From the IMG/VR virus record IMGVR_UViG_3300045988_148442, positions 1 through 59,156 of that record: 59,156 nucleotides of DNA; one strand, given 5' to 3'. The translations under genes and the position numbers were made by a program. This DNA comes from a virus. Of the stretch, positions 1 to 59,156 are shown in pieces. Under the pieces are notes generated by a model. It was not told the origin of the DNA. It made no database searches and was given only the letters and a program-made list of their open reading frames with translations. The first letter of the stretch is position 1. Each line of letters starts with the position of its first letter.

Positions 1-119
1 CTCCAAAAAGCACCTACAATTACAATCGTGAGCGGCTACACCACTTTTAGACGGTGCTTTTGCTTTCACTCCACCGCCTAAATCAAACATATCACCTGCT
101 TTAACAGTCTGACCTTCCA
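1..119. repeat. Left copy of an exact 119-bp terminal duplication, identical to 59038-59156. This is a circular-assembly overlap; the unit genome is 59,037 bp.
   Basis: The window starts ctccaaaaagcacctacaattacaatcgtgagcgg... and the same string runs from 59038 to the last base. The duplication lies inside an open reading frame. Confidence 0.9.
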
Positions 120-906
120 TTTTGATATGATTAGCACCGTTTTTGCTTATAGTTGTTTTCCAACCTTTCTTTGTCTTTCGGCGTTGCTGTGGTCTTACTC
201 GTTCATCTTTCATTGTTCGCCAAGTAGCCGCATATATTAAGTCGCTGTCACCTAACTTGTCGCTTAAATGCTCTGCACAATCCATAAATCCGCTCTCAAT
301 ATTGCGGTGTGTTTCTGTTCGTGTTATATTCATAGCCTTGCTATAGCTAACATCTAACCTATCTGAAATGCGTTTAGCCATTTTTTCGTATCTATCGCCT
401 TGCATAAGTCCTATATTTAACTCCTGCTGTATTTGATAGACAACTTCCGCTCTATGTTTTTCCATTACTGGCGTTAATGTTAGCTTGCTTACATTGTTGT
501 TTATAGCCTGTTTTAGCACTTTTGGATTGACGGATATATCTTTGGTAACCTCTTCAAATTTTCCTGCTGTATCAGCCTTTTTTAAAGCACTTACCATACC
601 CTCATAGCTTTTTTGATATGTAACATCAATAAGTGTTTCCATTTCTTCTTTTATTGCAGGTGATATGTTATCAACATTATTTACTATTTCTTGTAAAAAT
701 TTTGCTCTACTATTTTTTGCGTCAAGGTATGAAATATATAGTCTGCCGTCTTCATCTGCATATTTTATGTATTCATCAGCTAAAAAAGAGTTTAAGTCTT
801 TCATAAGCGAACTATATATTGACCTTATTTTGCTTTCGGTCAACTGTTCTCTGTGTTCTTCAATTCTGCGAATATCATACAATAAATCATTTAAACTTGC
901 TATACT
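1..906 (-). CDS. Head morphogenesis / minor capsid protein of the SPP1 gp7 / Mu F family, N-terminal part. It is the same gene as 58123-59156 across the circular junction.
   Basis: The minus-strand frame is open from the window edge up to a TGA at 907-909. It is in frame, through the terminal overlap, with ORF 58123..59127. My translation reads ...LIYAATWRTMKDERVRPQQR...NHIKMEGQTVKAGDMFDLGG..HDCNCRC, a Mu F/gp7-type signature. The start codon is unresolved (see findings). Confidence 0.7.
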
Positions 907-1008
907 TCATACCCCCCTTTTTAACTTGCTGTGAGTTGTTCGGAAATACCGAATAAGTTAAAATTTCGCATATATAAGCCGTTATTTAACTTGCTTGTAA
1001 TTTGCTAT

Positions 1009-1794
1009 TTAAATCTTCTTTCTTATTTCAGCAGTAAGTTTTTTAATAAAGTTATCGCCTGCTATACCGTTAGGCTCATAGCCCCACTTCTTGAGCAAGC
1101 CGTTTACTGCCTTTTCTGTGCCGTTGCCGAAAGCTCCGTTTTCATCAACGCCCTGTGAGTGGATTTTCAAGGTTTTAGCGAGCAGTAGCAACTCTTTGAT
1201 TGCAAGAATACCGTCCGAAGTCTGACCTTTCTTGTAGCCCTGTGAATCAAGTACCTTTTTACTTATCGTTGTAGAGGTAGCCGACTTATAAGCCACGCCG
1301 AAAGCAGAGCAAAGACCTTTAGCAATTGACTCGCCAATTTTAGTCGTATTGTTGATAATCCACTTTGCAAGAGTAGCATTATCGTGGAACTCACATTCGC
1401 AGTAAACGCATTTAGCGTTAGTCTGATTAATCTCGGCAAGGCTGTTTGTCTTGATACCTCTGCCTACACCTGTGAGCTTGACAAGCTCATTATAAACAGG
1501 CTTTGCGTACTTCATATTAGCCTCTGCAGTGCTGTAAACAAAGACGTCCGTACCCTTGCCGCCGCCTGCGTTCGTGTGAATACAAACGTGCACATCAGCC
1601 TTAAATGCGTTGCTCTCGTTTATTGAGGTGTACATATTCTGACCTTTCGGCGCACGCTTGACTTCAAAACCGCAACGCTTCAACGCTGATTCTGCCGCAA
1701 TCGCAATTCTGTTGCACTGTTCCATCTCGTTTGTATTGCCGTAGGAGTATGTATTTGCATACTGATTAGACGGACTTAAATAAATTCTTGCCAT
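1009..1794 (-). CDS. Endolysin: N-acetylmuramoyl-L-alanine amidase (Amidase_3 type) with a C-terminal peptidoglycan-binding domain
   Basis: Motifs HVCIHTNAGGGKG and CECEFHDN. The C-terminus GAFGNGTEKAVNGLLKKWGYEPNG resembles PG_binding_1. Confidence 0.85.
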   Translation of the reverse strand: MARIYLSPSNQYANTYSYGNTNEMEQCNRIAIAAESALKRCGFEVKRAPKGQNMYTSINESNAFKADVHVCIHTNAGGGKGTDVFVYSTAEANMKYAKPVYNELVKLTGVGRGIKTNSLAEINQTNAKCVYCECEFHDNATLAKWIINNTTKIGESIAKGLCSAFGVAYKSATSTTISKKVLDSQGYKKGQTSDGILAIKELLLLAKTLKIHSQGVDENGAFGNGTEKAVNGLLKKWGYEPNGIAGDNFIKKLTAEIRKKI

Positions 1795-1796
1795 AA

Positions 1797-2072
1797 TTAA
1801 ACCTCCTGTAAATCAATATTTTCCATAACTGCTCTTGCTTCAAGGACTGCAATATAATCAGTCATTGCCTTAATCTGCATATTGTACGTGCTTCTCGGAC
1901 AAGTCGGTGTAAATACTAACTCGTTCTTGTCCCAATTATCAAGCATTTTCTTCAATCCTTTATAACGGATTACCAATTGCTGATATTCTGCGATAAATCT
2001 TTCTTTGTAGTCCTCGCTCGTCATTCCATCAATTGTGTCTTTCAGAGTCAAAATTGCTGATACTGTTGCCAT
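1797..2072 (-). CDS. Hypothetical small helical protein
   Basis: 91-aa ORF packed between the portal and amidase genes with 2-nt gaps, in the same orientation. Confidence 0.6.
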   Translation of the reverse strand: MATVSAILTLKDTIDGMTSEDYKERFIAEYQQLVIRYKGLKKMLDNWDKNELVFTPTCPRSTYNMQIKAMTDYIAVLEARAVMENIDLQEV

Positions 2073-2074
2073 AA

Positions 2075-3571
2075 TTATTCCTCGCTTTTTTCTTTATTTT
2101 TTAGAGGGTTTTCTTCGTCTTCTTTTTCTTCTCCCTCATTATTGTTTGTTTCTTTACTTGCTTCATTTGCTTTCTGCAAACTTGGGTACATTTCTAATAC
2201 ATCTTCCTGCTCTGCCTTTATCATTTCCATAAGATAATCAACATCATCAACAAACGATAATTGACTAAATGCAACCTCTTTGGGTATTCCTGCACTAATT
2301 AATGTTTGTACTGTTGTTGCTTCACTTTGCGTATCAAGTGGGAAATTACGCTTAAATTCCATTGTGCATTGTAATGGGTCTACCTTAATTCCCTTTTTAG
2401 TCCACGCACTCGCAAGCAATTTCCACATATACTGTGCCGCATTCATCATTTGTGCTTCAAACATACCGCATTTTGTTTCAAGTCCGTGTAACTTGAATTT
2501 AAGTGACACTCCGCTTGCAGTTCCAAAACTTTCATCACCTAAATTTGGAGTTCTTGAAAATCTGTAAATGTTATCTTCAAGTCGCTCTAAATGGTGTTCA
2601 GTAAATGCGTCATTGATATTTTTAGTAAGCCATTTTACAGGCTCACTATTTTGCTGTATTCCAACAGGTGGAATAACAAGGCAACCGCTGTTTTGTGCCT
2701 TTGATATTTCTTCATCTTTGACATTGTAGTTGATTAATAACATAGCGTGTACGAACGCTTCAACCTCATTTGAATTATCCGAAAGTACCTTGTCATAATC
2801 ATCAATCAACGATAATACTTTTTCAGCGTCACCCAAACACTCTTTATTATTTGCTATACCTTGTAGCGGACAATAATCAAATAAATGTGGTCTTATATCA
2901 ACTTGTTCAAGATTTAATAAATCCCCTTTGAATGTCGTTATGTTTTTATCGTCATAAAATTCAACAGTCCAAGTTTCCACATCATTAATATCTCTCGTCT
3001 TATAATATCTAATAGCATATTCGGGTTCGCTTATGTCTGTATCAGATAATATAATAGTTTCAAAGCCGTGTACTGGCATAACTCTCTCATTGCCGTCTTT
3101 ATCAATATAGAAAAGCCTGCCACAATAGCCATAAATACTCGGAAATTTTGTTGTTTCCATATCCACACCATACATATTATTGCGTGTAGTAAAGTCGGTA
3201 ATAGCTTTTGTTGCATTGTCAACTGCTTCTTCGCCGCCTGTTACTTCTTCCGCTTCATCATTTTTGCTATATCCATAAGTAATAGGCTTTCCTGCAAAAT
3301 ATCCAGTCTTAAAATCAACTATTTCACTAAAAAAGTCATTGCTTATTTTGTTGTTGATAGGATTTTCTTCGTCATATCGTGGCTTTCTGTTATGTATAGG
3401 CAAACTGCCTTGTAAAGTCATATACCTATCGTATAAGCCTTTATTATATAAAGCGTTCGGCTGATGTTTCTGAATTATCTTGTATAATAATTCTTTTGTA
3501 ATGCCGTTTTTCCTTATTTCCTCAATTTCTGCCGTATATTTAGGCACTAATTGAGTTTCTAATCTTGCCAT
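2075..3571 (-). CDS. Portal protein (SPP1 gp6-like by size and position)
   Basis: I trimmed the track ORF to the ATG at 3571 (MARLETQ...), which sits behind AAAAGGCGGTGA. The product is 498 aa, lies downstream of terL, and has an acidic C-terminal tail. Confidence 0.8.
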   Translation of the reverse strand: MARLETQLVPKYTAEIEEIRKNGITKELLYKIIQKHQPNALYNKGLYDRYMTLQGSLPIHNRKPRYDEENPINNKISNDFFSEIVDFKTGYFAGKPITYGYSKNDEAEEVTGGEEAVDNATKAITDFTTRNNMYGVDMETTKFPSIYGYCGRLFYIDKDGNERVMPVHGFETIILSDTDISEPEYAIRYYKTRDINDVETWTVEFYDDKNITTFKGDLLNLEQVDIRPHLFDYCPLQGIANNKECLGDAEKVLSLIDDYDKVLSDNSNEVEAFVHAMLLINYNVKDEEISKAQNSGCLVIPPVGIQQNSEPVKWLTKNINDAFTEHHLERLEDNIYRFSRTPNLGDESFGTASGVSLKFKLHGLETKCGMFEAQMMNAAQYMWKLLASAWTKKGIKVDPLQCTMEFKRNFPLDTQSEATTVQTLISAGIPKEVAFSQLSFVDDVDYLMEMIKAEQEDVLEMYPSLQKANEASKETNNNEGEEKEDEENPLKNKEKSEE

Positions 3572-3712
3572 TTTGTCACCGCCTTTTCTTTTTTTTAGGT
3601 TTATAATTTGATAGTTTCCTATCAAATAAAATGCGTCCGTCAAAAGTCTTTGTAAGACCGCAACGAACGCACACACTCACATCATTTACTTTTTTCCAAA
3701 TGTGACTACACA

Positions 3713-4936
3713 TTAAAACCTCTTTCCTGCCCTTGCTTCTGCTTCAAGCATTTCATTTTCAAGAGCATACCTTAAAGCGTCCATTAAATGGTCGTTTTGT
3801 TTAACAGGCTTTTCTAACACAACACCGTTTTTATCCTCTTGCCAATGATACTGCTCTATCTCATTTTTGAAATTTTGACAATGCACATCAATGATTATTT
3901 CATATCCCCATAACCAACGAATACCACGATTAACGCTGTCTGCTCCCTTATTAGTAGCAACAGCATTAATTCTTTTGCTTGCAAGATAGTTTATTGTTTG
4001 ATTAGCCGCACAATCAACCATTATGTATCCGTCTTTAACAAATTCTTGTGCTTTATAATAAATATCCTCGTCTTGCATACCTGCTCTGTAATATTCATCA
4101 ATTACATAGATTTTCTTATTTTCTTTATCTAAATGTACTTTGATAAATGCGTTAGGGTTTGTATATCCAACATCAAGTCCATAATACAGATTATCAAAAT
4201 ACGGTATTTTATCGCTTAAATCTTCAACACGCCAATTCTTGTAAATAACATTTCCGAGAATACCCCAATTACCTAAAGAATAGACTTCATAAAAATATGG
4301 GTCGCTTTCATCTTCAAGCAATTTTCTATCATCAGCGGTCAAAAACATATTATCTTTATATGTAGTCTTTAATATTAGCTTATCATCATCTTCATAAACA
4401 CTTTTATCGTCTTGCCAACCTCCGAAAAAGTCTTTGTATATCCAATGTGACTTTAAGATAGGGTTAAATGCCATATATATGTGTTTGCTGTGTTCACTTC
4501 TACCACGCAAACGCTTTTTTAACTGCAAATAGGCTTCTCGTTTAACCTCTGTTGCTTCCTCTATGAATATACGCTCTAATACTCCGTCTTGCGGTGTAAT
4601 AGATTTAACCTTTTCAACATCATCAAGTCCACAAAACAATATTTGCTTGTTATTGTTTTTGCAAGTGATAACCATATCTGACTTATTTATAGAGTAATAA
4701 TTCTTTACTCCCATATTTGATATGGATTTTGTTATTTCATTAAAGATACTGTTTCTTATTGTCCTTGCTACATTTCTACAACATAGCCAATTACAACCTT
4801 GTAAATTATCAACAACTATTTTATCCGTTAAAAAGAATGATTTGCCACTTGATGAACCGCCGTAAAATATCTGCAAGAATTGAGGTTTATTGAAATATGG
4901 AATATAAACGGGGTTCTCCTTAATCTTTATATCCAT
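3713..4936 (-). CDS. terL: Terminase large subunit (PBSX/XtmB-like)
   Basis: 407 aa with a Walker A motif, YGGSSSGKSFF, near the N-terminus. It abuts the small subunit gene. Confidence 0.9.
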   Translation of the reverse strand: MDIKIKENPVYIPYFNKPQFLQIFYGGSSSGKSFFLTDKIVVDNLQGCNWLCCRNVARTIRNSIFNEITKSISNMGVKNYYSINKSDMVITCKNNNKQILFCGLDDVEKVKSITPQDGVLERIFIEEATEVKREAYLQLKKRLRGRSEHSKHIYMAFNPILKSHWIYKDFFGGWQDDKSVYEDDDKLILKTTYKDNMFLTADDRKLLEDESDPYFYEVYSLGNWGILGNVIYKNWRVEDLSDKIPYFDNLYYGLDVGYTNPNAFIKVHLDKENKKIYVIDEYYRAGMQDEDIYYKAQEFVKDGYIMVDCAANQTINYLASKRINAVATNKGADSVNRGIRWLWGYEIIIDVHCQNFKNEIEQYHWQEDKNGVVLEKPVKQNDHLMDALRYALENEMLEAEARAGKRF

Positions 4937-5500
4937 TTACTCGCCACTCTCTATATCATCAGGTGTTGCCGCCGATATTGTAATGTTAATATCAGGACTT
5001 TCTTGTTGTTTTTCTTCATTCTGCGTAAATTGTATATCTTTCAAATCTTTCAAAGCACTTGTAAGCTGTTTAAGTCCTAATCTGTCTAAATGGTCTGCTT
5101 TTACTATGCGTTTATCTTCAATTTCTTTTACGGTTTCCTTTTCAGGCTTTCCAAATCCTGCTTTATCAGTAACATACTTTACTTCTTTTTGTTTTATTTT
5201 GCTTATTGTTATAAACTGGTCTAACTGTTCTGTTGCTATTTCTATCTTTTTAAGCAACTTGTCAGCCGCATTTGATATTCGTAACTGTCTTTGTGCTTCT
5301 TTCTCTGCGATTTTTTCAGCGGTTTTTTGTTCCGTTTTCTTTTGTATTTTGTCCCGCTGATTTTTTCTCTTTTCAAACCACTTTTCTTTAACCGCTCTAT
5401 CTCTTAAAGTTTGCCAACTAACACCGTGTTTTTCAGCTAACTTTCTATAACTGATATTCCCGTTTATGTATTCATTTCTTAACTTAATCCAGTCAATCAA
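4937..5500 (-). CDS. terS: Terminase small subunit
   Basis: 187 aa with an N-terminal HTH-like segment, ISYRKLAEKHGVSWQTLRDRAV, and a charged coiled middle. Its stop abuts the terL start. Confidence 0.7.
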   Translation of the reverse strand: MIDWIKLRNEYINGNISYRKLAEKHGVSWQTLRDRAVKEKWFEKRKNQRDKIQKKTEQKTAEKIAEKEAQRQLRISNAADKLLKKIEIATEQLDQFITISKIKQKEVKYVTDKAGFGKPEKETVKEIEDKRIVKADHLDRLGLKQLTSALKDLKDIQFTQNEEKQQESPDINITISAATPDDIESGE

Positions 5501-5563
5501 ATCACCACCTGCTTGTTATCATTTTTATATAAATATTTTCAAAGCGACACATTATACCTATCA

Positions 5564-6325
5564 CTAAACACCTTTAATCGGTACTTTAATAATTGGGTTA
5601 TAATCAAATTCTTTTTTACTTCCTTTATCAATTCTTACAATTTGTTTACCCCATTTTTTCTGTAACAACTCAAAATTCATAGCTTCTGTTTTATAATTCC
5701 TATAAACCGCACAACCACCTTTATTTTCACTTTGTTTGCAAACATAATGATACATATTCAATCTCAATATTTTTCTGTGCTTATTCAAATGTTGTAATGC
5801 AAGGTCATAATCTTCTTTTAATGGTATGTTTTCATCATAGAATATGTTTCCATCTTTAATATGACAACTAAAAGGACCTAAAATAATTTTGTTAGTATTA
5901 AATGGTTTGTAATGTTGATAAGAGCGGCTATCTTTATTAAGGTTTACTCCCCAAAGATATGCTCCTAATTCAATAGCCATTGTTGTATATTTTTCAATAA
6001 ATCCTATAAAATCAGTTACAATTCTTTTTTCATAACCAAAGTTATTATTTTTTGATTTATTAAATCTATAAATTCCCTTAACATCATCATCAAGCATACA
6101 TACTACATCTGCACCTTTTCCAAACTCACTTTTTAATATGTGATTTCTTATTACAGATATATTTTTTCCACTATTTTCCCCTAAACCTATAATCTCATTA
6201 TTCGGGTTGTTCTTTTGATATTCTTCAATTTCATTATCTGCCACCCAAATTTTACAATCAGAATAAAAATCTAATGTTTCTACTTTGGGTCTTTTGTGAC
6301 TGGGTATGTTTACGCTTATTTTCAT
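5564..6325 (-). CDS. GT-A-like nucleotide-sugar transferase candidate (DxD motif); function unknown
   Basis: 253 aa with ISVNIPSHKRP near the N-terminus and a CMLDDDV DxD-like motif. It overlaps the upstream ParB gene by 4 nt. Confidence 0.4.
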   Translation of the reverse strand: MKISVNIPSHKRPKVETLDFYSDCKIWVADNEIEEYQKNNPNNEIIGLGENSGKNISVIRNHILKSEFGKGADVVCMLDDDVKGIYRFNKSKNNNFGYEKRIVTDFIGFIEKYTTMAIELGAYLWGVNLNKDSRSYQHYKPFNTNKIILGPFSCHIKDGNIFYDENIPLKEDYDLALQHLNKHRKILRLNMYHYVCKQSENKGGCAVYRNYKTEAMNFELLQKKWGKQIVRIDKGSKKEFDYNPIIKVPIKGV

Positions 6326-6945
6326 TTATTTACTCCCCAATCAACTAATTTAGATAATGCTTCCGCTCCATTTAATACTCTCCCTACTCCTTTCGGTACA
6401 TCTCCTGTGCCGTCTTTTCTGCTACTAAACCCTTTTACACTTTTTAAATCAAAAATGCTTTCGGCTTGTAACCAATCTATAGCATTATCAAAAAACAAAA
6501 CTATGTAATTGTTTTCTTCTTCCAACACTTCCGTAAATTCAATTTCAGGCTTTTCTTCTTCCTCTTGTTCTTCTTCTGTATCATCATCAAAAAAACCGAA
6601 AGCCGTCATATCAAAATCTAACAACTTTTCAAGTTCTTCATCTAATAAATGTTCGTCCCACTCGGAAAATTCAGCCGTCTTATTATCAGCTAACCTATAT
6701 GCTTTAATTTGTTCTTCTGTTAAATCATCTGCTTTTACACAAGGTACATTTTTCAAATTCAACTGTTTTGCCGCTTCATACCTTGTATGTCCGCATACTA
6801 TTACATTTTCTTTGTCAATTACTATAGGCTGTTTAAATCCAAATTGCTGTATGCTTTCTTTTACATACTGTATTGCTTTATCATTTTTTCGTGGATTGTT
6901 TGCATAAGGTATTACATCATCAATATTCATTTCAATAATCTGCAT
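6322..6945 (-). CDS. ParB/Srx-like nuclease-domain protein (stand-alone)
   Basis: Motifs VIPYANNPRKN and QPIVIDKENVIVCGHTRYEAAKQL, followed by an acidic stretch (DDDTEEEQEEEEK). I moved the start to the ATG at 6945, which sits behind AAGGAG. Confidence 0.8.
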   Translation of the reverse strand: MQIIEMNIDDVIPYANNPRKNDKAIQYVKESIQQFGFKQPIVIDKENVIVCGHTRYEAAKQLNLKNVPCVKADDLTEEQIKAYRLADNKTAEFSEWDEHLLDEELEKLLDFDMTAFGFFDDDTEEEQEEEEKPEIEFTEVLEEENNYIVLFFDNAIDWLQAESIFDLKSVKGFSSRKDGTGDVPKGVGRVLNGAEALSKLVDWGVNK

Positions 6946-6989
6946 TGGCAACGCTCCTTTATAGGTTTGTTGTCACTTGCAAATTTACC

Positions 6990-7035
6990 CCTAAAAAAGC
7001 AAAAAGCTGTAATCAGCATAAACTGAAAACAGCTT
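6990..7035 (-). terminator. Intrinsic terminator-like hairpin in the leader of the late operon
   Basis: The minus-strand RNA reads AAGCUGU-(18 nt, with inner UCAG/CUGA pairing)-ACAGCUU followed by UUUGCUUUUUU. Confidence 0.5.
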
Positions 7036-7097
7036 CTTACCCAAAATAAAGAAAGACAATCAATGAAAAAACAATCCACATATTTTTTCACAATACT

Positions 7098-7126
7098 ATT
7101 ATACTATATTTAAAGGTTTTTTTCAA
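7098..7126 (-). promoter_or_regulatory. Consensus sigma-A type promoter in front of the late (packaging/head) operon
   Basis: Minus strand TTGAAA (7126-7121), a 17-nt spacer, then TATAAT (7103-7098). Confidence 0.6.
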
Positions 7127-7153
7127 TATAATTTTGCATAATATTCAATTAAT

Positions 7154-7552
7154 TTATTTGTTGAATTTGCTTAATACTGCTCTATAAACTCTAAAACATT
7201 TATTCTTGTTCCAATTCATTAAATCAGCACATACTTTCCAAGAGTAACCATAATAAAATCTGTATCTTAACATTGTTATTGCTTCTTCTGATACACCATT
7301 ATTTATTAATTTATTATAGATTAATTGCCATTTGTCTGTAATTCTACTATTATATTTGATTTTTTTGCTTTCAAGTTTTTCTAATGTAATTAAATATTCC
7401 TCAATAGAATTATTTCGACTATTTCCTTTTGGCATATCAGAAATTATTTGATTTTTAGGTGACCTTATTCTTAATTTCAATTCTGCTATTCGTTCATCTA
7501 TGCTGTTAATGTCACGCCTTAACTCTAAACATTTTTCAAGTTTATATCTCAT
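7154..7552 (-). CDS. Late gene transcriptional regulator (Ltr superfamily; DUF1492/ArpU/RinA-like)
   Basis: 132 aa with a C-terminal HTH resembling sigma region 4 (AITMLRYRFYYGYSWKVCADLM). It is the last gene before the packaging operon. Confidence 0.55.
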   Translation of the reverse strand: MRYKLEKCLELRRDINSIDERIAELKLRIRSPKNQIISDMPKGNSRNNSIEEYLITLEKLESKKIKYNSRITDKWQLIYNKLINNGVSEEAITMLRYRFYYGYSWKVCADLMNWNKNKCFRVYRAVLSKFNK

Positions 7553-7563
7553 TAGTTACCTCA

Positions 7564-7659
7564 CTATTTTATGCTTGAATATATTACCGCACCAACAAAA
7601 ATAACAAACTCAACTGCAAGAGTTGTTAAAATTCCCTGCACAAACGGGTCAAAACTCAT
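7564..7659 (-). CDS. 31-aa single-pass membrane peptide (MSFDPFVQGILTTLAVEFVIFVGAVIYSSIK)
   Basis: Not in the ORF track because it is under 60 aa. SD AAAGGAGTGA lies 6 nt upstream of the ATG at 7659. Confidence 0.45.
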   Translation of the reverse strand: MSFDPFVQGILTTLAVEFVIFVGAVIYSSIK

Positions 7660-7672
7660 ATATATCACTCCT

Positions 7673-7861
7673 TTAATTTACTTTTGTTAATTCTTTTTCT
7701 ATACAGTCAAGACAAAGTTCCTTGCCGTCATACTCGTATAGTTGTTCTTCTTCTCCACACTCGTCACAATAATATCTTGTTACATTTCTGTAAGGGCAAG
7801 TACTACCTAAACAACCAATTTCAGGTGGACAACCTACACATTCATTTAATACCTTTTTCAT
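7673..7861 (-). CDS. Cys-rich zinc-ribbon mini-protein
   Basis: 62 aa with CVGCPP...C..TCP...YCDECG...CLDC. Confidence 0.6.
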   Translation of the reverse strand: MKKVLNECVGCPPEIGCLGSTCPYRNVTRYYCDECGEEEQLYEYDGKELCLDCIEKELTKVN

Positions 7862-8145
7862 TTTCTATTCTCCAATATTTTAATCTTTATCAAAGCAATG
7901 AATAAAATTATCAAAATCAGCAAAAATAATAACGCTACTTCAATGCTTACTATTTTGAAATAAAACGCTTCCGCAACTATTATCATACCGCAAAAAGATA
8001 TAGCTATTGTTATATCAACAATATGTTTAATCGCCCATAAAATGCCGTTTTTAATTTTGCCTAATGCAAAGTAAATAGCACCCATTATATACCTGTATGC
8101 TTTACTTTCTCCAACTTTGTTTTCTACTTCTTTAAGATGTTTCAT
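7858..8145 (-). CDS. Small membrane protein (2-3 predicted TM helices)
   Basis: 95 aa with long hydrophobic runs. It overlaps the next gene by 4 nt. Confidence 0.6.
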   Translation of the reverse strand: MKHLKEVENKVGESKAYRYIMGAIYFALGKIKNGILWAIKHIVDITIAISFCGMIIVAEAFYFKIVSIEVALLFLLILIILFIALIKIKILENRK

Positions 8146-8184
8146 TTTTTATTCACCTTTCATTTAATGTTACATATTGACACA

Positions 8185-8433
8185 TTATAGTTTGTCTAAA
8201 CGCTTTAATGCTTGATATTCACCATAAGTATAATGTGTTCCGTGTTGTTCGTTATAAAAATTAATTTCAGCTAACTTTTCATCAAGTCTTTTTTTAGATT
8301 TTATGCATTGTTTTTTATGCTTCTGCTTTTTATTCCACTGTTTTTTTGCAATTTTTAAGCAATCATCACAACAATACTTTTGTCTGTTTGATGTCGGCTC
8401 AAACTCTGCACCGCAGATTTCACAGATTTTCAT
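8185..8433 (-). CDS. Zinc-ribbon mini-protein with a basic tail
   Basis: 82 aa with CEICG...YCCDDC followed by a Lys-rich segment. Confidence 0.6.
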   Translation of the reverse strand: MKICEICGAEFEPTSNRQKYCCDDCLKIAKKQWNKKQKHKKQCIKSKKRLDEKLAEINFYNEQHGTHYTYGEYQALKRLDKL

Positions 8434-8711
8434 TCTGATTCACTCCAATCAATAGCCTGACCGCAATTAGGACAATAATCATATACTCTGCTTATATCGA
8501 AAGGATTATCCAAATTAGCGTTGCAACAGTTCGGGCAAACTATAGTTATATCTCCGAATATCGGGTCTGTTATGCCTTTCGGCTTTTTTGGTATCTGCTT
8601 ATTAAGAGCATTTACAGCCGTTTCAAAAGCCACAGCGTAATCCATAGGGTATTCCCACTCGACCTCTGCTATTGCAGTTTCAATAATTTTAATTGCTTCC
8701 TGTGGCGTCAT
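8430..8711 (-). CDS. Zinc-ribbon mini-protein
   Basis: 93 aa with CPNCC...YCPNCG. It has 4-nt overlaps on both sides. Confidence 0.6.
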   Translation of the reverse strand: MTPQEAIKIIETAIAEVEWEYPMDYAVAFETAVNALNKQIPKKPKGITDPIFGDITIVCPNCCNANLDNPFDISRVYDYCPNCGQAIDWSESE

Positions 8712-8890
8712 TTCTTAAATTCCTCCGCTCTATAAAGTCTACAAAGCCTGACATTACAATCAGTTTTATTAATATTTTTAATTGTACATTTTCCGCAATT
8801 AATTTCTGCAAAATGGTCTGTATACTCGCTGTGCCAATAAACGCAAGTCGCACAACGCCTGTGCTTTTTTCGGTATTCGTTCGGTGTCAT
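8708..8890 (-). CDS. Cys-rich mini-protein
   Basis: 60 aa with RRCATCVYW...NCGKC. Confidence 0.55.
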   Translation of the reverse strand: MTPNEYRKKHRRCATCVYWHSEYTDHFAEINCGKCTIKNINKTDCNVRLCRLYRAEEFKK

Positions 8891-9063
8891 TCTTTTTCCT
8901 CACTTTCGAGCCAATGCCTCATACAATCGTCTGAACAATCGTACTCGCCGTCGCATAAATCACAAAAAGTTATAGCGTAATCTATATCTTGTAATTCTAC
9001 TTTTTCCATAAAATTAATCATTTCCTCAATCGACATAGATTTAATCTTTTCAAAGTTTGTCAT
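8887..9063 (-). CDS. 58-aa acidic Cys-rich mini-protein (MTNFEKIKSMSIEEMINFM...CDLCDGEYDCSDDC)
   Basis: Not in the ORF track. SD AAGGAGTGA lies upstream of the ATG at 9063. Its stop overlaps the next start (ATGA). Confidence 0.55.
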   Translation of the reverse strand: MTNFEKIKSMSIEEMINFMEKVELQDIDYAITFCDLCDGEYDCSDDCMRHWLESEEKE

Positions 9064-9069
9064 TTTTGC

Positions 9070-9420
9070 TCACTCCTTATCCATTTTTGCACCGCAATGT
9101 GGACAATACGGTGTTAGTTTATAAGTTCCTAACCCTTCTTGATAAAAAGGTGAACCTCCACAAATAGAACAATTCCGTCTTATAAAATAATTTCCCCAGT
9201 ACATATCTTCTTGATTTTTTACCCACTCCCCGTGCCTGACTTCCTGCACGTTGGCGGTGGGTGTGTATTCATCAATTATTTTTATAGCTTCTCTTAGCCC
9301 TCTTACAATATAATCATCATTGCTTATCCAGTATGGATTTGAGTTATGGGGATATTCGTTGATTTTGTCTTTTATCTTTGCAATAGCCGCTTCACGCTCT
9401 ATGTATTCTTTTTCAGCCAT
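9070..9420 (-). CDS. Zinc-ribbon protein, paralogue of 12520-12780
   Basis: It begins MAEKEYIEREAA, contains NVQEVRHGEWV and CSICG, and ends YCPHCGAKMDKE. Its ends match the second copy at the nucleotide level. Confidence 0.65.
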   Translation of the reverse strand: MAEKEYIEREAAIAKIKDKINEYPHNSNPYWISNDDYIVRGLREAIKIIDEYTPTANVQEVRHGEWVKNQEDMYWGNYFIRRNCSICGGSPFYQEGLGTYKLTPYCPHCGAKMDKE

Positions 9421-9425
9421 TGTTA

Positions 9426-9569
9426 TCACCGTCCAAAAACCGCCATTATGTTAAAAACTCCACCCACATAACTAAATGAAACAAGTCTATAACCTTGACG
9501 AGCCATATCATTTAGCAACAATTGAAATTTTTTCTCGCCACTCACAGTCCTTACTTTATATTCAGCCAT
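9426..9569 (-). CDS. 47-aa protein, DUF4177-like (MAEYKVRTVSGEKKFQLLLNDMARQGYRLVSF...)
   Basis: Not in the ORF track. SD AAAGGAGTGA lies upstream of the ATG at 9569. Confidence 0.5.
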   Translation of the reverse strand: MAEYKVRTVSGEKKFQLLLNDMARQGYRLVSFSYVGGVFNIMAVFGR

Positions 9570-9574
9570 TGTTT

Positions 9575-9976
9575 TCACTCCTTTAAATCCTCTAATTTAT
9601 CATCGTGGATATTGCCGATTACTTCAAGTAATTTCATCGTATCAGCGTTAAAACCACTCACTTTTGTTATTCCGTTTTGATAAAGGGAGTAGCAGGCGTT
9701 ATCAGAATCCCATTTAACCACACAAGGACTAAAACGCAAAATTACAATATCCCCCTCAAAAATCTTATTGCCGTTCTTGTCGGTCAAGCCTGTGTACTGT
9801 CCGACGGTTTCGGGGATAACGTCATATTCTTCAACATCACCGTAAGGAGCTTCGTTCAAATTTCCTTGATAATCTTCACAAACAAAAATCGAAGCCCAAT
9901 TTTTAGTTTGTAATATACCACCCTCTACCCACTCGCCGTTATATAGTTTTTTTGCTCTGAATAATATTTCTCGCAT
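9575..9976 (-). CDS. YopX family protein
   Basis: It begins MREILFRAKK, contains PETVGQYTGLTDKNGNKIFEGDIV, and has EVIGNIHDD near the C-terminus. Confidence 0.85.
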   Translation of the reverse strand: MREILFRAKKLYNGEWVEGGILQTKNWASIFVCEDYQGNLNEAPYGDVEEYDVIPETVGQYTGLTDKNGNKIFEGDIVILRFSPCVVKWDSDNACYSLYQNGITKVSGFNADTMKLLEVIGNIHDDKLEDLKE

Positions 9977-9987
9977 TTTTATTCTCC

Positions 9988-10167
9988 TTATCTTCCTGTA
10001 CTACCAAAACCGCCGTTGCCCCTGTCTGTATCTTCAAGGCTTTCAACTTGTTCAAGTTGGGGTGTGAGTATCGGCAATATAACAAACTGACTAATTTTAT
10101 CCACTGCTTCAACTATGTAATATTTCGGATAATTATTGTAGAGTTTTTTGTCTAAAACTGTTTTCAT
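9988..10167 (-). CDS. dUTPase C-terminal fragment (motifs IV-V only); probable gene remnant
   Basis: DKISQFVILPI...VESLEDTDRGNGGFGSTGR matches trimeric dUTPase motifs IV and V. Motifs I-III are absent. ATG 10167 sits behind AAGGAG. Confidence 0.6.
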   Translation of the reverse strand: MKTVLDKKLYNNYPKYYIVEAVDKISQFVILPILTPQLEQVESLEDTDRGNGGFGSTGR

Positions 10168-10179
10168 TTTCAACACTCC

Positions 10180-10263
10180 TTATTTATTTGCTGTAATCAT
10201 AGCCATTATAGCTACTCCAATAAACGCACCTATAAAAACGCCTATTATGATACCTAAAAGCAT
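10180..10263 (-). CDS. 27-aa hydrophobic peptide (MLLGIIIGVFIGAFIGVAIMAMITANK)
   Basis: Not in the ORF track. AGGAGG lies 5 nt upstream of the ATG at 10263. Confidence 0.45.
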   Translation of the reverse strand: MLLGIIIGVFIGAFIGVAIMAMITANK

Positions 10264-10272
10264 ATTTACCTC

Positions 10273-10569
10273 CTATCTTGTATAATCTCGGTCAAAAGGT
10301 ATTTTAAGATAATCAATAACTACTCTGTCGATATGTTCCCAAAATACCTCGTCTTTATTTGCCTTTTCTGTCAGTTTATTAATCTCTACAATCACATCTT
10401 TGCAACGGTCATTGAAATGGTACTTGTTATACAAGACATAACACATAAGTTTAAATATACGTCTTGTAAAGTCTTTACTTTGCTTTTCGAATTCTTTTTT
10501 ACCTTCTTTTTGTGCTTCTTGATTTACAATTTTCTGCATTTCTTTAGGTAGTGGTATTCTAGCTTTCAT
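10273..10569 (-). CDS. Hypothetical protein
   Basis: 98-aa ORF in operon orientation. It overlaps the stop codon of the upstream gene by 1 nt (10569). Confidence 0.6.
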   Translation of the reverse strand: MKARIPLPKEMQKIVNQEAQKEGKKEFEKQSKDFTRRIFKLMCYVLYNKYHFNDRCKDVIVEINKLTEKANKDEVFWEHIDRVVIDYLKIPFDRDYTR

Positions 10570-11360
10570 TATTCTACCTCTACAAATTCGCCGTTTTCTA
10601 ACTTATAAAAGGTATCTTCTTTTATTGTTTTACCGTCAACTTGTACTGTCTTTACGCAAACAGGAATATTTCTGTTTAAATTATTATCAAATTTCCATTC
10701 TGATAATGTTATCCAACTTCCTTTTTTAGCTTTTACTTTTGAGCTGTGTCCTGCACACATTATTACAGCGAAGTCACCGCTTGAGCCGATTTTTGCGGAG
10801 TTACCGCTTGAGCCGATTTGTGCGAAGTCACCGCTTGAGCCGATTTGTGCGAAGTCACCGCTTGAGCCGATTTTTGCGGAGTTACCGCTTGAGCCGATTT
10901 GTGCGAAGTCACCGCTTGAGCCGATTTGTGCGAAGTAACCGCTTGAGCCGATTTTTGCGGAGTCACCGCTTGAGCCGATTTGTGCGGAGTCACCTCCGTT
11001 ATCATTTTTGGCTATCGTTTCGTTTGATTTTTCCCATTCAAAATTAACGCTTGCCTGTACCAACTTTGCAAAAGAAATTTTACCCTTTACTTTCAATTTT
11101 TTAGTACAATATTTTTTGTTATCGTCTGTTTTCGGTTCGTCCAATGCTTCAACTTCCGCAAATTCGCTCATTTCACCGTTTTCGTTTACAAGTGGATAAT
11201 GATTTAATACCTCTAACGGCTCTTTGCAAAAGTGCATACCGCTTTGGCATACTTCGGCGGTTTCTTCCTCAAAAACGGTATTTTCGGCGTATTGCTTACC
11301 TCTGCATACCATTCCTTTGTCAAAGGCTTTATAGCCTTTCATTGTTACTTTGTCTGACAT
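10569..11360 (-). CDS. DUF7666-like protein with nine tandem 9-aa (SGDxAxIGS) repeats
   Basis: The N-terminus reads KGYKAFDKGMVCRGKQY...CQSGMHFC. The central segment is GDSAQIGSSGDSAKIGSSGYFAQIGSS... repeated. Confidence 0.65.
   Translation of the reverse strand: MSDKVTMKGYKAFDKGMVCRGKQYAENTVFEEETAEVCQSGMHFCKEPLEVLNHYPLVNENGEMSEFAEVEALDEPKTDDNKKYCTKKLKVKGKISFAKLVQASVNFEWEKSNETIAKNDNGGDSAQIGSSGDSAKIGSSGYFAQIGSSGDFAQIGSSGNSAKIGSSGDFAQIGSSGDFAQIGSSGNSAKIGSSGDFAVIMCAGHSSKVKAKKGSWITLSEWKFDNNLNRNIPVCVKTVQVDGKTIKEDTFYKLENGEFVEVE
10770..10995. repeat. Near-perfect 27-bp tandem repeat, about 8-9 copies, with an 81-bp higher-order unit; it is coding
   Basis: The unit accgcttgagccgattt(t/g)tgcg(g/a)ag(t)(c/t/a) is repeated head to tail. 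Confidence 0.85.
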
Positions 11361-11463
11361 ATTTATTACTACCTTTCTTTATTTTGCGTGTCTATCGGGA
11401 TTGTGACCGTCTGACCGTCCGCATTACCACCGCCGAAGCGGTGTCGCTCTGCATTATTTGTTA

Positions 11464-11655
11464 CTAAACGTTTATAATGATTTCATTACCATTCTCAATG
11501 GCATTTATAAACTCAAAATAGCAATTCAACGGCGCATAGCCTACCTTGCCGTGATAATGTATATTGTGCTTATCATTAAATACAGTTACTATCTGTTCAT
11601 CATCTAATGTGTCTAAATAGTTATTAACTGTTTTATACTGTTTCGTTTTCATCAT
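11464..11655 (-). CDS. Hypothetical protein
   Basis: I trimmed the track ORF to ATG 11655 (MMKTKQYK), which sits behind AAAGGTGA. It is the first gene after promoter cassette copy A. Confidence 0.55.
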   Translation of the reverse strand: MMKTKQYKTVNNYLDTLDDEQIVTVFNDKHNIHYHGKVGYAPLNCYFEFINAIENGNEIIINV

Positions 11656-11705
11656 AATTAAATCACCTTTCATTTGGCTTTCGCCTTTCTTTATTTTGTG
11701 ATTTA

Positions 11706-11734
11706 ATTATAATACTTTTGTATAACAATTTCAA
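11706..11734 (-). promoter_or_regulatory. Promoter cassette copy A (TTGAAA-17-TATAAT plus conserved leader)
   Basis: Minus strand ccgaTTGAAAttgttatacaaaagtatTATAATtaaatcacaaaataaagaaagg. The sequence is almost identical to the copies at 33.7 kb and 29.4 kb. Confidence 0.6.
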
Positions 11735-11805
11735 TCGGTAAAATAGCCAAACTTAAATCAATATTTTTATACATTTTGCACATAAATGTAAACATTGTGA
11801 AACAT

Positions 11806-12183
11806 TCAAGGCAATTCAACACTTCGGGTTATTTCAATCTCTGTTCGTGGATTTTCTTTATCATATAGCACCCTGCTCCAATCGTGGCTTTCAATTATTG
11901 TGTAGTTATCATCAGCAAGCAATCCATATTTAACCATTATGTCATCTACTGCTTCAAGCATATTTGTTAAATCGCATTTTCTGCGTGTTGGCATATAAAA
12001 TAACGCTTTAACATTTACTGGATAATCTATATGTATATTTTTTGGTATAAACCAACCTGCCTGTTTTTCATATTCTTTGTATTTTTTACTCGGCATAATA
12101 AAAGGCTTTCCTGTCGATTTATTTAATAATATTTGCTGACTATTTTTCTTTGAAACAGGTGGTAAATTAATTGTAAATTTCAT
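11806..12183 (-). CDS. rusA: RusA-family Holliday junction resolvase
   Basis: 125 aa with PPVSKKNS and CDLTNMLEAVDDIMVKYGLLADDNYTI. Confidence 0.8.
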   Translation of the reverse strand: MKFTINLPPVSKKNSQQILLNKSTGKPFIMPSKKYKEYEKQAGWFIPKNIHIDYPVNVKALFYMPTRRKCDLTNMLEAVDDIMVKYGLLADDNYTIIESHDWSRVLYDKENPRTEIEITRSVELP

Positions 12184-12374
12184 TATTCAGCCTCCGTAAT
12201 ATCATTAAGTTTGCAAATAATCAACGAGTTACATTTTAAGTCTTTCAATTCAGCTTGATAAAAATATCCTTTTTCATTCAGCCTTAAAGTACAGCCTGTT
12301 AATTGATATTTTGTATTGTTGTAAATTACAAGTTTATTAAGGTTGCGTTTAACTTCTTTAAGTTCCATAATCAA
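12183..12374 (-). CDS. Hypothetical protein
   Basis: 63-aa ORF. Its end (12183) overlaps the first base of the rusA start codon, and its start overlaps the stop of 12371-12517. Confidence 0.5.
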   Translation of the reverse strand: MIMELKEVKRNLNKLVIYNNTKYQLTGCTLRLNEKGYFYQAELKDLKCNSLIICKLNDITEAE

Positions 12375-12517
12375 CCTTTTTCGCCGTTGAAAATATGCAT
12401 AGCTTGCACTTGCTTAACGCAATCTAAATAAAGTAACTTCTTTTGTTCTTCTGTGTAGTGATTGTATTTTCCTGACGCTAATTTTGCTAAATATAATGTT
12501 TCAATTTCTTTTTCCAT
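12371..12517 (-). CDS. 48-aa hypothetical protein (MEKEIETLYLAKLASGKYNHYTEEQKK...)
   Basis: Not in the ORF track. AAGGAGAG lies upstream of the ATG at 12517. Confidence 0.5.
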   Translation of the reverse strand: MEKEIETLYLAKLASGKYNHYTEEQKKLLYLDCVKQVQAMHIFNGEKG

Positions 12518-12519
12518 TT

Positions 12520-12780
12520 TTACTCACTCTCCTTATCCATTTTTGCACCGCAGTTGGGACAGAAATTAAATTTGCCGTGTGGCATACCAAAGTTTTGTAA
12601 GCACAAAGAACAAAAATTACTTGTTCCCAAAAGGTAGGGCTTTTCTATCCATTTTCCGTGCCTGACCTCTTGCACATCGGCGGTGGGTACTGTATCAAGC
12701 AATTTTGCAGCATTATAAGCGTAATCGTCTGCTAAAACTTTCTGTGCCGCTTTACGCTCTATGTATTCTTTTTCAGACAT
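12520..12780 (-). CDS. Zinc-ribbon protein, paralogue of 9070-9420
   Basis: It begins MSEKEYIERKAA, contains DVQEVRHGKWI and CSLC, and ends FCPNCGAKMDKESE. Confidence 0.65.
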   Translation of the reverse strand: MSEKEYIERKAAQKVLADDYAYNAAKLLDTVPTADVQEVRHGKWIEKPYLLGTSNFCSLCLQNFGMPHGKFNFCPNCGAKMDKESE

Positions 12781-12796
12781 TGTTTTCATACTCCTT

Positions 12797-13648
12797 TCAA
12801 TTAAATAAAATATCTTTAAGTTCTTGCTTCTTTTGTTGTGCTATTTTTGACCTTTCGGACTGTCCTAACATCTGAACAGGTGAACACATTTCTAACACTC
12901 TATCATAAATACGCTTTTGTTGTATTGTTTGTCCTGCGTTTAACTCATTCAATGTTAAGTTTGTAGTTATTATAGTAGGCTTGTTTGTTTTGTTCCTTTC
13001 GTCCATTAAGTCGCACATAATCTCTTGTGCATACTCGCTGTTACGCTCTGCACCTAAATCATCAATCACAAGTAAATCAACTGCCACAATACGCTTGATA
13101 ATATCCAACTTGTCAAAGGTTGATACTCCTGTTAGCATTTTTGTTGTTATCGTCAAGCATAATTCTCCATACTTACTGCGGATTTCGTTTGCAATGCAGT
13201 TAGCATAAAATGTTTTACCTGTTCCGACATCACCGAATATTACTAACCCTGTATTTTTATCTTTTGCCTTTTCCCAATTTTTGCAGTAATTGCGAAACAA
13301 TATTGACTTTTCATATGTAGGTTTTTTGTCTTTGTCAAAACTGTCCGACAATGCTTTAATATCCTGCAATCCGTCATTTATGTAACTTTTAAATATTCTT
13401 TCGTTTTCTTCTTTTTTAAGTCTTAAATTAAATTCAGCCTGTTCACGGTCACGCTTTGCAGTTTCACATTTGCAAAGTAACATTGGCATTAAAAATTTTC
13501 CGTTGCCAACATCATATTTGCCTTGCTTCGGTGTATTACATTTTCCACAATACAACACACCGTCTTTTATATAATCACCCTCATTTTTAGGTATTACCTT
13601 TTTTGACCGTTCGGCTAACATCTGTAAAAATTCATTTGTTACATTCAT
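12797..13648 (-). CDS. DnaC/IstB-like AAA+ helicase loader
   Basis: Walker A GDVGTGKT, Walker B LLVIDDLGAE, and TIITTN. Confidence 0.85.
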   Translation of the reverse strand: MNVTNEFLQMLAERSKKVIPKNEGDYIKDGVLYCGKCNTPKQGKYDVGNGKFLMPMLLCKCETAKRDREQAEFNLRLKKEENERIFKSYINDGLQDIKALSDSFDKDKKPTYEKSILFRNYCKNWEKAKDKNTGLVIFGDVGTGKTFYANCIANEIRSKYGELCLTITTKMLTGVSTFDKLDIIKRIVAVDLLVIDDLGAERNSEYAQEIMCDLMDERNKTNKPTIITTNLTLNELNAGQTIQQKRIYDRVLEMCSPVQMLGQSERSKIAQQKKQELKDILFN

Positions 13649-14364
13649 TAGAAGTAGTCAACTCCTTGTTTGTATTCCTTTTGCGGTTGTTGCGGTTTCT
13701 TTTCACTTTTATCAAAAGAATAGTTTTTGATTTCATAGAAAGCCGCCCAACCTCTGCATATAACCTCTTTGAGATAATCTACAACTGTCATTCCACTTTT
13801 TCTTGCAAGTTCGTCAAGTTTATCAATGTTAATCTGAATTGCTCTATCTGTTAAAGCGGCTCTTTTTGCTTTTCTAACTTTTAACCATTCAAATAACAAG
13901 TCTGTAACATCTGCTCTAATAGATACATCAACAGTTTCTGCGTATTCCAAAATGATTTTATTGAAGCTGTTTTGCTTACTTTCTTTCTTTTTATTAGATG
14001 TATTATTAACTGTATTATTAGATGTATTACTTTCTTTCAAATTTTTAAAATCAGACTTACAATTTTTTAAATCCTGCCTTTCAAAATTTGAAAGTCTGCT
14101 TTTCAATTCTCGTTGTCTGCCGTCAAATTTCTGCACATATAAATATCCTATCTTGATAAGTTTTGAAATTGCGGTTGATACCTTTGTTTCACTACATTGG
14201 CAAAATTCAGCAATATGCTTGTTGCTTGCATAACAACCTCTTTCACCATTATCTAAACTGTCAATCTCTGTTAATATAACTTTATCAAGTGCATTGAGCC
14301 TTTCATCAAGCCACACAATTTTTGGTATCCATACGCCTTTAAAATCTCTGTCATACTCTGTCAT
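13648..14364 (-). CDS. Replication initiation / replisome organiser protein (N-terminal wHTH, DnaD-like C-terminal domain)
   Basis: I trimmed to ATG 14364 (MTEYDRDFKGVWIP). The C-terminus reads LFEWLKVRKAKRAALTDRAIQINIDKL...ICRGWAAF. Confidence 0.7.
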   Translation of the reverse strand: MTEYDRDFKGVWIPKIVWLDERLNALDKVILTEIDSLDNGERGCYASNKHIAEFCQCSETKVSTAISKLIKIGYLYVQKFDGRQRELKSRLSNFERQDLKNCKSDFKNLKESNTSNNTVNNTSNKKKESKQNSFNKIILEYAETVDVSIRADVTDLLFEWLKVRKAKRAALTDRAIQINIDKLDELARKSGMTVVDYLKEVICRGWAAFYEIKNYSFDKSEKKPQQPQKEYKQGVDYF

Positions 14365-14572
14365 TATTATGACCTCTATACTTAAAATTTCTTTCCATTT
14401 GTTTATTCCACTTTTTATATTCTTTACGCACCTCATCATTTACTACAAGTAATGTTCCGCTCATACAATATTGTGCAATCTCCATAATTGTATATTTTGG
14501 AACATTGTATATTGAAAGTTTACTTGACAAATATTCTATAATTTCATTTTGATATGTTTCTAAATTACTCAT
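14351..14572 (-). CDS. Hypothetical protein, first gene of the replication operon
   Basis: 73 aa. GAGGTGA lies upstream of the ATG at 14572. Confidence 0.55.
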   Translation of the reverse strand: MSNLETYQNEIIEYLSSKLSIYNVPKYTIMEIAQYCMSGTLLVVNDEVRKEYKKWNKQMERNFKYRGHNNDRV

Positions 14573-14584
14573 TGTTTCACCTCA

Positions 14585-14631
14585 AATAAAAAACCTCGTA
14601 ATGTGCAGGTGCAAGCTACAACATTACAAGG
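14585..14631 (-). terminator. Intrinsic terminator-like hairpin in the leader of the replication operon
   Basis: The minus-strand RNA reads CCUUGUAAUG-(18 nt)-CAUUACGAGG (10 bp, one G-U pair) followed by UUUUUUAUUUG. It ends a few nt before the SD of 14351-14572. Confidence 0.55.
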
Positions 14632-14701
14632 CTATAAGCAAAATAGTATGTACTTTTATCACAAAATAGCGTCTTGCACACAACTACTTTGCTATATACA
14701 T

Positions 14702-14730
14702 ATTTTACCATATAATCAAATAAATGTCAA
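14702..14730 (-). promoter_or_regulatory. Near-consensus extended -10 promoter
   Basis: Minus strand TTGACA (14730-14725), a 17-nt spacer ending in TGG, then TAAAAT (14707-14702). Confidence 0.6.
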
Positions 14731-14778
14731 CGTATATTTTCGCATAACACTTAAATGTTTCATACCGTCACATTTTGT

Positions 14779-15105
14779 TTACGGCAATCCCTTTCTTATG
14801 TACTTTTTGATGTGTTTATCATAATTTCCGCTTTCTTTTGCAGTTTTTAGAATACCTTTGATATTTTTAACACTTCTGTCTAAATCTTGTGCTATACGCT
14901 TTGGTGTATCTCCTCTATATGTATAAACACAAACTAAATATTCTGTGTCTGATGTGCAAGGGCGGTTTAATTCTTTTTTTCGTTTTTCTTGCCTTTCTTT
15001 TTTGATTATTTCTCTACAATCAGGGCAATTTGCAAAAGGTTTATTTGATGTAAAAACATTACCGCACCTCTTGCATTTAATTTCTCTTGTCGTACTTTTC
15101 TTCAT
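14779..15105 (-). CDS. Zinc-ribbon plus HTH-like small DNA-binding protein
   Basis: CKRCGN...CPDC, then a basic linker, then TPKRIAQDLDRSVKNIKGIL. ATG 15105 sits behind GGAGG. Confidence 0.5.
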   Translation of the reverse strand: MKKSTTREIKCKRCGNVFTSNKPFANCPDCREIIKKERQEKRKKELNRPCTSDTEYLVCVYTYRGDTPKRIAQDLDRSVKNIKGILKTAKESGNYDKHIKKYIRKGLP

Positions 15106-15120
15106 TATCAAACCTCCATA

Positions 15121-15417
15121 TTAAGTGCGTGAGTATTCCTTGTATAATTCTTCCTCTTTTTTTCTGTTTATCATTGTATTAAAAGACTTTAGTTCAGGGT
15201 ATTTCTCTTGTATTTTTCGCCTTGCCCTTTCAACACTTTTTAAGTTCGGCAATTCGTAACTATGATTTTGTATAACAACCCAAAAAGGAAAATTCATCAA
15301 GTGAGGACACGTTACTTCGCATACAAATAGCCATAATAAATAATCGTTTTTTCTCGCTTGCGGTTTTTCTTCTAAAATTTGGATTACTATTTTTTCCATT
15401 GTCTTTAACTTTGACAT
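15121..15417 (-). CDS. Hypothetical conserved phage protein
   Basis: I trimmed to ATG 15417, which sits behind AAAGGAGAG. It contains ...LPNLKSVERARRKIQEKYPELK. Confidence 0.55.
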   Translation of the reverse strand: MSKLKTMEKIVIQILEEKPQARKNDYLLWLFVCEVTCPHLMNFPFWVVIQNHSYELPNLKSVERARRKIQEKYPELKSFNTMINRKKEEELYKEYSRT

Positions 15418-15440
15418 ATAATCTCTCCTTTTAATATTCA

Positions 15441-15902
15441 TTAGAATGGAAGGCTATCATCTAACGGCATATCCTTAAATTCCTGTTGATATGCAGGTGT
15501 ATTATTATAATTCTGCTGTGTAAATCCTTGCTGTGCAGGTGGTGTATTAACATAAGGTTGATTATTTTCTACTTGTGTTTCTCTTTTTTCACCTGTAAAT
15601 GATACATTGTCAGCAACAACCTCAATTACTGTACGGTTATTTTCGTTCTTGTCTTGATATGTACGGCTTTGTAGTTGTCCCTCTAATGCAATCAATGAGC
15701 CTTTTTCAAAGTAACGGCATACAAATTCCGCTGTATTCCTCCAACAAACGATATTTATAAAATCTGCTTTGCGTTCTTCGCCTTGCTTTACATAACTACG
15801 GTCAACAGCAATACTAAAACTTGTTACACTAACTCCACTCGGAGTAGTTTTCAGTTCGGGGTTAGCTGTCAATCTTCCCATTAAAACAACTCTATTAATC
15901 AT
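15441..15902 (-). CDS. ssb: Single-stranded DNA-binding protein
   Basis: The OB-fold N-terminus reads MINRVVLMGRLTANPELKTTPSG. The tail is Gln/Pro-rich and ends in the acidic tip DDSLPF. Confidence 0.95.
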   Translation of the reverse strand: MINRVVLMGRLTANPELKTTPSGVSVTSFSIAVDRSYVKQGEERKADFINIVCWRNTAEFVCRYFEKGSLIALEGQLQSRTYQDKNENNRTVIEVVADNVSFTGEKRETQVENNQPYVNTPPAQQGFTQQNYNNTPAYQQEFKDMPLDDSLPF

Positions 15903-16087
15903 TTTTCTTCTCTCCTTATTGAATTGATAAAATCATATATTTCTTTATCTTTGTTGTACTGCTCTTTTGACTTGTAAAATTTACATTTGCCTTTGTTTTT
16001 ACAATCCATTGTGTTCAATGCTTTGCAACCATTATCATTCATTTTTATTTCGGGATATGCAAAACAATTTTCGTACCATTCTGCCAT
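15899..16087 (-). CDS. Cys-rich mini-protein
   Basis: 62 aa with 4-nt overlap with ssb. Confidence 0.55.
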   Translation of the reverse strand: MAEWYENCFAYPEIKMNDNGCKALNTMDCKNKGKCKFYKSKEQYNKDKEIYDFINSIRREEK

Positions 16088-16100
16088 TTTTAATTACCTC

Positions 16101-16385
16101 TCAATCTAAATAATTTCTTCCAATTAACTTTAAAAACTCTAATCGGCTATGTGTTTCTTCAAATTTTCGCTGACATTCACGCTTTAACATTAAATCAAGT
16201 TCACGGTTAAAATGTACTCCGTTTGGAGGTTCATTGTGGCAATAGTGACAAAGATAAACTGTAAAACCGTTTTTCTCACTTTTTTTCCGATTTGAAGCTC
16301 CAAAAATATGATGTTTTTCTATAAATCTATGGCTATTGCATATATAACATCTTGATTTTTCAGTATCTAATATTGATTTTGCCAT
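16101..16385 (-). CDS. HNH-motif / zinc-finger nuclease-like protein
   Basis: CYICNS...EKHHIFG...LCHYCHNEPPNGVH. Confidence 0.45.
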   Translation of the reverse strand: MAKSILDTEKSRCYICNSHRFIEKHHIFGASNRKKSEKNGFTVYLCHYCHNEPPNGVHFNRELDLMLKRECQRKFEETHSRLEFLKLIGRNYLD

Positions 16386-16934
16386 TTATACCTCCTGTTT
16401 CCATAGCGACAACAGATTAGCAATTTCATCAGGTGTCTTTGTTTGTATTCCCAACGCTTCGCAATCTTGCACTATATTGTTTATTAATCGGCTCATTTGC
16501 TGTGTGTTATAGGTGCTACTTCCATAGTAAAGATTGACAAGTATAAATCCCTCGTGTTCTCCATAGTCGAGTTTTTCAGCTACCCAACCTATTCCGTGTA
16601 AAGACCACGAATGTATAAGCGTATCAACTGCCTTTTCGTCAATCTCTACTTGTCTGCAAACACCTATATCTTTTATGTACTGTCTATAAACATCTTCTTT
16701 TGATATACCTTGATTTTCGGCTATATCGGTAATTAACTTCCACGCATAATTATTAGCGTTCAGACTTCGTTTTTTGCGGTATTTCGTGAGTTTAATAGAT
16801 AACTTGTCGCTATTCTTTAACTCGTCATATCCTGCAAGTAAAGCCTGTTTATCGTTAATTTCAAGCGTTAATTTTGGCTTGCCTGTTTTAAAGTCAAGGT
16901 TTACATCAGTTATCTTGCCTGTAATTTCAATCAT
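16386..16934 (-). CDS. NinB/Orf-like recombination mediator candidate
   Basis: KRSLNANNYAWKLITDIA resembles the RSLDQNRKLW motif of lambda NinB. I trimmed the start to ATG 16934. Confidence 0.35.
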   Translation of the reverse strand: MIEITGKITDVNLDFKTGKPKLTLEINDKQALLAGYDELKNSDKLSIKLTKYRKKRSLNANNYAWKLITDIAENQGISKEDVYRQYIKDIGVCRQVEIDEKAVDTLIHSWSLHGIGWVAEKLDYGEHEGFILVNLYYGSSTYNTQQMSRLINNIVQDCEALGIQTKTPDEIANLLSLWKQEV

Positions 16935-17214
16935 TCTCACCGTCCTTGAACAATTCGCTTTCTTCAAGCTGTTTTAATAAATCTTTATGTATCAATTCAC
17001 GATTAAGATACAACTGTTCAGGTGTTACAGATACATATTCGTCAAGGTCGGGTGATTTGACAAATTCATAGTCTCCGCCTAATGTTCCACACATACATTG
17101 AAGATTTATAAATTCAACTTTGCCGTCAATCAGTTCTAAACTATCGTGTTGGTCTGTTCCTACTTGATGAATATTGCCGTTGATTTTATTTCGTACCCAT
17201 AAATTAATTATCAT
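16927..17214 (-). CDS. Hypothetical protein
   Basis: 95-aa ORF in operon orientation. Confidence 0.55.
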   Translation of the reverse strand: MIINLWVRNKINGNIHQVGTDQHDSLELIDGKVEFINLQCMCGTLGGDYEFVKSPDLDEYVSVTPEQLYLNRELIHKDLLKQLEESELFKDGEND

Positions 17215-17233
17215 TTAACACTCACCTTCTATA

Positions 17234-17596
17234 TCAATCATCAAATCCATTTTTTATTGCTTCTTGAACTTTTTCTATTGTTTCAACTGCTTCATCATCT
17301 TCGGGGAAAATATCAGTAATCATATCAAGACGGTCTATCGCCTCCTGCTTCGTCATTGTTTTCACCTCTTTTCTTAAATTTCTACCGCATATCGGGCAAT
17401 AATTTATAGGGTGAGAATGTACTAACAAATCATCATTATTACAATTTTCAAAGACAATAGATGTTACTTCATCATCTATATCTCTCCCTACATAAATATC
17501 TACTGTTCCGTGACTTTCGGGAGTAGCATAAGCAATTCCAATTAAATTTTTAACTTCATTTTTGTCTGATTTACAATATTCACATTCCTGTATCAT
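17234..17596 (-). CDS. Cys-rich hypothetical protein
   Basis: 120 aa with CEYC...YCPICG. Confidence 0.55.
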   Translation of the reverse strand: MIQECEYCKSDKNEVKNLIGIAYATPESHGTVDIYVGRDIDDEVTSIVFENCNNDDLLVHSHPINYCPICGRNLRKEVKTMTKQEAIDRLDMITDIFPEDDEAVETIEKVQEAIKNGFDD

Positions 17597-17630
17597 ATTT
17601 AATAACCTCCTTTAAATATGTTTCAAAGTG

Positions 17631-18545
17631 TCACATTTTAGGTAGAGTAATTTTGACATATCCTGCTCTGCTCTTTGACTTCTTCTCAACCTCTTTTAAA
17701 TACTTTTTATACATATCAGGGTTATCAATTGCAAAAGTATCTTTGTCAAATTCCCATACCTTTTTAGTTGTAGGTTCTGCTCCGTCAACTCTTGTAATTT
17801 TTGTACCGTTGTATGTTTCCCAAGATTTTATGTCATACTTCTGCATTGCTTCGTATAGCTCTTGCTTCATAGCCTTATATTCTTTTTCAATCGCATTAAA
17901 CTCTTGCATACGGTTTTCAAGTGCAGACACCTTGTTAGATATTGTTACAATCTCATTCGGTAAAAAGTCTTGTTCCGTCAACAATGGGTTTTCTTTTAAC
18001 CTTGATAAATCCGTTCTAAAACGGTCAATTTCAAAGTTTATTTGTTCGGTAAGGTCTTTATATTCCTTTGCTTCAATCTCGTAAATATGAAGCCGTAAGT
18101 AGTCAAAATCGGTGTTAAAATCTTCGGGGCGTTCATAAACTGCCAATATACCTTTATCAACATTGTTTTTCTCCATATACAAAAGCAACTGCACAAGATA
18201 TACTTTGTATTCGTCAACCGTTTCAAAGATATGTGAGGTTGTTTTTATTTCCAAAATGCAACTGCCGTTAAAGCCGTCTGAATGACATCTAATATCATTG
18301 TCATATACTCTGTTTGGCTCAAATTGTGCATTTTCAGGCATTAAGCTGTTTATGTAATCTCTTATTTTCGGCTCTAATTCTTGACCGTAAACGGTGTATT
18401 TGTTGCCGTTAAAATCATTCTCTTTAAGTCCTGCCTTTTCAAGCAACAAGTCCCACCTTGTTTTAAATGTGCTGATACCCATTATTACTGGAACATCAGA
18501 GCCGCCTATATAATAGTTTCTGTCAACTGTTACATCATATTCCAT
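17631..18545 (-). CDS. YqaJ / lambda-Exo-like recombination exonuclease
   Basis: YIGGSDVPVIMGISTFKTRWDLLLEKAG and LEIKTT. It is adjacent to the annealase gene. ATG 18545 sits behind AAGGAGTG. Confidence 0.8.
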   Translation of the reverse strand: MEYDVTVDRNYYIGGSDVPVIMGISTFKTRWDLLLEKAGLKENDFNGNKYTVYGQELEPKIRDYINSLMPENAQFEPNRVYDNDIRCHSDGFNGSCILEIKTTSHIFETVDEYKVYLVQLLLYMEKNNVDKGILAVYERPEDFNTDFDYLRLHIYEIEAKEYKDLTEQINFEIDRFRTDLSRLKENPLLTEQDFLPNEIVTISNKVSALENRMQEFNAIEKEYKAMKQELYEAMQKYDIKSWETYNGTKITRVDGAEPTTKKVWEFDKDTFAIDNPDMYKKYLKEVEKKSKSRAGYVKITLPKM

Positions 18546-18550
18546 TTTAA

Positions 18551-18760
18551 TCACTCCTTAAAAACTGAATTATATTCATTTATCATATTTATGTTTTTGT
18601 CTGTATATTGCGTTAAGACATCATTTATCAGGTCATTTACGCTCGTTCTTTTCATTGCTGCAATTTTTTTTAAATCGTTTAGTAATGATGGATATAACAA
18701 TAAATTAAGCCTTTTACTCTTTATTTCATTCACTTTATAAATATAATATTTTTCTCTCAT
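18551..18760 (-). CDS. Ribbon-helix-helix (Arc/CopG-like) protein
   Basis: I trimmed to ATG 18760. KRLNLLLYPSLLNDLKKIAAMKRTSVNDLINDVL fits a beta-strand plus two-helix pattern. Confidence 0.5.
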   Translation of the reverse strand: MREKYYIYKVNEIKSKRLNLLLYPSLLNDLKKIAAMKRTSVNDLINDVLTQYTDKNINMINEYNSVFKE

Positions 18761-18761
18761 A

Positions 18762-19379
18762 TTAACCCTCCAATTCTGCAAGCAACTTGTTAAACTCTTC
18801 TGTTGTTGTCTTATTTGATAAACCTTTTTCCTTTGCATAAGCATTTACATCAATATGCTTTTCGTGGAGCTTATCAATTAGTTTTTCTCTCGGTGTTTTT
18901 GGTATTGATACAGACTGTCTATTTTCTTTAGGTGCAGGCTGTTTTGCTTTAGGTGCAGGCTGTTTTGCTTTAGGTGCAGGCTGTGTTTCAGATTTATTTT
19001 GATTTTCAACTGCATTTGCAACTTCTTCATAACTTGCTATGCTTGTATCAATACCTAAACCACACATTCCCAACGCTCTACCTACTGCTGATGTTTCGCA
19101 ATTTTCTATGTATGAGGTTTTGTTGATAAAGGTGCTGTTCTCTTTTTCGTATGCCGTTCCTGTTCCTAAAAGTGTTTCATTGTCTGCGTATATTTCAGCT
19201 CTGAATATGCAAATACCGTTTTCATTACTAATCATATTAGTAACTATTTTTCCAGTCGGGAACAACATTCTAAAAGCCTTTATTCTTTGATTTACTTCCG
19301 CATAATCTTTGCCTTTTATGGGTGTAGTTTTAAGCGTGGCATTTGCATTTTCTATATCTTTGTATGTAATTTCATTCAT
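18762..19379 (-). CDS. Single-strand annealing protein (ERF/Rad52-like superfamily)
   Basis: ...YIENCETSAVGRALGMCGLGI is an annealase-type motif. It is paired with a YqaJ exonuclease and has a Pro/Lys-rich linker. Confidence 0.55.
   Translation of the reverse strand: MNEITYKDIENANATLKTTPIKGKDYAEVNQRIKAFRMLFPTGKIVTNMISNENGICIFRAEIYADNETLLGTGTAYEKENSTFINKTSYIENCETSAVGRALGMCGLGIDTSIASYEEVANAVENQNKSETQPAPKAKQPAPKAKQPAPKENRQSVSIPKTPREKLIDKLHEKHIDVNAYAKEKGLSNKTTTEEFNKLLAELEG
18930..18985. repeat. 21-bp tandem repeat, about 2.7 copies, encoding QPAPKAK x3 in the annealase linker
   Basis: aggtgcaggctgttttgcttt is repeated head to tail. Confidence 0.8.
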
Positions 19380-19383
19380 TGTT

Positions 19384-19587
19384 TTACTCCTTTACATCTA
19401 AAATAATTCTTAAATACTTTTCTGTATCTGATGATATGTAGCCTTTTCCTATATCGCTTTCAAGCAATTTCTTTGCAATCAGCAAAAGTTCCTCGGCTTT
19501 TACTAATTTTTCGTATCTTTCAAGCGGTATAGTTACCTTTTCTTTTGGCATTGTGTCTATTGATTTTTCAAATTCTTTTGATGTCAT
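19384..19587 (-). CDS. Hypothetical protein
   Basis: 67-aa ORF in operon orientation. Confidence 0.55.
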   Translation of the reverse strand: MTSKEFEKSIDTMPKEKVTIPLERYEKLVKAEELLLIAKKLLESDIGKGYISSDTEKYLRIILDVKE

Positions 19588-19705
19588 AATTTAACCCTCT
19601 TTCTTTAATTTTGTTTGTAAAGTATTCTACTAACCTTGCATTGTTTAAGTTGTTTGTTTCAATTAAATTAACTACAACTTTTCTTTTCATTTCCTTTGCC
19701 CTTTC

Positions 19706-19903
19706 TTAACATTTTTGCAGTTTCCACATATCTGCGTCACTCACTCCAAACTCACGCTGTACGGCTTCCCAAAAAGGCTTTTTGCCGTCACGCTCACCGT
19801 TTTCAATAAGCGTGTATGTAATTCGGCTCACACCTGTTTTTTCTGCCATTTCGCCTTTCGTCAGTTTATGTCTGCAACGCAACATATATAGTTCATCTCG
19901 CAT
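19706..19903 (-). CDS. Cro-like XRE-family HTH regulator
   Basis: LTKGEMAEKTGVSRITYTLIENG. It belongs to the early leftward operon, divergent from the cI-like gene. ATG 19903 sits behind GAAGGTGA. Confidence 0.65.
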   Translation of the reverse strand: MRDELYMLRCRHKLTKGEMAEKTGVSRITYTLIENGERDGKKPFWEAVQREFGVSDADMWKLQKC

Positions 19904-19969
19904 TGTTTCACCTTCTTTCAAAATGTTTCAAAGTGACACATTAAGGGTGGTTTTATCCCTCTGTGTATA

Positions 19970-20125
19970 TCATAGATTATTATAATATTCTTCTTCGCTG
20001 TCATATTCTTCAATAGTAAAATCATAACCGCCGTTATGACTTTCAGCATAATTTAAAGCGTCTGAATAACTATTGAAATTGCCGTTTCTCATTTCTCCGT
20101 TTTCATAACTGATAATATAGAACAT
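19970..20125 (-). CDS. 51-aa acidic hypothetical protein
   Basis: I trimmed the track ORF to ATG 20125. The 5' extension in the track contains promoter copy D, and AAGAAAGAGGT lies upstream of the ATG. Confidence 0.5.
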   Translation of the reverse strand: MFYIISYENGEMRNGNFNSYSDALNYAESHNGGYDFTIEEYDSEEEYYNNL

Positions 20126-20170
20126 ATAAATACCTCTTTCTTGACTTTCGTCTTTCTTTATTGTGTCTTT

Positions 20171-20199
20171 ATTATAATACATTTATATAACAATTTCTA
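20171..20199 (-). promoter_or_regulatory. Promoter cassette copy D (degenerate -35)
   Basis: Minus strand TAGAAA-17-TATAAT with the same spacer pattern (ttgttatataaatgtat) and the same leader AAAGAAAGAGGTATTTAT. Confidence 0.45.
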
Positions 20200-20291
20200 T
20201 TCGCAATTTTCACAAACTTACAACAACTTTTTTATACATTTTGCATACGTATGATAACAAAATGTATCATTATAATTAAAAAAATAATTTG

Positions 20292-20486
20292 CTAAATTAT
20301 ATCTAAATAGTCTGATAGATGTTGTTCCCATTCTTCAAGTGTAATCAAGCCAAATTCTAATGCAAAATCTGCAACACTAATAGCACGCAAAGCAAATGCC
20401 TTTCTGTCTTGTCCGTTTAATTCTCTTGCAATATCAAAACTTTCATTAATTCTGTCTTGAACAGTTAAGCCACGATTATTCCTCAT
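20292..20486 (-). CDS. Hypothetical protein, first leftward gene next to the immunity region
   Basis: 64-67 aa ORF. The start is either ATG 20486 or the alternative start at 20495. Confidence 0.5.
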   Translation of the reverse strand: MRNNRGLTVQDRINESFDIARELNGQDRKAFALRAISVADFALEFGLITLEEWEQHLSDYLDII

Positions 20487-20640
20487 TACAAGCACCTACT
20501 TTTCTATTCATTACAACTTTTCACAAAAATTATATTAAAAAAATTATTCCAACGCAATACAAAAATGCAACGAAAAGAAACATTTTGTTTTTATAAGTGT
20601 TAAAAGTGTGTTACTCTATTAGCAGGAGGTGATATATTCA

Positions 20641-20958
20641 ATGTCTGACATCGGCAACAAATTAAAAACTTTGAGAAAGGGGAGAGGACTAACACAATTA
20701 CAATTAAGTGAAAAATTAGGTATAAGCCGTTGCACAATATCTAATTATGAATGTAGCCGTAGAAGTCCGCATTTATCGGATTTGAGCCGATTTGCAGAGT
20801 TTTACGGTGTATCTTTGTCCTACTTTGGTATTGATACTAAAGATGAACGGTTTGAATTATTAAGTCGTGCTAAAAGCGTATTTTGCAACAATGATATTTC
20901 AAAAGAAGAAAAAGAGGAAATTTATAAATCAATAATGAAGATTTATTTACAACTGTGA
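20641..20958 (+). CDS. cI-like XRE-family repressor
   Basis: LRKGRGLTQLQLSEKLGISRCTISNYE. AGGAGGTGA lies upstream of ATG 20641. It is followed by the integrase. Confidence 0.8.
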   Translation: MSDIGNKLKTLRKGRGLTQLQLSEKLGISRCTISNYECSRRSPHLSDLSRFAEFYGVSLSYFGIDTKDERFELLSRAKSVFCNNDISKEEKEEIYKSIMKIYLQL

Positions 20959-20969
20959 GGAGTGAAAAA

Positions 20970-22520
20970 ATGCATATAAGAGTAGGACTATATGCAAGAT
21001 ATTCAGATACAAAGCAAGATGACGGATATTCTATCGAATATCAAATGTCCGAATGTCAAGAATATTTAAACAAACAAGGTTTATCATTGACTAAAACTTA
21101 TATAGACCAAGCAATAACAGGAACAAAGGTTGCAGGGCGTGAAGCGTTCCACGAGTTAATAAATGATGTCAAAAATGAATTGATAGATGTTGTTGTAGTA
21201 TATAAGTTCAGCCGTATATTCCGTAACGCTTATGAAAGCCACAAGTACCGTAAAATGTTTAAAAAGCATAATGTAAAGCTAATATCTGTCACTCAATTAG
21301 TAGATGATGAAACATCATCAGGGCAACTTATGATAGGTGTTATGGCAAACATTGACGAATACCAAAGTGCAGTTATCAGCGACCACGTTAAAAGTGCTAT
21401 GCGTGAAATGGTGTCAGAGGGTTTCTTTGCAGGCGGTACAGTTCCATACGGTTATAAATTAGAGGTTGTTCAATACGGTAAAAAGGTAAGAAAAAGATAT
21501 GTACCTGATGAATATGAAAAAGAGGTTGTAAAAAAACTATTTGAATTGTATGCAGATAACTATTCTTTGAAGTATCTGCAAGACTATACAAAGAGCATTG
21601 GTGCGGCTACAAGACAAGGTAAATCGTTTGGAACAACATCAATTGCAAGAATGTTAAGAAATGATTTTTATATCGGAGTATTGCGATATAACGCACAAGG
21701 TCACGAGCCTATTGTTGTATATGACATTATTCCACCTATAATTGATAAAGTTTTGTGGGATAGAGTGCAGAAACGGCATAAAAGCCAAAATTATGTTAGA
21801 CCTCGAAAGAGAAAAGATTTATATTCTTTAACAGGGAAAATAATTTGCGGTAAATGTAAAAAACACTTCTTCGGAATAAGAAGTGCAAGCGTTCAACGTG
21901 GTAAAAAATATGATTATAAATATTATGTATGTAGCACAAGTAAAACATATGCTGAATGTTCCTGCAAGAGAATAAGAAAGGATTTTTTGGAAGAAACTGT
22001 TTTAAATGAGATTAAAAATCACATATTAAACGAAAAGGCTATTTATCAAATCGCTAATGAGATTATATCAAAATTAGGTGAAAATCCTGATAGTCAAAAA
22101 TCAAAACTCAAACAGTTAAAGAAAGAATTATCAACCATAAAATCTCAAATATCCGAGTTGTTAGAATTACGGTCATTAAGATTAGTCAATAATGCTTATG
22201 TTGCAGAGCATATGGCAAAATATGAAGAACGAGCAAAAGAGTTAGATGTGCAGATACTTTCAATTGAACAGCAGACTAAAACTGCTATATCTCACGCTAT
22301 GATAGTTGACTACCTCAATAAGATGTTGACTATTTCCGATACAACAGATGATGAGGTTTTACAAACTATTTTTAATAACTTTGTTGATAAAATCGTTATA
22401 GATAATGAGGAGATAAAGATTTACCTCTTTGTCTCCCCGACTGCTGATAAAATTGTTTATAAAGTGCCGCACGGACAGCCGAAATGGAGCTTATACAAAA
22501 ACATCAAACGCCAACAATAA
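20970..22520 (+). CDS. int: Large serine recombinase (integrase)
   Basis: The N-terminal resolvase domain reads VGLYARYSDTKQ. It is followed by a recombinase domain, a Cys cluster (CGKC...YYVCS...C.C) and a C-terminal coiled coil. Confidence 0.95.
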   Translation: MHIRVGLYARYSDTKQDDGYSIEYQMSECQEYLNKQGLSLTKTYIDQAITGTKVAGREAFHELINDVKNELIDVVVVYKFSRIFRNAYESHKYRKMFKKHNVKLISVTQLVDDETSSGQLMIGVMANIDEYQSAVISDHVKSAMREMVSEGFFAGGTVPYGYKLEVVQYGKKVRKRYVPDEYEKEVVKKLFELYADNYSLKYLQDYTKSIGAATRQGKSFGTTSIARMLRNDFYIGVLRYNAQGHEPIVVYDIIPPIIDKVLWDRVQKRHKSQNYVRPRKRKDLYSLTGKIICGKCKKHFFGIRSASVQRGKKYDYKYYVCSTSKTYAECSCKRIRKDFLEETVLNEIKNHILNEKAIYQIANEIISKLGENPDSQKSKLKQLKKELSTIKSQISELLELRSLRLVNNAYVAEHMAKYEERAKELDVQILSIEQQTKTAISHAMIVDYLNKMLTISDTTDDEVLQTIFNNFVDKIVIDNEEIKIYLFVSPTADKIVYKVPHGQPKWSLYKNIKRQQ

Positions 22521-22532
22521 GGAGTGAACAGT

Positions 22533-22817
22533 ATGCAAGCTGTAATATATGTACGGAATGACAAGGATATTCCAATTTACGAACAATTCAATGTATGTGC
22601 TGAATTTGCTAAACGGTATGGGTATTCTATTGAACACAAGGTATTAGATTTTGAGGGTAATATATTCTATGAAGCTATAAACAAAGTTATCGTTGAACAC
22701 TATATAACAGCATTGATTATTTATGACAAAGGCAATGCTTTTGATAGTGAAGATGATTATATTTTTTATCGAATATATTTAGAAAAGTTAGGTAAGAAAT
22801 TGATTTCTGCTATATAA
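22533..22817 (+). CDS. Degenerate resolvase-domain protein (catalytic Ser replaced)
   Basis: AVIYVRNDKD...QFNVCAEFAKRYGYSI...ALIIYD parallels the resolvase N-terminal fold, but the position of the Ser nucleophile reads N-D. Confidence 0.45.
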   Translation: MQAVIYVRNDKDIPIYEQFNVCAEFAKRYGYSIEHKVLDFEGNIFYEAINKVIVEHYITALIIYDKGNAFDSEDDYIFYRIYLEKLGKKLISAI

Positions 22818-22823
22818 AAAAGA

Positions 22824-22841
22824 GGGGCGATTATTCGCCCC
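22824..22841. terminator. Bidirectional intrinsic terminator between convergent units
   Basis: GGGGCGA-ttat-TCGCCCC, with an A-run on the left (U-run for the minus strand) and a weaker T-rich right flank. Confidence 0.65.
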
Positions 22842-22842
22842 C

Positions 22843-23019
22843 TTAATTATCTTTAATATTATTCACGCTCTTTTGTAAGTTATTAAGTGGTCTGCCGCAT
22901 TTTGGGCAGAACTCAAAAGTAATCTCTATTCTTTTTCCGTATTTTGTAATAACAGTTAATGGCTTTTTTGTATATGCTCTGCCCTTGCAATATTTGCAAC
23001 CTTGTTTTCTATCAATCAT
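22843..23019 (-). CDS. 58-aa zinc-ribbon mini-protein (MIDRKQGCKYCKG...FCPKCGRPL)
   Basis: Not in the ORF track. AAGGAG lies 7 nt upstream of ATG 23019. Confidence 0.5.
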   Translation of the reverse strand: MIDRKQGCKYCKGRAYTKKPLTVITKYGKRIEITFEFCPKCGRPLNNLQKSVNNIKDN

Positions 23020-23251
23020 TTATATGCTCCTTATTTAATATAAACTTAATTTCTTTCAATACATTATTAGCCGTTCCTAATATCATCATATCACCGACAA
23101 AATCGTGGCTTTCTGCAAAGTCAGCAATTTCTTTTATTTGTCTTTGGCAACTTTCAAGGCAACCCTTTAATGCATAGTTTTCAATTTCCGCTGTTATGCA
23201 CTCTTTTTGTAAATCTTCGTATGAAGTTTTTAGTTCAATTTGTTTACTCAC
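23012..23251 (-). CDS. Hypothetical protein
   Basis: 79-aa ORF in operon orientation. Confidence 0.55.
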   Translation of the reverse strand: MSKQIELKTSYEDLQKECITAEIENYALKGCLESCQRQIKEIADFAESHDFVGDMMILGTANNVLKEIKFILNKEHIND

Positions 23252-23514
23252 TAATATGTACCTCTTTCTATCAAAATTTTTGCCTTTTCAAAATAATCTT
23301 CGTTCAAGCAAATATTATTTTTATTTAATTCATCTCTTATTTCTTGAAAATTAAAAACTCCACCTTCAATCAAAAAAGCTAAAGTATGTTCAATGTGAGT
23401 TAGTTTCCCTTTTTCAAAAAGCACATCTGGAATTATAAGATAATCATTAACCCAAAATTGGTAGCGTTCTTCCATAACTTCTTGAAAATTAATTATTTTT
23501 GCCACTCTTATCAC
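23251..23514 (-). CDS. Hypothetical protein
   Basis: 87-aa ORF with a GTG start. Confidence 0.5.
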   Translation of the reverse strand: MIRVAKIINFQEVMEERYQFWVNDYLIIPDVLFEKGKLTHIEHTLAFLIEGGVFNFQEIRDELNKNNICLNEDYFEKAKILIERGTY

Positions 23515-23551
23515 CTAAATTCATCTTGCAAGCGTTTTCATTTTTGTTTCA

Positions 23552-23575
23552 TAAAAAAACCCACAAAAGTGGGTT
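23552..23575 (-). terminator. Intrinsic terminator
   Basis: The minus-strand RNA reads AACCCAC-uuuu-GUGGGUU followed by UUUUUUAU. It begins one nt after the stop codon at 23577. Confidence 0.7.
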
Positions 23576-23576
23576 A

Positions 23577-23828
23577 TTAACTTGCATATCTCGGTAAAAA
23601 ATAGTTTTCTATCTTTTTCGTTTTCCTATTTATATTTTGCTGTATTCCTAAAATATCGTGTTTAAAATCAAAATCATCAGCCTTTAATAAATCGTCCAAC
23701 TTCAAATTAAATTGTTCGTGTGCCGCTTGAATATCCATAATCAAGGACATTCTATCAAACATCAGTAAGCCTTTTTCGTCTGCTCTCTTTGCGATTTCTG
23801 CTATCTTTAGCATTTCTTCTTTTGTCAT
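23577..23828 (-). CDS. Hypothetical protein
   Basis: 83-aa ORF. Confidence 0.55.
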   Translation of the reverse strand: MTKEEMLKIAEIAKRADEKGLLMFDRMSLIMDIQAAHEQFNLKLDDLLKADDFDFKHDILGIQQNINRKTKKIENYFLPRYAS

Positions 23829-23840
23829 TGTTACGCTCCT

Positions 23841-24119
23841 TTATTTCACTTTATTGTATTTTTCTATCAATTCTTTGCTTTCAAGCAAATCATCAATTTT
23901 GCAATTAAGCACATTCGCTAAATCACACAAGGTATTAAGTTTTGCACTCTCAATAGGTCTGCTTTTGTTCTCATAACAAATAATTGTTGATTTTGGTACA
24001 CCTGACACATTAGACAACTCATTTTGCGATAAATGATTTTTAACTCTTAATCTGTGTAGCTTTGTTTTACCTCTCCAAATTTTTGCGGCTTTTTGCGGTG
24101 TCATACCTCTTACTCCCAT
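23841..24119 (-). CDS. XRE-family HTH protein
   Basis: LSQNELSNVSGVPKSTIICYENKSRP. Confidence 0.7.
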   Translation of the reverse strand: MGVRGMTPQKAAKIWRGKTKLHRLRVKNHLSQNELSNVSGVPKSTIICYENKSRPIESAKLNTLCDLANVLNCKIDDLLESKELIEKYNKVK

Positions 24120-24127
24120 TCAATCAC

Positions 24128-24385
24128 CTACTTTCTTAAATAAATCAATTTATACGAATAGTTGTAACTATATGTTCCTTTTGAACTTTCAACACTCAAA
24201 TTATCGCCGTATTTTTGAATTAATGCTTCTCTATATGCTTCTTGCTCGTTATTGTTTCGTGTATGACCTATGCTGTCAATGTAAACCGTAATAGTATCGC
24301 CTTGCTCTAACGCTTTACAAGCCTTGTTAAATGACACTTCATTGAAGTAGTTTTCACCGTTAATTAGTTTTGGCATTATGCTCAT
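24128..24385 (-). CDS. Hypothetical protein
   Basis: 85-aa ORF. Confidence 0.55.
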   Translation of the reverse strand: MSIMPKLINGENYFNEVSFNKACKALEQGDTITVYIDSIGHTRNNNEQEAYREALIQKYGDNLSVESSKGTYSYNYSYKLIYLRK

Positions 24386-24389
24386 TCCC

Positions 24390-24680
24390 TTAACTTAATT
24401 TATCCATAATCAATAACATCTGTGTATCTGATAGCCCTGTAAAGTCCTCTTTACCGTCAAATGCAACGAAAACAGCAGTACCGACAATAACATCATATCC
24501 CATTGAGAAATTCGGAGGTAAACCGTTTATTTTGCCTTCCTCGTTGCATATAAGCAAAATGTTTTCTTCCATTCTCACGACTTCAATATAACCGCCTACA
24601 AGTGATTTAAGTGTTTCTAAATCGTTCTTGATGTCCTCAACCCGTGGACTCTTGCCAACCTCTTTAATAATCGCTTTCAT
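24390..24680 (-). CDS. DUF3846-like protein
   Basis: MKAIIKEVGKSPRVEDIKNDLETLKSLVGGYIEVV...CNEEGKINGLPPN. I trimmed the start to ATG 24680. Confidence 0.45.
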   Translation of the reverse strand: MKAIIKEVGKSPRVEDIKNDLETLKSLVGGYIEVVRMEENILLICNEEGKINGLPPNFSMGYDVIVGTAVFVAFDGKEDFTGLSDTQMLLIMDKLS

Positions 24681-24724
24681 ATTATCACCCTTTCTCTGTA
24701 TATTATAATACATTTGCATTATAA

Positions 24725-24949
24725 TTACAACATATTTTCTATTTTGTATTTATGTTCTTTGGTAATTTGTAAATTGCAAAAATAGGTTATCGTGTTCAAA
24801 TTATCATAAATTGATTTTCTATCTGCTGAAATATTGTATATATTATGTAATTTGTCTAATATTTCTTTAATTGATAGTCCATTAGGATATTCGTGTAATA
24901 GTTTATTTACGGCTAAAATTCTTAATTTAGTGTCGGATTTAGTAACCAT
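24725..24949 (-). CDS. Small winged-helix-like protein downstream of the tyrosine recombinase
   Basis: 74 aa with LSIKEILDKLHNIYNISADRKSIYDNL. Confidence 0.4.
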   Translation of the reverse strand: MVTKSDTKLRILAVNKLLHEYPNGLSIKEILDKLHNIYNISADRKSIYDNLNTITYFCNLQITKEHKYKIENML

Positions 24950-24967
24950 AATTATAACACCATCTCT

Positions 24968-25873
24968 TTATAATATTGCCATAGTACGCATAATTGTATT
25001 TGTATCTTTATCGTCTAATTCTTGAATTATGTGTAAATATACTTTTTGAGTTGTAGCCATATCGCTATGTCCTAATCTTCGTGAAACACTTGCAATAGAT
25101 ACTCCTGACGCAAGCAAAATAGAAGCGTGTGTATGTCTTAATCCGTGTACGCTTATTTCAGGAATACCTTGTCTTTTACAATGTCTAACCAAAATATCAT
25201 TCAATGTAGAATTATAAAAAGGTTTGTCTTTACTAACAAAAATAGGTTCGTCTTTTGGAAGCCCCTTTATAACGTTTGAAAATTGCCCTATTATTTGCCA
25301 ATCAATTTGTATATTTCTGACTGACGATTTATTTTTTGTAGGTACAAATCCTCCACCATCTTTATAATTCCAAGTTTTATTCACAATAATATATTGCCTA
25401 TTAAAATCAAAATCATTCGGTGTCAATGCTACGGCTTCAGAACATCTCATACCTGTTTTGGCAATCAAAAGGATAAGCCAATCATAATTGGGTTTATCGT
25501 CCAATTTTAAGTCTGATATTAGTTTTTGCAACTCAAATAGATTTAAAAATTTTATTTTCTTTTTTCTCGGTTGTTTTCCTTTTATAACAACTTTACGTGT
25601 AGGGTCTTTCTCTACAAGTCCATCATCAATAGCGTCTAAAATAACAGATTTTAAGTGATGATGAAAATCATAAACAGTTTGCTTTTCGTGATTTTCTGAA
25701 TATTTATTTATTATTTCCTGATAAACAATCCTGTTAAGTTCGCTTAATTGTAAATCACCTGCAAGTTTTTTTAGCCACGATAAAGTAAGCATATATTTTT
25801 TTAATGTTACATCTCTAACCGCTCCAACTTTATAAAGGTTTACCCATTTTTCAAAATATTCTACAAATGTCAT
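24968..25873 (-). CDS. Tyrosine recombinase (phage integrase / XerC-D-like)
   Basis: AKTGMRCSEAVAL, HGLRHTHASILL and GHSDMATTQKVYLH together supply the R..HxxR..H..Y catalytic set. Confidence 0.9.
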   Translation of the reverse strand: MTFVEYFEKWVNLYKVGAVRDVTLKKYMLTLSWLKKLAGDLQLSELNRIVYQEIINKYSENHEKQTVYDFHHHLKSVILDAIDDGLVEKDPTRKVVIKGKQPRKKKIKFLNLFELQKLISDLKLDDKPNYDWLILLIAKTGMRCSEAVALTPNDFDFNRQYIIVNKTWNYKDGGGFVPTKNKSSVRNIQIDWQIIGQFSNVIKGLPKDEPIFVSKDKPFYNSTLNDILVRHCKRQGIPEISVHGLRHTHASILLASGVSIASVSRRLGHSDMATTQKVYLHIIQELDDKDTNTIMRTMAIL

Positions 25874-26120
25874 TTAAATTATCCTTTCCCCAATTTTTTC
25901 TTTTATAGTAGTCAATATGTTCAACGCTATTGTGAATTAATGCATATTTACCGCTACCAATAATTTCTTCTGCTTTATTTATAGCGTCATTTTCATTATC
26001 ATAATCTGCAACAATTTCAAACCGACACCCTTTTTTTGAATCTGCCATACGATATGAGTTAATATATGGAACTTCAACTTGTTTGGGGCAAATAACCCAA
26101 TATTTCTTAAATTTTCTCAT
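25851..26120 (-). CDS. Hypothetical protein
   Basis: 89-aa ORF that overlaps the recombinase start by 23 nt. Confidence 0.5.
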   Translation of the reverse strand: MRKFKKYWVICPKQVEVPYINSYRMADSKKGCRFEIVADYDNENDAINKAEEIIGSGKYALIHNSVEHIDYYKRKNWGKDNLNDICRIF

Positions 26121-26124
26121 TATG

Positions 26125-27807
26125 TTATTCTCCTAACATCAGCACTTGATTATTTGTAACAGGTGCAAGATAATAATTTGATTTTGCCATAACCTCGTTA
26201 TAGGCTTGTTCACCCTGAAAACTGTCTATAACCTCTTTTTCTTCGACTGTCATATCTTTATATTTCTTTTTGCCGTATGCAGGTGGTAACCACCCTTTAC
26301 GCTGTCCTGCGTAAATGTTAAAGCGGTCTATCAATTCGGGGCAAGTGAAAGTAATATGTACCGTACCTTTTTTATAAAAATTGACTTTGAAAAATTTACA
26401 TTCTATATTCTTTGTTTCACCTAAATCAAAATAATTTTGTATTCTTAACCAACTGTCAACCTCTCTTGTCATACCACCATCAAGAAAGTTTAGTATTCTT
26501 TCAATATCTTCTAACACTTTTCTTGCCTCATATGAACGAGGTTCACCACTCCAACTACTAAATACACCGTGACAAGGCAAAATAACCTTTTTATTAATCT
26601 TATAAGCACTGTTTGTTTTCCAACCGTTATAATAATGCCTATTCTTTGAAAATTCAGGATAATATGAATGTGTTTCTGTCAATCGGTCATACATTGCTAT
26701 TATCTCATCTTCAATACCTTGCTTTATTTGTGAGTTCATTTCAACTGATAGTGTGTAAATGTTAAACTCTGTAAAATCATAGTCAGCAAGTTTTTGCACT
26801 TTTTCTCTGTATTCGTCTTGCAGTTTACTTGTTAATTTGCCAATAAATTTTGGATTTGATAATAATGCCCTCCAATATTTCAATCGAACATCTTTTAAAT
26901 AATCGTTAATTGGTACACAATCGTTATAACTTCTATCATAGCTATTTACAAGCCTTAATATTGGCTTCCTATATTCATCATCAAAACTATTCTGCATATA
27001 AGGTACTAATGCTCTGTATTGCCTTATTAGTTCAAGTCCTGACTTAACCTCAACATTGAATTGATTTACCGCCGCCTTGATATAGTCAGTTAATTCAAGT
27101 TCGGTAACATCTTCATACACATCTTCTATATGTTCAGCCTTTTTGAAACGATTGTAAATGTCGCTTTCCTCTTTCACCTGTTCAATAGCAACCTTTATCA
27201 ATGCAACTTCAACGCCTGTTTTGCGTTCTGCCGATACAAAAGCGTTGTTAATATATTCAATTTGAGCGTTATATTTGTTAAGTAATTCTAATAGTGTTCT
27301 GCGTGTTTCTGTATATGGGTTTTTAAGCGTTTCGGCATTTAGCAGGCAAATTATATTACCGCCTTTTTCTTGCATTTTGAGGGCTTTCAGGAGGTGTTTA
27401 TCTCCGTTTGAAAATGGAGGGTTCATTATAATGAGGTCATATTGTTTAAAGGGGTTATAAGTGAGGAAATTATCGTGTACTATGTGTATTCCTTTTTCAA
27501 AGAAACACTTTTTTTCTGCGTCATTATAATCTAATTTATATTTCCTTTCATCTGAAAAATTATATTTCAGCACTTGCCTTAAATTTGGGTCAATTTCAAT
27601 GCAATCAACATCAAATTCAATTCTATGATAGTTACCTTCTTTTTTGGCTATCTCTTTCAAAATATCGCCTTTACCTGCTGACGGCTCTAATATCGTGTGT
27701 ATGTAATTCCAATCAATACCCTGCAACATTTTGTCAACAAGGCTCTGCGGTGTAGGATAAAACTCGCTTGTCTGTTCGTTCTCTACTATCTGTAAAACAT
27801 TACTCAT
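26125..27807 (-). CDS. N6-adenine DNA methyltransferase with a large C-terminal domain (DUF4942-like)
   Basis: FYPTP, motif I ILEPSAGKGDIL, and motif IV LIIMNPPFS. No cognate endonuclease gene is adjacent. Confidence 0.8.
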   Translation of the reverse strand: MSNVLQIVENEQTSEFYPTPQSLVDKMLQGIDWNYIHTILEPSAGKGDILKEIAKKEGNYHRIEFDVDCIEIDPNLRQVLKYNFSDERKYKLDYNDAEKKCFFEKGIHIVHDNFLTYNPFKQYDLIIMNPPFSNGDKHLLKALKMQEKGGNIICLLNAETLKNPYTETRRTLLELLNKYNAQIEYINNAFVSAERKTGVEVALIKVAIEQVKEESDIYNRFKKAEHIEDVYEDVTELELTDYIKAAVNQFNVEVKSGLELIRQYRALVPYMQNSFDDEYRKPILRLVNSYDRSYNDCVPINDYLKDVRLKYWRALLSNPKFIGKLTSKLQDEYREKVQKLADYDFTEFNIYTLSVEMNSQIKQGIEDEIIAMYDRLTETHSYYPEFSKNRHYYNGWKTNSAYKINKKVILPCHGVFSSWSGEPRSYEARKVLEDIERILNFLDGGMTREVDSWLRIQNYFDLGETKNIECKFFKVNFYKKGTVHITFTCPELIDRFNIYAGQRKGWLPPAYGKKKYKDMTVEEKEVIDSFQGEQAYNEVMAKSNYYLAPVTNNQVLMLGE

Positions 27808-27822
27808 TGTTACTTTACCTTT

Positions 27823-28011
27823 CTATATTCTCGTTAACTGTACTCTCGGCACTTCTATCATATCTATATAAGATAATGCGTGTTCCCTGTCTTTTGCTTG
27901 AATTAGTGGCTCTAATTCATAAGTAAAATTATTTACACGGTAAATGCTCCACCAACCGTCACTCTCTTGATTTATCTTAAATGTTGCTCCATTTCCGTAT
28001 ATAGTTTCCAT
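27823..28011 (-). CDS. Hypothetical protein
   Basis: 62-aa ORF. Confidence 0.5.
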   Translation of the reverse strand: METIYGNGATFKINQESDGWWSIYRVNNFTYELEPLIQAKDREHALSYIDMIEVPRVQLTRI

Positions 28012-28017
28012 TGCGTC

Positions 28018-28410
28018 TTACCTTTCCATATTCTTAAAATAATATTTTATATTATCAATATCATACTCACTATCATCATATTCACTATTCTTATCAACAA
28101 AAAATTTTTCAATAAATTCTTTGTAATCATCAAGTAAATTGTTATAAAATACTAACGCTTCATAATAATCAGTAAATGTGTTTGATGTAGCAATTTCGCT
28201 GTTTTCCTTAAAAGTGTTGACTTCGTACACTCTATGTTTCAATTCTCTTTTAAGTGCGGTTATTTTCGACTTATTGCCTTTTTCGGGTAAAACCTCAATA
28301 GTATATGCTATATCTTTTGCATACGCTTGTTTTAGATGTGATTTAAAATTACAGTCATTACAAGGGCAACTTAATAGCCAACTTATATGGTCTTGTCTTT
28401 CATTCATCAT
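28018..28410 (-). CDS. Hypothetical protein
   Basis: 130-aa ORF. Confidence 0.55.
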   Translation of the reverse strand: MMNERQDHISWLLSCPCNDCNFKSHLKQAYAKDIAYTIEVLPEKGNKSKITALKRELKHRVYEVNTFKENSEIATSNTFTDYYEALVFYNNLLDDYKEFIEKFFVDKNSEYDDSEYDIDNIKYYFKNMER

Positions 28411-28633
28411 CAGCCACCCACTTTCCGTTTTTTACAAAATACTTTCCGCTGTCAGCGTCTTTGACATACTCATAACATTCAGTTATAAATACTCGTCTAT
28501 CAAAAATTGTTATTGCAAAGTGTCCTTTGCCGTATCCTGTTTTGTCTGTAATTTCTTTTACTCCTCCGAGTTGGTAAGGCTCTGTTGAGTTGTTAAAGAA
28601 ATCATTTTTATTCATCTTTAATTCAAGTGTCAT
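28400..28633 (-). CDS. Hypothetical protein
   Basis: 77-aa ORF that overlaps its neighbours. Confidence 0.5.
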   Translation of the reverse strand: MTLELKMNKNDFFNNSTEPYQLGGVKEITDKTGYGKGHFAITIFDRRVFITECYEYVKDADSGKYFVKNGKWVADDE

Positions 28634-28847
28634 TGTTTATTTCCCCATATAAAAATGCTTCTTTACCTTGTTTATATTCTTTAAATGCACGGTCAAAATC
28701 AATAGACTTGAAAATTTCAATCATTGTTGCAACAGTCATTCTATTTATTTCTTCCATACTTTTGCCTAATTTAATTCCTACTGGCATTACTTGACTATTT
28801 CTAATCACTGTAAATAATGCTGTTTGTGTTCTCTCTAATTCAGTCAT
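28623..28847 (-). CDS. Hypothetical protein
   Basis: 74-aa ORF. Confidence 0.5.
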   Translation of the reverse strand: MTELERTQTALFTVIRNSQVMPVGIKLGKSMEEINRMTVATMIEIFKSIDFDRAFKEYKQGKEAFLYGEINNDT

Positions 28848-28849
28848 TT

Positions 28850-29077
28850 TTATTCTCCTTTCACTCTAACAACTATATCTACACCGTAAATTACATTAAG
28901 ACTGCTTCCGTTATCCCAATCAACTAAAAGGCTTGCAGTATCATCAACGCCCTTTACCGTTCCTTTTGTGCCAATGGGCGGTGCTTGCACATCGTCCATT
29001 GATACAAGTTCTATTCTTGTGCCGTTAGGATATTTCGCTCTTACTCTTTCAACGGTTTCTCTGCTCGGGAATTTCAT
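28850..29077 (-). CDS. DUF4314-like protein
   Basis: YPNGTRIELVSMDDVQAPPIGTKGTVKGVDDTASLLVDWDNGSSL. Confidence 0.45.
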   Translation of the reverse strand: MKFPSRETVERVRAKYPNGTRIELVSMDDVQAPPIGTKGTVKGVDDTASLLVDWDNGSSLNVIYGVDIVVRVKGE

Positions 29078-29079
29078 TG

Positions 29080-29382
29080 TTACACCCCCTTTGCTTCTAT
29101 CTTCTCAACCTGTGAGAATTTGAAGAACGCCGCCGTTTTCATAAACATATTTGATGTTTCTTCTTCTCCGTTATCTGTTTCAACTTTCTTGCTTGTGTAC
29201 TTCCATATTGGGAATTTTGCTATTGCCTTTTCGCCTTTCTTAACTACATATCCTAAAGACTTCCACGCTTGAAAGGTATGTATAGGTTCAGGCATTTCCA
29301 TTTCACCTATATTCATCATTTGCAAAACTCCTTGTTCTACAAGTCTTATGCTTTCTTTTTCAATGATTGCTACATTTGTCAT
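29080..29382 (-). CDS. ArdC-N-like ssDNA-binding / anti-restriction candidate
   Basis: TFQAWKSLGYVVKKGEKA resembles the TFxQWxxxGxxVxKGEK motif of the ArdC N-terminal domain. It is the first gene after promoter copy B. Confidence 0.35.
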   Translation of the reverse strand: MTNVAIIEKESIRLVEQGVLQMMNIGEMEMPEPIHTFQAWKSLGYVVKKGEKAIAKFPIWKYTSKKVETDNGEEETSNMFMKTAAFFKFSQVEKIEAKGV

Positions 29383-29415
29383 TTTTGATTACCTCTTTCT
29401 TTATTTTATATATTT

Positions 29416-29444
29416 ATTATAATACTATTGCATAATAATTTCAA
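29416..29444 (-). promoter_or_regulatory. Promoter cassette copy B (TTGAAA-17-TATAAT plus conserved leader)
   Basis: Minus strand taccgaTTGAAAttattatgcaatagtatTATAATaaatatataaaataaagaaagaggt. Confidence 0.6.
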
Positions 29445-29499
29445 TCGGTAAAATACACAAATTTTAAGAGGTTTTTTGTATAAGTTTCATAATGAAACA

Positions 29500-30501
29500 T
29501 TATTCCCACGCATTAGAAAAGTCTTTATCTTTGAATAACGCTTGTAAACCGCTTAACTGTTTTAATCTTAATAGTTCCTCTGCGTCCATTCCTATATTTT
29601 TCATTATCCAAGCGTCTGACATTCCACTTTCAACCAATTCAGCAACAATATTAGTCATTAGTTCTATACTGTGACTTCCTCTTGCTCTGTTGTGCCTGAT
29701 AGTGCTTGCCATTCGGTTTGATATATCTTTATCAATTACTACAACAGGCAGACAACCGTTTTCACGCTCGTATATGTCTTTGTGTTCAATCATTGTGCGG
29801 TAACGGTGAAATCCGTCAACTATTTCGTATTTATCTTCATCTTTTAAGTAATAGCAGACAATCGGCATTGTGTACTTATCTTCTTTTATTGATTGATACA
29901 ATAATTTCATTTCAGGAGGTGAAACCTTATTTGGATTATAAGAATTAGCTTGTATCTTTTCTATTGGTACAGGGATAACATCATATACAGGGCTTTCGGC
30001 GTACCAAGCAGTATATCCGCCAGTAGTTTTTCTTTTTCCATTTAGCACTTCACCCAAATGTCGCATATCTAAATTTAGCACTCTGCAAGCTGTGGACATA
30101 CTGTTAAATTTAATAACATCTCCTGTATTTGGATTTTTCAAAATAATCGGGCGTTCTCTGTGTTTAACAGATTTTTCTGTTCTCATTCCATAGTTTATGT
30201 TGTATGTGTGTGTACACCATTCAAGGTTTGAATAATGATTATCTGCCTTATTTTCGTTTATATGATTTACTTGTGTTTTTGTTTCAGGATTATCATTTTC
30301 GCAAAACTCATAAGCAACAAGTCTATGAACTTTAAAAGTTTGTGAATGGTCTTGCTCATTTTTCAAATTGACTATATAATAACCGTCCTTATCTTTTCTT
30401 TGAGATATTTCTTTTCCATTTGTATCTAAAATTACGCCATTTTCAGTTACTTTATATTTACCTTTTTTTACATTTGGATAAGTTATTTCTTCTATAAACA
30501 T
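29500..30501 (-). CDS. Fusion of an HNH homing-endonuclease-like module with a ParB/Srx (IbrB-type) domain
   Basis: The N-terminal half reads KVHRLVAYEF...QVNHINENKADNHYSNLEWCT, a NUMOD4/HNH_3-like pattern. The C-terminal half reads IEKIQANSYNPNKV...YEIVDGFHRYRT...IRHNRARG. Confidence 0.7.
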   Translation of the reverse strand: MFIEEITYPNVKKGKYKVTENGVILDTNGKEISQRKDKDGYYIVNLKNEQDHSQTFKVHRLVAYEFCENDNPETKTQVNHINENKADNHYSNLEWCTHTYNINYGMRTEKSVKHRERPIILKNPNTGDVIKFNSMSTACRVLNLDMRHLGEVLNGKRKTTGGYTAWYAESPVYDVIPVPIEKIQANSYNPNKVSPPEMKLLYQSIKEDKYTMPIVCYYLKDEDKYEIVDGFHRYRTMIEHKDIYERENGCLPVVVIDKDISNRMASTIRHNRARGSHSIELMTNIVAELVESGMSDAWIMKNIGMDAEELLRLKQLSGLQALFKDKDFSNAWE

Positions 30502-30513
30502 ATCTATCTCTCC

Positions 30514-31803
30514 TTATAAATTCTTGTATTTTTCTAACGCTTTACGGCGTTTTTTAATTTCGTTTTTCGTTTGAGTAAATCCCATATACTTGCAGTAATA
30601 ATCATTTTTGATGATACAAACGCACATTCTTTTGTATGTTGGTATCTCTTTAAATTTTGTGCAATTTGTATCATCTAAATAATCATCAAATGCAATAACA
30701 TCTTTACTTGATTGCTTGCTTATTTTTCCTTTGTTTTTAAATTCGGCATTTTCTGCTTCAAGTTCGGATATTGTTTCATCATCAAGGCAACCGCCTTTTT
30801 CTTTCCAAAATTTAATTGAAGTATTGAGTTTTTCAAGGTAATGTTGTTTAGTTTTATCATCAAGGGTATCAAGCAAAAAATAACAATATTCTTTCCAAGT
30901 AAAATGGTCGGGCTTTTTAATCTTTTTCCAACCCATAGCGGTTGTATCACCATATAAACCTAAAAAATTTACTCCGTTTACTCTGCCCACCATTTTCCCC
31001 CAATTATTCGGGTCAATCACTTTGTAATATTTTAGTGTAGCACCTGCACAATCATTAAACGGACTTGCAACTCTCATTTGTTCTATTCCCATTCCTGCTT
31101 GATAATATAAATCATATAATTTGTTATACGGCTTTTCATATTTTCCGTTGTATATCCAAACATCTTGTGTTTCCCAATCATAGATAGGAAATCCGTGATA
31201 AACACCACAATTTTGTTCAAGTACATACTTTTTGCTTTTGTATTTGCGTATATCGGTTTTTGCTCTCATATAGCGTGTATAACTCTCACTTGCTCTTATT
31301 CCTGTTATAACGATTGTTTTTTTATTTCCGTGTGTTTTCTTATACCACACGCAAAAATTGTCTTGTACTTCATAATCAGGTGCATTATAAACAAATTCGC
31401 AATTATCTTGATTTATCACATAACTATAATCTGGAATATCTCGTACCCATATATCCTTTTTAGATTGTTCCCACGGTGTCCAGTAAGCACCTTGCATATT
31501 ACAACAGCATTGAGCCTTAATGGGTAAACATAACCAATACCGCTTTATATCACTGAATTTTGTGAATGTTTCCGTTACATAATCGGTTGTCATTTGATAT
31601 TGTGCTTCATAGTCAAGATGATACATAGCTAATTTATCAAGCATATTATGCTCTTTTGCGTAATCATAGCAAAGATTAAGGCAAATTCCGCTATCCTTGC
31701 CACCGCTAAAAGCAACAATAATATTATCAAATTCATTGAAAATATAAGATATTCGCTCAACTGACGCTGTATAAACATCAACATCTAAATACTTTTTACC
31801 CAT
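30514..31803 (-). CDS. PAPS-reductase-like PP-loop ATPase with a Cys-containing C-terminal domain (IbrA / DUF3440-type)
   Basis: The PP-loop reads IIVAFSGGKDSG. The product is 429 aa and its C-terminus contains CVCIIKNDYYC. Confidence 0.8.
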   Translation of the reverse strand: MGKKYLDVDVYTASVERISYIFNEFDNIIVAFSGGKDSGICLNLCYDYAKEHNMLDKLAMYHLDYEAQYQMTTDYVTETFTKFSDIKRYWLCLPIKAQCCCNMQGAYWTPWEQSKKDIWVRDIPDYSYVINQDNCEFVYNAPDYEVQDNFCVWYKKTHGNKKTIVITGIRASESYTRYMRAKTDIRKYKSKKYVLEQNCGVYHGFPIYDWETQDVWIYNGKYEKPYNKLYDLYYQAGMGIEQMRVASPFNDCAGATLKYYKVIDPNNWGKMVGRVNGVNFLGLYGDTTAMGWKKIKKPDHFTWKEYCYFLLDTLDDKTKQHYLEKLNTSIKFWKEKGGCLDDETISELEAENAEFKNKGKISKQSSKDVIAFDDYLDDTNCTKFKEIPTYKRMCVCIIKNDYYCKYMGFTQTKNEIKKRRKALEKYKNL

Positions 31804-33023
31804 TCTTTTACTCCTTTCTGTGCTATCTCTTTTTTTACTTCATCAAGCAAATTCGACTTTTTATCTAAACTACCTTGTATAAGTCTTTCAAGTCCTACAT
31901 TACACCAAAGGTTGTAATAATCAACATCATATTCCTGCCCTATTCTGTATATCCTTGCTTCTGCCTGTTCTCTTTGTGCATAATCAAAGGTATGTTCAGC
32001 AAATATTATGTTTTTGCAAAATTGTAGGTTAAGCCCAAAAGCACCGCAACCGTAAGTAATATATAGCACTCTTTCGTTCTCTCTGAACCTCTGTATTGCA
32101 TTTTTTCTCTGCTCTGTATTCATATCACCTACAACCTTTAACGCTCCGTCAGGTATGCTTTTAAGGTATTTTACAAATACTATTACTTTACCCTCAATAT
32201 CATTTATCAACTTATTTAACTTATTTTCCCTATCAGTCACACTACAATAATGAGATTGTAATAATTGAGAAAATGCGAAAAAGTCAATATTGCTCATATC
32301 ATCAATCACTTTTTCAAGATATTCATTTTTTATAAATTCATATTCTGCATATTCCTTACAATTCATTAAATAATATATATCGTGATACCTCTTTTTCGCT
32401 TCAATATCAAGTTTACAATCAAAAATATAAGGCTGAATAAGACTTATTAAATGCTCAATATTATGCTGTTTTTTTACAATTCCTTTCAATTTCCCTCTAA
32501 TGTAATACTCGCAATAGGTATTTTTAAATTCGTTGTAACTCATATTGAGGATTTTTGGGGATAAAAATTGCATTTGCGTCCAAAGGTCGAGGACATTTTT
32601 GGAAAGTGGTGTGCCGTTTAAAATCAATTTGTAGGTTGCTAACTCGCCGATTTTTAATATTCTTTCTGTTCGTTTTGCGTCCTTATTCTTAATTTTTAAA
32701 CTTTCATCAACTACCACAAAGCACCGTTTATTTTGCATTTTTTCAAGCACATCAAGATATATTCGGTCACTACTTCCGATACTTTCACAACCCACAATAT
32801 CAAGCGTTAATTCAGAGTGCCATTTCTGCCGTTCCGTTTCAATTTCATTTTTGAGGGAGTAAGGGCAAATCCAAAGTACATAATCAACCTTATGTATCTT
32901 ACTTGCAATAAGGTCAAGGGCTACCTTTGTTTTGCCCGTTCCCTGCTCCATAAACAAAGCACCAACTTTTAACTTTGATAATTTATCAAACGCTGACTGT
33001 TGATTATTCGTCTTTGAGTTCAT
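31785..33023 (-). CDS. Compact SNF2-family helicase/translocase
   Basis: Motif I EQGTGKT, motif II VVVDESLKIKN, motif III LNGTPLSKN, and motif VI QREQAEARIYRIGQ. Confidence 0.8.
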   Translation of the reverse strand: MNSKTNNQQSAFDKLSKLKVGALFMEQGTGKTKVALDLIASKIHKVDYVLWICPYSLKNEIETERQKWHSELTLDIVGCESIGSSDRIYLDVLEKMQNKRCFVVVDESLKIKNKDAKRTERILKIGELATYKLILNGTPLSKNVLDLWTQMQFLSPKILNMSYNEFKNTYCEYYIRGKLKGIVKKQHNIEHLISLIQPYIFDCKLDIEAKKRYHDIYYLMNCKEYAEYEFIKNEYLEKVIDDMSNIDFFAFSQLLQSHYCSVTDRENKLNKLINDIEGKVIVFVKYLKSIPDGALKVVGDMNTEQRKNAIQRFRENERVLYITYGCGAFGLNLQFCKNIIFAEHTFDYAQREQAEARIYRIGQEYDVDYYNLWCNVGLERLIQGSLDKKSNLLDEVKKEIAQKGVKEWVKSI

Positions 33024-33396
33024 CTATAGCCTCTGCCTTTTCTGCTTCTTTTTCTACAGGTTTGTGAGTTTCATATGGATTTTTAAACTCTTTCTTTGAT
33101 ATATTTTTATCAATAATACCAAACGCTTCTTCAAATTCAGAAACACCTATTGTTTTTTCTGAAATTACTTCACGCCTGTTATATACACCGTTTCCATACT
33201 TTTTAAGATTAAATTGAAACTCCTCTGTATATCCTACCGACACGGCGGCTGAATGTCTGCCGTTTCTCACTAATTTTGACGAATGCCAAAATACATATCC
33301 GTCATATTTTGAATTATGTGGCATTTTGAATAAAACCGCTTTTTCAGTTTCAGTTTTGATTAAATTTGTATTGATGTTAATATTTTTCCAATTCAT
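33004..33396 (-). CDS. Hypothetical protein co-translated with the SNF2 gene
   Basis: 130 aa with 20-nt overlap with the SNF2 start. Confidence 0.55.
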   Translation of the reverse strand: MNWKNININTNLIKTETEKAVLFKMPHNSKYDGYVFWHSSKLVRNGRHSAAVSVGYTEEFQFNLKKYGNGVYNRREVISEKTIGVSEFEEAFGIIDKNISKKEFKNPYETHKPVEKEAEKAEAIDELKDE

Positions 33397-33448
33397 TTAT
33401 TTTTACCTTTTTGCGGAGAGTGTTGTTTACACTCTCCGCTTCTCCTTA

Positions 33449-33700
33449 TCAGAATTTCAATGTCATTAAAATTTCTTCATCTGCGAAGATGTAACATCTT
33501 AATTTTTCGTCCCAAATTTCTCTGTTAGTTATAACTGTTACACCGTTAAGCTTCCAAGTAACAGAATATTCTCTACCGTCTTTTAAATCAGGAAGTTCAA
33601 CATTTGCAATAGCTTCGATTGCTTTTAAATACCAATCACAATGTGAATTGTTGTATGATTTTGATAATTCGTTTAAAAGTAAAATTTTTGTGTTTGTCAT
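33449..33700 (-). CDS. Hypothetical protein, first gene after promoter copy C
   Basis: 83 aa. AAAGAAAGAGGT lies upstream of ATG 33700. Confidence 0.55.
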   Translation of the reverse strand: MTNTKILLLNELSKSYNNSHCDWYLKAIEAIANVELPDLKDGREYSVTWKLNGVTVITNREIWDEKLRCYIFADEEILMTLKF

Positions 33701-33732
33701 AATAAATACCTCTTTCTTTATTTTGTGATTAT

Positions 33733-33761
33733 ATTATAATACTTTTGTATAACAATTTCAA
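33733..33761 (-). promoter_or_regulatory. Promoter cassette copy C (TTGAAA-17-TATAAT plus conserved leader)
   Basis: Minus strand taccgaTTGAAAttgttatacaaaagtatTATAATataatcacaaaataaagaaagaggt. Confidence 0.6.
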
Positions 33762-33867
33762 TCGGTAAAATAACCAAACTTGATATAATATTTTTGTATA
33801 TTATTATACAAATGTGATATAATAAAAATAGAAAGTAGTTATGTTATAATTTGAAAGGGTGATAACT

Positions 33868-34125
33868 ATGGAATATAAAGAAATTTTGAATTACGCAATT
33901 AAAGGTTTAGGATATGAATTAGAAAAGGTTGATAAATCATTAAGGAGAGGGCGTAAACTGATTGAACAATACAATAGAGGTGAAACACTCAAAACTGATT
34001 TAACAATTTATGAGATTAAAGAGGTTTGCAGTAAGAAAGTTGCTGAAATTGAATTACTTGAAAAGAAAAGAAATGAGTTGTTATGGAATTTAGCGGAATT
34101 AGAAGATAATGAGCAAAAAAAATAA
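33868..34125 (+). CDS. Moron-like helical protein, the only plus-strand gene outside the lysogeny block
   Basis: AAAGGGTGA lies upstream of ATG 33868. The gene has its own upstream AT-rich promoter-like region and a terminator immediately downstream. Confidence 0.6.
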   Translation: MEYKEILNYAIKGLGYELEKVDKSLRRGRKLIEQYNRGETLKTDLTIYEIKEVCSKKVAEIELLEKKRNELLWNLAELEDNEQKK

Positions 34126-34149
34126 AGGGAGGTCAATTAAGACCTCCCT
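34126..34149. terminator. Bidirectional intrinsic terminator
   Basis: AGGGAGGUC-aauuaa-GACCUCCCU flanked by an A8 run on the left and UGUUUUGUU on the right. It lies between convergent genes. Confidence 0.8.
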
Positions 34150-34156
34150 TGTTTTG

Positions 34157-34423
34157 TTATTTATTGGATAATTGCTTGTAAATCTGATTTATTCCTGTTG
34201 CTGATAGACCGCTTACAATGCCTATTGCTATCGCCATAAGATAATCATTAGCAGGAAAATCAGGGACAATAAACATTGCTACTACTCCGAGAATACCACC
34301 TACAACTCCGCTGATAATAGGTATATACTTGTTATCAAGCGGTGTTGTTTTAATTCCTTGTGAAATAAGATAACAAATAATAATAATACTGGGTATTGTT
34401 GCAATTCCGAAAATATTTTCCAT
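34157..34423 (-). CDS. Holin (small protein with 2-3 TM helices)
   Basis: 88 aa with hydrophobic helices (IPSIIIICYLI, IISGVVGGILGVVAMFIV, AIAIGIVSGL) and a polar C-terminus. It follows the XhlA-like gene. Confidence 0.75.
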   Translation of the reverse strand: MENIFGIATIPSIIIICYLISQGIKTTPLDNKYIPIISGVVGGILGVVAMFIVPDFPANDYLMAIAIGIVSGLSATGINQIYKQLSNK

Positions 34424-34439
34424 AATAAAATCCTCCTAA

Positions 34440-34754
34440 TTATCTTAATATCATTCCAAGAACAGCCCCTATAATAGCACCGATAATGCCTGTAATAATA
34501 CAACCTATAACTGCTCTTTTATAGTATTTATAGTTGTCTAAAGGTTCGTGTTCAAGTCTTTCAAGGCGTTCCCCTTGCTTTTGCTGTTCTTTTACCATAT
34601 ATTCCATATTTACGCCGAGTGTCTTAACAGATGTTGTTAATTCTATTAGTGTTTTATCTGACTTTTCTCGTTCGTCCATACGGTGTTTAAGGCTTTTAAT
34701 TTCTTGTTCGTGATTTTCAAATTGTACTGCAATCTGTTCAGGTGTCACATTCAT
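34440..34754 (-). CDS. xhlA: XhlA-like lysis-associated membrane protein
   Basis: Coiled-coil N-terminus and a single C-terminal TM segment (VIGCIITGIIGAIIGAVLGMIL). It occupies the same position as in the PBSX xhlA-xhlB arrangement. Confidence 0.65.
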   Translation of the reverse strand: MNVTPEQIAVQFENHEQEIKSLKHRMDEREKSDKTLIELTTSVKTLGVNMEYMVKEQQKQGERLERLEHEPLDNYKYYKRAVIGCIITGIIGAIIGAVLGMILR

Positions 34755-34766
34755 TATCCTCCTACA

Positions 34767-37700
34767 TTAATATTCCATAACAGCACGAAGAACAACGTCA
34801 TTTCGTTCGTCCTTATCGTTGTTAAACGAGCCTTTAATACAATCATCGTGAATATAAATACTCTTGATTATACGGCGTTCAGTATCAACATCATTGACAT
34901 CACTACCAATATATCGGGGAATATCACAATAAAACGCTTTTCCGCCCCAATTACCGCCTGTCGGGTTTTTCTTCGGTATCATTGTAGTAACAAAGTCACT
35001 ATCATTTGCTGTTGATGTGTCTTTGTCATAATCAGACCAAAGCAAAAGCCAACCGTTACGACATTCTGATAATTTCTTTGACGGTGTGACTGTCTGCGGT
35101 GTGCTGTTAGGACTTGACATATACAATTTGCCAGTCCAAAGTGGTGCAGGTGAAGCGTCAAATATGCACTTCCAACCTTTCCAAGTTCCGTTATCTACAT
35201 ATCCAGTATATACACTGCCGTATGCACCAAAAGCCATTACCCAACCATAATTAGCAGAGCCTGTTTTATGTACCATAAAACGCCAACTTTCGGTTGTTTT
35301 TGGATTGTTTGTAGTTCCACTTTTTGCATAAGCTGTATGAAATCCCGAACCGAGAGCCTTAATTTTTGCAACAACATCTTGGTCTGTCCAACTTACCTCA
35401 ACATCTCCGTCATTTGCTGTCATTTGCAATGATTTGGCAATATAAGCACTATTATGATTGTGTCCGCTTGCCGCCTTGCCATTAAGCTGTGTTTGGATAT
35501 TTGAGGTTACACCGTCAACATAATTCAATTCTGCTGTTGTAGCGGTTACTCCGTCCATTTTATTAAGTTCTGCCGCTGTTGCTGTAACTCCCAAATTTGT
35601 AAGAGCCGCCGCCGCTGTTGTTGCTCCTGTACCGCCTTTTGTAATAGGCAATGTACCACTAATATCTGAAACATTATGTGTATGACTTGTTGACGCTTTT
35701 CCTGCAAGAGCAGTGTTAATAACTTTATTCTGCACTGGGTTTGTGCTTGTTGAGCTTAAAGCTGTATCTACAATAGTTTTATTCGCTCCTGTTGATATTC
35801 CGTCAAGTTTTGTTTTGTCACTTGCTGTCATAAATCCATTTGCAGATGTTGTTACTGCACTATGAGAATGTGATGTATTTGCCTTTCCGCTTAATGCACT
35901 TTCTAACCCTGTAATTTCGCTCTGTGCGTGAGTATGCGCTGTCGGTGTCATACTTGTAGGCGTATCTGATAAATCGTTATAACTGCCACTTGTAGCCACG
36001 TCAGAAAGCCCCGTTATCATTGATACGGGGTGTGTTGTTGGGTGTGTATAATTGTTAGCACCTGTCGCAATTCCGTCAAGTTTAGACTTGTCTGTTGAAC
36101 TCATCAAACCTGCTGTACTTGTAGTTGCTACACTGTATGTAGTGTTTGTTGACGGTATTCCTAAATCTGTAATATCAGATTTTGAAACTGCCGTTGCTCC
36201 ACTTATATGTCCTGTTCCGTCAACAGTGATTTTATAAAGTCCTGCCGTTTTTGCCGTATATGTAGGGTGAGTATAAGCGTTTGCCCCTGTTGCTATTCCT
36301 GCAAGTTTATTTTTCTCTGCGGTTGTATAATCATTTGTTGATAGTGATTTACCGTCAACTTTATCAACCTTGCCCGATAATGCAGAATTTACAGCTTTAT
36401 TTTGCACTGGATTTGTACTTGTTGTACTCAAAACGCTGTCAATCGTTGTTTTTGTAGCTCCTGTTGCAATACCACTTAACTTTGTACGTTCTGCCGCCGT
36501 CATTTTAACATAGCCTGTTGTGTCTGATATTTCATCAAGAGTATGCGTATGACTCGCATTTGATTTTCCGTCAACAGTATCAGAAAGGTCGTTTAAATCG
36601 CTTACAAGAGCATAATTGCTGTGTGTGTGATTTGTATTAGCCTTGCCCGATAAAGCCGTTGTAAGACCTGTTATGTCGCTTTGTGCGTGTGTGTGAGTTA
36701 CGTTTGCTTTTCCGTCAACTGTATCTGATAGAGTTTCAAAGTCCGTGTTGGTAACATAATCACTATGAGTATGATTTACATTTGCTTTGTTAGACAATGC
36801 AGTTTCTAATCCTGTAATATCACTTTGCGAATGTGTATGGGTAGCATTTGCTTTTCTATTTACTGTATCTGTTAAATCCTCAACATCTGTTGCAAGTGCA
36901 TAATCACTATGTGTATGTGTTGCGTCAGCTTTACCGCTCAACGCTGTTGAAAGTCCTGTTATATCACTTTGTGAGTGAATATGAGAAACATTTGCCTTGC
37001 CGTTTACAGTTGTTTCAAGTGTTGTTAAATCCTCATTAGTTGCATAATCACTATGCGTATGTGTTGCCGTTGCAAAATCTGTAGCGTGTTTACCGTCAAC
37101 TGTATCTGCGTTACCACCGCTTGCAGGTAGCGTTGTAGGAATAGTAGGCTTGTCGCTTAAATCGTTGTAACTTCCGCTTGTTGCTACATCTGCAAGTCCT
37201 GTTATCATATCTGCTGAATGACTTGCAGGGTGAACATAATTATTTGCCCCTGTTGCAACTCCGTTCAACTTTGCCTTATCTTCTTTGCTCATAAAGCCGT
37301 CTGCTGTTTCTGTTGCTGTTGCGTGAATATGTGTAGTATCAGATTTTCCCGATAAAGCGGTTGTCATAGCGTCCGTTGTTGCATATTGACTATGCGTGTG
37401 TACGCTGTCAGCCTTGCCACTCAATCCCTCACTCAATGCCGTATTAGTTGCATATTCAGCGTGGGTATGATTTATAGGTGCGTAAACGGTATCGTGATTA
37501 TGCGTTGTGTCAGATTTACCGCTTAAAGCCGTGTTTACATCTGCTGTGGTAGCATACTGACTATGCGTGTGTTCTGCGTCTGCTTTTCCTGTTTCAAGGT
37601 TTGCAATATCTGTTTCTATTGCTCCTAAATCCTGTTCCAAATCGTGATTTACATCAGATTTTCTGTAAATCTCATAAGTGCTATACACTGGAGTATATGT

Positions 37701-37916
37701 AATATCATTTGTTGAGTTATTTAATGACATTACGCTTGCTTGCTGTGTATTAGCTTGTTCCACAAACTCACCGTTTACATAATACTTGCCTATAATGTCA
37801 TTAGTACAACTATCTGCAATTAATATCCAACTGGGTGGAGGATTAGCAAGTGCTTGTGACACTTCCTTTATCCTTTCTACCATTCCAAAATTGTTTAAAA
37901 TTGCATACCTTAACAT
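34767..37916 (-). CDS. Tail fibre protein with many H-x-H tail-fibre repeats
   Basis: 1049 aa with more than 10 copies of ..SGKA(D/N)..HTHS..DITGL... and repeated GIATGAN(N/A)YTHP blocks. Confidence 0.8.
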   Translation of the reverse strand: MLRYAILNNFGMVERIKEVSQALANPPPSWILIADSCTNDIIGKYYVNGEFVEQANTQQASVMSLNNSTNDITYTPVYSTYEIYRKSDVNHDLEQDLGAIETDIANLETGKADAEHTHSQYATTADVNTALSGKSDTTHNHDTVYAPINHTHAEYATNTALSEGLSGKADSVHTHSQYATTDAMTTALSGKSDTTHIHATATETADGFMSKEDKAKLNGVATGANNYVHPASHSADMITGLADVATSGSYNDLSDKPTIPTTLPASGGNADTVDGKHATDFATATHTHSDYATNEDLTTLETTVNGKANVSHIHSQSDITGLSTALSGKADATHTHSDYALATDVEDLTDTVNRKANATHTHSQSDITGLETALSNKANVNHTHSDYVTNTDFETLSDTVDGKANVTHTHAQSDITGLTTALSGKANTNHTHSNYALVSDLNDLSDTVDGKSNASHTHTLDEISDTTGYVKMTAAERTKLSGIATGATKTTIDSVLSTTSTNPVQNKAVNSALSGKVDKVDGKSLSTNDYTTAEKNKLAGIATGANAYTHPTYTAKTAGLYKITVDGTGHISGATAVSKSDITDLGIPSTNTTYSVATTSTAGLMSSTDKSKLDGIATGANNYTHPTTHPVSMITGLSDVATSGSYNDLSDTPTSMTPTAHTHAQSEITGLESALSGKANTSHSHSAVTTSANGFMTASDKTKLDGISTGANKTIVDTALSSTSTNPVQNKVINTALAGKASTSHTHNVSDISGTLPITKGGTGATTAAAALTNLGVTATAAELNKMDGVTATTAELNYVDGVTSNIQTQLNGKAASGHNHNSAYIAKSLQMTANDGDVEVSWTDQDVVAKIKALGSGFHTAYAKSGTTNNPKTTESWRFMVHKTGSANYGWVMAFGAYGSVYTGYVDNGTWKGWKCIFDASPAPLWTGKLYMSSPNSTPQTVTPSKKLSECRNGWLLLWSDYDKDTSTANDSDFVTTMIPKKNPTGGNWGGKAFYCDIPRYIGSDVNDVDTERRIIKSIYIHDDCIKGSFNNDKDERNDVVLRAVMEY

Positions 37917-37928
37917 ATTAAATCCTCC

Positions 37929-38384
37929 TTATTTATAGATAATATAGTAATATGTTGTGTCTGTTTCATTCATTGCAATACTTGCACTACTTCCACTAAA
38001 TGATAAACCGCTATTAGTCCAAGTTGCCGTTACCGTCTGTGTATTTGTTGATGATTTTATTTGTGCTGAATAAGGTGCTCCTTGTATCAAATGCAACGGT
38101 GTACAGTTTGTATCTGCGTTTTGTAATATCTCAACTTTTTTAGGCTTATATCCAAGTGACGCAAAAGCTAAATTTGTTGTTTCACCTGTACCTCTATATG
38201 TTCCTACTGTTGGAGTTGCATACCCTTGTAACTCTGTTATACATTTTGATATTTGAGTAAACAGCCAATTAAAATATTCAGCAGGCGGTTTATATCCCTC
38301 AAGAAATCCCGACTTTTTTAAACTGTCGGGCGGCTCTATTCCAGTTGCTTGCCAGTTAGGACTTGTATTGTTCCAATTCGCCAT
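37929..38384 (-). CDS. Tail fibre-associated / short fibre protein
   Basis: ATG 38384 sits behind GGAGGAG. The N-terminus MANWNNTSPNWQATGIEPPD...YKPPAEYFNWLF is typical of Firmicute phage fibre N-termini. Confidence 0.5.
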   Translation of the reverse strand: MANWNNTSPNWQATGIEPPDSLKKSGFLEGYKPPAEYFNWLFTQISKCITELQGYATPTVGTYRGTGETTNLAFASLGYKPKKVEILQNADTNCTPLHLIQGAPYSAQIKSSTNTQTVTATWTNSGLSFSGSSASIAMNETDTTYYYIIYK

Positions 38385-38411
38385 AATTTTTATCTCCTCC
38401 AAAATAATTTT

Positions 38412-40736
38412 TTATATTCCACGATACATAGTAAGGTTGCCACCTTGATACTCTGTACCTACAAATGTTCTGCCGTCCTCGGTTGATAAAACACTGCATA
38501 CTTTAGTTGCTCCTGTATCAAGATTGCCTAAAAACTTCGGCTCGGCAGGGTTAGCCAAAGACCAAACCGATACGCCTTTATCGAACATATCCATAACAAG
38601 ATGATTTTTTGTGACAGCTATGCTTTGAGGTGACGGCTCACCGCCTGAATTAATCGTCCTGCTTTCGTCAGGGATTTTATAAAAATTAACCTTTACCCTG
38701 TTTATATCCGACACGTCGACTACTGCTACACCCTGCATTGTGTTTTCGAAATCAGTAGAATATTTTACAGTTTCGCTGTCAGGAAACGGAGCTACCGTAC
38801 AGTAGATATACGGATACCTACATACTAATCCCATTGTATGCAGATAGGCTGTATTTCCGTGTTGCCATAACTCCCTTAAATCACCTGAATAAACACAGAT
38901 AGGATAAGTCGGGTCATTTAAATTATAAATTTTAAGTAAGTGACGGTCATAACCTGTAATCGCAAGAAAAACCATTGTTCCGTCCGTATAAAAAGCAGGC
39001 TGTTGAAACTCTGTGTTATCTATAGTTGACTGCGCTCTGTTATCACACTTATACAATGGTTTAACTTTATCATCAATAACGGGATTTTCTGATATATCAT
39101 ATAAAAGCCAACCGCCAAGCTGTTGAGTAACGCATAGATATTTATTGTTGTACGTTGCCGCATTATGCGATTTTCCGTAATACCTTGTACCTCTTCCGTC
39201 ACCGGGGTCATAAGGTTCACGAGGATATGCTATTGTACTGGATACAGAAAAATTAGACAGATTGATTGTGTCAAGATAACCGCCTACATCTTCATCTTCA
39301 AACGATGTTCTTGTTCCTCCCTGCGTGTCACGATAAGGAACATACAAGTAGCCGTTTCCTGCCGCCATACCTCTCGGATATGTTTTAGGGTGACCGCCGA
39401 TTGTTTCAATATTTTTTGGGTCAGTTTCAATGCCAATGTCACATTTCGTTACAGCTCTATTCGTTGCGTGACAATTATATAAATATCGTCCGTCAACATA
39501 TAAAGCTCTTGTGTTATCGGCATCAGGTAACAACATACATTTCGGCAAAGTATTAACAATCTCTTGCATATTATTTTTTGTTTCACAATCTACATCAGCC
39601 TTTGTGTAAACATTTTCTTTATCAGCTTTTTCAGTTAATAAGGTATCTACTTCCTCACTTGTATAAGCGTCTGTAATTCCGTAGCCTGCAAGGGTTGTTG
39701 CTTTGTCAGCTTTTTCGTTATATAATCTTGCAAGCGAAACTAATTTATAGTATTCAGAGTATGGATTTTCGCCTTTTGCTATTTTTACATCATCATAATC
39801 ACTCTCAAGTACAGCTTCCTTATTTTCGCATACAATTTCTTTAAGGTTAGCTGTATCTAATGCGCCGTTTTCAACATAGGTAACTGTTTTGCCAAACCAC
39901 GCAGAATATCCTTTTGACAAATCATTACTATTGTAAAGCTTAAACGATGTAGATGTTATACGTGTATCTCTTGTATAGTCGATTATTCGTCCGAAAGAGT
40001 CACGTAAAAACGAAAAGTTTTTAGTGCCGAGTTTAGTTAATAATTCATCGACTTTCTCACTTGTGTATGCGTCTGTAATTCCGTAGCCTCCAAGTGTTGT
40101 TGCTTTATCGGGCTTGCTTGATAATTTAGTATCAACTTCGGATTTTGTGTAGCTTGTTTCTTTGTCGGCTTTATTGTTTATTGATGTTTTAACTTCGTCT
40201 GCAAGTTTATCATTTGTTACTGCTTTACTTGCAATATTGTTAGTTTTGACTGTTCCTGATACATTATCAATCTTTGTAGATAAAGCATTATCAATCTCGC
40301 TTTTATCGTATGTTGTTGACTTGTCAGCCTTTGTCGCAAGAGCATTAGACAAATCAGTATCATTTACTACAGCGGACCACTCCGACCAATCCGACCATTC
40401 ATCAAGGTCATTTTTTCTTGACGATACCCTAAACTGTATTTTTCCGTCCTGTGCAAAAAGATACTGTGCTTTTTTGTATGTTTGATTAATACAAATTAAA
40501 TTATGATAGCCCTTTGAAACACTACCGTCATTAATGTATACACGATAAAGCGTTTTATCGTCTGTGCAATCATCAATGTTATTTTTAAGTGCAAACTTGA
40601 GTCCAACAGTATTATCAACCTTTCCTGATATTGCTGTATCAATCTTATCCCAATTATCGTTTAAATGTAGTTTTAAATCGAAATTGTCCTGCAATTCAGG
40701 TTTTACTAAACTTAAATTTGGTGTATTCGTTGCCAT
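38412..40736 (-). CDS. Tail fibre / receptor-binding protein
   Basis: 774 aa. It begins NLSLVKPELQDNFD, carries a duplicated KATTL(G/A)GYGITDAYTSE(K/E)VD block, and has a large globular C-terminal half. Confidence 0.7.
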   Translation of the reverse strand: MATNTPNLSLVKPELQDNFDLKLHLNDNWDKIDTAISGKVDNTVGLKFALKNNIDDCTDDKTLYRVYINDGSVSKGYHNLICINQTYKKAQYLFAQDGKIQFRVSSRKNDLDEWSDWSEWSAVVNDTDLSNALATKADKSTTYDKSEIDNALSTKIDNVSGTVKTNNIASKAVTNDKLADEVKTSINNKADKETSYTKSEVDTKLSSKPDKATTLGGYGITDAYTSEKVDELLTKLGTKNFSFLRDSFGRIIDYTRDTRITSTSFKLYNSNDLSKGYSAWFGKTVTYVENGALDTANLKEIVCENKEAVLESDYDDVKIAKGENPYSEYYKLVSLARLYNEKADKATTLAGYGITDAYTSEEVDTLLTEKADKENVYTKADVDCETKNNMQEIVNTLPKCMLLPDADNTRALYVDGRYLYNCHATNRAVTKCDIGIETDPKNIETIGGHPKTYPRGMAAGNGYLYVPYRDTQGGTRTSFEDEDVGGYLDTINLSNFSVSSTIAYPREPYDPGDGRGTRYYGKSHNAATYNNKYLCVTQQLGGWLLYDISENPVIDDKVKPLYKCDNRAQSTIDNTEFQQPAFYTDGTMVFLAITGYDRHLLKIYNLNDPTYPICVYSGDLRELWQHGNTAYLHTMGLVCRYPYIYCTVAPFPDSETVKYSTDFENTMQGVAVVDVSDINRVKVNFYKIPDESRTINSGGEPSPQSIAVTKNHLVMDMFDKGVSVWSLANPAEPKFLGNLDTGATKVCSVLSTEDGRTFVGTEYQGGNLTMYRGI

Positions 40737-40737
40737 A

Positions 40738-41397
40738 TTAACCTCCTTGTTTTAATAGACCGAGAAAGCCACCTATTGTTTGTTCTATGTTTCCAAATCC
40801 TTTGTCTTTGTCGTATTCACAAACATATGTTTCAACAACTTCATACGTTATTTTCTGAAATTCATTATAAGTCAGCGTGCTTAAAATGTTATAAGTCATA
40901 CCTTGTGAAATTCCGCCAAATTCAAATGTTCCTGTTAATTCAATATCAGATAAAGTAACCGTTATAGGTAATAATCTACTAATCATTGATAAAATATAAT
41001 CAACAGTAAAATTTTTAGCCAATGGCACTTTTACATTAACTTTATTTACCCTAACATCATCAATTGAAATATCAGACAACGAACAATTAAACGTTTGTGA
41101 TAAATAATATAAAACACTGTTAGTATCACTTTGACATAGATTTTCGCCTATTTTATTTTTTATGGAAACTCTGTATTGTTCGTCTGTCATTCTTCCTCGC
41201 AATACTTGTAACATATTTCCATATAAATCAAGAGTTTTTCCATACGCTTGTTCTAAATCAAGCGTATTTAGAACATCTTGCATATCATTAAAAAAGGTTT
41301 CTGCTGAAAGTTCATTAAGCCGTAATAATTTATAATTATTTCCGTCTTTTCCTTTGTAATAAGCGTCGGGAAGTTTTTTTATGTTTTTTTCATACAT
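40738..41397 (-). CDS. Baseplate/tail protein, XkdU / gpI-like (DUF2313-like)
   Basis: KKLPDAYYKG...NYKLLRL...GKTLDLYGNMLQVLRG...DEQYR. It follows the baseplate J gene. Confidence 0.55.
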   Translation of the reverse strand: MYEKNIKKLPDAYYKGKDGNNYKLLRLNELSAETFFNDMQDVLNTLDLEQAYGKTLDLYGNMLQVLRGRMTDEQYRVSIKNKIGENLCQSDTNSVLYYLSQTFNCSLSDISIDDVRVNKVNVKVPLAKNFTVDYILSMISRLLPITVTLSDIELTGTFEFGGISQGMTYNILSTLTYNEFQKITYEVVETYVCEYDKDKGFGNIEQTIGGFLGLLKQGG

Positions 41398-41416
41398 ATA
41401 TCATTATCCTCCGATT

Positions 41417-42577
41417 TTACTTTTTCGCCATTACAACAGTAATTCTATCGGCACTTGTTCTTGCAACTTCGTTGTCAGCAATTTCAATGTTTGCAGTCCC
41501 GTATGCAGTTTCTCTTGTTAAATTAAAACTTTCAACTCCGTCTATTCCGTCTAATTCAAAGCAACCCCAATATTTAGATATGTAAACATCATCACCTATT
41601 CCCAATGAATTAGTACGGGCAATAATATTTTCTTTAATTTTTTGTTCGGTATCAGTTGAATAATTATGACCATTAACTCTAACATAAAAATAGATATAAA
41701 CAACGGCAACATCACTAAATTTAATATTATGTTCCTCTCCTGCGTCATCTATTACAGACAATGAGTTTGTTCCGCTTGTTGATATGCCTACGGGCTTTTT
41801 GCTGAATATTGCTTCTGCAATTGACTGTTTTGTGTTACTTGTTCCGTCATAAGCTACAACACATTCAAAACTATAAGGCGAGCAATTTCCAACAGTTGAA
41901 GATGTAGCATTTTCTTTTATTACACAATCATATACACCTGCAACACACATAACCGCACTTTTAATAGAATTTAATGTACCACTTCCCGAACCCGAAACAG
42001 CTATACTAAATCTTTCTCTTAAATCTGTATCACTTTCAATATCTTTTCCAACTATTGTTAATTCTACTACAGTTATGCTATTAACATCAGCAGACGGATT
42101 TACAATAGTGTTTATTAATTCGGGTGATATATTACCTATAGTTCCTGCTTCGTTACACTCTACATAAGCAACTACAGTGCCGTCACTACCTATTGTGTAA
42201 TCATCAATTAAATGGTACACAATACTTTGATTTTCTGTTGATATTTCAAACCCTGCTGGTATTACAGCCCCTTTTGTACCTTTAATTGTTATTTTAAATC
42301 TTGCAAAAGTTGCCGCATTTCTGCTAATTCCTGCAAACGTGCAAAGACGGTCAAGACTAACACCTCTTGCTGTTCTCGGAAATCTTGAATAATAAACACC
42401 CTCTAAAGTTTGATAGAGGGTGTCAATATCTGATGTATTTATTCTTATAAATTTTCCTAAAGCAGATAATTCAGATGTATCAATATTTTCACCAAAAAGC
42501 TCTTTTGCACGGTCAATTTGATTATCTAAAATATCATCAAATGTTGGGCGTTCAAATCCCAACTCTGTAAGTGCCAT
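41417..42577 (-). CDS. Baseplate J-like protein (XkdT-like)
   Basis: ARGVSLDRLCTFAGISRNAATFA...ECNEAGTIGN...GKDIESDTDLRERF. Confidence 0.8.
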   Translation of the reverse strand: MALTELGFERPTFDDILDNQIDRAKELFGENIDTSELSALGKFIRINTSDIDTLYQTLEGVYYSRFPRTARGVSLDRLCTFAGISRNAATFARFKITIKGTKGAVIPAGFEISTENQSIVYHLIDDYTIGSDGTVVAYVECNEAGTIGNISPELINTIVNPSADVNSITVVELTIVGKDIESDTDLRERFSIAVSGSGSGTLNSIKSAVMCVAGVYDCVIKENATSSTVGNCSPYSFECVVAYDGTSNTKQSIAEAIFSKKPVGISTSGTNSLSVIDDAGEEHNIKFSDVAVVYIYFYVRVNGHNYSTDTEQKIKENIIARTNSLGIGDDVYISKYWGCFELDGIDGVESFNLTRETAYGTANIEIADNEVARTSADRITVVMAKK

Positions 42578-42588
42578 AAAATCACCTC

Positions 42589-42930
42589 TTATAATGTAAC
42601 TTCTATTTCTTCGCCGTTTTCATTTCGAGCGGTGAAATTAATTGTTAATTTACGATTATTGTATGTATGTTCAAATGTTAATAACTCAAATGTATTATCT
42701 ACTTGCAACAATGCATTTTTGACATTATCCTCTATTTGGTCGTAATTTGGGTTTTTGCATAGCATACTATATAAATCAATTCCCTCATCTTCATTTAACC
42801 ACCATTCGCCCAAATTAGTTTTTAAAATTTGTCGTACAGTTTGAGCAATTAGCTCATTGTTATTAGTCAACTCAATATCTGTATCATTAACAATTACGTC
42901 ACCATTTTCATCAATTTTAAATCCGTCCAT
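42589..42930 (-). CDS. Baseplate wedge protein, gp25/W / XkdS-like
   Basis: 113 aa with ELIAQTVRQILKTNLGEWWLNEDEGIDL. It lies immediately upstream of baseplate J. Confidence 0.6.
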   Translation of the reverse strand: MDGFKIDENGDVIVNDTDIELTNNNELIAQTVRQILKTNLGEWWLNEDEGIDLYSMLCKNPNYDQIEDNVKNALLQVDNTFELLTFEHTYNNRKLTINFTARNENGEEIEVTL

Positions 42931-42934
42931 AGTA

Positions 42935-43750
42935 TCACCCTGTACTACCTATTTTATAAAAGTTAAAATAAACGGGGTCGCTTAAAATAGTTTTTCCGTC
43001 AACAATTACATAATAATATGCTTTCATAACATACATCTGATATGTTGGTGTATTAGTAAAGTAAACAGCATAATAAAGTCTGTTCATATTATTATAGTTT
43101 GTATTTGTTGCTCTGAAATTGTACAACTTACGTTTATCAGTAGTATCATCATTATAACTATAGTTAGTTACTTTGCCGTTTTCTGTAGTTGTTGCTGTTT
43201 TAACCTGTTCAATATCACTTTCATAAGTAATTTTAGAATAATCAGTATTCACAGTTCCATCTTCATTTGTCCCAAGAACCTTATATTGACCAAGTTCTAT
43301 GATAAGACCTGTCTGATATTTGTTTCCGCTTGTATCATCACGAATTAAATTTCTTTCATTTGTTGCATACTGCAAGCTAAAATAAGTCCATAACTTATCA
43401 CTATCTGTTGTTTTTTCCCTCTTATAAGTAGGATAACCTATCAATGCAAACTCTTTTACATCAGAGCCATAAACCGCTTTAATGATACAATCACAATTAA
43501 TAAGCATTGTAAAATCTTTATAAAAACTAACACTAATAATTCTGTTAGTTTTTAATTCTGTAACTATCCAATAGCTAAAGTCTTTACCATTGTAACTGTT
43601 ATCTGCTGTGTAAAATTTTGAGTTATTATCTTTTACATAATCATTTCCTTTAATATATAATTGTATTGCAGTTTTAGGATTAGGCATTATCGTAACACTA
43701 TTATAACCATTATAATTTATTACAACATTTACTTTGCAATCTAAACTCAT
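42935..43750 (-). CDS. Hypothetical structural protein (Tyr/Asn/Thr-rich)
   Basis: 271-aa ORF inside the baseplate module. Confidence 0.5.
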   Translation of the reverse strand: MSLDCKVNVVINYNGYNSVTIMPNPKTAIQLYIKGNDYVKDNNSKFYTADNSYNGKDFSYWIVTELKTNRIISVSFYKDFTMLINCDCIIKAVYGSDVKEFALIGYPTYKREKTTDSDKLWTYFSLQYATNERNLIRDDTSGNKYQTGLIIELGQYKVLGTNEDGTVNTDYSKITYESDIEQVKTATTTENGKVTNYSYNDDTTDKRKLYNFRATNTNYNNMNRLYYAVYFTNTPTYQMYVMKAYYYVIVDGKTILSDPVYFNFYKIGSTG

Positions 43751-43761
43751 TTTATATCTCC

Positions 43762-44166
43762 TTAAATCACTCCTACTACAACAGCGTCACTAATGCGGTG
43801 ATGTCCTGTTGGTGGAGTTGCAAAATTACCTTTTTTTGTTTCTGTAATGTCACGCTCTCCACATAAACAATAAACAATATCACCTGCTGAAATAGTACTT
43901 ATAGTAGGTATAGTCATTGAAAATTTATCGTCCATTTCCGTTGTCACTGTAACTGTTTTTGTTGAAAATTTGCGAACATTTTTCATTATAGGGACTGTAA
44001 TTACTGCTTGTTTCTGTGCTTGCTTACCATTAGCCTTTATCATATTTAATGGCTGTATCTTTGCGTTATTTCCACTAACACTTAATACCTTTGCAAAAAA
44101 AGCAGTATGTAAATTAAGTAGCTTTTGTTCTATTAATTCACTTAATACCGTACCTGAAATACTCAA
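43762..44166 (-). CDS. Baseplate spike/plug protein (gpV / XkdR-like)
   Basis: 134 aa with ...AGDIVYCLCGERDI...HHRISDAVVVGVI. The call rests mainly on position. Confidence 0.45.
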   Translation of the reverse strand: MSISGTVLSELIEQKLLNLHTAFFAKVLSVSGNNAKIQPLNMIKANGKQAQKQAVITVPIMKNVRKFSTKTVTVTTEMDDKFSMTIPTISTISAGDIVYCLCGERDITETKKGNFATPPTGHHRISDAVVVGVI

Positions 44167-45068
44167 CTGTAGACCACCTTTGCTTTCGTTATTAAATCTT
44201 CACCATTATATTTATGTTCTCCCGATTTAACTCTAAACTTACCTTTAACTTCTCTTGAATTAATAGTAATAATACTTGCTGTTTGTATTTGATGTTGTAA
44301 AAGCATTTCTATGTCATAACCTCTTATTGTATCTTTGTAATCTGCGTTTGTTTCTTCTTCTTCAAATTTAGATAAATCAAGCAAACCTGTATCATCACTT
44401 AATATAAATGATGTATTGTCACCTTTATTAAGAGGACGCACATATATTTTGCTTTTTAGAATATAAGCAGATACACCACATATTTTCGCAAGTCGCTTTA
44501 TATTGTCCATTAAACCGCCGTCAACTGTTTCTTCATCTTTATATGTATAATCACGAGCAACGCTAAAAGTAGCTATAGGCAAACCTACCTTTCTGCATAA
44601 ATCTTTTAAAATTCTGCTTGCCTTTGTTCCTTTTGCATAACTTACACTTGATATATCTTTTTCTTTTAAATTCATATCGTCAAGTGCTTTTATAGTAGTT
44701 ACTTTGTCGCAATCCTCATATTTTGTTGACTTTTTAGAAATATAGCCACTAAAAATTACGCCTGTATCTTTCCCATATCCTGCTGTTACTGTTATTTTTT
44801 CCTTGTTTTTAATGTTATTTATAGTGTTATTAGTGAGATTATATACTATAATTTCAGCTTCATTTGCTTCTGTATCATCATCAAACGGTATTGTAAATTC
44901 AATATCAAGTTCAGAATTTTTTATTGTCACATCACCCGTTTTAATAATAACAGTATGTTTAAATTGACCTTTGACATCAGTGTTTAATTTCTCATTGATT
45001 TTTTTAAATGAAGTTATAAGCCGAGAAACATTTTTATTATTGTTATTTTTAGTTATAACATTACTCAT
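44163..45068 (-). CDS. Baseplate hub / XkdQ-like (late control D-like) protein
   Basis: 301 aa. It follows the LysM protein, as in PBSX xkdP-xkdQ. It contains ITVTAGYGKDTGVIFSGYI. Confidence 0.5.
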   Translation of the reverse strand: MSNVITKNNNNKNVSRLITSFKKINEKLNTDVKGQFKHTVIIKTGDVTIKNSELDIEFTIPFDDDTEANEAEIIVYNLTNNTINNIKNKEKITVTAGYGKDTGVIFSGYISKKSTKYEDCDKVTTIKALDDMNLKEKDISSVSYAKGTKASRILKDLCRKVGLPIATFSVARDYTYKDEETVDGGLMDNIKRLAKICGVSAYILKSKIYVRPLNKGDNTSFILSDDTGLLDLSKFEEEETNADYKDTIRGYDIEMLLQHQIQTASIITINSREVKGKFRVKSGEHKYNGEDLITKAKVVYS

Positions 45069-45389
45069 TTATTCGACCTCATCATCAATAGTTAAAAATA
45101 CTGTAACTCCTAAATTGTCATAAGTTACTGTATTTTCTTTTCCACTTTCGTCTAAAGGTACAATATCTAAACACGGAAATTTTGCCGCATTATATACATC
45201 TTGAAATAATTTTGAACCATAAATAAGCGGTTCATCATATACAAGTACCTCATCATTTTTTGATAGAGTACAAGTAAATAAATCAACCGCTTCATTATAT
45301 TTAAATTCAAGATTAAATTCTTCTGAACCTAACACAATATTAAAATCATACGGCATTTCTGTTTTTTCAACTTCTATAATGTCACGCAT
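45069..45389 (-). CDS. Hypothetical tail protein
   Basis: 106-aa ORF with no gap to its neighbour. Confidence 0.5.
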   Translation of the reverse strand: MRDIIEVEKTEMPYDFNIVLGSEEFNLEFKYNEAVDLFTCTLSKNDEVLVYDEPLIYGSKLFQDVYNAAKFPCLDIVPLDESGKENTVTYDNLGVTVFLTIDDEVE

Positions 45390-45400
45390 AATTTCACCTC

Positions 45401-46006
45401 TTATGGAATTAAAAATCTTTGACCTGTGTATATTGTATATTTATCAACATTGTAACCTTTATTACGTTTATCTATCATAGCTTTATTAGCATTATAGATT
45501 TTAGTATACTGCATACCATTTCCATAATACTTTTGAGCTATAGTCCAAAGACAATCTCCTGTTTTTACAGTATAGTATCTTTTTGTTGATTTTTTCTTTT
45601 TTGTAACTTGCTTTGTGCTTGTTGTTTTCTTTTTTGATTTTGACTTTACATAAGCTGATTTTGCAATCCTTACTTCTTTAATAGTCATATCAAATTCGCA
45701 ACCGCCGTCAACCTTGTTACTATACTTATAATTAAATTCCGTAATAAGGGCGTTGCTTAAAATGCAACGCCCCACATACTTAACATATTTTCCGTTTTTG
45801 GAATAGCTGTCTAATTTATCAATAATTGATTTTGCTTTTGTTTTATTTACATTTACTATATATCCAGTCAAAGATAATTCAATAGCGTTTCTCTTTACAT
45901 TATCTGTTATCGGCAAGCCTTTTTCTACTGGATGTTCAGAAACAGTTACACCTTTTTTCATTTGTTCTTCGGTAACACAAACATACAGATTATTTATAAG
46001 TGCCAT
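45401..46006 (-). CDS. LysM-domain tail protein (XkdP-like)
   Basis: The C-terminal LysM reads YYTVKTGDCLWTIAQKYYGNGMQYTKIYNAN. It lies directly after the tape measure. Confidence 0.75.
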   Translation of the reverse strand: MALINNLYVCVTEEQMKKGVTVSEHPVEKGLPITDNVKRNAIELSLTGYIVNVNKTKAKSIIDKLDSYSKNGKYVKYVGRCILSNALITEFNYKYSNKVDGGCEFDMTIKEVRIAKSAYVKSKSKKKTTSTKQVTKKKKSTKRYYTVKTGDCLWTIAQKYYGNGMQYTKIYNANKAMIDKRNKGYNVDKYTIYTGQRFLIP

Positions 46007-46008
46007 TG

Positions 46009-49000
46009 TTATACCTCCTGCAACTCAACATTGTTTGTTCTTCCAATGCTTTCAAATGTTTCTTCCATAGCTTCACTTATCCATTGTTTAATCTTGCGTT
46101 TCAGTGTCCTTTCGTCACCAACACCGCTTATTTCAAGATTAAATTGAGGTGAATAAGTATTGTACTCAACTGTTGTTGTGTTAGTAGTACCGCTATCAAG
46201 AGTGTATTCGCCAAAATCAGCACCTAATATATTTCCTGTCTTTTCCCAAAGATTTAAGCCTGTTTGCCGTTTATTCTTTGATAATGGTATAGCCATTTCG
46301 CTACCGTCTTCGCCAAATATACTCGGCTTGTTTGCAATACCTCCGTTAGCATAACCGTGACCTTTAAACGCATTTGCAAGAGAACCATATCTTGATACTG
46401 CATATCTGATTGACGCTAAAATGTTACTTAACGGGTCATATATGTTTTTATTAAATCCTGCTCTTGCATAAGTAGCAAAAGTCGGGTCAATAACTTGCAT
46501 AAGTCCTTTTGACGGAGTGCCTTTTTTAGCGTTACTATCCCATAAGTTAATAGCTTTCGGGTTTCCTCCGCTTTCGGTTTGCATTTGGTATAGTGTTCGT
46601 GCAACATTTGCAGGGCTGTATTGTCCTTCCATTTTTAATGCCCTTATAACCAAATTTTTCCACTGTTCTACACCTTTTGAGCTGTCATAATTAACAATAC
46701 TCATTTCTTCAACAAGTTTGTTAAACCAACTTGACATCTGACCTGTTATTGTATCAACCATTCCTTGACCGAGATATAAACCTAAACCGTTTAAACCGTT
46801 ATAGCTGATACCGTCTTTTATTTTGCTTATCAATCCTTTTGCATTGTCAATATAGCTAAATACATCAATATCGCCTATACCGTCAGCATATCTAAATGTA
46901 GGTGACTTTCTACCTAAAAGCTGTGCCGTATCTTCAGCGGATAATACTTTCATCCCTTTAGGTGCGTTCGGAATAAATACATTTCTGCCTTGTGGGATAA
47001 ATGATTGTCCGTTTGGCATTTGTACTAATTCAGCACCTCTGCCGTCATTAACAAGAGCATTACCGCCTTTATGACCGTCTGTACCTTTTGCGTAAGCCGT
47101 CCAAGACGCTATTCTCTTATCAGAGCCAAATTGTTTTAATATCCAATTTGCACTATCAATAACCTTATTTACAGGTGTTGCTGACGCTTTTACTGCGTCT
47201 TGCCATATTGATACGAGTGCCGAACTTAAACTTTTACCCGCACTTCTCAAACCATTACCCATTTTTTGTGGTAACTGGCTTATTTTGCTAACAAGAGTTG
47301 CTATACATTTTGTCATTATGCTTGTCATATCTTTTGATATTCCTTGCATAATTGACCTAACTGTTGTTGCAAATCTTTTGAGCATAACAATAAATTGCAT
47401 TACAGTTACAATTCCTTTTGTCACCATATTACCTAAAGAAACACTAAAAATTTGTGGTGATTTAGATACTGATTTAAAGCTATTAGATACAGCTTTTAAT
47501 TCAGATAATAAAACGGTTAGTAAGCCAATAACAATAGTAATTGATACTACCATTGACATAAACGCTTTATTCATAACCATTGTTGCACTTGCTGATATAG
47601 CGGTTGATGTTGCAAATACAATAAATTTAGTTGATACACTTGTTAAAGGTGGTAATATTTTTGTTAATGCAGATGATAACGGCATTAACATAGTAGTAAG
47701 CAACATAGACGATTTACCAATTGAATTAAATATTTTAGGTAATGCCTTTGTTATGGCTACAACAAGTGTAAACATCATTGCTAATATTGTTACTGCTGTA
47801 ATAAGTCCAGTTATAGCCGCAAGCAAAATTACGGAAGAACCTGCCAAAGTAACAAATTCAACTGATAATGGTGCTAAAGCCGCCGCTAAAAGTCCTACTG
47901 GTATAAGCAATTTTGTAAATTCTCCCGACAACGGTTTTAATGCTTTTGCAAAAATCGGTGTTGATGTGCTTAAAATTTTAAACAACGGTGCTAATATAGC
48001 CATTGCAGTTGTAAATAATAACGCTAAAGGCGATAAAACTACAAATACTGCCATAAGTCCTGCTATAGCACCCATAAACACTATTGTAGGTGCTACTAAT
48101 GCAAACATAGCCACTGATAAAGATAATAAAGTTACAGAGAACATCATCATTACTGGCGTTAATACTATAACTATTTGCATTAATTGTGTAAACGCTTGTG
48201 TCATTAACATTGTGAACATTGTTATCATCATTATTGACGCAGGTAACATCATCAAAATAGCTGATAACATTGTAAACATTACATTTACAATTACGAGAAT
48301 AGCCATTAATGCAGTTAGCGAAGCTAAAAATACAAACGTAGAAGCCGCTAAAACAGTAAATAATAATGTTAATGGAGTTATAGCCGCTGTAAACATTAAT
48401 ACTGGAGCAACAAGCATAGTAAACACCATTGCGAGCGGTGTAACTGACGCTATCACAACCATTGATGTTTGTGCTAATACATTAAACTGTGTATTTAACA
48501 ATGTTAATTGGGTATTGAGCATTAACATCATTACGTTAAGAGTTGTAATAATTACTGTTATTCCTGTAATTGCAACTAAAAACAATGTAGCCGCTACTGC
48601 TAAAAGCGTAAATGCTAATGACAATGGTGTTATTGTAGCAACCAACAAAGCTGTAGGAACTACCAACGCTGTAAAAATAGCGGGTAATGGTGATAAAGCA
48701 ACAACAACTTGTGGTACTGTTGCATTTAAAATTCCAAACATATTATTAAGCACTGTTAATTGTGCGTTTAACATTAACATCATTACATTTAAAACTGTTA
48801 TAATAGCCAATACACCCGTAATTGCTACTAAAAATACTGTTGTTGATACAGCTAACAACGTAAATGCTAATGATAGAGGAGTAATTGCAACGAGTAAAGC
48901 TACTGTTGGTGCTACAAGTGCCAAAAATACAGCCGAAAGCGGTGTAAGAGCTACAATCAATTTAGCTGTTGCTACCGATATAACTGTAAATGCTATGTTT

Positions 49001-51471
49001 AGCAACATTAATTGTGCATTAAACAATGTTGTCATTACTGTTAATGCTGACATAATAGCCAATATACCTGTTATAGCTACTAAAAATACCGTTGACATAG
49101 CCGCTAACAGTGTAAACGACACTGCTAAAACAGTTGTAAGAGCCGCAAATGCTGTTAAAGGTATAACTGCCGCCGTTAATGCTACTACTAAAGGTGTTAA
49201 TGATGTTGCAAACATCATCATTTGTGGAACTAAAACAGCAAATATAGCAGGAAGCATTGAAGCCGCTGTTGCAAATACTGTTATTAGAGCCGTCATTGCT
49301 GTAAACGCCACCGTTATAACTAAAAACGAAGCCGCAATAACTAATAAAGCCGCTCCAACTACCATTAACCCTGCACCGAGTACTAAAGCACCTGCACCAC
49401 CTACTAAAGCACCTGCACCAAAAGCTAATAAGCTACCACCTAATGCCAATAATGCACCTGCACTCTGCAATCCATATTGTGCAACAGTCGGTAAAGCACT
49501 CGCTACTATTTTTAAACCGTTAGCCGCCATTAATGCACCTGCTCCTATAAGTGCAAATCCTGCACCAACAAGAGCAACTGCCGCACCAAAAGCGATAAAT
49601 CCAACTGCTCCTGCTGTTAATGCTGTTCCAAGTACTGCCGCACCAATCGCAAGTCCTACTATAGCACCTACCATAGCTACCATAATTATAATAGCTCCTG
49701 CTCCTGCTTGTGATAAAGCAATAGCCGCTTGTGCAAGTAAATAAAATCCTGCACAAATAGCAAGGATTGAAGCACCTACTGCAAGAATAGCCGCCGCAAA
49801 TGCTAAAACCTGCGGTGCACTTGTTGCCGCCGCTGTTCCTACTGCTGTTGTTCCTGCCGCTGTTGTTGCTGTTGCCGTACCTGTAACAGTTGCCATTAAA
49901 GATTGAGCCGCTGTTACAATTCCTGTTATGATATTAACTGCTGTCATTACTACTTTATAAGCTAAAAACGCACCTACAAGACCTGCTACAAGTGGTAACA
50001 ACCAATTTATATTATTTCCTATCCAAGTTATTAAGTTTAACGCTAAATTGCCTACAAACGCTATTACTGGAGATAAAACATTTAATAATGCTAATATTCC
50101 TGCTCCTATCTGTTTTGCCGCATTGAACAAACTATCAAGAGCATTACTTAACTTATTAAAAGTATCTTCACCCATTGGGTGACCTGTTATTGCTTCATAT
50201 AGCGTTTTAACAATTTCCAAACCAACTTTTTTAATTTGTGGGAATATTGAGCTTACTATTTTCGGCAATGATGTAATAAGACTTGAAACAATCTGACCTG
50301 CCGCACTTAACAAAGGCGGTAAAATTGACGATACAAAAGACGGTATTTCTTTTGTGATTATTGGAGTTAATTCCTTTATCAAAGAACCTACTCCCGAAAG
50401 TCCTTTTTTAATAGCAGGCATTATATTTCCTGCAAAAGTTTTAACAGATTTAACAATATTATCAACACATTGGTCGAAACTATCTCCGCCTTGTATCAAA
50501 GCAGGCATAAGGTTTCCCCACGCTGATTTCATTGCATTTAAAGAACCGCTGATTGTCTTTTCAGCTTCTTTTTGCGTTGTTCCATAAATACCTGTTTCTT
50601 TTTGAACTGCGTGTATCGCCTTTACAATATTTCCGTATGACATACTGTTTGCGTCAACACTCTTGTCTAACTTTGAAGCGTCTTTTATTAAGCGTTTCAT
50701 TTCTTCTTTTGTGCCGCCATATCCAAGCTTTAAGTTATCAAGCATAGTATAGTTTTGCTTTGCAAAACCTTGATATGCGTACTGTATTGACTGCATATCA
50801 GTACCCATTTTATTTGCATTATCCGCCATATCGGATATAGCTACATTAGCAAGGCTTGCCGCTTTTTTTGTATCGCCGCCTACGCTCTGCAAAAGACTTG
50901 CTGAAAAACCTGTTACGCTTTCCATATATTCATTTGCTGACAATCCTGCTGTTTTATATGCGTCATTCGCATATTTCATAACTATCGGAGCACTCTTTTT
51001 AAATAGAGTTTCAACACCGCCTGTTAATTGCTCATAATCTGCATAAGCTGATACAGATTTTTTAACGAGTAAACCAACTGCTGTTGCCGCCGCTCCTATT
51101 CCAACTCCTAACGCTTTAAAAGATACTCCTGCTACTTTCTTTAAACCATTAAAAGCCGCAACTGCTGATTTTTTTGCTATGTTAGTTAAATTAGTTGCAA
51201 TCTTATCAAGTCCACTTTTCAGCTTGCTAAACCCAACATCTGTTAGTTTTTTCAATGCTTTATGTGACTTATCTGCACTATCTTCTAACTTTCCTGCTGA
51301 TTTTGACGCATTATCCGCTTGTTCTTTGACTTTTTCCAATCCGTCAGACTTTCCAACACCTGTTACAGATTTTTTTACATCATCTAAACCGCTTGTTAAG
51401 CCTTTTAATTTGCTTAAATCAGTTTCAAAGCCAATTTCTATGACATCTTTGCGAATAACGTTTTCTGCCAT
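46009..51471 (-). CDS. Tail tape measure protein with a C-terminal lytic transglycosylase domain
   Basis: 1820 aa, with a coiled N-terminus, a hydrophobic repeat core of about 880 aa, and an SLT motif near the C-terminus (MQTESGGNP...KGLMQVIDPTF). Confidence 0.9.
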   Translation of the reverse strand: MAENVIRKDVIEIGFETDLSKLKGLTSGLDDVKKSVTGVGKSDGLEKVKEQADNASKSAGKLEDSADKSHKALKKLTDVGFSKLKSGLDKIATNLTNIAKKSAVAAFNGLKKVAGVSFKALGVGIGAAATAVGLLVKKSVSAYADYEQLTGGVETLFKKSAPIVMKYANDAYKTAGLSANEYMESVTGFSASLLQSVGGDTKKAASLANVAISDMADNANKMGTDMQSIQYAYQGFAKQNYTMLDNLKLGYGGTKEEMKRLIKDASKLDKSVDANSMSYGNIVKAIHAVQKETGIYGTTQKEAEKTISGSLNAMKSAWGNLMPALIQGGDSFDQCVDNIVKSVKTFAGNIMPAIKKGLSGVGSLIKELTPIITKEIPSFVSSILPPLLSAAGQIVSSLITSLPKIVSSIFPQIKKVGLEIVKTLYEAITGHPMGEDTFNKLSNALDSLFNAAKQIGAGILALLNVLSPVIAFVGNLALNLITWIGNNINWLLPLVAGLVGAFLAYKVVMTAVNIITGIVTAAQSLMATVTGTATATTAAGTTAVGTAAATSAPQVLAFAAAILAVGASILAICAGFYLLAQAAIALSQAGAGAIIIMVAMVGAIVGLAIGAAVLGTALTAGAVGFIAFGAAVALVGAGFALIGAGALMAANGLKIVASALPTVAQYGLQSAGALLALGGSLLAFGAGALVGGAGALVLGAGLMVVGAALLVIAASFLVITVAFTAMTALITVFATAASMLPAIFAVLVPQMMMFATSLTPLVVALTAAVIPLTAFAALTTVLAVSFTLLAAMSTVFLVAITGILAIMSALTVMTTLFNAQLMLLNIAFTVISVATAKLIVALTPLSAVFLALVAPTVALLVAITPLSLAFTLLAVSTTVFLVAITGVLAIITVLNVMMLMLNAQLTVLNNMFGILNATVPQVVVALSPLPAIFTALVVPTALLVATITPLSLAFTLLAVAATLFLVAITGITVIITTLNVMMLMLNTQLTLLNTQFNVLAQTSMVVIASVTPLAMVFTMLVAPVLMFTAAITPLTLLFTVLAASTFVFLASLTALMAILVIVNVMFTMLSAILMMLPASIMMITMFTMLMTQAFTQLMQIVIVLTPVMMMFSVTLLSLSVAMFALVAPTIVFMGAIAGLMAVFVVLSPLALLFTTAMAILAPLFKILSTSTPIFAKALKPLSGEFTKLLIPVGLLAAALAPLSVEFVTLAGSSVILLAAITGLITAVTILAMMFTLVVAITKALPKIFNSIGKSSMLLTTMLMPLSSALTKILPPLTSVSTKFIVFATSTAISASATMVMNKAFMSMVVSITIVIGLLTVLLSELKAVSNSFKSVSKSPQIFSVSLGNMVTKGIVTVMQFIVMLKRFATTVRSIMQGISKDMTSIMTKCIATLVSKISQLPQKMGNGLRSAGKSLSSALVSIWQDAVKASATPVNKVIDSANWILKQFGSDKRIASWTAYAKGTDGHKGGNALVNDGRGAELVQMPNGQSFIPQGRNVFIPNAPKGMKVLSAEDTAQLLGRKSPTFRYADGIGDIDVFSYIDNAKGLISKIKDGISYNGLNGLGLYLGQGMVDTITGQMSSWFNKLVEEMSIVNYDSSKGVEQWKNLVIRALKMEGQYSPANVARTLYQMQTESGGNPKAINLWDSNAKKGTPSKGLMQVIDPTFATYARAGFNKNIYDPLSNILASIRYAVSRYGSLANAFKGHGYANGGIANKPSIFGEDGSEMAIPLSKNKRQTGLNLWEKTGNILGADFGEYTLDSGTTNTTTVEYNTYSPQFNLEISGVGDERTLKRKIKQWISEAMEETFESIGRTNNVELQEV

Positions 51472-51494
51472 TATTTACCTCCTTTCTTTGGAAG

Positions 51495-51520
51495 TAAAAA
51501 AAGCACCTAAAATAGGTGCT
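51495..51520 (-). terminator. Terminator-like hairpin 24 nt upstream of the tape measure start
   Basis: The minus-strand RNA reads AGCACCU-auuuu-AGGUGCU followed by U7, then AAAGGAGG and ATG 51471. Confidence 0.45.
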
Positions 51521-51529
51521 TAACTTGTT

Positions 51530-51616
51530 CTATCGTTTTTTCTTTATTTTACTTTTTTCTTCTTTTTCTTTCATATCAAGAGCAATATTGGCTTTTTTAA
51601 TTTCTTGCGGTGTCAT
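51530..51616 (-). CDS. 28-aa Lys-rich ORF; possibly the distal part of a frameshifted tail chaperone product
   Basis: Its frame stays open upstream into the last 20 codons of 51678-51992 (the +1 frame). Confidence 0.3.
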   Translation of the reverse strand: MTPQEIKKANIALDMKEKEEKSKIKKKR

Positions 51617-51677
51617 TTGATAAAACACTGTATTGTAATCAAAATAGCCTGATAGGACAAGCCTATATAGTGGTAAA

Positions 51678-51992
51678 TTACTTTGTACTTCCCTTGTTAG
51701 TTGTGCTGTTGTTTTTCTTTTCTCGAAAGTTACCTTGCATTACTTCACGAGCAAATGTAACAACCTCGTTAAATTCGTCCATATTATCAAAATCGTCTGC
51801 TGTAAGTCCTTTAGGCTCAACAATTACATTATCAAAAAGGTACTCTGACAATTTATAAACAGATGTATTATTAGTACCCTCAATGTAACTGCCGTCTACT
51901 GCTTTAAGTGCCGCAGAAATTCCGTTAAACTGTGCAGTATATTTTGTTCCATTAATTACCTTGTCAACCTGATAAAATTTATTGTTTGTCAT
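51678..51992 (-). CDS. Tail assembly chaperone
   Basis: 104 aa, located between the tube and tape measure genes. Confidence 0.6.
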   Translation of the reverse strand: MTNNKFYQVDKVINGTKYTAQFNGISAALKAVDGSYIEGTNNTSVYKLSEYLFDNVIVEPKGLTADDFDNMDEFNEVVTFAREVMQGNFREKKNNSTTNKGSTK

Positions 51993-52012
51993 AGCTATTC
52001 CTCCTAATTAAT

Positions 52013-52038
52013 AAAGGGGAGGTTATTCCTCCCCTTTT
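52013..52038 (-). terminator. GC-rich hairpin (attenuator/terminator-like) after the tail tube gene
   Basis: AAAGGGGAGG-ttatt-CCTCCCCTTT, a 10-bp stem. The 3' flank on the minus strand is only moderately U-rich. Confidence 0.45.
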
Positions 52039-52065
52039 AATTTGAAATTATGTGTTTGATTTATT

Positions 52066-52467
52066 TTATTTTGTGCTTTCTGTAACTCCGTCAAATACGC
52101 AGAATTTAAATTCCAAATCTTCGGCTTCTGAACCGAGAGAAATTTCAGGTGCTTCCTCAATGCTTGCCATTGTTCCACCTAAACGAATACCAAGTGCCTT
52201 GTTAATTACCCAAACTGGGAATGTAGCACCTTTATTCTGCAAGTCAACAAGATAACTAAACTGTGGACTTGTAGGCTGTACTGTCAATGTAAGTGTATGG
52301 ATAGTATTATTAATTTCGCTCTTAATAATATCTCCCTGTGCACCAACAACCTTTTCAAAATATGCTTCCTCTTTTTCCCAAGAAATCATATCCTCGCCAA
52401 GTCCTGTTATGTATGTACCATTTACAAGTACAGAACAGTCTTTAGCATTATATCTTGATACGTTCAT
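52066..52467 (-). CDS. Tail tube protein (DUF3277-like)
   Basis: 133 aa, located between the sheath-like and chaperone genes. It contains AKDCSVLVNGTYITGLGEDMISW...LTLTVQPTSPQ. Confidence 0.55.
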   Translation of the reverse strand: MNVSRYNAKDCSVLVNGTYITGLGEDMISWEKEEAYFEKVVGAQGDIIKSEINNTIHTLTLTVQPTSPQFSYLVDLQNKGATFPVWVINKALGIRLGGTMASIEEAPEISLGSEAEDLEFKFCVFDGVTESTK

Positions 52468-52482
52468 AAATTAACCCTCCTA

Positions 52483-53499
52483 TTACATTGTAATTTCGCC
52501 CGTAATCTCTGCATAATGAATTGCTCCTGCAAGAACAAAGCTAAAGCTACCATACGGATAAATACGAGCCTTTCTGTCTGCTTCTGTTGTAGCACTTCTC
52601 AAAGCAAATGAAACAGTGTATGCAGGTGTACCGTCCTCGTTTGTTGCAATAATACCGTTGTTATATGCTTCACGCATAACATCAATAGTTGCACTTTCAA
52701 GCATTGCAATACCATTATTATCGTAAGGCACTTTGTCGGCTGTATTGAATACTTTTTGCGTCTTATAGCTGATATTTTTAATAACAAAATCTTTGCTATC
52801 AATAATATCAATATATTCACCGCTTAACACTTTGCCCTCTGTGAGTACATTATCACCTGCTTTTGAAACAATGGTAATTGCTCCTGCCGTGTGTGTGCTT
52901 TCTATTTCTGTGTCGGATAATTCAAGCGGCTCTACATTATTGATAATCAAATTCTTGTATGTAAAGCTACCTGCGTTAAGTCCTGCTGACGCACCTACAA
53001 TAGCGGCTTCGGGACAAACTTTAGCTGTGTCAGTATAATAAAATACAACCGTTCTATCATTTGCCTTTGTCAGCTTACTAATATCTGATGTTGCTGATAC
53101 ACTGCAAAAATACATTCTGTCTGTCGTTTCAACATAATCAGAAATTGTTTTTACGAGTGTAGCCGCTGGCTTACTTGTTTCACCCTCTAAAACAACTACA
53201 AGCTGTCTCCAATCATATTTAAGACATTTACCAATTGTTTCTGTTTCCTTGCCTGTTGCACAATTTACAATAGCAAACTTACTTGGTGCATTATTCTGTG
53301 ACAACATAAGGCTTGCTGTCTTGTATGCATTTGATGTGTTTGTGTAACCTACACTGATAACATTATCAAGTGTTTTACACTCAACATAGCCTTTATCTGT
53401 TACATCTGCACCCTCAACTACAAGGATAAGAGGGCAACTATAACTCATATTTCCAATAGGCTTGTTTAAATCAATTTTTACTTTTACATCTAAAGCCAT
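52483..53499 (-). CDS. Tail sheath-like major tail protein (DUF3383-like)
   Basis: 338 aa, upstream of the tube gene in a PBSX-like contractile-tail gene order. Confidence 0.5.
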   Translation of the reverse strand: MALDVKVKIDLNKPIGNMSYSCPLILVVEGADVTDKGYVECKTLDNVISVGYTNTSNAYKTASLMLSQNNAPSKFAIVNCATGKETETIGKCLKYDWRQLVVVLEGETSKPAATLVKTISDYVETTDRMYFCSVSATSDISKLTKANDRTVVFYYTDTAKVCPEAAIVGASAGLNAGSFTYKNLIINNVEPLELSDTEIESTHTAGAITIVSKAGDNVLTEGKVLSGEYIDIIDSKDFVIKNISYKTQKVFNTADKVPYDNNGIAMLESATIDVMREAYNNGIIATNEDGTPAYTVSFALRSATTEADRKARIYPYGSFSFVLAGAIHYAEITGEITM

Positions 53500-53514
53500 T
53501 TTATGACCTCCTTA

Positions 53515-54000
53515 TTAATATTTTGTTTCTTGCTTAATTTCAAAGCTTTCTATTGTGTCTGTTGTTTTTGTTTTACTTTCTACTGTATCAAACAGCCAAA
53601 ATACAACATCAAAACCGTGTTTGTACTCATATTCCATAGTTAATATATTGTCACGGTTCGTTATGCTTGTAGTTGACTGCACAATAACATCATTGTCATT
53701 TAGATATTGAGTACCTATATGTTCAAGCCATTCACGAGCTTTTACAATTAAATCAACATCTTCACCGCTTTTGTCCGATTGAGCCGATATACTCCAAATT
53801 TGAGTAATAGGCTTTCTATCGTAACCGTCACTATACACACCATAAGTGCCGTTATTTTCGCTTGCAAGCGTTGTTATTGTGTAAGATACATAAGGATATT
53901 TGGGCGGCTCTGCGTTCTGATTTTGACGAATTACGGGGCATTTTAAATAGTCCTTTAACCCCTTGACTACAACTTTTCTCATATTTTCATAGTCAATCAT
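53515..54000 (-). CDS. Neck / tail terminator-like protein
   Basis: I trimmed to ATG 54000, which sits behind AAGGAGG. The call rests on its position between the head completion and sheath genes. Confidence 0.4.
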   Translation of the reverse strand: MIDYENMRKVVVKGLKDYLKCPVIRQNQNAEPPKYPYVSYTITTLASENNGTYGVYSDGYDRKPITQIWSISAQSDKSGEDVDLIVKAREWLEHIGTQYLNDNDVIVQSTTSITNRDNILTMEYEYKHGFDVVFWLFDTVESKTKTTDTIESFEIKQETKY

Positions 54001-54001
54001 T

Positions 54002-54361
54002 TCAAACCTCCTTGAAAGCAGATACATATTTTAATGTGTACGCCCATACCCCAGTAAACTTTGAATTATCAGTACAATCTTCAATGCTATAAACATTACC
54101 ATTGTAAATAGCTTTTGCATTCATTAAAGCCTTATCAATAGGCTCTAACATAAATAATCTTTTGTCATTTGCTGTTAAAGTTCCCTCTGAACGGTAAATT
54201 TTACTTTCTTTATAACTTATAACAGCACCTTGTACGGTTGTTTCAATTTTATCACCTTTTACCCAATCGCCGCTATCGTCATAATGACCGTCAGAAAGGG
54301 TAATAGTTTTAAATTCACTTTTATATTTATTCACTAACCGTGAGAAGTTAAAATATTGCAT
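54002..54361 (-). CDS. Head-tail joining protein
   Basis: 119 aa. The call rests on position. Confidence 0.4.
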   Translation of the reverse strand: MQYFNFSRLVNKYKSEFKTITLSDGHYDDSGDWVKGDKIETTVQGAVISYKESKIYRSEGTLTANDKRLFMLEPIDKALMNAKAIYNGNVYSIEDCTDNSKFTGVWAYTLKYVSAFKEV

Positions 54362-54367
54362 ATTACC

Positions 54368-54868
54368 CTATTCCTTTATCCAAGTTATACTTTCAAGCAA
54401 TCCGCCTGTATCAACAAGAGGGTTGCTACTTCCTTTTTGTTCAACAGTATAAGGGTGATTTTTAGGTTTTGATAAATCTCTCATATATGTTTTTATTGCT
54501 GTTGCAAACTGTTCACCGCATAAATCAAGCATATCATCAACTGACATTTTACCGTCAATTACTTGTGATAATGCTCTTTCGGTCTGCTTCATTATTTTTT
54601 CTGCTTTTTTATCGTGACCTGTTCGTAAAAATGAACGTTCGGGAATATTAATAACCTTTGTACTGTCTTTAAGGTGAAGTCCTTGTTTGTGCAAGAAAGC
54701 ACGCATTTTTGGCGTAACTGAAATATTGCAACCATACTCGTGTATTCCTGCAAGCCAAGCGTTTTCACCTCTTAAAGCACCTATTTTGACTTTTTTATTA
54801 TTAAGTGATTTTAATGTTTCCTCAAATTCAGGAAATTTATCCTTTTCGGTTTTATACTTTGTACTCAT
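54368..54868 (-). CDS. Head completion / virion morphogenesis protein (HK97 gp10 / Mu G-like)
   Basis: ...SSNPLVDTGGLLESITW motif, supported by position. Confidence 0.45.
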   Translation of the reverse strand: MSTKYKTEKDKFPEFEETLKSLNNKKVKIGALRGENAWLAGIHEYGCNISVTPKMRAFLHKQGLHLKDSTKVINIPERSFLRTGHDKKAEKIMKQTERALSQVIDGKMSVDDMLDLCGEQFATAIKTYMRDLSKPKNHPYTVEQKGSSNPLVDTGGLLESITWIKE

Positions 54869-54877
54869 TAAATTACC

Positions 54878-55231
54878 TTAATTCCAACGGTTTTTAGCCA
54901 TTACAAAGCGAACATTATTAAGATAATCACTTAAATATGTATTTGCCAAATCCCATATCATCAAGTTTTTATCTGCTGTATTAAAACTCTGTGACAATCC
55001 CTCTATGCTTTCACTTGTAACACCAACGTTAATAGTAGCTACATCAAAAAAACCGCAAATAAACAACTTAACGCAAGGTTGTAATTTTGATAAATCATCA
55101 TCATTATTACAATCTATGTTTAATGTTGTATTGCGGTTTATCCAATCAATCGCACTTTCTACTATTAATACAACTCTATCGTCAATAGGCATTATTCCAA
55201 GTTTAAGATTTTCAACCTGTTCAACCGTCAT
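54878..55231 (-). CDS. Head-tail connector (gp6/gp15-like)
   Basis: 117 aa. It is the first long gene after the capsid gene. Confidence 0.5.
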   Translation of the reverse strand: MTVEQVENLKLGIMPIDDRVVLIVESAIDWINRNTTLNIDCNNDDDLSKLQPCVKLFICGFFDVATINVGVTSESIEGLSQSFNTADKNLMIWDLANTYLSDYLNNVRFVMAKNRWN

Positions 55232-55355
55232 TTTTCGTCACCGCCTTTTTAACAGTCGGTTTCTTTGGAGTTTCCTTTTTTGCTTGTTCAGCTTTCTGCT
55301 GTTCTCTTAATTTTGCGGCTTTTCTTCTTCGCATATTCCAAAAGGTGCAACTCAT
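55221..55355 (-). CDS. 44-aa basic low-complexity protein (MSCTFWNMRRRKAAKLREQQKAEQAKKE...)
   Basis: Not in the ORF track. AAGGAGGG lies upstream of ATG 55355. Confidence 0.4.
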   Translation of the reverse strand: MSCTFWNMRRRKAAKLREQQKAEQAKKETPKKPTVKKAVTKNDG

Positions 55356-55397
55356 AAACAACCCTCCTTTACCTTTTTGTCGGCATTAACAAAAAGG

Positions 55398-56396
55398 TTA
55401 TCCAATCTTATGACGCAGACAAGCCATAGGAATTTTCTTGTGGTCTATTGCAAGTTTCCAGTTGGTAGGTACTTCAAGGTCAACATAATCAGGATAATAA
55501 TTAGTTGGCGCTGTATATGTGCCCTCATTAGTCCAAGAAAATCCACGAGGATGAATAATCTGACACCAACGATTAATAAGGTAGTTTGTCGCTGTCATTT
55601 TATCCCTATCTGTTTCAACTCCAACAAGTCCCTGCGGCATACCGTCCTGACGAATAAACGCACCCTTACCGATATAGTAAGTGTCATACACTCCGTCATT
55701 AACAGGCATACCATCATCAATCTTAATTTGATAACCGAGGTAACTTACCATTTCTGCGTCTGACTTTGACGGGTCAAAAATCGGGTTACGTGTAATCATA
55801 CCTTTCTTTTGTAAGTATGTATAAACTGCAGAATGCATAAATACCATACCAAGACTGTCGTAATGGTCACCGAGCAACTGCTTTGTATCAAGTGTTGCTT
55901 CATCAGAAATATAAGCGGCTGTGCTTGTACCTGCTGAAATATCATTGATATGCTCTTTTAATGCTCCATTTTCTTTATCAAATAAGCCTTTAAGAATAGA
56001 AAGGTAAATGCCCTGTTCGCAACCATTTCTCCAATCTGCCATAAGTTGAGCAATAGCTCCCATTGGGTCAGCACCACCGAGAACCTGTGAAAGGTCAGTA
56101 TCACCCCAAGCTTTTTGCCAAATCATAAGAGTTGCCCTTGAAGCCTTTGTTGTTACTTTTTCAACAGATACAGCCTGTTCACCGAATACATCAGGCTTAC
56201 CCTCTAATGCGTTCCACATCGGCAATTCAATAAATCTGCCGCCCTTTGGTGTGCCGTTGATAAGTTGTGCTACTGTGCTGTCGGGTGTAGCAATACCCGA
56301 ATTAACAAATGTGTTTAGTTCAGTTGTCCTGTCAGTTACATAATTTGCAAACTTATTAGGTACAATCTGCATATCCGCAATAGTCGTAATTGCCAT
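55398..56396 (-). CDS. Major capsid protein
   Basis: 332 aa, downstream of the scaffold gene, with strong codon regularity. An AT-rich 10-bp hairpin follows the stop. Confidence 0.75.
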   Translation of the reverse strand: MAITTIADMQIVPNKFANYVTDRTTELNTFVNSGIATPDSTVAQLINGTPKGGRFIELPMWNALEGKPDVFGEQAVSVEKVTTKASRATLMIWQKAWGDTDLSQVLGGADPMGAIAQLMADWRNGCEQGIYLSILKGLFDKENGALKEHINDISAGTSTAAYISDEATLDTKQLLGDHYDSLGMVFMHSAVYTYLQKKGMITRNPIFDPSKSDAEMVSYLGYQIKIDDGMPVNDGVYDTYYIGKGAFIRQDGMPQGLVGVETDRDKMTATNYLINRWCQIIHPRGFSWTNEGTYTAPTNYYPDYVDLEVPTNWKLAIDHKKIPMACLRHKIG

Positions 56397-56414
56397 AAAT
56401 TTAATTCCTCCTAA

Positions 56415-56735
56415 TTAAATAATTTTTAGTTCTTCAAAAACTTTTTGAATTTTAGGAAACTGTTTTGCAAAAAAATCAATCATTTCTTCATTTGTAGCCC
56501 ATTCCGAACATTCAGCAAGTCCGCTTTCAAATAAAAAAGCGTGTATCAACTCGTGCCTTATGACTTTATTTTGAAAGTCTTTTAAATCACCTTTTGACAT
56601 TTCATCAGGTATCATTTCGTCAATAACAATTTTCTTTGTTGTTTCGTCACAATATCCGTCAATACCGTGTTTAAAATGTGCGTCATTTCCATTTATTGAT
56701 ATTTCGTATTCAGTTCCTAATACATTAACTTTCAT
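56415..56735 (-). CDS. Small HExxH zincin-like metallopeptidase candidate
   Basis: 106 aa with VIRHELIHAFLFESG, located between the scaffold and capsid genes. Confidence 0.45.
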   Translation of the reverse strand: MKVNVLGTEYEISINGNDAHFKHGIDGYCDETTKKIVIDEMIPDEMSKGDLKDFQNKVIRHELIHAFLFESGLAECSEWATNEEMIDFFAKQFPKIQKVFEELKII

Positions 56736-57421
56736 TACTTAACACCTGCCGCCGCTTTTAACTGTTCAGCCAATTCAGGGTTAGTATTTTCAATTTGCAT
56801 TTGCTGTGTGAGATTGAATTGCTCTTTAGTGTATGGATTTACTCCACCATTCAAGTTATTACCTTGTTTTGGAGTATATCCGTTCTCTTTAAAACGCTTG
56901 TTTACTTCCGCCGAAACAGCCTTGTCAAATAATTCTTTAAAAGCCTTTACTTTTGTGTCAATTTCTGTTTCATCTTCGCCCATAACAAAGTCAACAAGCG
57001 ACAATGATGTGTCGCTACCGTCATCAAGTCCTGCTTCTTTAATTGCCTTAACAGCGTAAAGTCTGTTTTCTTTGTCTGTAATAGCCTTTTCACGCTCTGC
57101 AATAGCCTTTTCCTTTTCGTCAATCTCAATTTGTTTGAGTTCATCATCTGTAAGTTTAGCCTTTTGCAGATTTTCAAGTTTACGCTTTAATTCTGCCTTT
57201 TCTTTACGCTCTTTTGCCATAGCTTTATCAAGTCTTGACTGTACGATTTTATCAAGTTTTTCAATATCGAACGGTTCTGGGTCATTTTCAGGCTCTGCTT
57301 GCGGTTCTTTAGGCTCTGTAGGTGTAGGCTCTGACGGTTTAATGTTTTTAGCCATTTCGTCAAATTCTTCTTGTGTAATCGCTCCACTTTCAAGCAATTC
57401 TTTAAGTTTTTCTAATGTCAT
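56735..57421 (-). CDS. Capsid scaffolding protein (DUF4355-like)
   Basis: ATG 57421 sits behind GGAGGAA. The protein is highly charged and coiled (KERKEKAELKRKLENLQKAKL) with a Pro/Glu-rich linker. Confidence 0.75.
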   Translation of the reverse strand: MTLEKLKELLESGAITQEEFDEMAKNIKPSEPTPTEPKEPQAEPENDPEPFDIEKLDKIVQSRLDKAMAKERKEKAELKRKLENLQKAKLTDDELKQIEIDEKEKAIAEREKAITDKENRLYAVKAIKEAGLDDGSDTSLSLVDFVMGEDETEIDTKVKAFKELFDKAVSAEVNKRFKENGYTPKQGNNLNGGVNPYTKEQFNLTQQMQIENTNPELAEQLKAAAGVK

Positions 57422-57484
57422 TGTGTGTTCCTCCATTATCCTTATAGAATAGTGTTTTGCTCCGTATAGAAGCTAAATTTATAT

Positions 57485-57512
57485 AAAAAAGAGCGTCCAT
57501 ATAGAACACTCT
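57485..57512 (-). terminator. Intrinsic terminator (hairpin usable on both strands)
   Basis: The minus-strand RNA reads AGAGUGUUC-uauau-GGACGCUCU followed by UUUUUAUAU. The plus strand has UGUUUUUA after the same stem. Confidence 0.6.
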
Positions 57513-57881
57513 TGTTTTTATTCGGCATATTTTACCAAGGCGGTATCACCCGACCTGATAACACCGCCCATATTTAATTGTTGTAGCCTATCGGACTTGC
57601 ACCGCTATATGATATATGTCGCACTGTGCGGCTACATATATTTAAAACGGCTGTTTACTCTTTCGGTCTATGTATATATCATAGCACCTTGCCTTTACTG
57701 TACATTTAACAGTCATATATAAAGACTGCACCGCAATTAACTGGCAAAGAATAAAGGTACTGCCCCTTTTTCTCACGGTTCAAAGCCGTGTGCATTACTT
57801 TTATGCTAATTCTTTATATGCGGCGGTGTATTAATCTACACCGCCAATTATGAAAGGAGTTAAAAAATGAAAAAAAGACAT
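57513..57881 (-). ncRNA. Candidate structured non-coding RNA or structured intergenic element (function and strand uncertain)
   Basis: No ORF of 60 aa or more falls in 57437-57881. GC-rich hairpins lie at 57539-57568, 57583-57635, 57665-57688, 57774-57790 and 57822-57845, and the region ends at the terminator above. Confidence 0.3.
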
Positions 57882-58133
57882 TCATTTTCTCTTGCTGTCA
57901 AAAATGTTTTTGCTTTTACGCAATACTTTTTCGGCTGTTTCTTTCATTTCTTGTGGAATATTCTTTCCGTCCTCAAAACCGCCAAATTTCAAAAAGCTCT
58001 CGGCAAATTCTGAAATTGTAATTAAAGCATTATCTATTTCATCATCAATAGATACAAGTGCAAATCTTCCGTCCTCTAATTCAACAAGTACGCTGACATC
58101 AGGATTATATGCAACTACTCTTTTACATTTCAT
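57882..58133 (-). CDS. Small acidic protein; candidate immunity partner for the MuF C-terminal extension
   Basis: 83 aa. Its start overlaps the MuF stop by 11 nt. Confidence 0.4.
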   Translation of the reverse strand: MKCKRVVAYNPDVSVLVELEDGRFALVSIDDEIDNALITISEFAESFLKFGGFEDGKNIPQEMKETAEKVLRKSKNIFDSKRK

Positions 58134-59156
58134 TTAATTCACCGCCTTTTATTTTATATACATTGATTTTTTTATCTTTAAGCGTTTTTAGTGCTTTTTC
58201 TGTCGGTTTATCTCTACCTGTGAAACAAATGCTTTCAACATCATCAATAGTTAATTTGCCGTGGTACTGTAATTCAAAATAGCGACAACCCATTATTTGA
58301 GCAAATTCGTCAGCGTTATATATATCTGTTAAATCGCCCTCTTTAAAATAATCAAGGCAATCATCAATATTGAATATAGGTACGCCCGATATTGAACACT
58401 CTTCACCGATTTTACCACCGACAACCTCATTATATAAAGCATTACCTAAACTATCATCAAGAGTATAAGTTACTCTATCTTTTAATTTATCTTTGTTAAA
58501 TCTTATTATAGTTTTGCCGTATTGACTTGAAGTTGAAGTTTGACTATCTTCTATAAAGTCCATACTTCCAAGATAACCGTATTTCTCAAATTCGCTATTA
58601 TCCATATGAAGTGCGTCATTGCCGAATAATCGGTAACTTGCATTTCTTCTATCAGCATTTGATAATGTACCGTTACTTGTTTTTGTTTCAAACTGATTTA
58701 AAAATCCATTATCAATAATATTCTCTAAATTCTTTGAATTAACTCTCATCGAATATGCGTTATTATCAAGAACGGACTGAATACCTTGTTGTAATATTTC
58801 TTTGTCTTTCGCTCTCATTGCTATATGAGTATCAACCCATTTTTGCTGATACTCGTCAAAATTTTCAAGGCTCTTTGGCAATTCTATTGTATCATAATTT
58901 TCATTGTTTGTCAAGGTTTTTCCCTTTACAGTATCTTGATTTTCTTCTGATTTTTCACCTATTTTGTACTTCTTGCGTATTTCCTCTACTGTCTTACCTG
59001 TTGCCTTTGCAAATTCTTCAACAGTCATTAAGTTATACTCCAAAAAGCACCTACAATTACAATCGTGAGCGGCTACACCACTTTTAGACGGTGCTTTTGC
59101 TTTCACTCCACCGCCTAAATCAAACATATCACCTGCTTTAACAGTCTGACCTTCCA
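58123..59156 (-). CDS. C-terminal part of the MuF/gp7 head morphogenesis gene. It holds the end of the MuF domain plus an uncharacterised extension of about 300 aa, and continues into 1-906.
   Basis: HDCNCRCFLEY marks the end of the MuF domain and is followed by a 300-aa domain of unknown family. The frame is open to the window edge. Confidence 0.7.
   Translation of the reverse strand, partial: EGQTVKAGDMFDLGGGVKAKAPSKSGVAAHDCNCRCFLEYNLMTVEEFAKATGKTVEEIRKKYKIGEKSEENQDTVKGKTLTNNENYDTIELPKSLENFDEYQQKWVDTHIAMRAKDKEILQQGIQSVLDNNAYSMRVNSKNLENIIDNGFLNQFETKTSNGTLSNADRRNASYRLFGNDALHMDNSEFEKYGYLGSMDFIEDSQTSTSSQYGKTIIRFNKDKLKDRVTYTLDDSLGNALYNEVVGGKIGEECSISGVPIFNIDDCLDYFKEGDLTDIYNADEFAQIMGCRYFELQYHGKLTIDDVESICFTGRDKPTEKALKTLKDKKINVYKIKGGELNEM
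59038..59156. repeat. Right copy of the 119-bp terminal duplication (identical to 1-119)
   Basis: Exact identity read by eye. Confidence 0.9.

What the first reader, a model, noticed from the sequence alone, without database searches (positions are those of the whole stretch)
29500..33700. A five-gene operon with an SNF2 helicase, an IbrA-type PAPS-reductase-like ATPase and an IbrB-type ParB protein may be an uncharacterised phage DNA-modification or anti-defence system
The operon 33700->29500 has its own consensus promoter. It encodes two small unknown proteins (83 aa and 130 aa), a compact SNF2 translocase (GTGKT, DESL, RIYRIGQ), a PP-loop PAPS-reductase-like enzyme (SGGKDSG) with a Cys-containing C-terminal domain, and a ParB/Srx-domain protein (DGFHRY). 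Two established systems pair these domain types. ParB-like DndB and PAPS-reductase-like DndC act in DNA phosphorothioation. ParB-like DpdB acts with SNF2-type helicases in 7-deazaguanine DNA modification. IbrA and IbrB of E. coli have this domain pair, but no biochemical activity is assigned to them. From this I infer that the cassette modifies DNA, with an adenylating enzyme delivered by a ParB clamp or nuclease and a translocase. It could protect phage DNA from host restriction or act against competing DNA. No desulfurase, transglycosylase or restriction partner is present, so this would not be a standard Dnd or Dpd system.
Basis: partly seen in the sequence, partly recalled or inferred. Interest (0 to 1): 0.8.

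Follow-up and report, generated by a model that had tools for sequence, protein, structure and literature searches.

The report
Phage IbrA/IbrB enzyme pair with helicase
This gut phage carries a widespread, very conserved but biochemically uncharacterised enzyme pair (IbrA/IbrB) coupled to its own small SNF2 DNA motor; it probably acts on DNA, it is not a Dnd or Dpd system, and it is already common in sequenced phages and in a third of E. coli genomes.

Summary
Five minus-strand genes lie at 33700->29500, and every named domain and motif is confirmed by HMMs.

The unit is a member of the IbrA/IbrB family (PAPS_reduct+DUF3440 next to a ParB_N protein). This pair was adjacent in 72 of 73 related loci, and similar DNA occurs in 1930 of 5426 complete E. 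coli genomes.

In 34 of the 73 loci the pair sits next to a dedicated compact SNF2 ATPase. A ~130-aa beta-rich protein lies beside that SNF2, directly upstream of it in nearly all cases. The gene order is permuted among phages of Bacillota, Fusobacteriota and Bacteroidota, so the conserved module has four genes, not five. The 83-aa gene is not conserved.

The IbrB gene here carries an in-frame, full-length I-HmuI-like HNH/NUMOD endonuclease that the closest relative lacks. This fusion is common elsewhere.

Scores against DndC, CysH, DpdE, ZorD, DrmD and canonical ParB are far below the curated cut-offs. No cysteine set is conserved in IbrA, so phosphorothioation and PAPS reduction are unlikely.

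I found no published biochemical function. The best inference is an ATP-driven, DNA-directed modification or processing machine (confidence about 0.4). Verdict: a new member of a known, uncharacterised kind, of moderate interest.

The parts
33733..33761 (-). sigma-70-type promoter-like site TTGAAA-17 nt-TATAAT upstream of the 83-aa gene
   Evidence: 11/12 match. The sequence and the downstream GA-rich RBS were read. Such sites as a class are not enriched over shuffles.
33449..33700 (-). 83-aa ORF, lineage-specific and not part of the conserved module
   Evidence: No Pfam, PHROG or NCBIfam hit. No homologue in L001-L048 or L053-L075. Its region does not align with the closest relative L004.
33413..33439 (.). 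11-bp GC-rich inverted repeat (hairpin) between the 83-aa and 130-aa genes
   Evidence: RNA fold -22.1 kcal/mol, z = -7.0. No U-tract on the sense (minus) strand, so it is not a canonical terminator in that direction.
33004..33396 (-). 130-aa beta-rich protein (phrog_27058), the conserved partner encoded directly upstream of, and overlapping, the SNF2 gene
   Evidence: PHROG 3.2e-25. A homologue was found in 22 of the 34 SNF2-containing loci, directly upstream of the SNF2 gene in nearly all. The family has 511 representative clusters. The AF2 model has pLDDT 82 with 8 strands and a helix. There is no PDB match, and only uncharacterised phage proteins match in BFVD.
31785..33023 (-). compact SNF2-family ATPase (412 aa, core only) of a subfamily dedicated to IbrA/IbrB loci
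   Evidence: Pfam and PHROG hits. The closest solved relative is the Sulfolobus SNF2/Rad54 core 1z63 (8e-19). Motifs Q, I, II, III and VI are invariant in 20 homologues. Every GenBank phage with >=33% identity has IbrA/IbrB adjacent.
30514..31803 (-). IbrA-like protein: PP-loop PAPS-reductase-fold domain (aa 27-234) plus DUF3440 (aa 237-417)
   Evidence: Pfam DUF3440 6.1e-83 and PAPS_reduct 7.8e-15. phrog_2302 1.3e-98. The AF2 N-domain matches FAD synthase/FMNAT, PAPS/APS reductases, CysD, TilS and LarE. The residues S33 and G35-K36-D37-S38 of the SGGKDS PP-loop are invariant, and no universal Cys set exists.
29992..30501 (-). I-HmuI-like HNH plus NUMOD-like endonuclease segment fused in frame to the N-terminus of IbrB
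   Evidence: PDB 1u3e matches over its full length at 1.2e-13. PADLOC homing endonuclease 5.8e-24. About 515 bp are absent from the closest relative L004, which has ~80% nt identity in the flanks. The same fusion occurs in L016 and in more than 50 protein clusters.
29500..29991 (-). IbrB domain: ParB/Srx-superfamily N-terminal domain (DGFHRY, RHNRARGSH) plus a helical C-terminal part
   Evidence: phrog_2159 2e-80 and ParB_N. The profile matches the Noc and ParB N-domains at 3.7e-6 and 4e-5, and the free serine kinases SbnI (0.0038) and SerK (0.12) more weakly. It is 47-85% identical to IbrB of phages of five phyla, with 52 invariant columns.
29416..29444 (-). second promoter-like site TTGAAA-17-TATAAT downstream of IbrB, ahead of the ArdC-N-like gene
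   Evidence: 11/12 match.
29080..29382 (-). context, not part of the module: 100-aa protein with an ArdC N-terminal (ssDNA-binding, anti-restriction) domain
   Evidence: Pfam ArdcN 2.7e-6. A homologue lies between SNF2 and IbrA in L008-L010.
26125..27807 (-). context, not part of the module: 560-aa Dam-like N6-adenine methyltransferase with DUF4942
   Evidence: Pfam DUF4942 1.2e-36 and Dam 2.1e-7. Also near the cassette in L001 (phiFN37) and L004.

Best explanation
The locus is a member of the phage and prophage IbrA/IbrB family in its extended four-gene form: small beta-rich protein, compact SNF2 ATPase, IbrA, IbrB.

Shown by the analysis:
- IbrA has an intact PP-loop nucleotide-alpha-hydrolase / adenylyl-transferase fold plus the DUF3440 domain.
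- IbrB is a ParB/Srx-type NTP-binding domain with a DGxHR motif. It is extraordinarily conserved across phages of distant hosts.
- The SNF2 protein has all its ATPase motifs and belongs to a subfamily found only beside IbrA/IbrB.
- The genes are translationally coupled.

Inferred:
- The four proteins work as one ATP-driven machine on double-stranded DNA.
- SNF2, with the 130-aa protein as adaptor, translocates along or opens the duplex.
- IbrB binds NTP and DNA and positions or activates IbrA.
- IbrA adenylates, or transfers AMP to, a DNA group (a base carbonyl or a phosphate). The outcome is a covalent modification that is not sulfur-dependent.
- Here the module is probably expressed from a host-type promoter next to an ArdC-N-like gene and an orphan Dam-like methylase. 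The likeliest benefit is protection or marking of phage DNA against host nucleases.
- The I-HmuI-like HNH/NUMOD domain fused to IbrB is a homing-endonuclease acquisition. It supplies an extra DNA-binding and possibly nicking module and is not needed for the core function.
For: - Family identity: Pfam and PHROG hits. IbrA-IbrB were adjacent in 72 of 73 loci. Proteins named IbrA/IbrB in Escherichia phage PhiR5_2 align over their full length.
- Functional coupling with SNF2 and the 130-aa protein: seen in 34 of 73 loci. Gene order is permuted in Streptococcus, Lactobacillus and Clostridia phages (130aa-SNF2-IbrA-IbrB), Fusobacterium phage phiFN37 (IbrA-IbrB-126aa-SNF2) and Flavobacterium phages (small ORFs-SNF2-IbrB-IbrA). 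All GenBank phages with a close SNF2 homologue carry IbrA/IbrB next to it. Overlapping stop and start codons are seen.
- Catalytic competence: the PP-loop residues S33 and G35-K36-D37-S38 and many other residues are invariant in IbrA. SNF2 motifs are invariant. The IbrA fold matches adenylyl-transferring and adenylating enzymes.
- A universal substrate rather than an arms-race target: IbrB is 47-63% identical between this gut Clostridia-type phage and phages of E. coli, Microcystis, Mycobacterium and Pseudoalteromonas.
- DNA as the substrate: SNF2 enzymes are dsDNA translocases (established knowledge of the family). IbrB is repeatedly fused to NUMOD DNA-binding or HNH modules. The neighbours are anti-restriction-type genes.
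- In-genome parallel: a second ParB_N protein is coupled to a TAGT-like DNA glycosyltransferase.
- Against sulfur chemistry: no Cys is conserved family-wide.
Against: - No experiment or published biochemistry supports any activity (all literature searches).
- 39 of 73 loci lack SNF2, so DNA translocation is not essential to the core pair.
- The DUF3440 domain and the 130-aa protein have no structural homologue of known function.
- Three highly conserved IbrA segments are modelled with low confidence.
- The only phenotype I know of for the family is activation of prophage eib gene expression in E. coli ECOR-9 (my own recollection of Sandt et al. [quoted passage not shown] That phenotype is not obviously a DNA-protection one.
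- The position between lysis and integrase genes is also typical of lysogenic-conversion or defence cargo.
Confidence: 0.4

Rival explanations
1. Prophage-borne defence or exclusion cargo. The module is expressed from the lysogen and attacks or marks incoming foreign DNA, using SNF2 as translocase, HNH and ParB-like domains as nucleases, and IbrA as modifier or effector. It would thereby protect the host and prophage from competitors.
For: - The module lies between the holin genes (34157-34754) and the tyrosine integrase (24968-25873), with its own host-type promoter. This is a classic moron position.
- The SNF2 protein's nearest defence-library relatives are ZorD, DpdE and DrmD.
- ParB plus HNH is the domain pair of GmrSD-type restriction enzymes (PMC12839542).
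- A 2026 preprint predicts defence clusters that pair a nucleoid protein with a PAPS reductase, one of them with a ParBc protein.
- ibrAB-like DNA is present in 36% of complete E. coli genomes.
Against: - The module is also present in phages that show no sign of lysogeny (FCL-2, PMC4541368) and in Streptococcus equinus phages where it precedes the early replication genes.
- It shows extreme sequence conservation instead of the rapid diversification typical of immune sensors.
- PADLOC has no system-level hit. IbrA matches only a fragment of DndC, and IbrB matches only a homing endonuclease.
- HNH is absent from most family members.
Confidence: 0.2
2. Regulator or remodeller of (pro)phage gene expression. 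[quoted passage not shown]
For: - The only phenotype I know of for the family is activation of prophage eib genes by the ibrAB island (my recollection of Sandt et al. 2002). The FCL-2 paper, which cites Sandt and Hill 2000, and the SEED subsystem name reflect this.
- In Escherichia phage PhiR5_2 the pair follows two antirepressor genes.
- Bacterial SNF2 proteins such as RapA act on RNA polymerase (established knowledge).
- E. coli ybdNM is a silenced, regulator-controlled operon (PMC9068703).
Against: - An invariant PP-loop and dozens of invariant residues in both proteins indicate catalysis on a fixed substrate, not a DNA-binding switch.
- The same pair occurs in hosts as different as Mycobacterium, Microcystis and Clostridia, where silencing proteins differ.
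- The eib effect could be a secondary result of DNA modification.
Confidence: 0.15
3. Chance juxtaposition of independent parts. SNF2 plus the 130-aa protein is a replication or recombination helper, IbrA/IbrB is a separate accessory pair, and HNH is a selfish homing endonuclease. There is no joint mechanism.
For: - 39 of 73 IbrA/IbrB loci have no SNF2.
- The HNH segment shows presence/absence polymorphism between close relatives, as mobile homing genes do.
- Phage genomes are mosaics.
Against: - This SNF2 subfamily was never found away from IbrA/IbrB in GenBank phages at >=33% identity.
- The linkage survives gene-order permutation across three host phyla.
- The reading frames overlap.
- HNH/NUMOD-IbrB and NUMOD-only-IbrB fusions form large, diverged families.
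Confidence: 0.07
4. Auxiliary metabolic gene. IbrA is a PAPS reductase that boosts host assimilatory sulfate reduction during infection.
For: - The PHROG category is 'moron, auxiliary metabolic gene' and the usual annotation is 'phosphoadenosine phosphosulfate reductase'.
- This reading is repeated in virome papers (PMC12323421).
Against: - The cysH and PAPS-reductase equivalog models score 24.1 and 19.6 bits against cut-offs of 165.1 and 254.2.
- No conserved Cys lies at the end of the reductase domain (C252 in 5 of 20 sequences), where CysH carries its catalytic cysteine (the CysH feature is from established knowledge).
- IbrA is obligatorily paired with a ParB-fold protein and often with a DNA translocase.
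Confidence: 0.03

Closest known systems
IbrA/IbrB of Escherichia coli (ECOR-9 ibrAB island; paralogous YbdN/YbdM of K-12) and their phage homologues (phrog_2302 / phrog_2159)
   Same: - The two-gene core has the same architecture: PAPS_reduct+DUF3440 followed by a ParB_N 'IbrB-like' protein.
- Alignment with IbrA and IbrB of Escherichia phage PhiR5_2 runs over the full length (28% and 47% identity).
- The four-gene layout matches that in Streptococcus phage Pika. Lactobacillus phages CR28 and phiAQ113 have SNF2-IbrA-IbrB preceded in CR28 by a small ORF with no detectable sequence similarity to the 130-aa protein.
   Different: - The E. coli pair has no adjacent SNF2 or 130-aa gene and no HNH/NUMOD fusion.
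- The only phenotype known for it (eib activation) has not been examined in any phage version.
- No biochemical activity is known for either.
DndB/DndC of the DndABCDE DNA phosphorothioation system (also SspD, BREX type 4 BrxP)
   Same: A ParB-superfamily protein with a DGxHR-type motif is paired with a PP-loop, PAPS-reductase-fold ATP pyrophosphatase that acts on DNA.
   Different: - DndC models match only residues ~158-236 of IbrA (34.6 bits in PADLOC; TIGR03183 29.8 bits against a 290.4 cut-off).
- There is no conserved three-Cys Fe-S site and no Cys dyad.
- No DndA, DndD or DndE is present.
- DUF3440 is absent from DndC.
- No DndB model matches IbrB (DndC features from PMC10853773).
Dpd 7-deazaguanine DNA modification system (DpdA transglycosylase, DpdB ParB-like ATPase, DpdE and related SNF2-type helicases)
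   Same: A ParB-like NTPase assists a DNA-modifying enzyme, and SNF2-family helicases are encoded in the same cluster.
   Different: - No TGT/DpdA and no preQ0 synthesis genes were found among the window ORFs scanned.
- DpdE scores 14.9 bits against a 500 cut-off.
- No DpdB model matches IbrB.
I-HmuI (Bacillus phage SPO1 intron-encoded HNH nicking homing endonuclease, PDB 1u3e)
   Same: Residues 13-167 of the 333-aa protein align with residues 10-170 of the 174-aa enzyme (1.2e-13). The alignment includes the HNH His and Asn residues and the NUMOD-like DNA-binding helix-turn-helix.
   Different: - Here it is fused to IbrB rather than free-standing or intron-encoded.
- The Asp before the catalytic His is Asn (vnH against vdH in the alignment).
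- Related proteins keep only the NUMOD-like part.
Minimal SNF2/Rad54-like ATPase core (Sulfolobus solfataricus SSO1653, PDB 1z63) and defence-system SNF2 helicases ZorD, DrmD, DpdE
   Same: It has the two-lobe SNF2 ATPase core with all motifs.
   Different: At 412 aa it has no accessory, nuclease or targeting domains. Scores against ZorD, DrmD and DpdE are 15-50 bits against cut-offs of 500-1500.

Membership tests
IbrA/IbrB family (PAPS_reduct+DUF3440 protein with IbrB-like ParB_N protein) | IbrA architecture: an N-terminal PP-loop PAPS-reductase-fold domain followed by a full DUF3440 domain | tested here: met
   PAPS_reduct 7.8e-15 (aa 27-234). DUF3440 6.1e-83 covering profile 1-181 of 182. 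phrog_2302 1.3e-98.
IbrA/IbrB family (PAPS_reduct+DUF3440 protein with IbrB-like ParB_N protein) | IbrB-like ParB_N protein homologous to proteins named IbrB | tested here: met
   phrog_2159 2e-80. It is 47% identical to IbrB of Escherichia phage PhiR5_2, with 52 invariant columns in an 11-sequence cross-phylum alignment. Hits named 'IbrB-like domain-containing protein' and 'immunoglobulin-binding regulator B' appear.
IbrA/IbrB family (PAPS_reduct+DUF3440 protein with IbrB-like ParB_N protein) | The two genes are adjacent and co-directional | tested here: met
   They are 12 nt apart in the window and adjacent in 72 of 73 related loci.
IbrA/IbrB family (PAPS_reduct+DUF3440 protein with IbrB-like ParB_N protein) | Activation of prophage (eib) gene expression | not testable with these tools
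   This is an experimental phenotype known to me only from E. coli ECOR-9.
DndC / DNA phosphorothioation (Dnd, Ssp, BREX type 4) | Score above the DndC equivalog cut-off | tested here: not met
   TIGR03183 scores 29.8 bits against a 290.4 cut-off. The PADLOC DndC models match only aa 158-236.
DndC / DNA phosphorothioation (Dnd, Ssp, BREX type 4) | 4Fe-4S site with three conserved cysteines plus a cysteine dyad (PMC10853773) | tested here: not met
   No Cys is invariant across 20 IbrA sequences. The best are C92 (19/20), C394 (18/20), C99 (16/20) and C404 (14/20).
DndC / DNA phosphorothioation (Dnd, Ssp, BREX type 4) | Partner genes: cysteine desulfurase DndA, ABC ATPase DndD and DndE (or SspABC, or BREX PglZ/BrxC) | tested here: not met
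   None was found in the cassette or in the other window ORFs scanned. Not every small ORF was scanned.
Assimilatory PAPS/APS reductase (CysH) | Score above the cysH / PAPS_reductase cut-offs and a conserved catalytic Cys at the end of the reductase domain | tested here: not met
   TIGR00434 scores 24.1 against 165.1 and TIGR02057 scores 19.6 against 254.2. C252 is present in only 5 of 20 sequences.
Dpd 7-deazaguanine system | DpdA (TGT-family transglycosylase) and DpdB present; DpdE above cut-off | tested here: not met
   No TGT was found among the ORFs scanned. DpdE scores 14.9 against 500. IbrB hits no Dpd model in PADLOC.
Canonical ParB/Spo0J partition protein (CTP clamp) | TIGR00180 above cut-off, with the N-terminal CTPase domain, HTH and C-terminal dimerisation domain and the GERR arginine patch | tested here: not met
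   TIGR00180 scores 27.1 against 58.45. Only the N-terminal domain aligns with Noc and ParB, and DGFHR replaces GERR.
SNF2-family ATPase | SNF2-related N-lobe plus helicase C-lobe with motifs Q, I, II, III and VI | tested here: met
   Pfam hits. 1z63 matches at 8.1e-19. Q8, GTGKT, DES, LNGxP and QxxxRxxRxGQ are invariant in 20 homologues.
I-HmuI-type HNH homing endonuclease | Full-length HNH_3 plus NUMOD-like architecture and sporadic presence among close relatives | tested here: met
   1u3e residues 10-170 of 174 match at 1.2e-13. The segment is absent from L004 with ~80% identical flanks. Cleavage activity and homing were not tested.
Known anti-phage defence systems (PADLOC-DB v2) | Component models matching as a system | tested here: not met
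   Only partial superfamily-level hits were found: a DndC fragment, SNF2 cores, and a homing endonuclease.

The most novel reading that the evidence does not exclude
IbrA/IbrB, with its dedicated SNF2 motor and beta-rich adaptor, is a new class of ATP-dependent DNA-modifying machine. A PP-loop enzyme would adenylate a base carbonyl or a backbone phosphate in duplex DNA, which would then receive a non-sulfur group. This would be a post-replicative chemistry distinct from methylation, phosphorothioation, 7-deazaguanine exchange and the 5-hydroxymethylpyrimidine pathways. It would be present in thousands of phages and in about a third of E. coli genomes. In this phage the product might even be the acceptor for the separately encoded ParB-coupled TAGT-like glycosyltransferase.
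Probability: 0.3. Interest if true: 0.85.

Novelty: new member of a known kind. Interest (0 to 1): 0.5.

Why it matters
IbrA/IbrB is one of the most conserved and most widespread phage-borne enzyme pairs with no known activity:
- There are thousands of 90%-identity protein clusters.
- IbrA-related matches occur in 226 GenBank phage records, 41 of them over at least 80% of its length.
- Similar DNA occurs in 36% of complete E. coli genomes.

It is routinely mislabelled as a sulfur-metabolism gene, a partition protein or a virulence regulator. Two results narrow the hypothesis space:
- It travels with its own SNF2 DNA motor across phages of three bacterial phyla.
- It lacks the cysteines needed for Dnd-like chemistry.

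Together these point to dsDNA as substrate and to non-sulfur chemistry. They also identify tractable phages for direct tests: dairy Streptococcus and Lactobacillus phages, and Flavobacterium FCL-2. If a DNA modification is found, it would add a new chemistry to phage-host conflict and to the epigenetic toolbox. If not, it would still correct a widespread annotation.

Tried and rejected
- Near-identical DNA in GenBank phages: none found. The window is a gut-metagenome phage known only from metagenome contigs. A host could not be assigned beyond Clostridia-like MAGs.
- Solved structures by sequence for IbrA: none with the single sequence and none below E = 0.1 with the profile.
- Fold searches: nothing of known function for the 130-aa protein or for DUF3440.
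- N-terminal extensions of longer 130-aa-family proteins: no Pfam domain found.
- Literature: ten full-text searches (IbrA/IbrB, DUF3440, COG3969, ybdN/ybdM, PAPS reductase with ParB, SNF2 or phage, DndC with IbrA) found no biochemical function.
- The conserved 'ELKDE' C-terminus of the 130-aa family looked like a docking peptide. I rejected that reading because it coincides with the overlapping SNF2 ribosome-binding site and ATG (AAGGATGAA).
- Fe-S or persulfide chemistry, suggested by the CCC and CxC...C motifs in this clade, was rejected as a family feature after a cross-phylum alignment.
- A link between the TAGT-like glycosyltransferase and IbrA/IbrB was not supported. The three GenBank phages with TAGT homologues were not seen among the IbrA or SNF2 hits.
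- I did not test protein-protein complexes, because no multimer prediction was available.

Full report

Yes. Five co-directional minus-strand ORFs occupy 33700->29500: 83 aa (33449-33700), 130 aa (33004-33396), 412 aa (31785-33023), 429 aa (30514-31803) and 333 aa (29500-30501).

Pfam confirms the following:
- SNF2-rel_dom (1.1e-13) and Helicase_C (3.3e-9) in the 412-aa protein.
- PAPS_reduct (7.8e-15) and an essentially full-length DUF3440 (6.1e-83) in the 429-aa protein.
- ParB_N (2.5e-6) in the C-terminal half of the 333-aa protein.

PHROGs places them in phrog_62, phrog_2302 and phrog_2159, and places the 130-aa protein in phrog_27058. All the quoted motifs are present.

A TTGAAA-17-TATAAT site (11/12) lies at 33761-33733, just upstream of a GA-rich ribosome-binding site and the first ATG. 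Promoter-like sites as a class are not enriched in this 31-33% G+C DNA (28 found, 28.6 expected). A second 11/12 site lies after IbrB, at 29444-29416.

**2.

(a) The N-terminal half of the 'ParB protein' is a complete I-HmuI-like HNH/NUMOD endonuclease.
- It hits Pfam HNH_3 and I-HmuI_NUMOD-like, and the PADLOC homing-endonuclease model at 5.8e-24.
- PDB 1u3e aligns over residues 10-170 of 174 at 1.2e-13.
- Alignment with the closest relative (IMG/VR contig L004, ~80% nt identity in the flanks) shows that ~515 bp (30506-29992) are simply absent there. In L004, IbrB starts MYKSPVYDV....
- The fusion is nevertheless an established architecture. L016 has it, and one search lists more than 50 protein clusters of 322-353 aa with HNH/NUMOD plus ParB_N.
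- A further class of ~220-230 aa keeps only the NUMOD-like DNA-binding part in front of IbrB.

(b) The 83-aa gene is not part of anything conserved.
- It has no family hit and no homologue in 73 related loci, and it does not align with L004.
- A strong hairpin (33413-33439, -22 kcal/mol, z = -7) separates it from the 130-aa gene.

(c) No minus-strand terminator-like site follows IbrB until 23575. The co-directional array therefore runs on through an ArdC-N-like gene, several small ORFs, a DUF4942/Dam-like methylase and a tyrosine integrase.

**3. What it is.**

The core is the IbrA/IbrB pair.
- tblastn of IbrA finds 226 GenBank phage records, 41 of them over at least 80% of its length. Many are annotated 'IbrA | IbrB' or 'PAPS reductase | ParB-like partition protein'.
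- The big protein collection holds 4972 clusters at E <= 1e-10 for IbrA and at least 7739 at E <= 1e-20 for the HNH-IbrB protein.
- DNA similar to the ibrAB pair of an E. coli phage occurs in 1930 of 5426 complete E. coli genomes.
- I collected 73 distinct loci: 45 IMG/VR loci, 18 GTDB genomes or MAGs, and 10 GenBank phages. IbrA and IbrB are adjacent in 72 of them, and the exception is cut by a contig end.

A compact SNF2 gene lies next to the pair in 34 of the 73 loci. A homologue of the 130-aa protein lies beside that SNF2 gene in at least 22 of those 34, directly upstream of it in nearly all (in L060 it follows IbrB).

The linkage survives rearrangement:
- 130aa-SNF2-IbrA-IbrB in Streptococcus phages and Clostridia MAGs. 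Lactobacillus phage CR28 has SNF2-IbrA-IbrB preceded by a small ORF with no detectable sequence similarity to the 130-aa protein, and Clostridium phage phiCs5676-1 has a 389-aa ORF in that position.
- IbrA-IbrB-126aa-SNF2 in Fusobacterium phage phiFN37.
- small ORFs-SNF2-IbrB-IbrA in Flavobacterium phages.

Every GenBank phage whose SNF2 is >=33% identical to this one has IbrA/IbrB beside it. More distant SNF2 hits (~25%, in Vibrio, Pelagibacter and Aeromonas phages) belong to other helicases. The 130-aa/SNF2 and SNF2/IbrA genes overlap by 20 and 19 nt. The conserved module is therefore four genes, with IbrA/IbrB as the universal core.

**4. Anatomy and what it implies.**

IbrA:
- The PP-loop residues S33 and G35-K36-D37-S38 are invariant, and about 70 other positions are invariant or nearly so, across 20 sequences from phages of Bacillota, Actinomycetota, Cyanobacteriota and Pseudomonadota.
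- The AlphaFold model (pLDDT 76) has an N-domain that matches FAD synthase/FMN adenylyltransferase, PAPS and APS reductases, CysD, TilS and LarE. These enzymes either transfer AMP to an oxyanion or adenylate a substrate before substitution.
- DUF3440 finds no structural relative.
- No cysteine is conserved family-wide: C92 is in 19/20, C394 in 18/20, C99 in 16/20 and C404 in 14/20 sequences. The CCC and CxC motifs seen in this clade are clade-specific. This argues against a DndC-type Fe-S/persulfide mechanism and against CysH chemistry.

IbrB:
- The domain is 47-63% identical between this phage and phages of E. coli, Microcystis, Mycobacterium and Pseudoalteromonas, with 52 invariant columns.
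- Its profile aligns with the N-terminal NTP-binding domain of Noc and ParB, with DGFHR in place of GERR. It aligns more weakly with the ParB/Srx-fold free serine kinases SbnI and SerK.
- It lacks the canonical ParB architecture (TIGR00180 scores 27 against a cut-off of 58).

SNF2:
- It is a bare core, closest to Sulfolobus SSO1653 (8e-19), with motifs Q, I, II, III and VI invariant.

The 130-aa protein:
- It is predicted with confidence (pLDDT 82) as eight strands followed by a helix and a disordered tail.
- It has no PDB counterpart and matches only uncharacterised phage proteins in BFVD.
- Its family has 511 representative clusters and is never fused to SNF2.

**5. Most likely mechanism (inferred, not shown).**

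I infer a single ATP-driven machine acting on double-stranded DNA:
- SNF2, with the small protein, translocates or opens the duplex.
- IbrB binds NTP and DNA and positions or activates IbrA.
- IbrA adenylates a DNA group, giving a non-sulfur covalent modification.

The arguments are as follows:
- The SNF2 subfamily is dedicated to these loci, and SNF2 enzymes are dsDNA translocases.
- IbrB is repeatedly fused to DNA-binding NUMOD or HNH modules.
- Conservation of this degree fits a universal substrate rather than a host-specific protein target.
- The neighbours in this phage (ArdC-N-like, orphan Dam-like methylase) are anti-restriction-type genes. They recur near the cassette in L001, L004 and L008-L010.
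- ParB-fold proteins are partners of DNA-modifying enzymes elsewhere. This includes the present genome, where a second ParB_N gene (6322-6951) overlaps a TAGT-like glycosyltransferase gene (5564-6325) just upstream of the terminase genes. The same arrangement occurs in Streptococcus phage Javan291.

I put this reading at about 0.4.

**6. Rivals.**

- **Prophage defence or exclusion cargo (0.2).** The position between the holin genes and the integrase, the host-type promoter, and a 2026 preprint predicting nucleoid-protein/PAPS-reductase/ParBc defence clusters support it. Its presence in phages without signs of lysogeny and its extreme conservation argue against it.
- **Expression co-activator or remodeller (0.15).** This rests on the only family phenotype I know of, eib activation, and on the subsystem name. 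Invariant catalytic residues argue for an enzyme, and the phenotype could be secondary.
- **Unrelated juxtaposition (0.07).** The SNF2 linkage pattern contradicts it.
- **Sulfur-assimilation auxiliary gene (0.03).** This is the usual annotation. Sub-threshold cysH scores, the lack of a catalytic Cys and the obligatory ParB partner contradict it.

**7. Comparison with known systems.**

- It is a member of the IbrA/IbrB family. The architecture, homology and adjacency tests were all met.
- It is not Dnd, Ssp or BREX type 4. TIGR03183 scores 29.8 against 290.4, it lacks the Cys features that define DndC (PMC10853773), and it has no DndA, DndD or DndE.
- It is not Dpd. There is no TGT, and DpdE scores 14.9 against 500.
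- It is not a canonical ParB, and it is not any PADLOC system.
- It may work like Dnd or Dpd only in the general sense that a ParB-fold NTPase assists a DNA-modifying enzyme.

**8. Novelty and verdict.**

The family and this very gene arrangement are already in public phage records. The family's function, however, is unknown in everything I could search.

The window therefore holds a new member of a known but uncharacterised kind. Its notable local variation is the HNH/NUMOD-IbrB fusion.

- The conserved module has four genes.
- The SNF2 subfamily is dedicated to IbrA/IbrB loci.
- Conserved cysteines are absent from IbrA.

None of this establishes a function. Interest: 0.5.

Noticed in passing
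window 5564-6951 (-), next to TerS 4937-5500 and TerL 3713-4936: There is a second candidate DNA-modification pair. A 209-aa ParB_N protein (6322-6951, phrog_620) overlaps by 4 nt a 253-aa TET-associated-glycosyltransferase-like protein (5564-6325; Pfam TAGT 2.5e-15; phrog_842 'beta-glucosyl-HMC-alpha-glucosyltransferase'). No TET/JBP or hydroxymethylase was found among the ORFs scanned, so the sugar acceptor is unknown. The same ParB-like/TAGT/TerS/TerL arrangement occurs in Streptococcus phage Javan291. Only 3 GenBank phages have a TAGT homologue.
   Followed up: partly
window 29992-30501 (-); L004 8297-8315; L016 8259-9281; proteins P0160-P0225: Presence/absence polymorphism of the I-HmuI-like HNH/NUMOD segment is seen at the ibrA-ibrB junction. 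There are large families of HNH-NUMOD-IbrB fusions (322-353 aa) and NUMOD-only-IbrB fusions (~220-230 aa, e.g. P0204 from Fusobacterium gonidiaformans). Single clusters fuse IbrB to a GNAT acetyltransferase (P0271), an SNF2 fragment (P0261), a DUF3440 fragment (P0245) or DUF262 (P0181).
   Followed up: partly
window 33413-33439: A very stable GC-rich hairpin (11 bp stem, -22 kcal/mol, z = -7) lies between the 83-aa and 130-aa genes. It has no U-tract on the sense strand but a T-rich tail on the opposite strand. It could be an mRNA processing or stabilising element, a protein-binding inverted repeat, or a terminator for antisense transcription.
   Followed up: partly
L007-L010, about 6980-11050: Four IMG/VR phage contigs carry two diverged IbrA/IbrB pairs back to back in the order IbrA-IbrB-IbrB'-IbrA'. 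Three of them have an ArdC-N-like gene between SNF2 and the first IbrA.
   Followed up: no
L022-L048 and L056 (e.g. L031 95-535; L056 7526-7831): IbrA/IbrB loci without SNF2 are flanked in 28 loci by two other conserved small genes: a ~147-aa ORF just upstream of IbrA (no family hit) and a ~102-aa ORF just downstream of IbrB. The second resembles the C-terminal end of DUF3440 (Pfam 0.0023; phrog_15645 3.5e-6). This may be an alternative accessory set.
   Followed up: partly
window 20955-22520 (+) and 24968-25873 (-): The phage encodes two recombinases: a 521-aa large serine recombinase (phrog_95, 2.8e-109) and a 301-aa tyrosine integrase (phrog_1, 8e-63). A repressor-like gene lies at 23841-24119. 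The phage is therefore probably temperate.
   Followed up: no
L001 (Fusobacterium phage phiFN37) 10763-13072: The same phage that has IbrA-IbrB-126aa-SNF2 also has a separate ParB-like gene directly upstream of a queuine tRNA-ribosyltransferase (DpdA-like) and a queuosine-precursor transporter. This is a 7-deazaguanine-type module alongside the IbrAB module.
   Followed up: no
L004 5357-5800; alignment A1 C-termini: The closest relative has an extra 147-aa ORF inserted between the 130-aa gene and SNF2. Whichever gene sits immediately upstream of SNF2 ends in ...ELKDE, because its last codons contain the SNF2 ribosome-binding site and ATG (AAGGATGAA). This is conserved translational coupling rather than a protein motif.
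   Followed up: yes
window 26125-27807 (-) and 29080-29382 (-): A 560-aa Dam-like N6-adenine methyltransferase fused to DUF4942 and a 100-aa ArdC-N-terminal-domain protein lie downstream in the same orientation. The methylase is 82% identical at DNA level in L004 and has a homologue near the cassette in phiFN37.
   Followed up: partly
window 33859-34125 (+): An 88-aa gene is transcribed divergently from the cassette promoter region (promoter-like TTGATA-16-TATTAT at 33780-33807). It is followed by a bidirectional terminator-like hairpin (34125-34150). A homologous 87-aa gene sits at the equivalent place in L004. No family hit was found.
   Followed up: no
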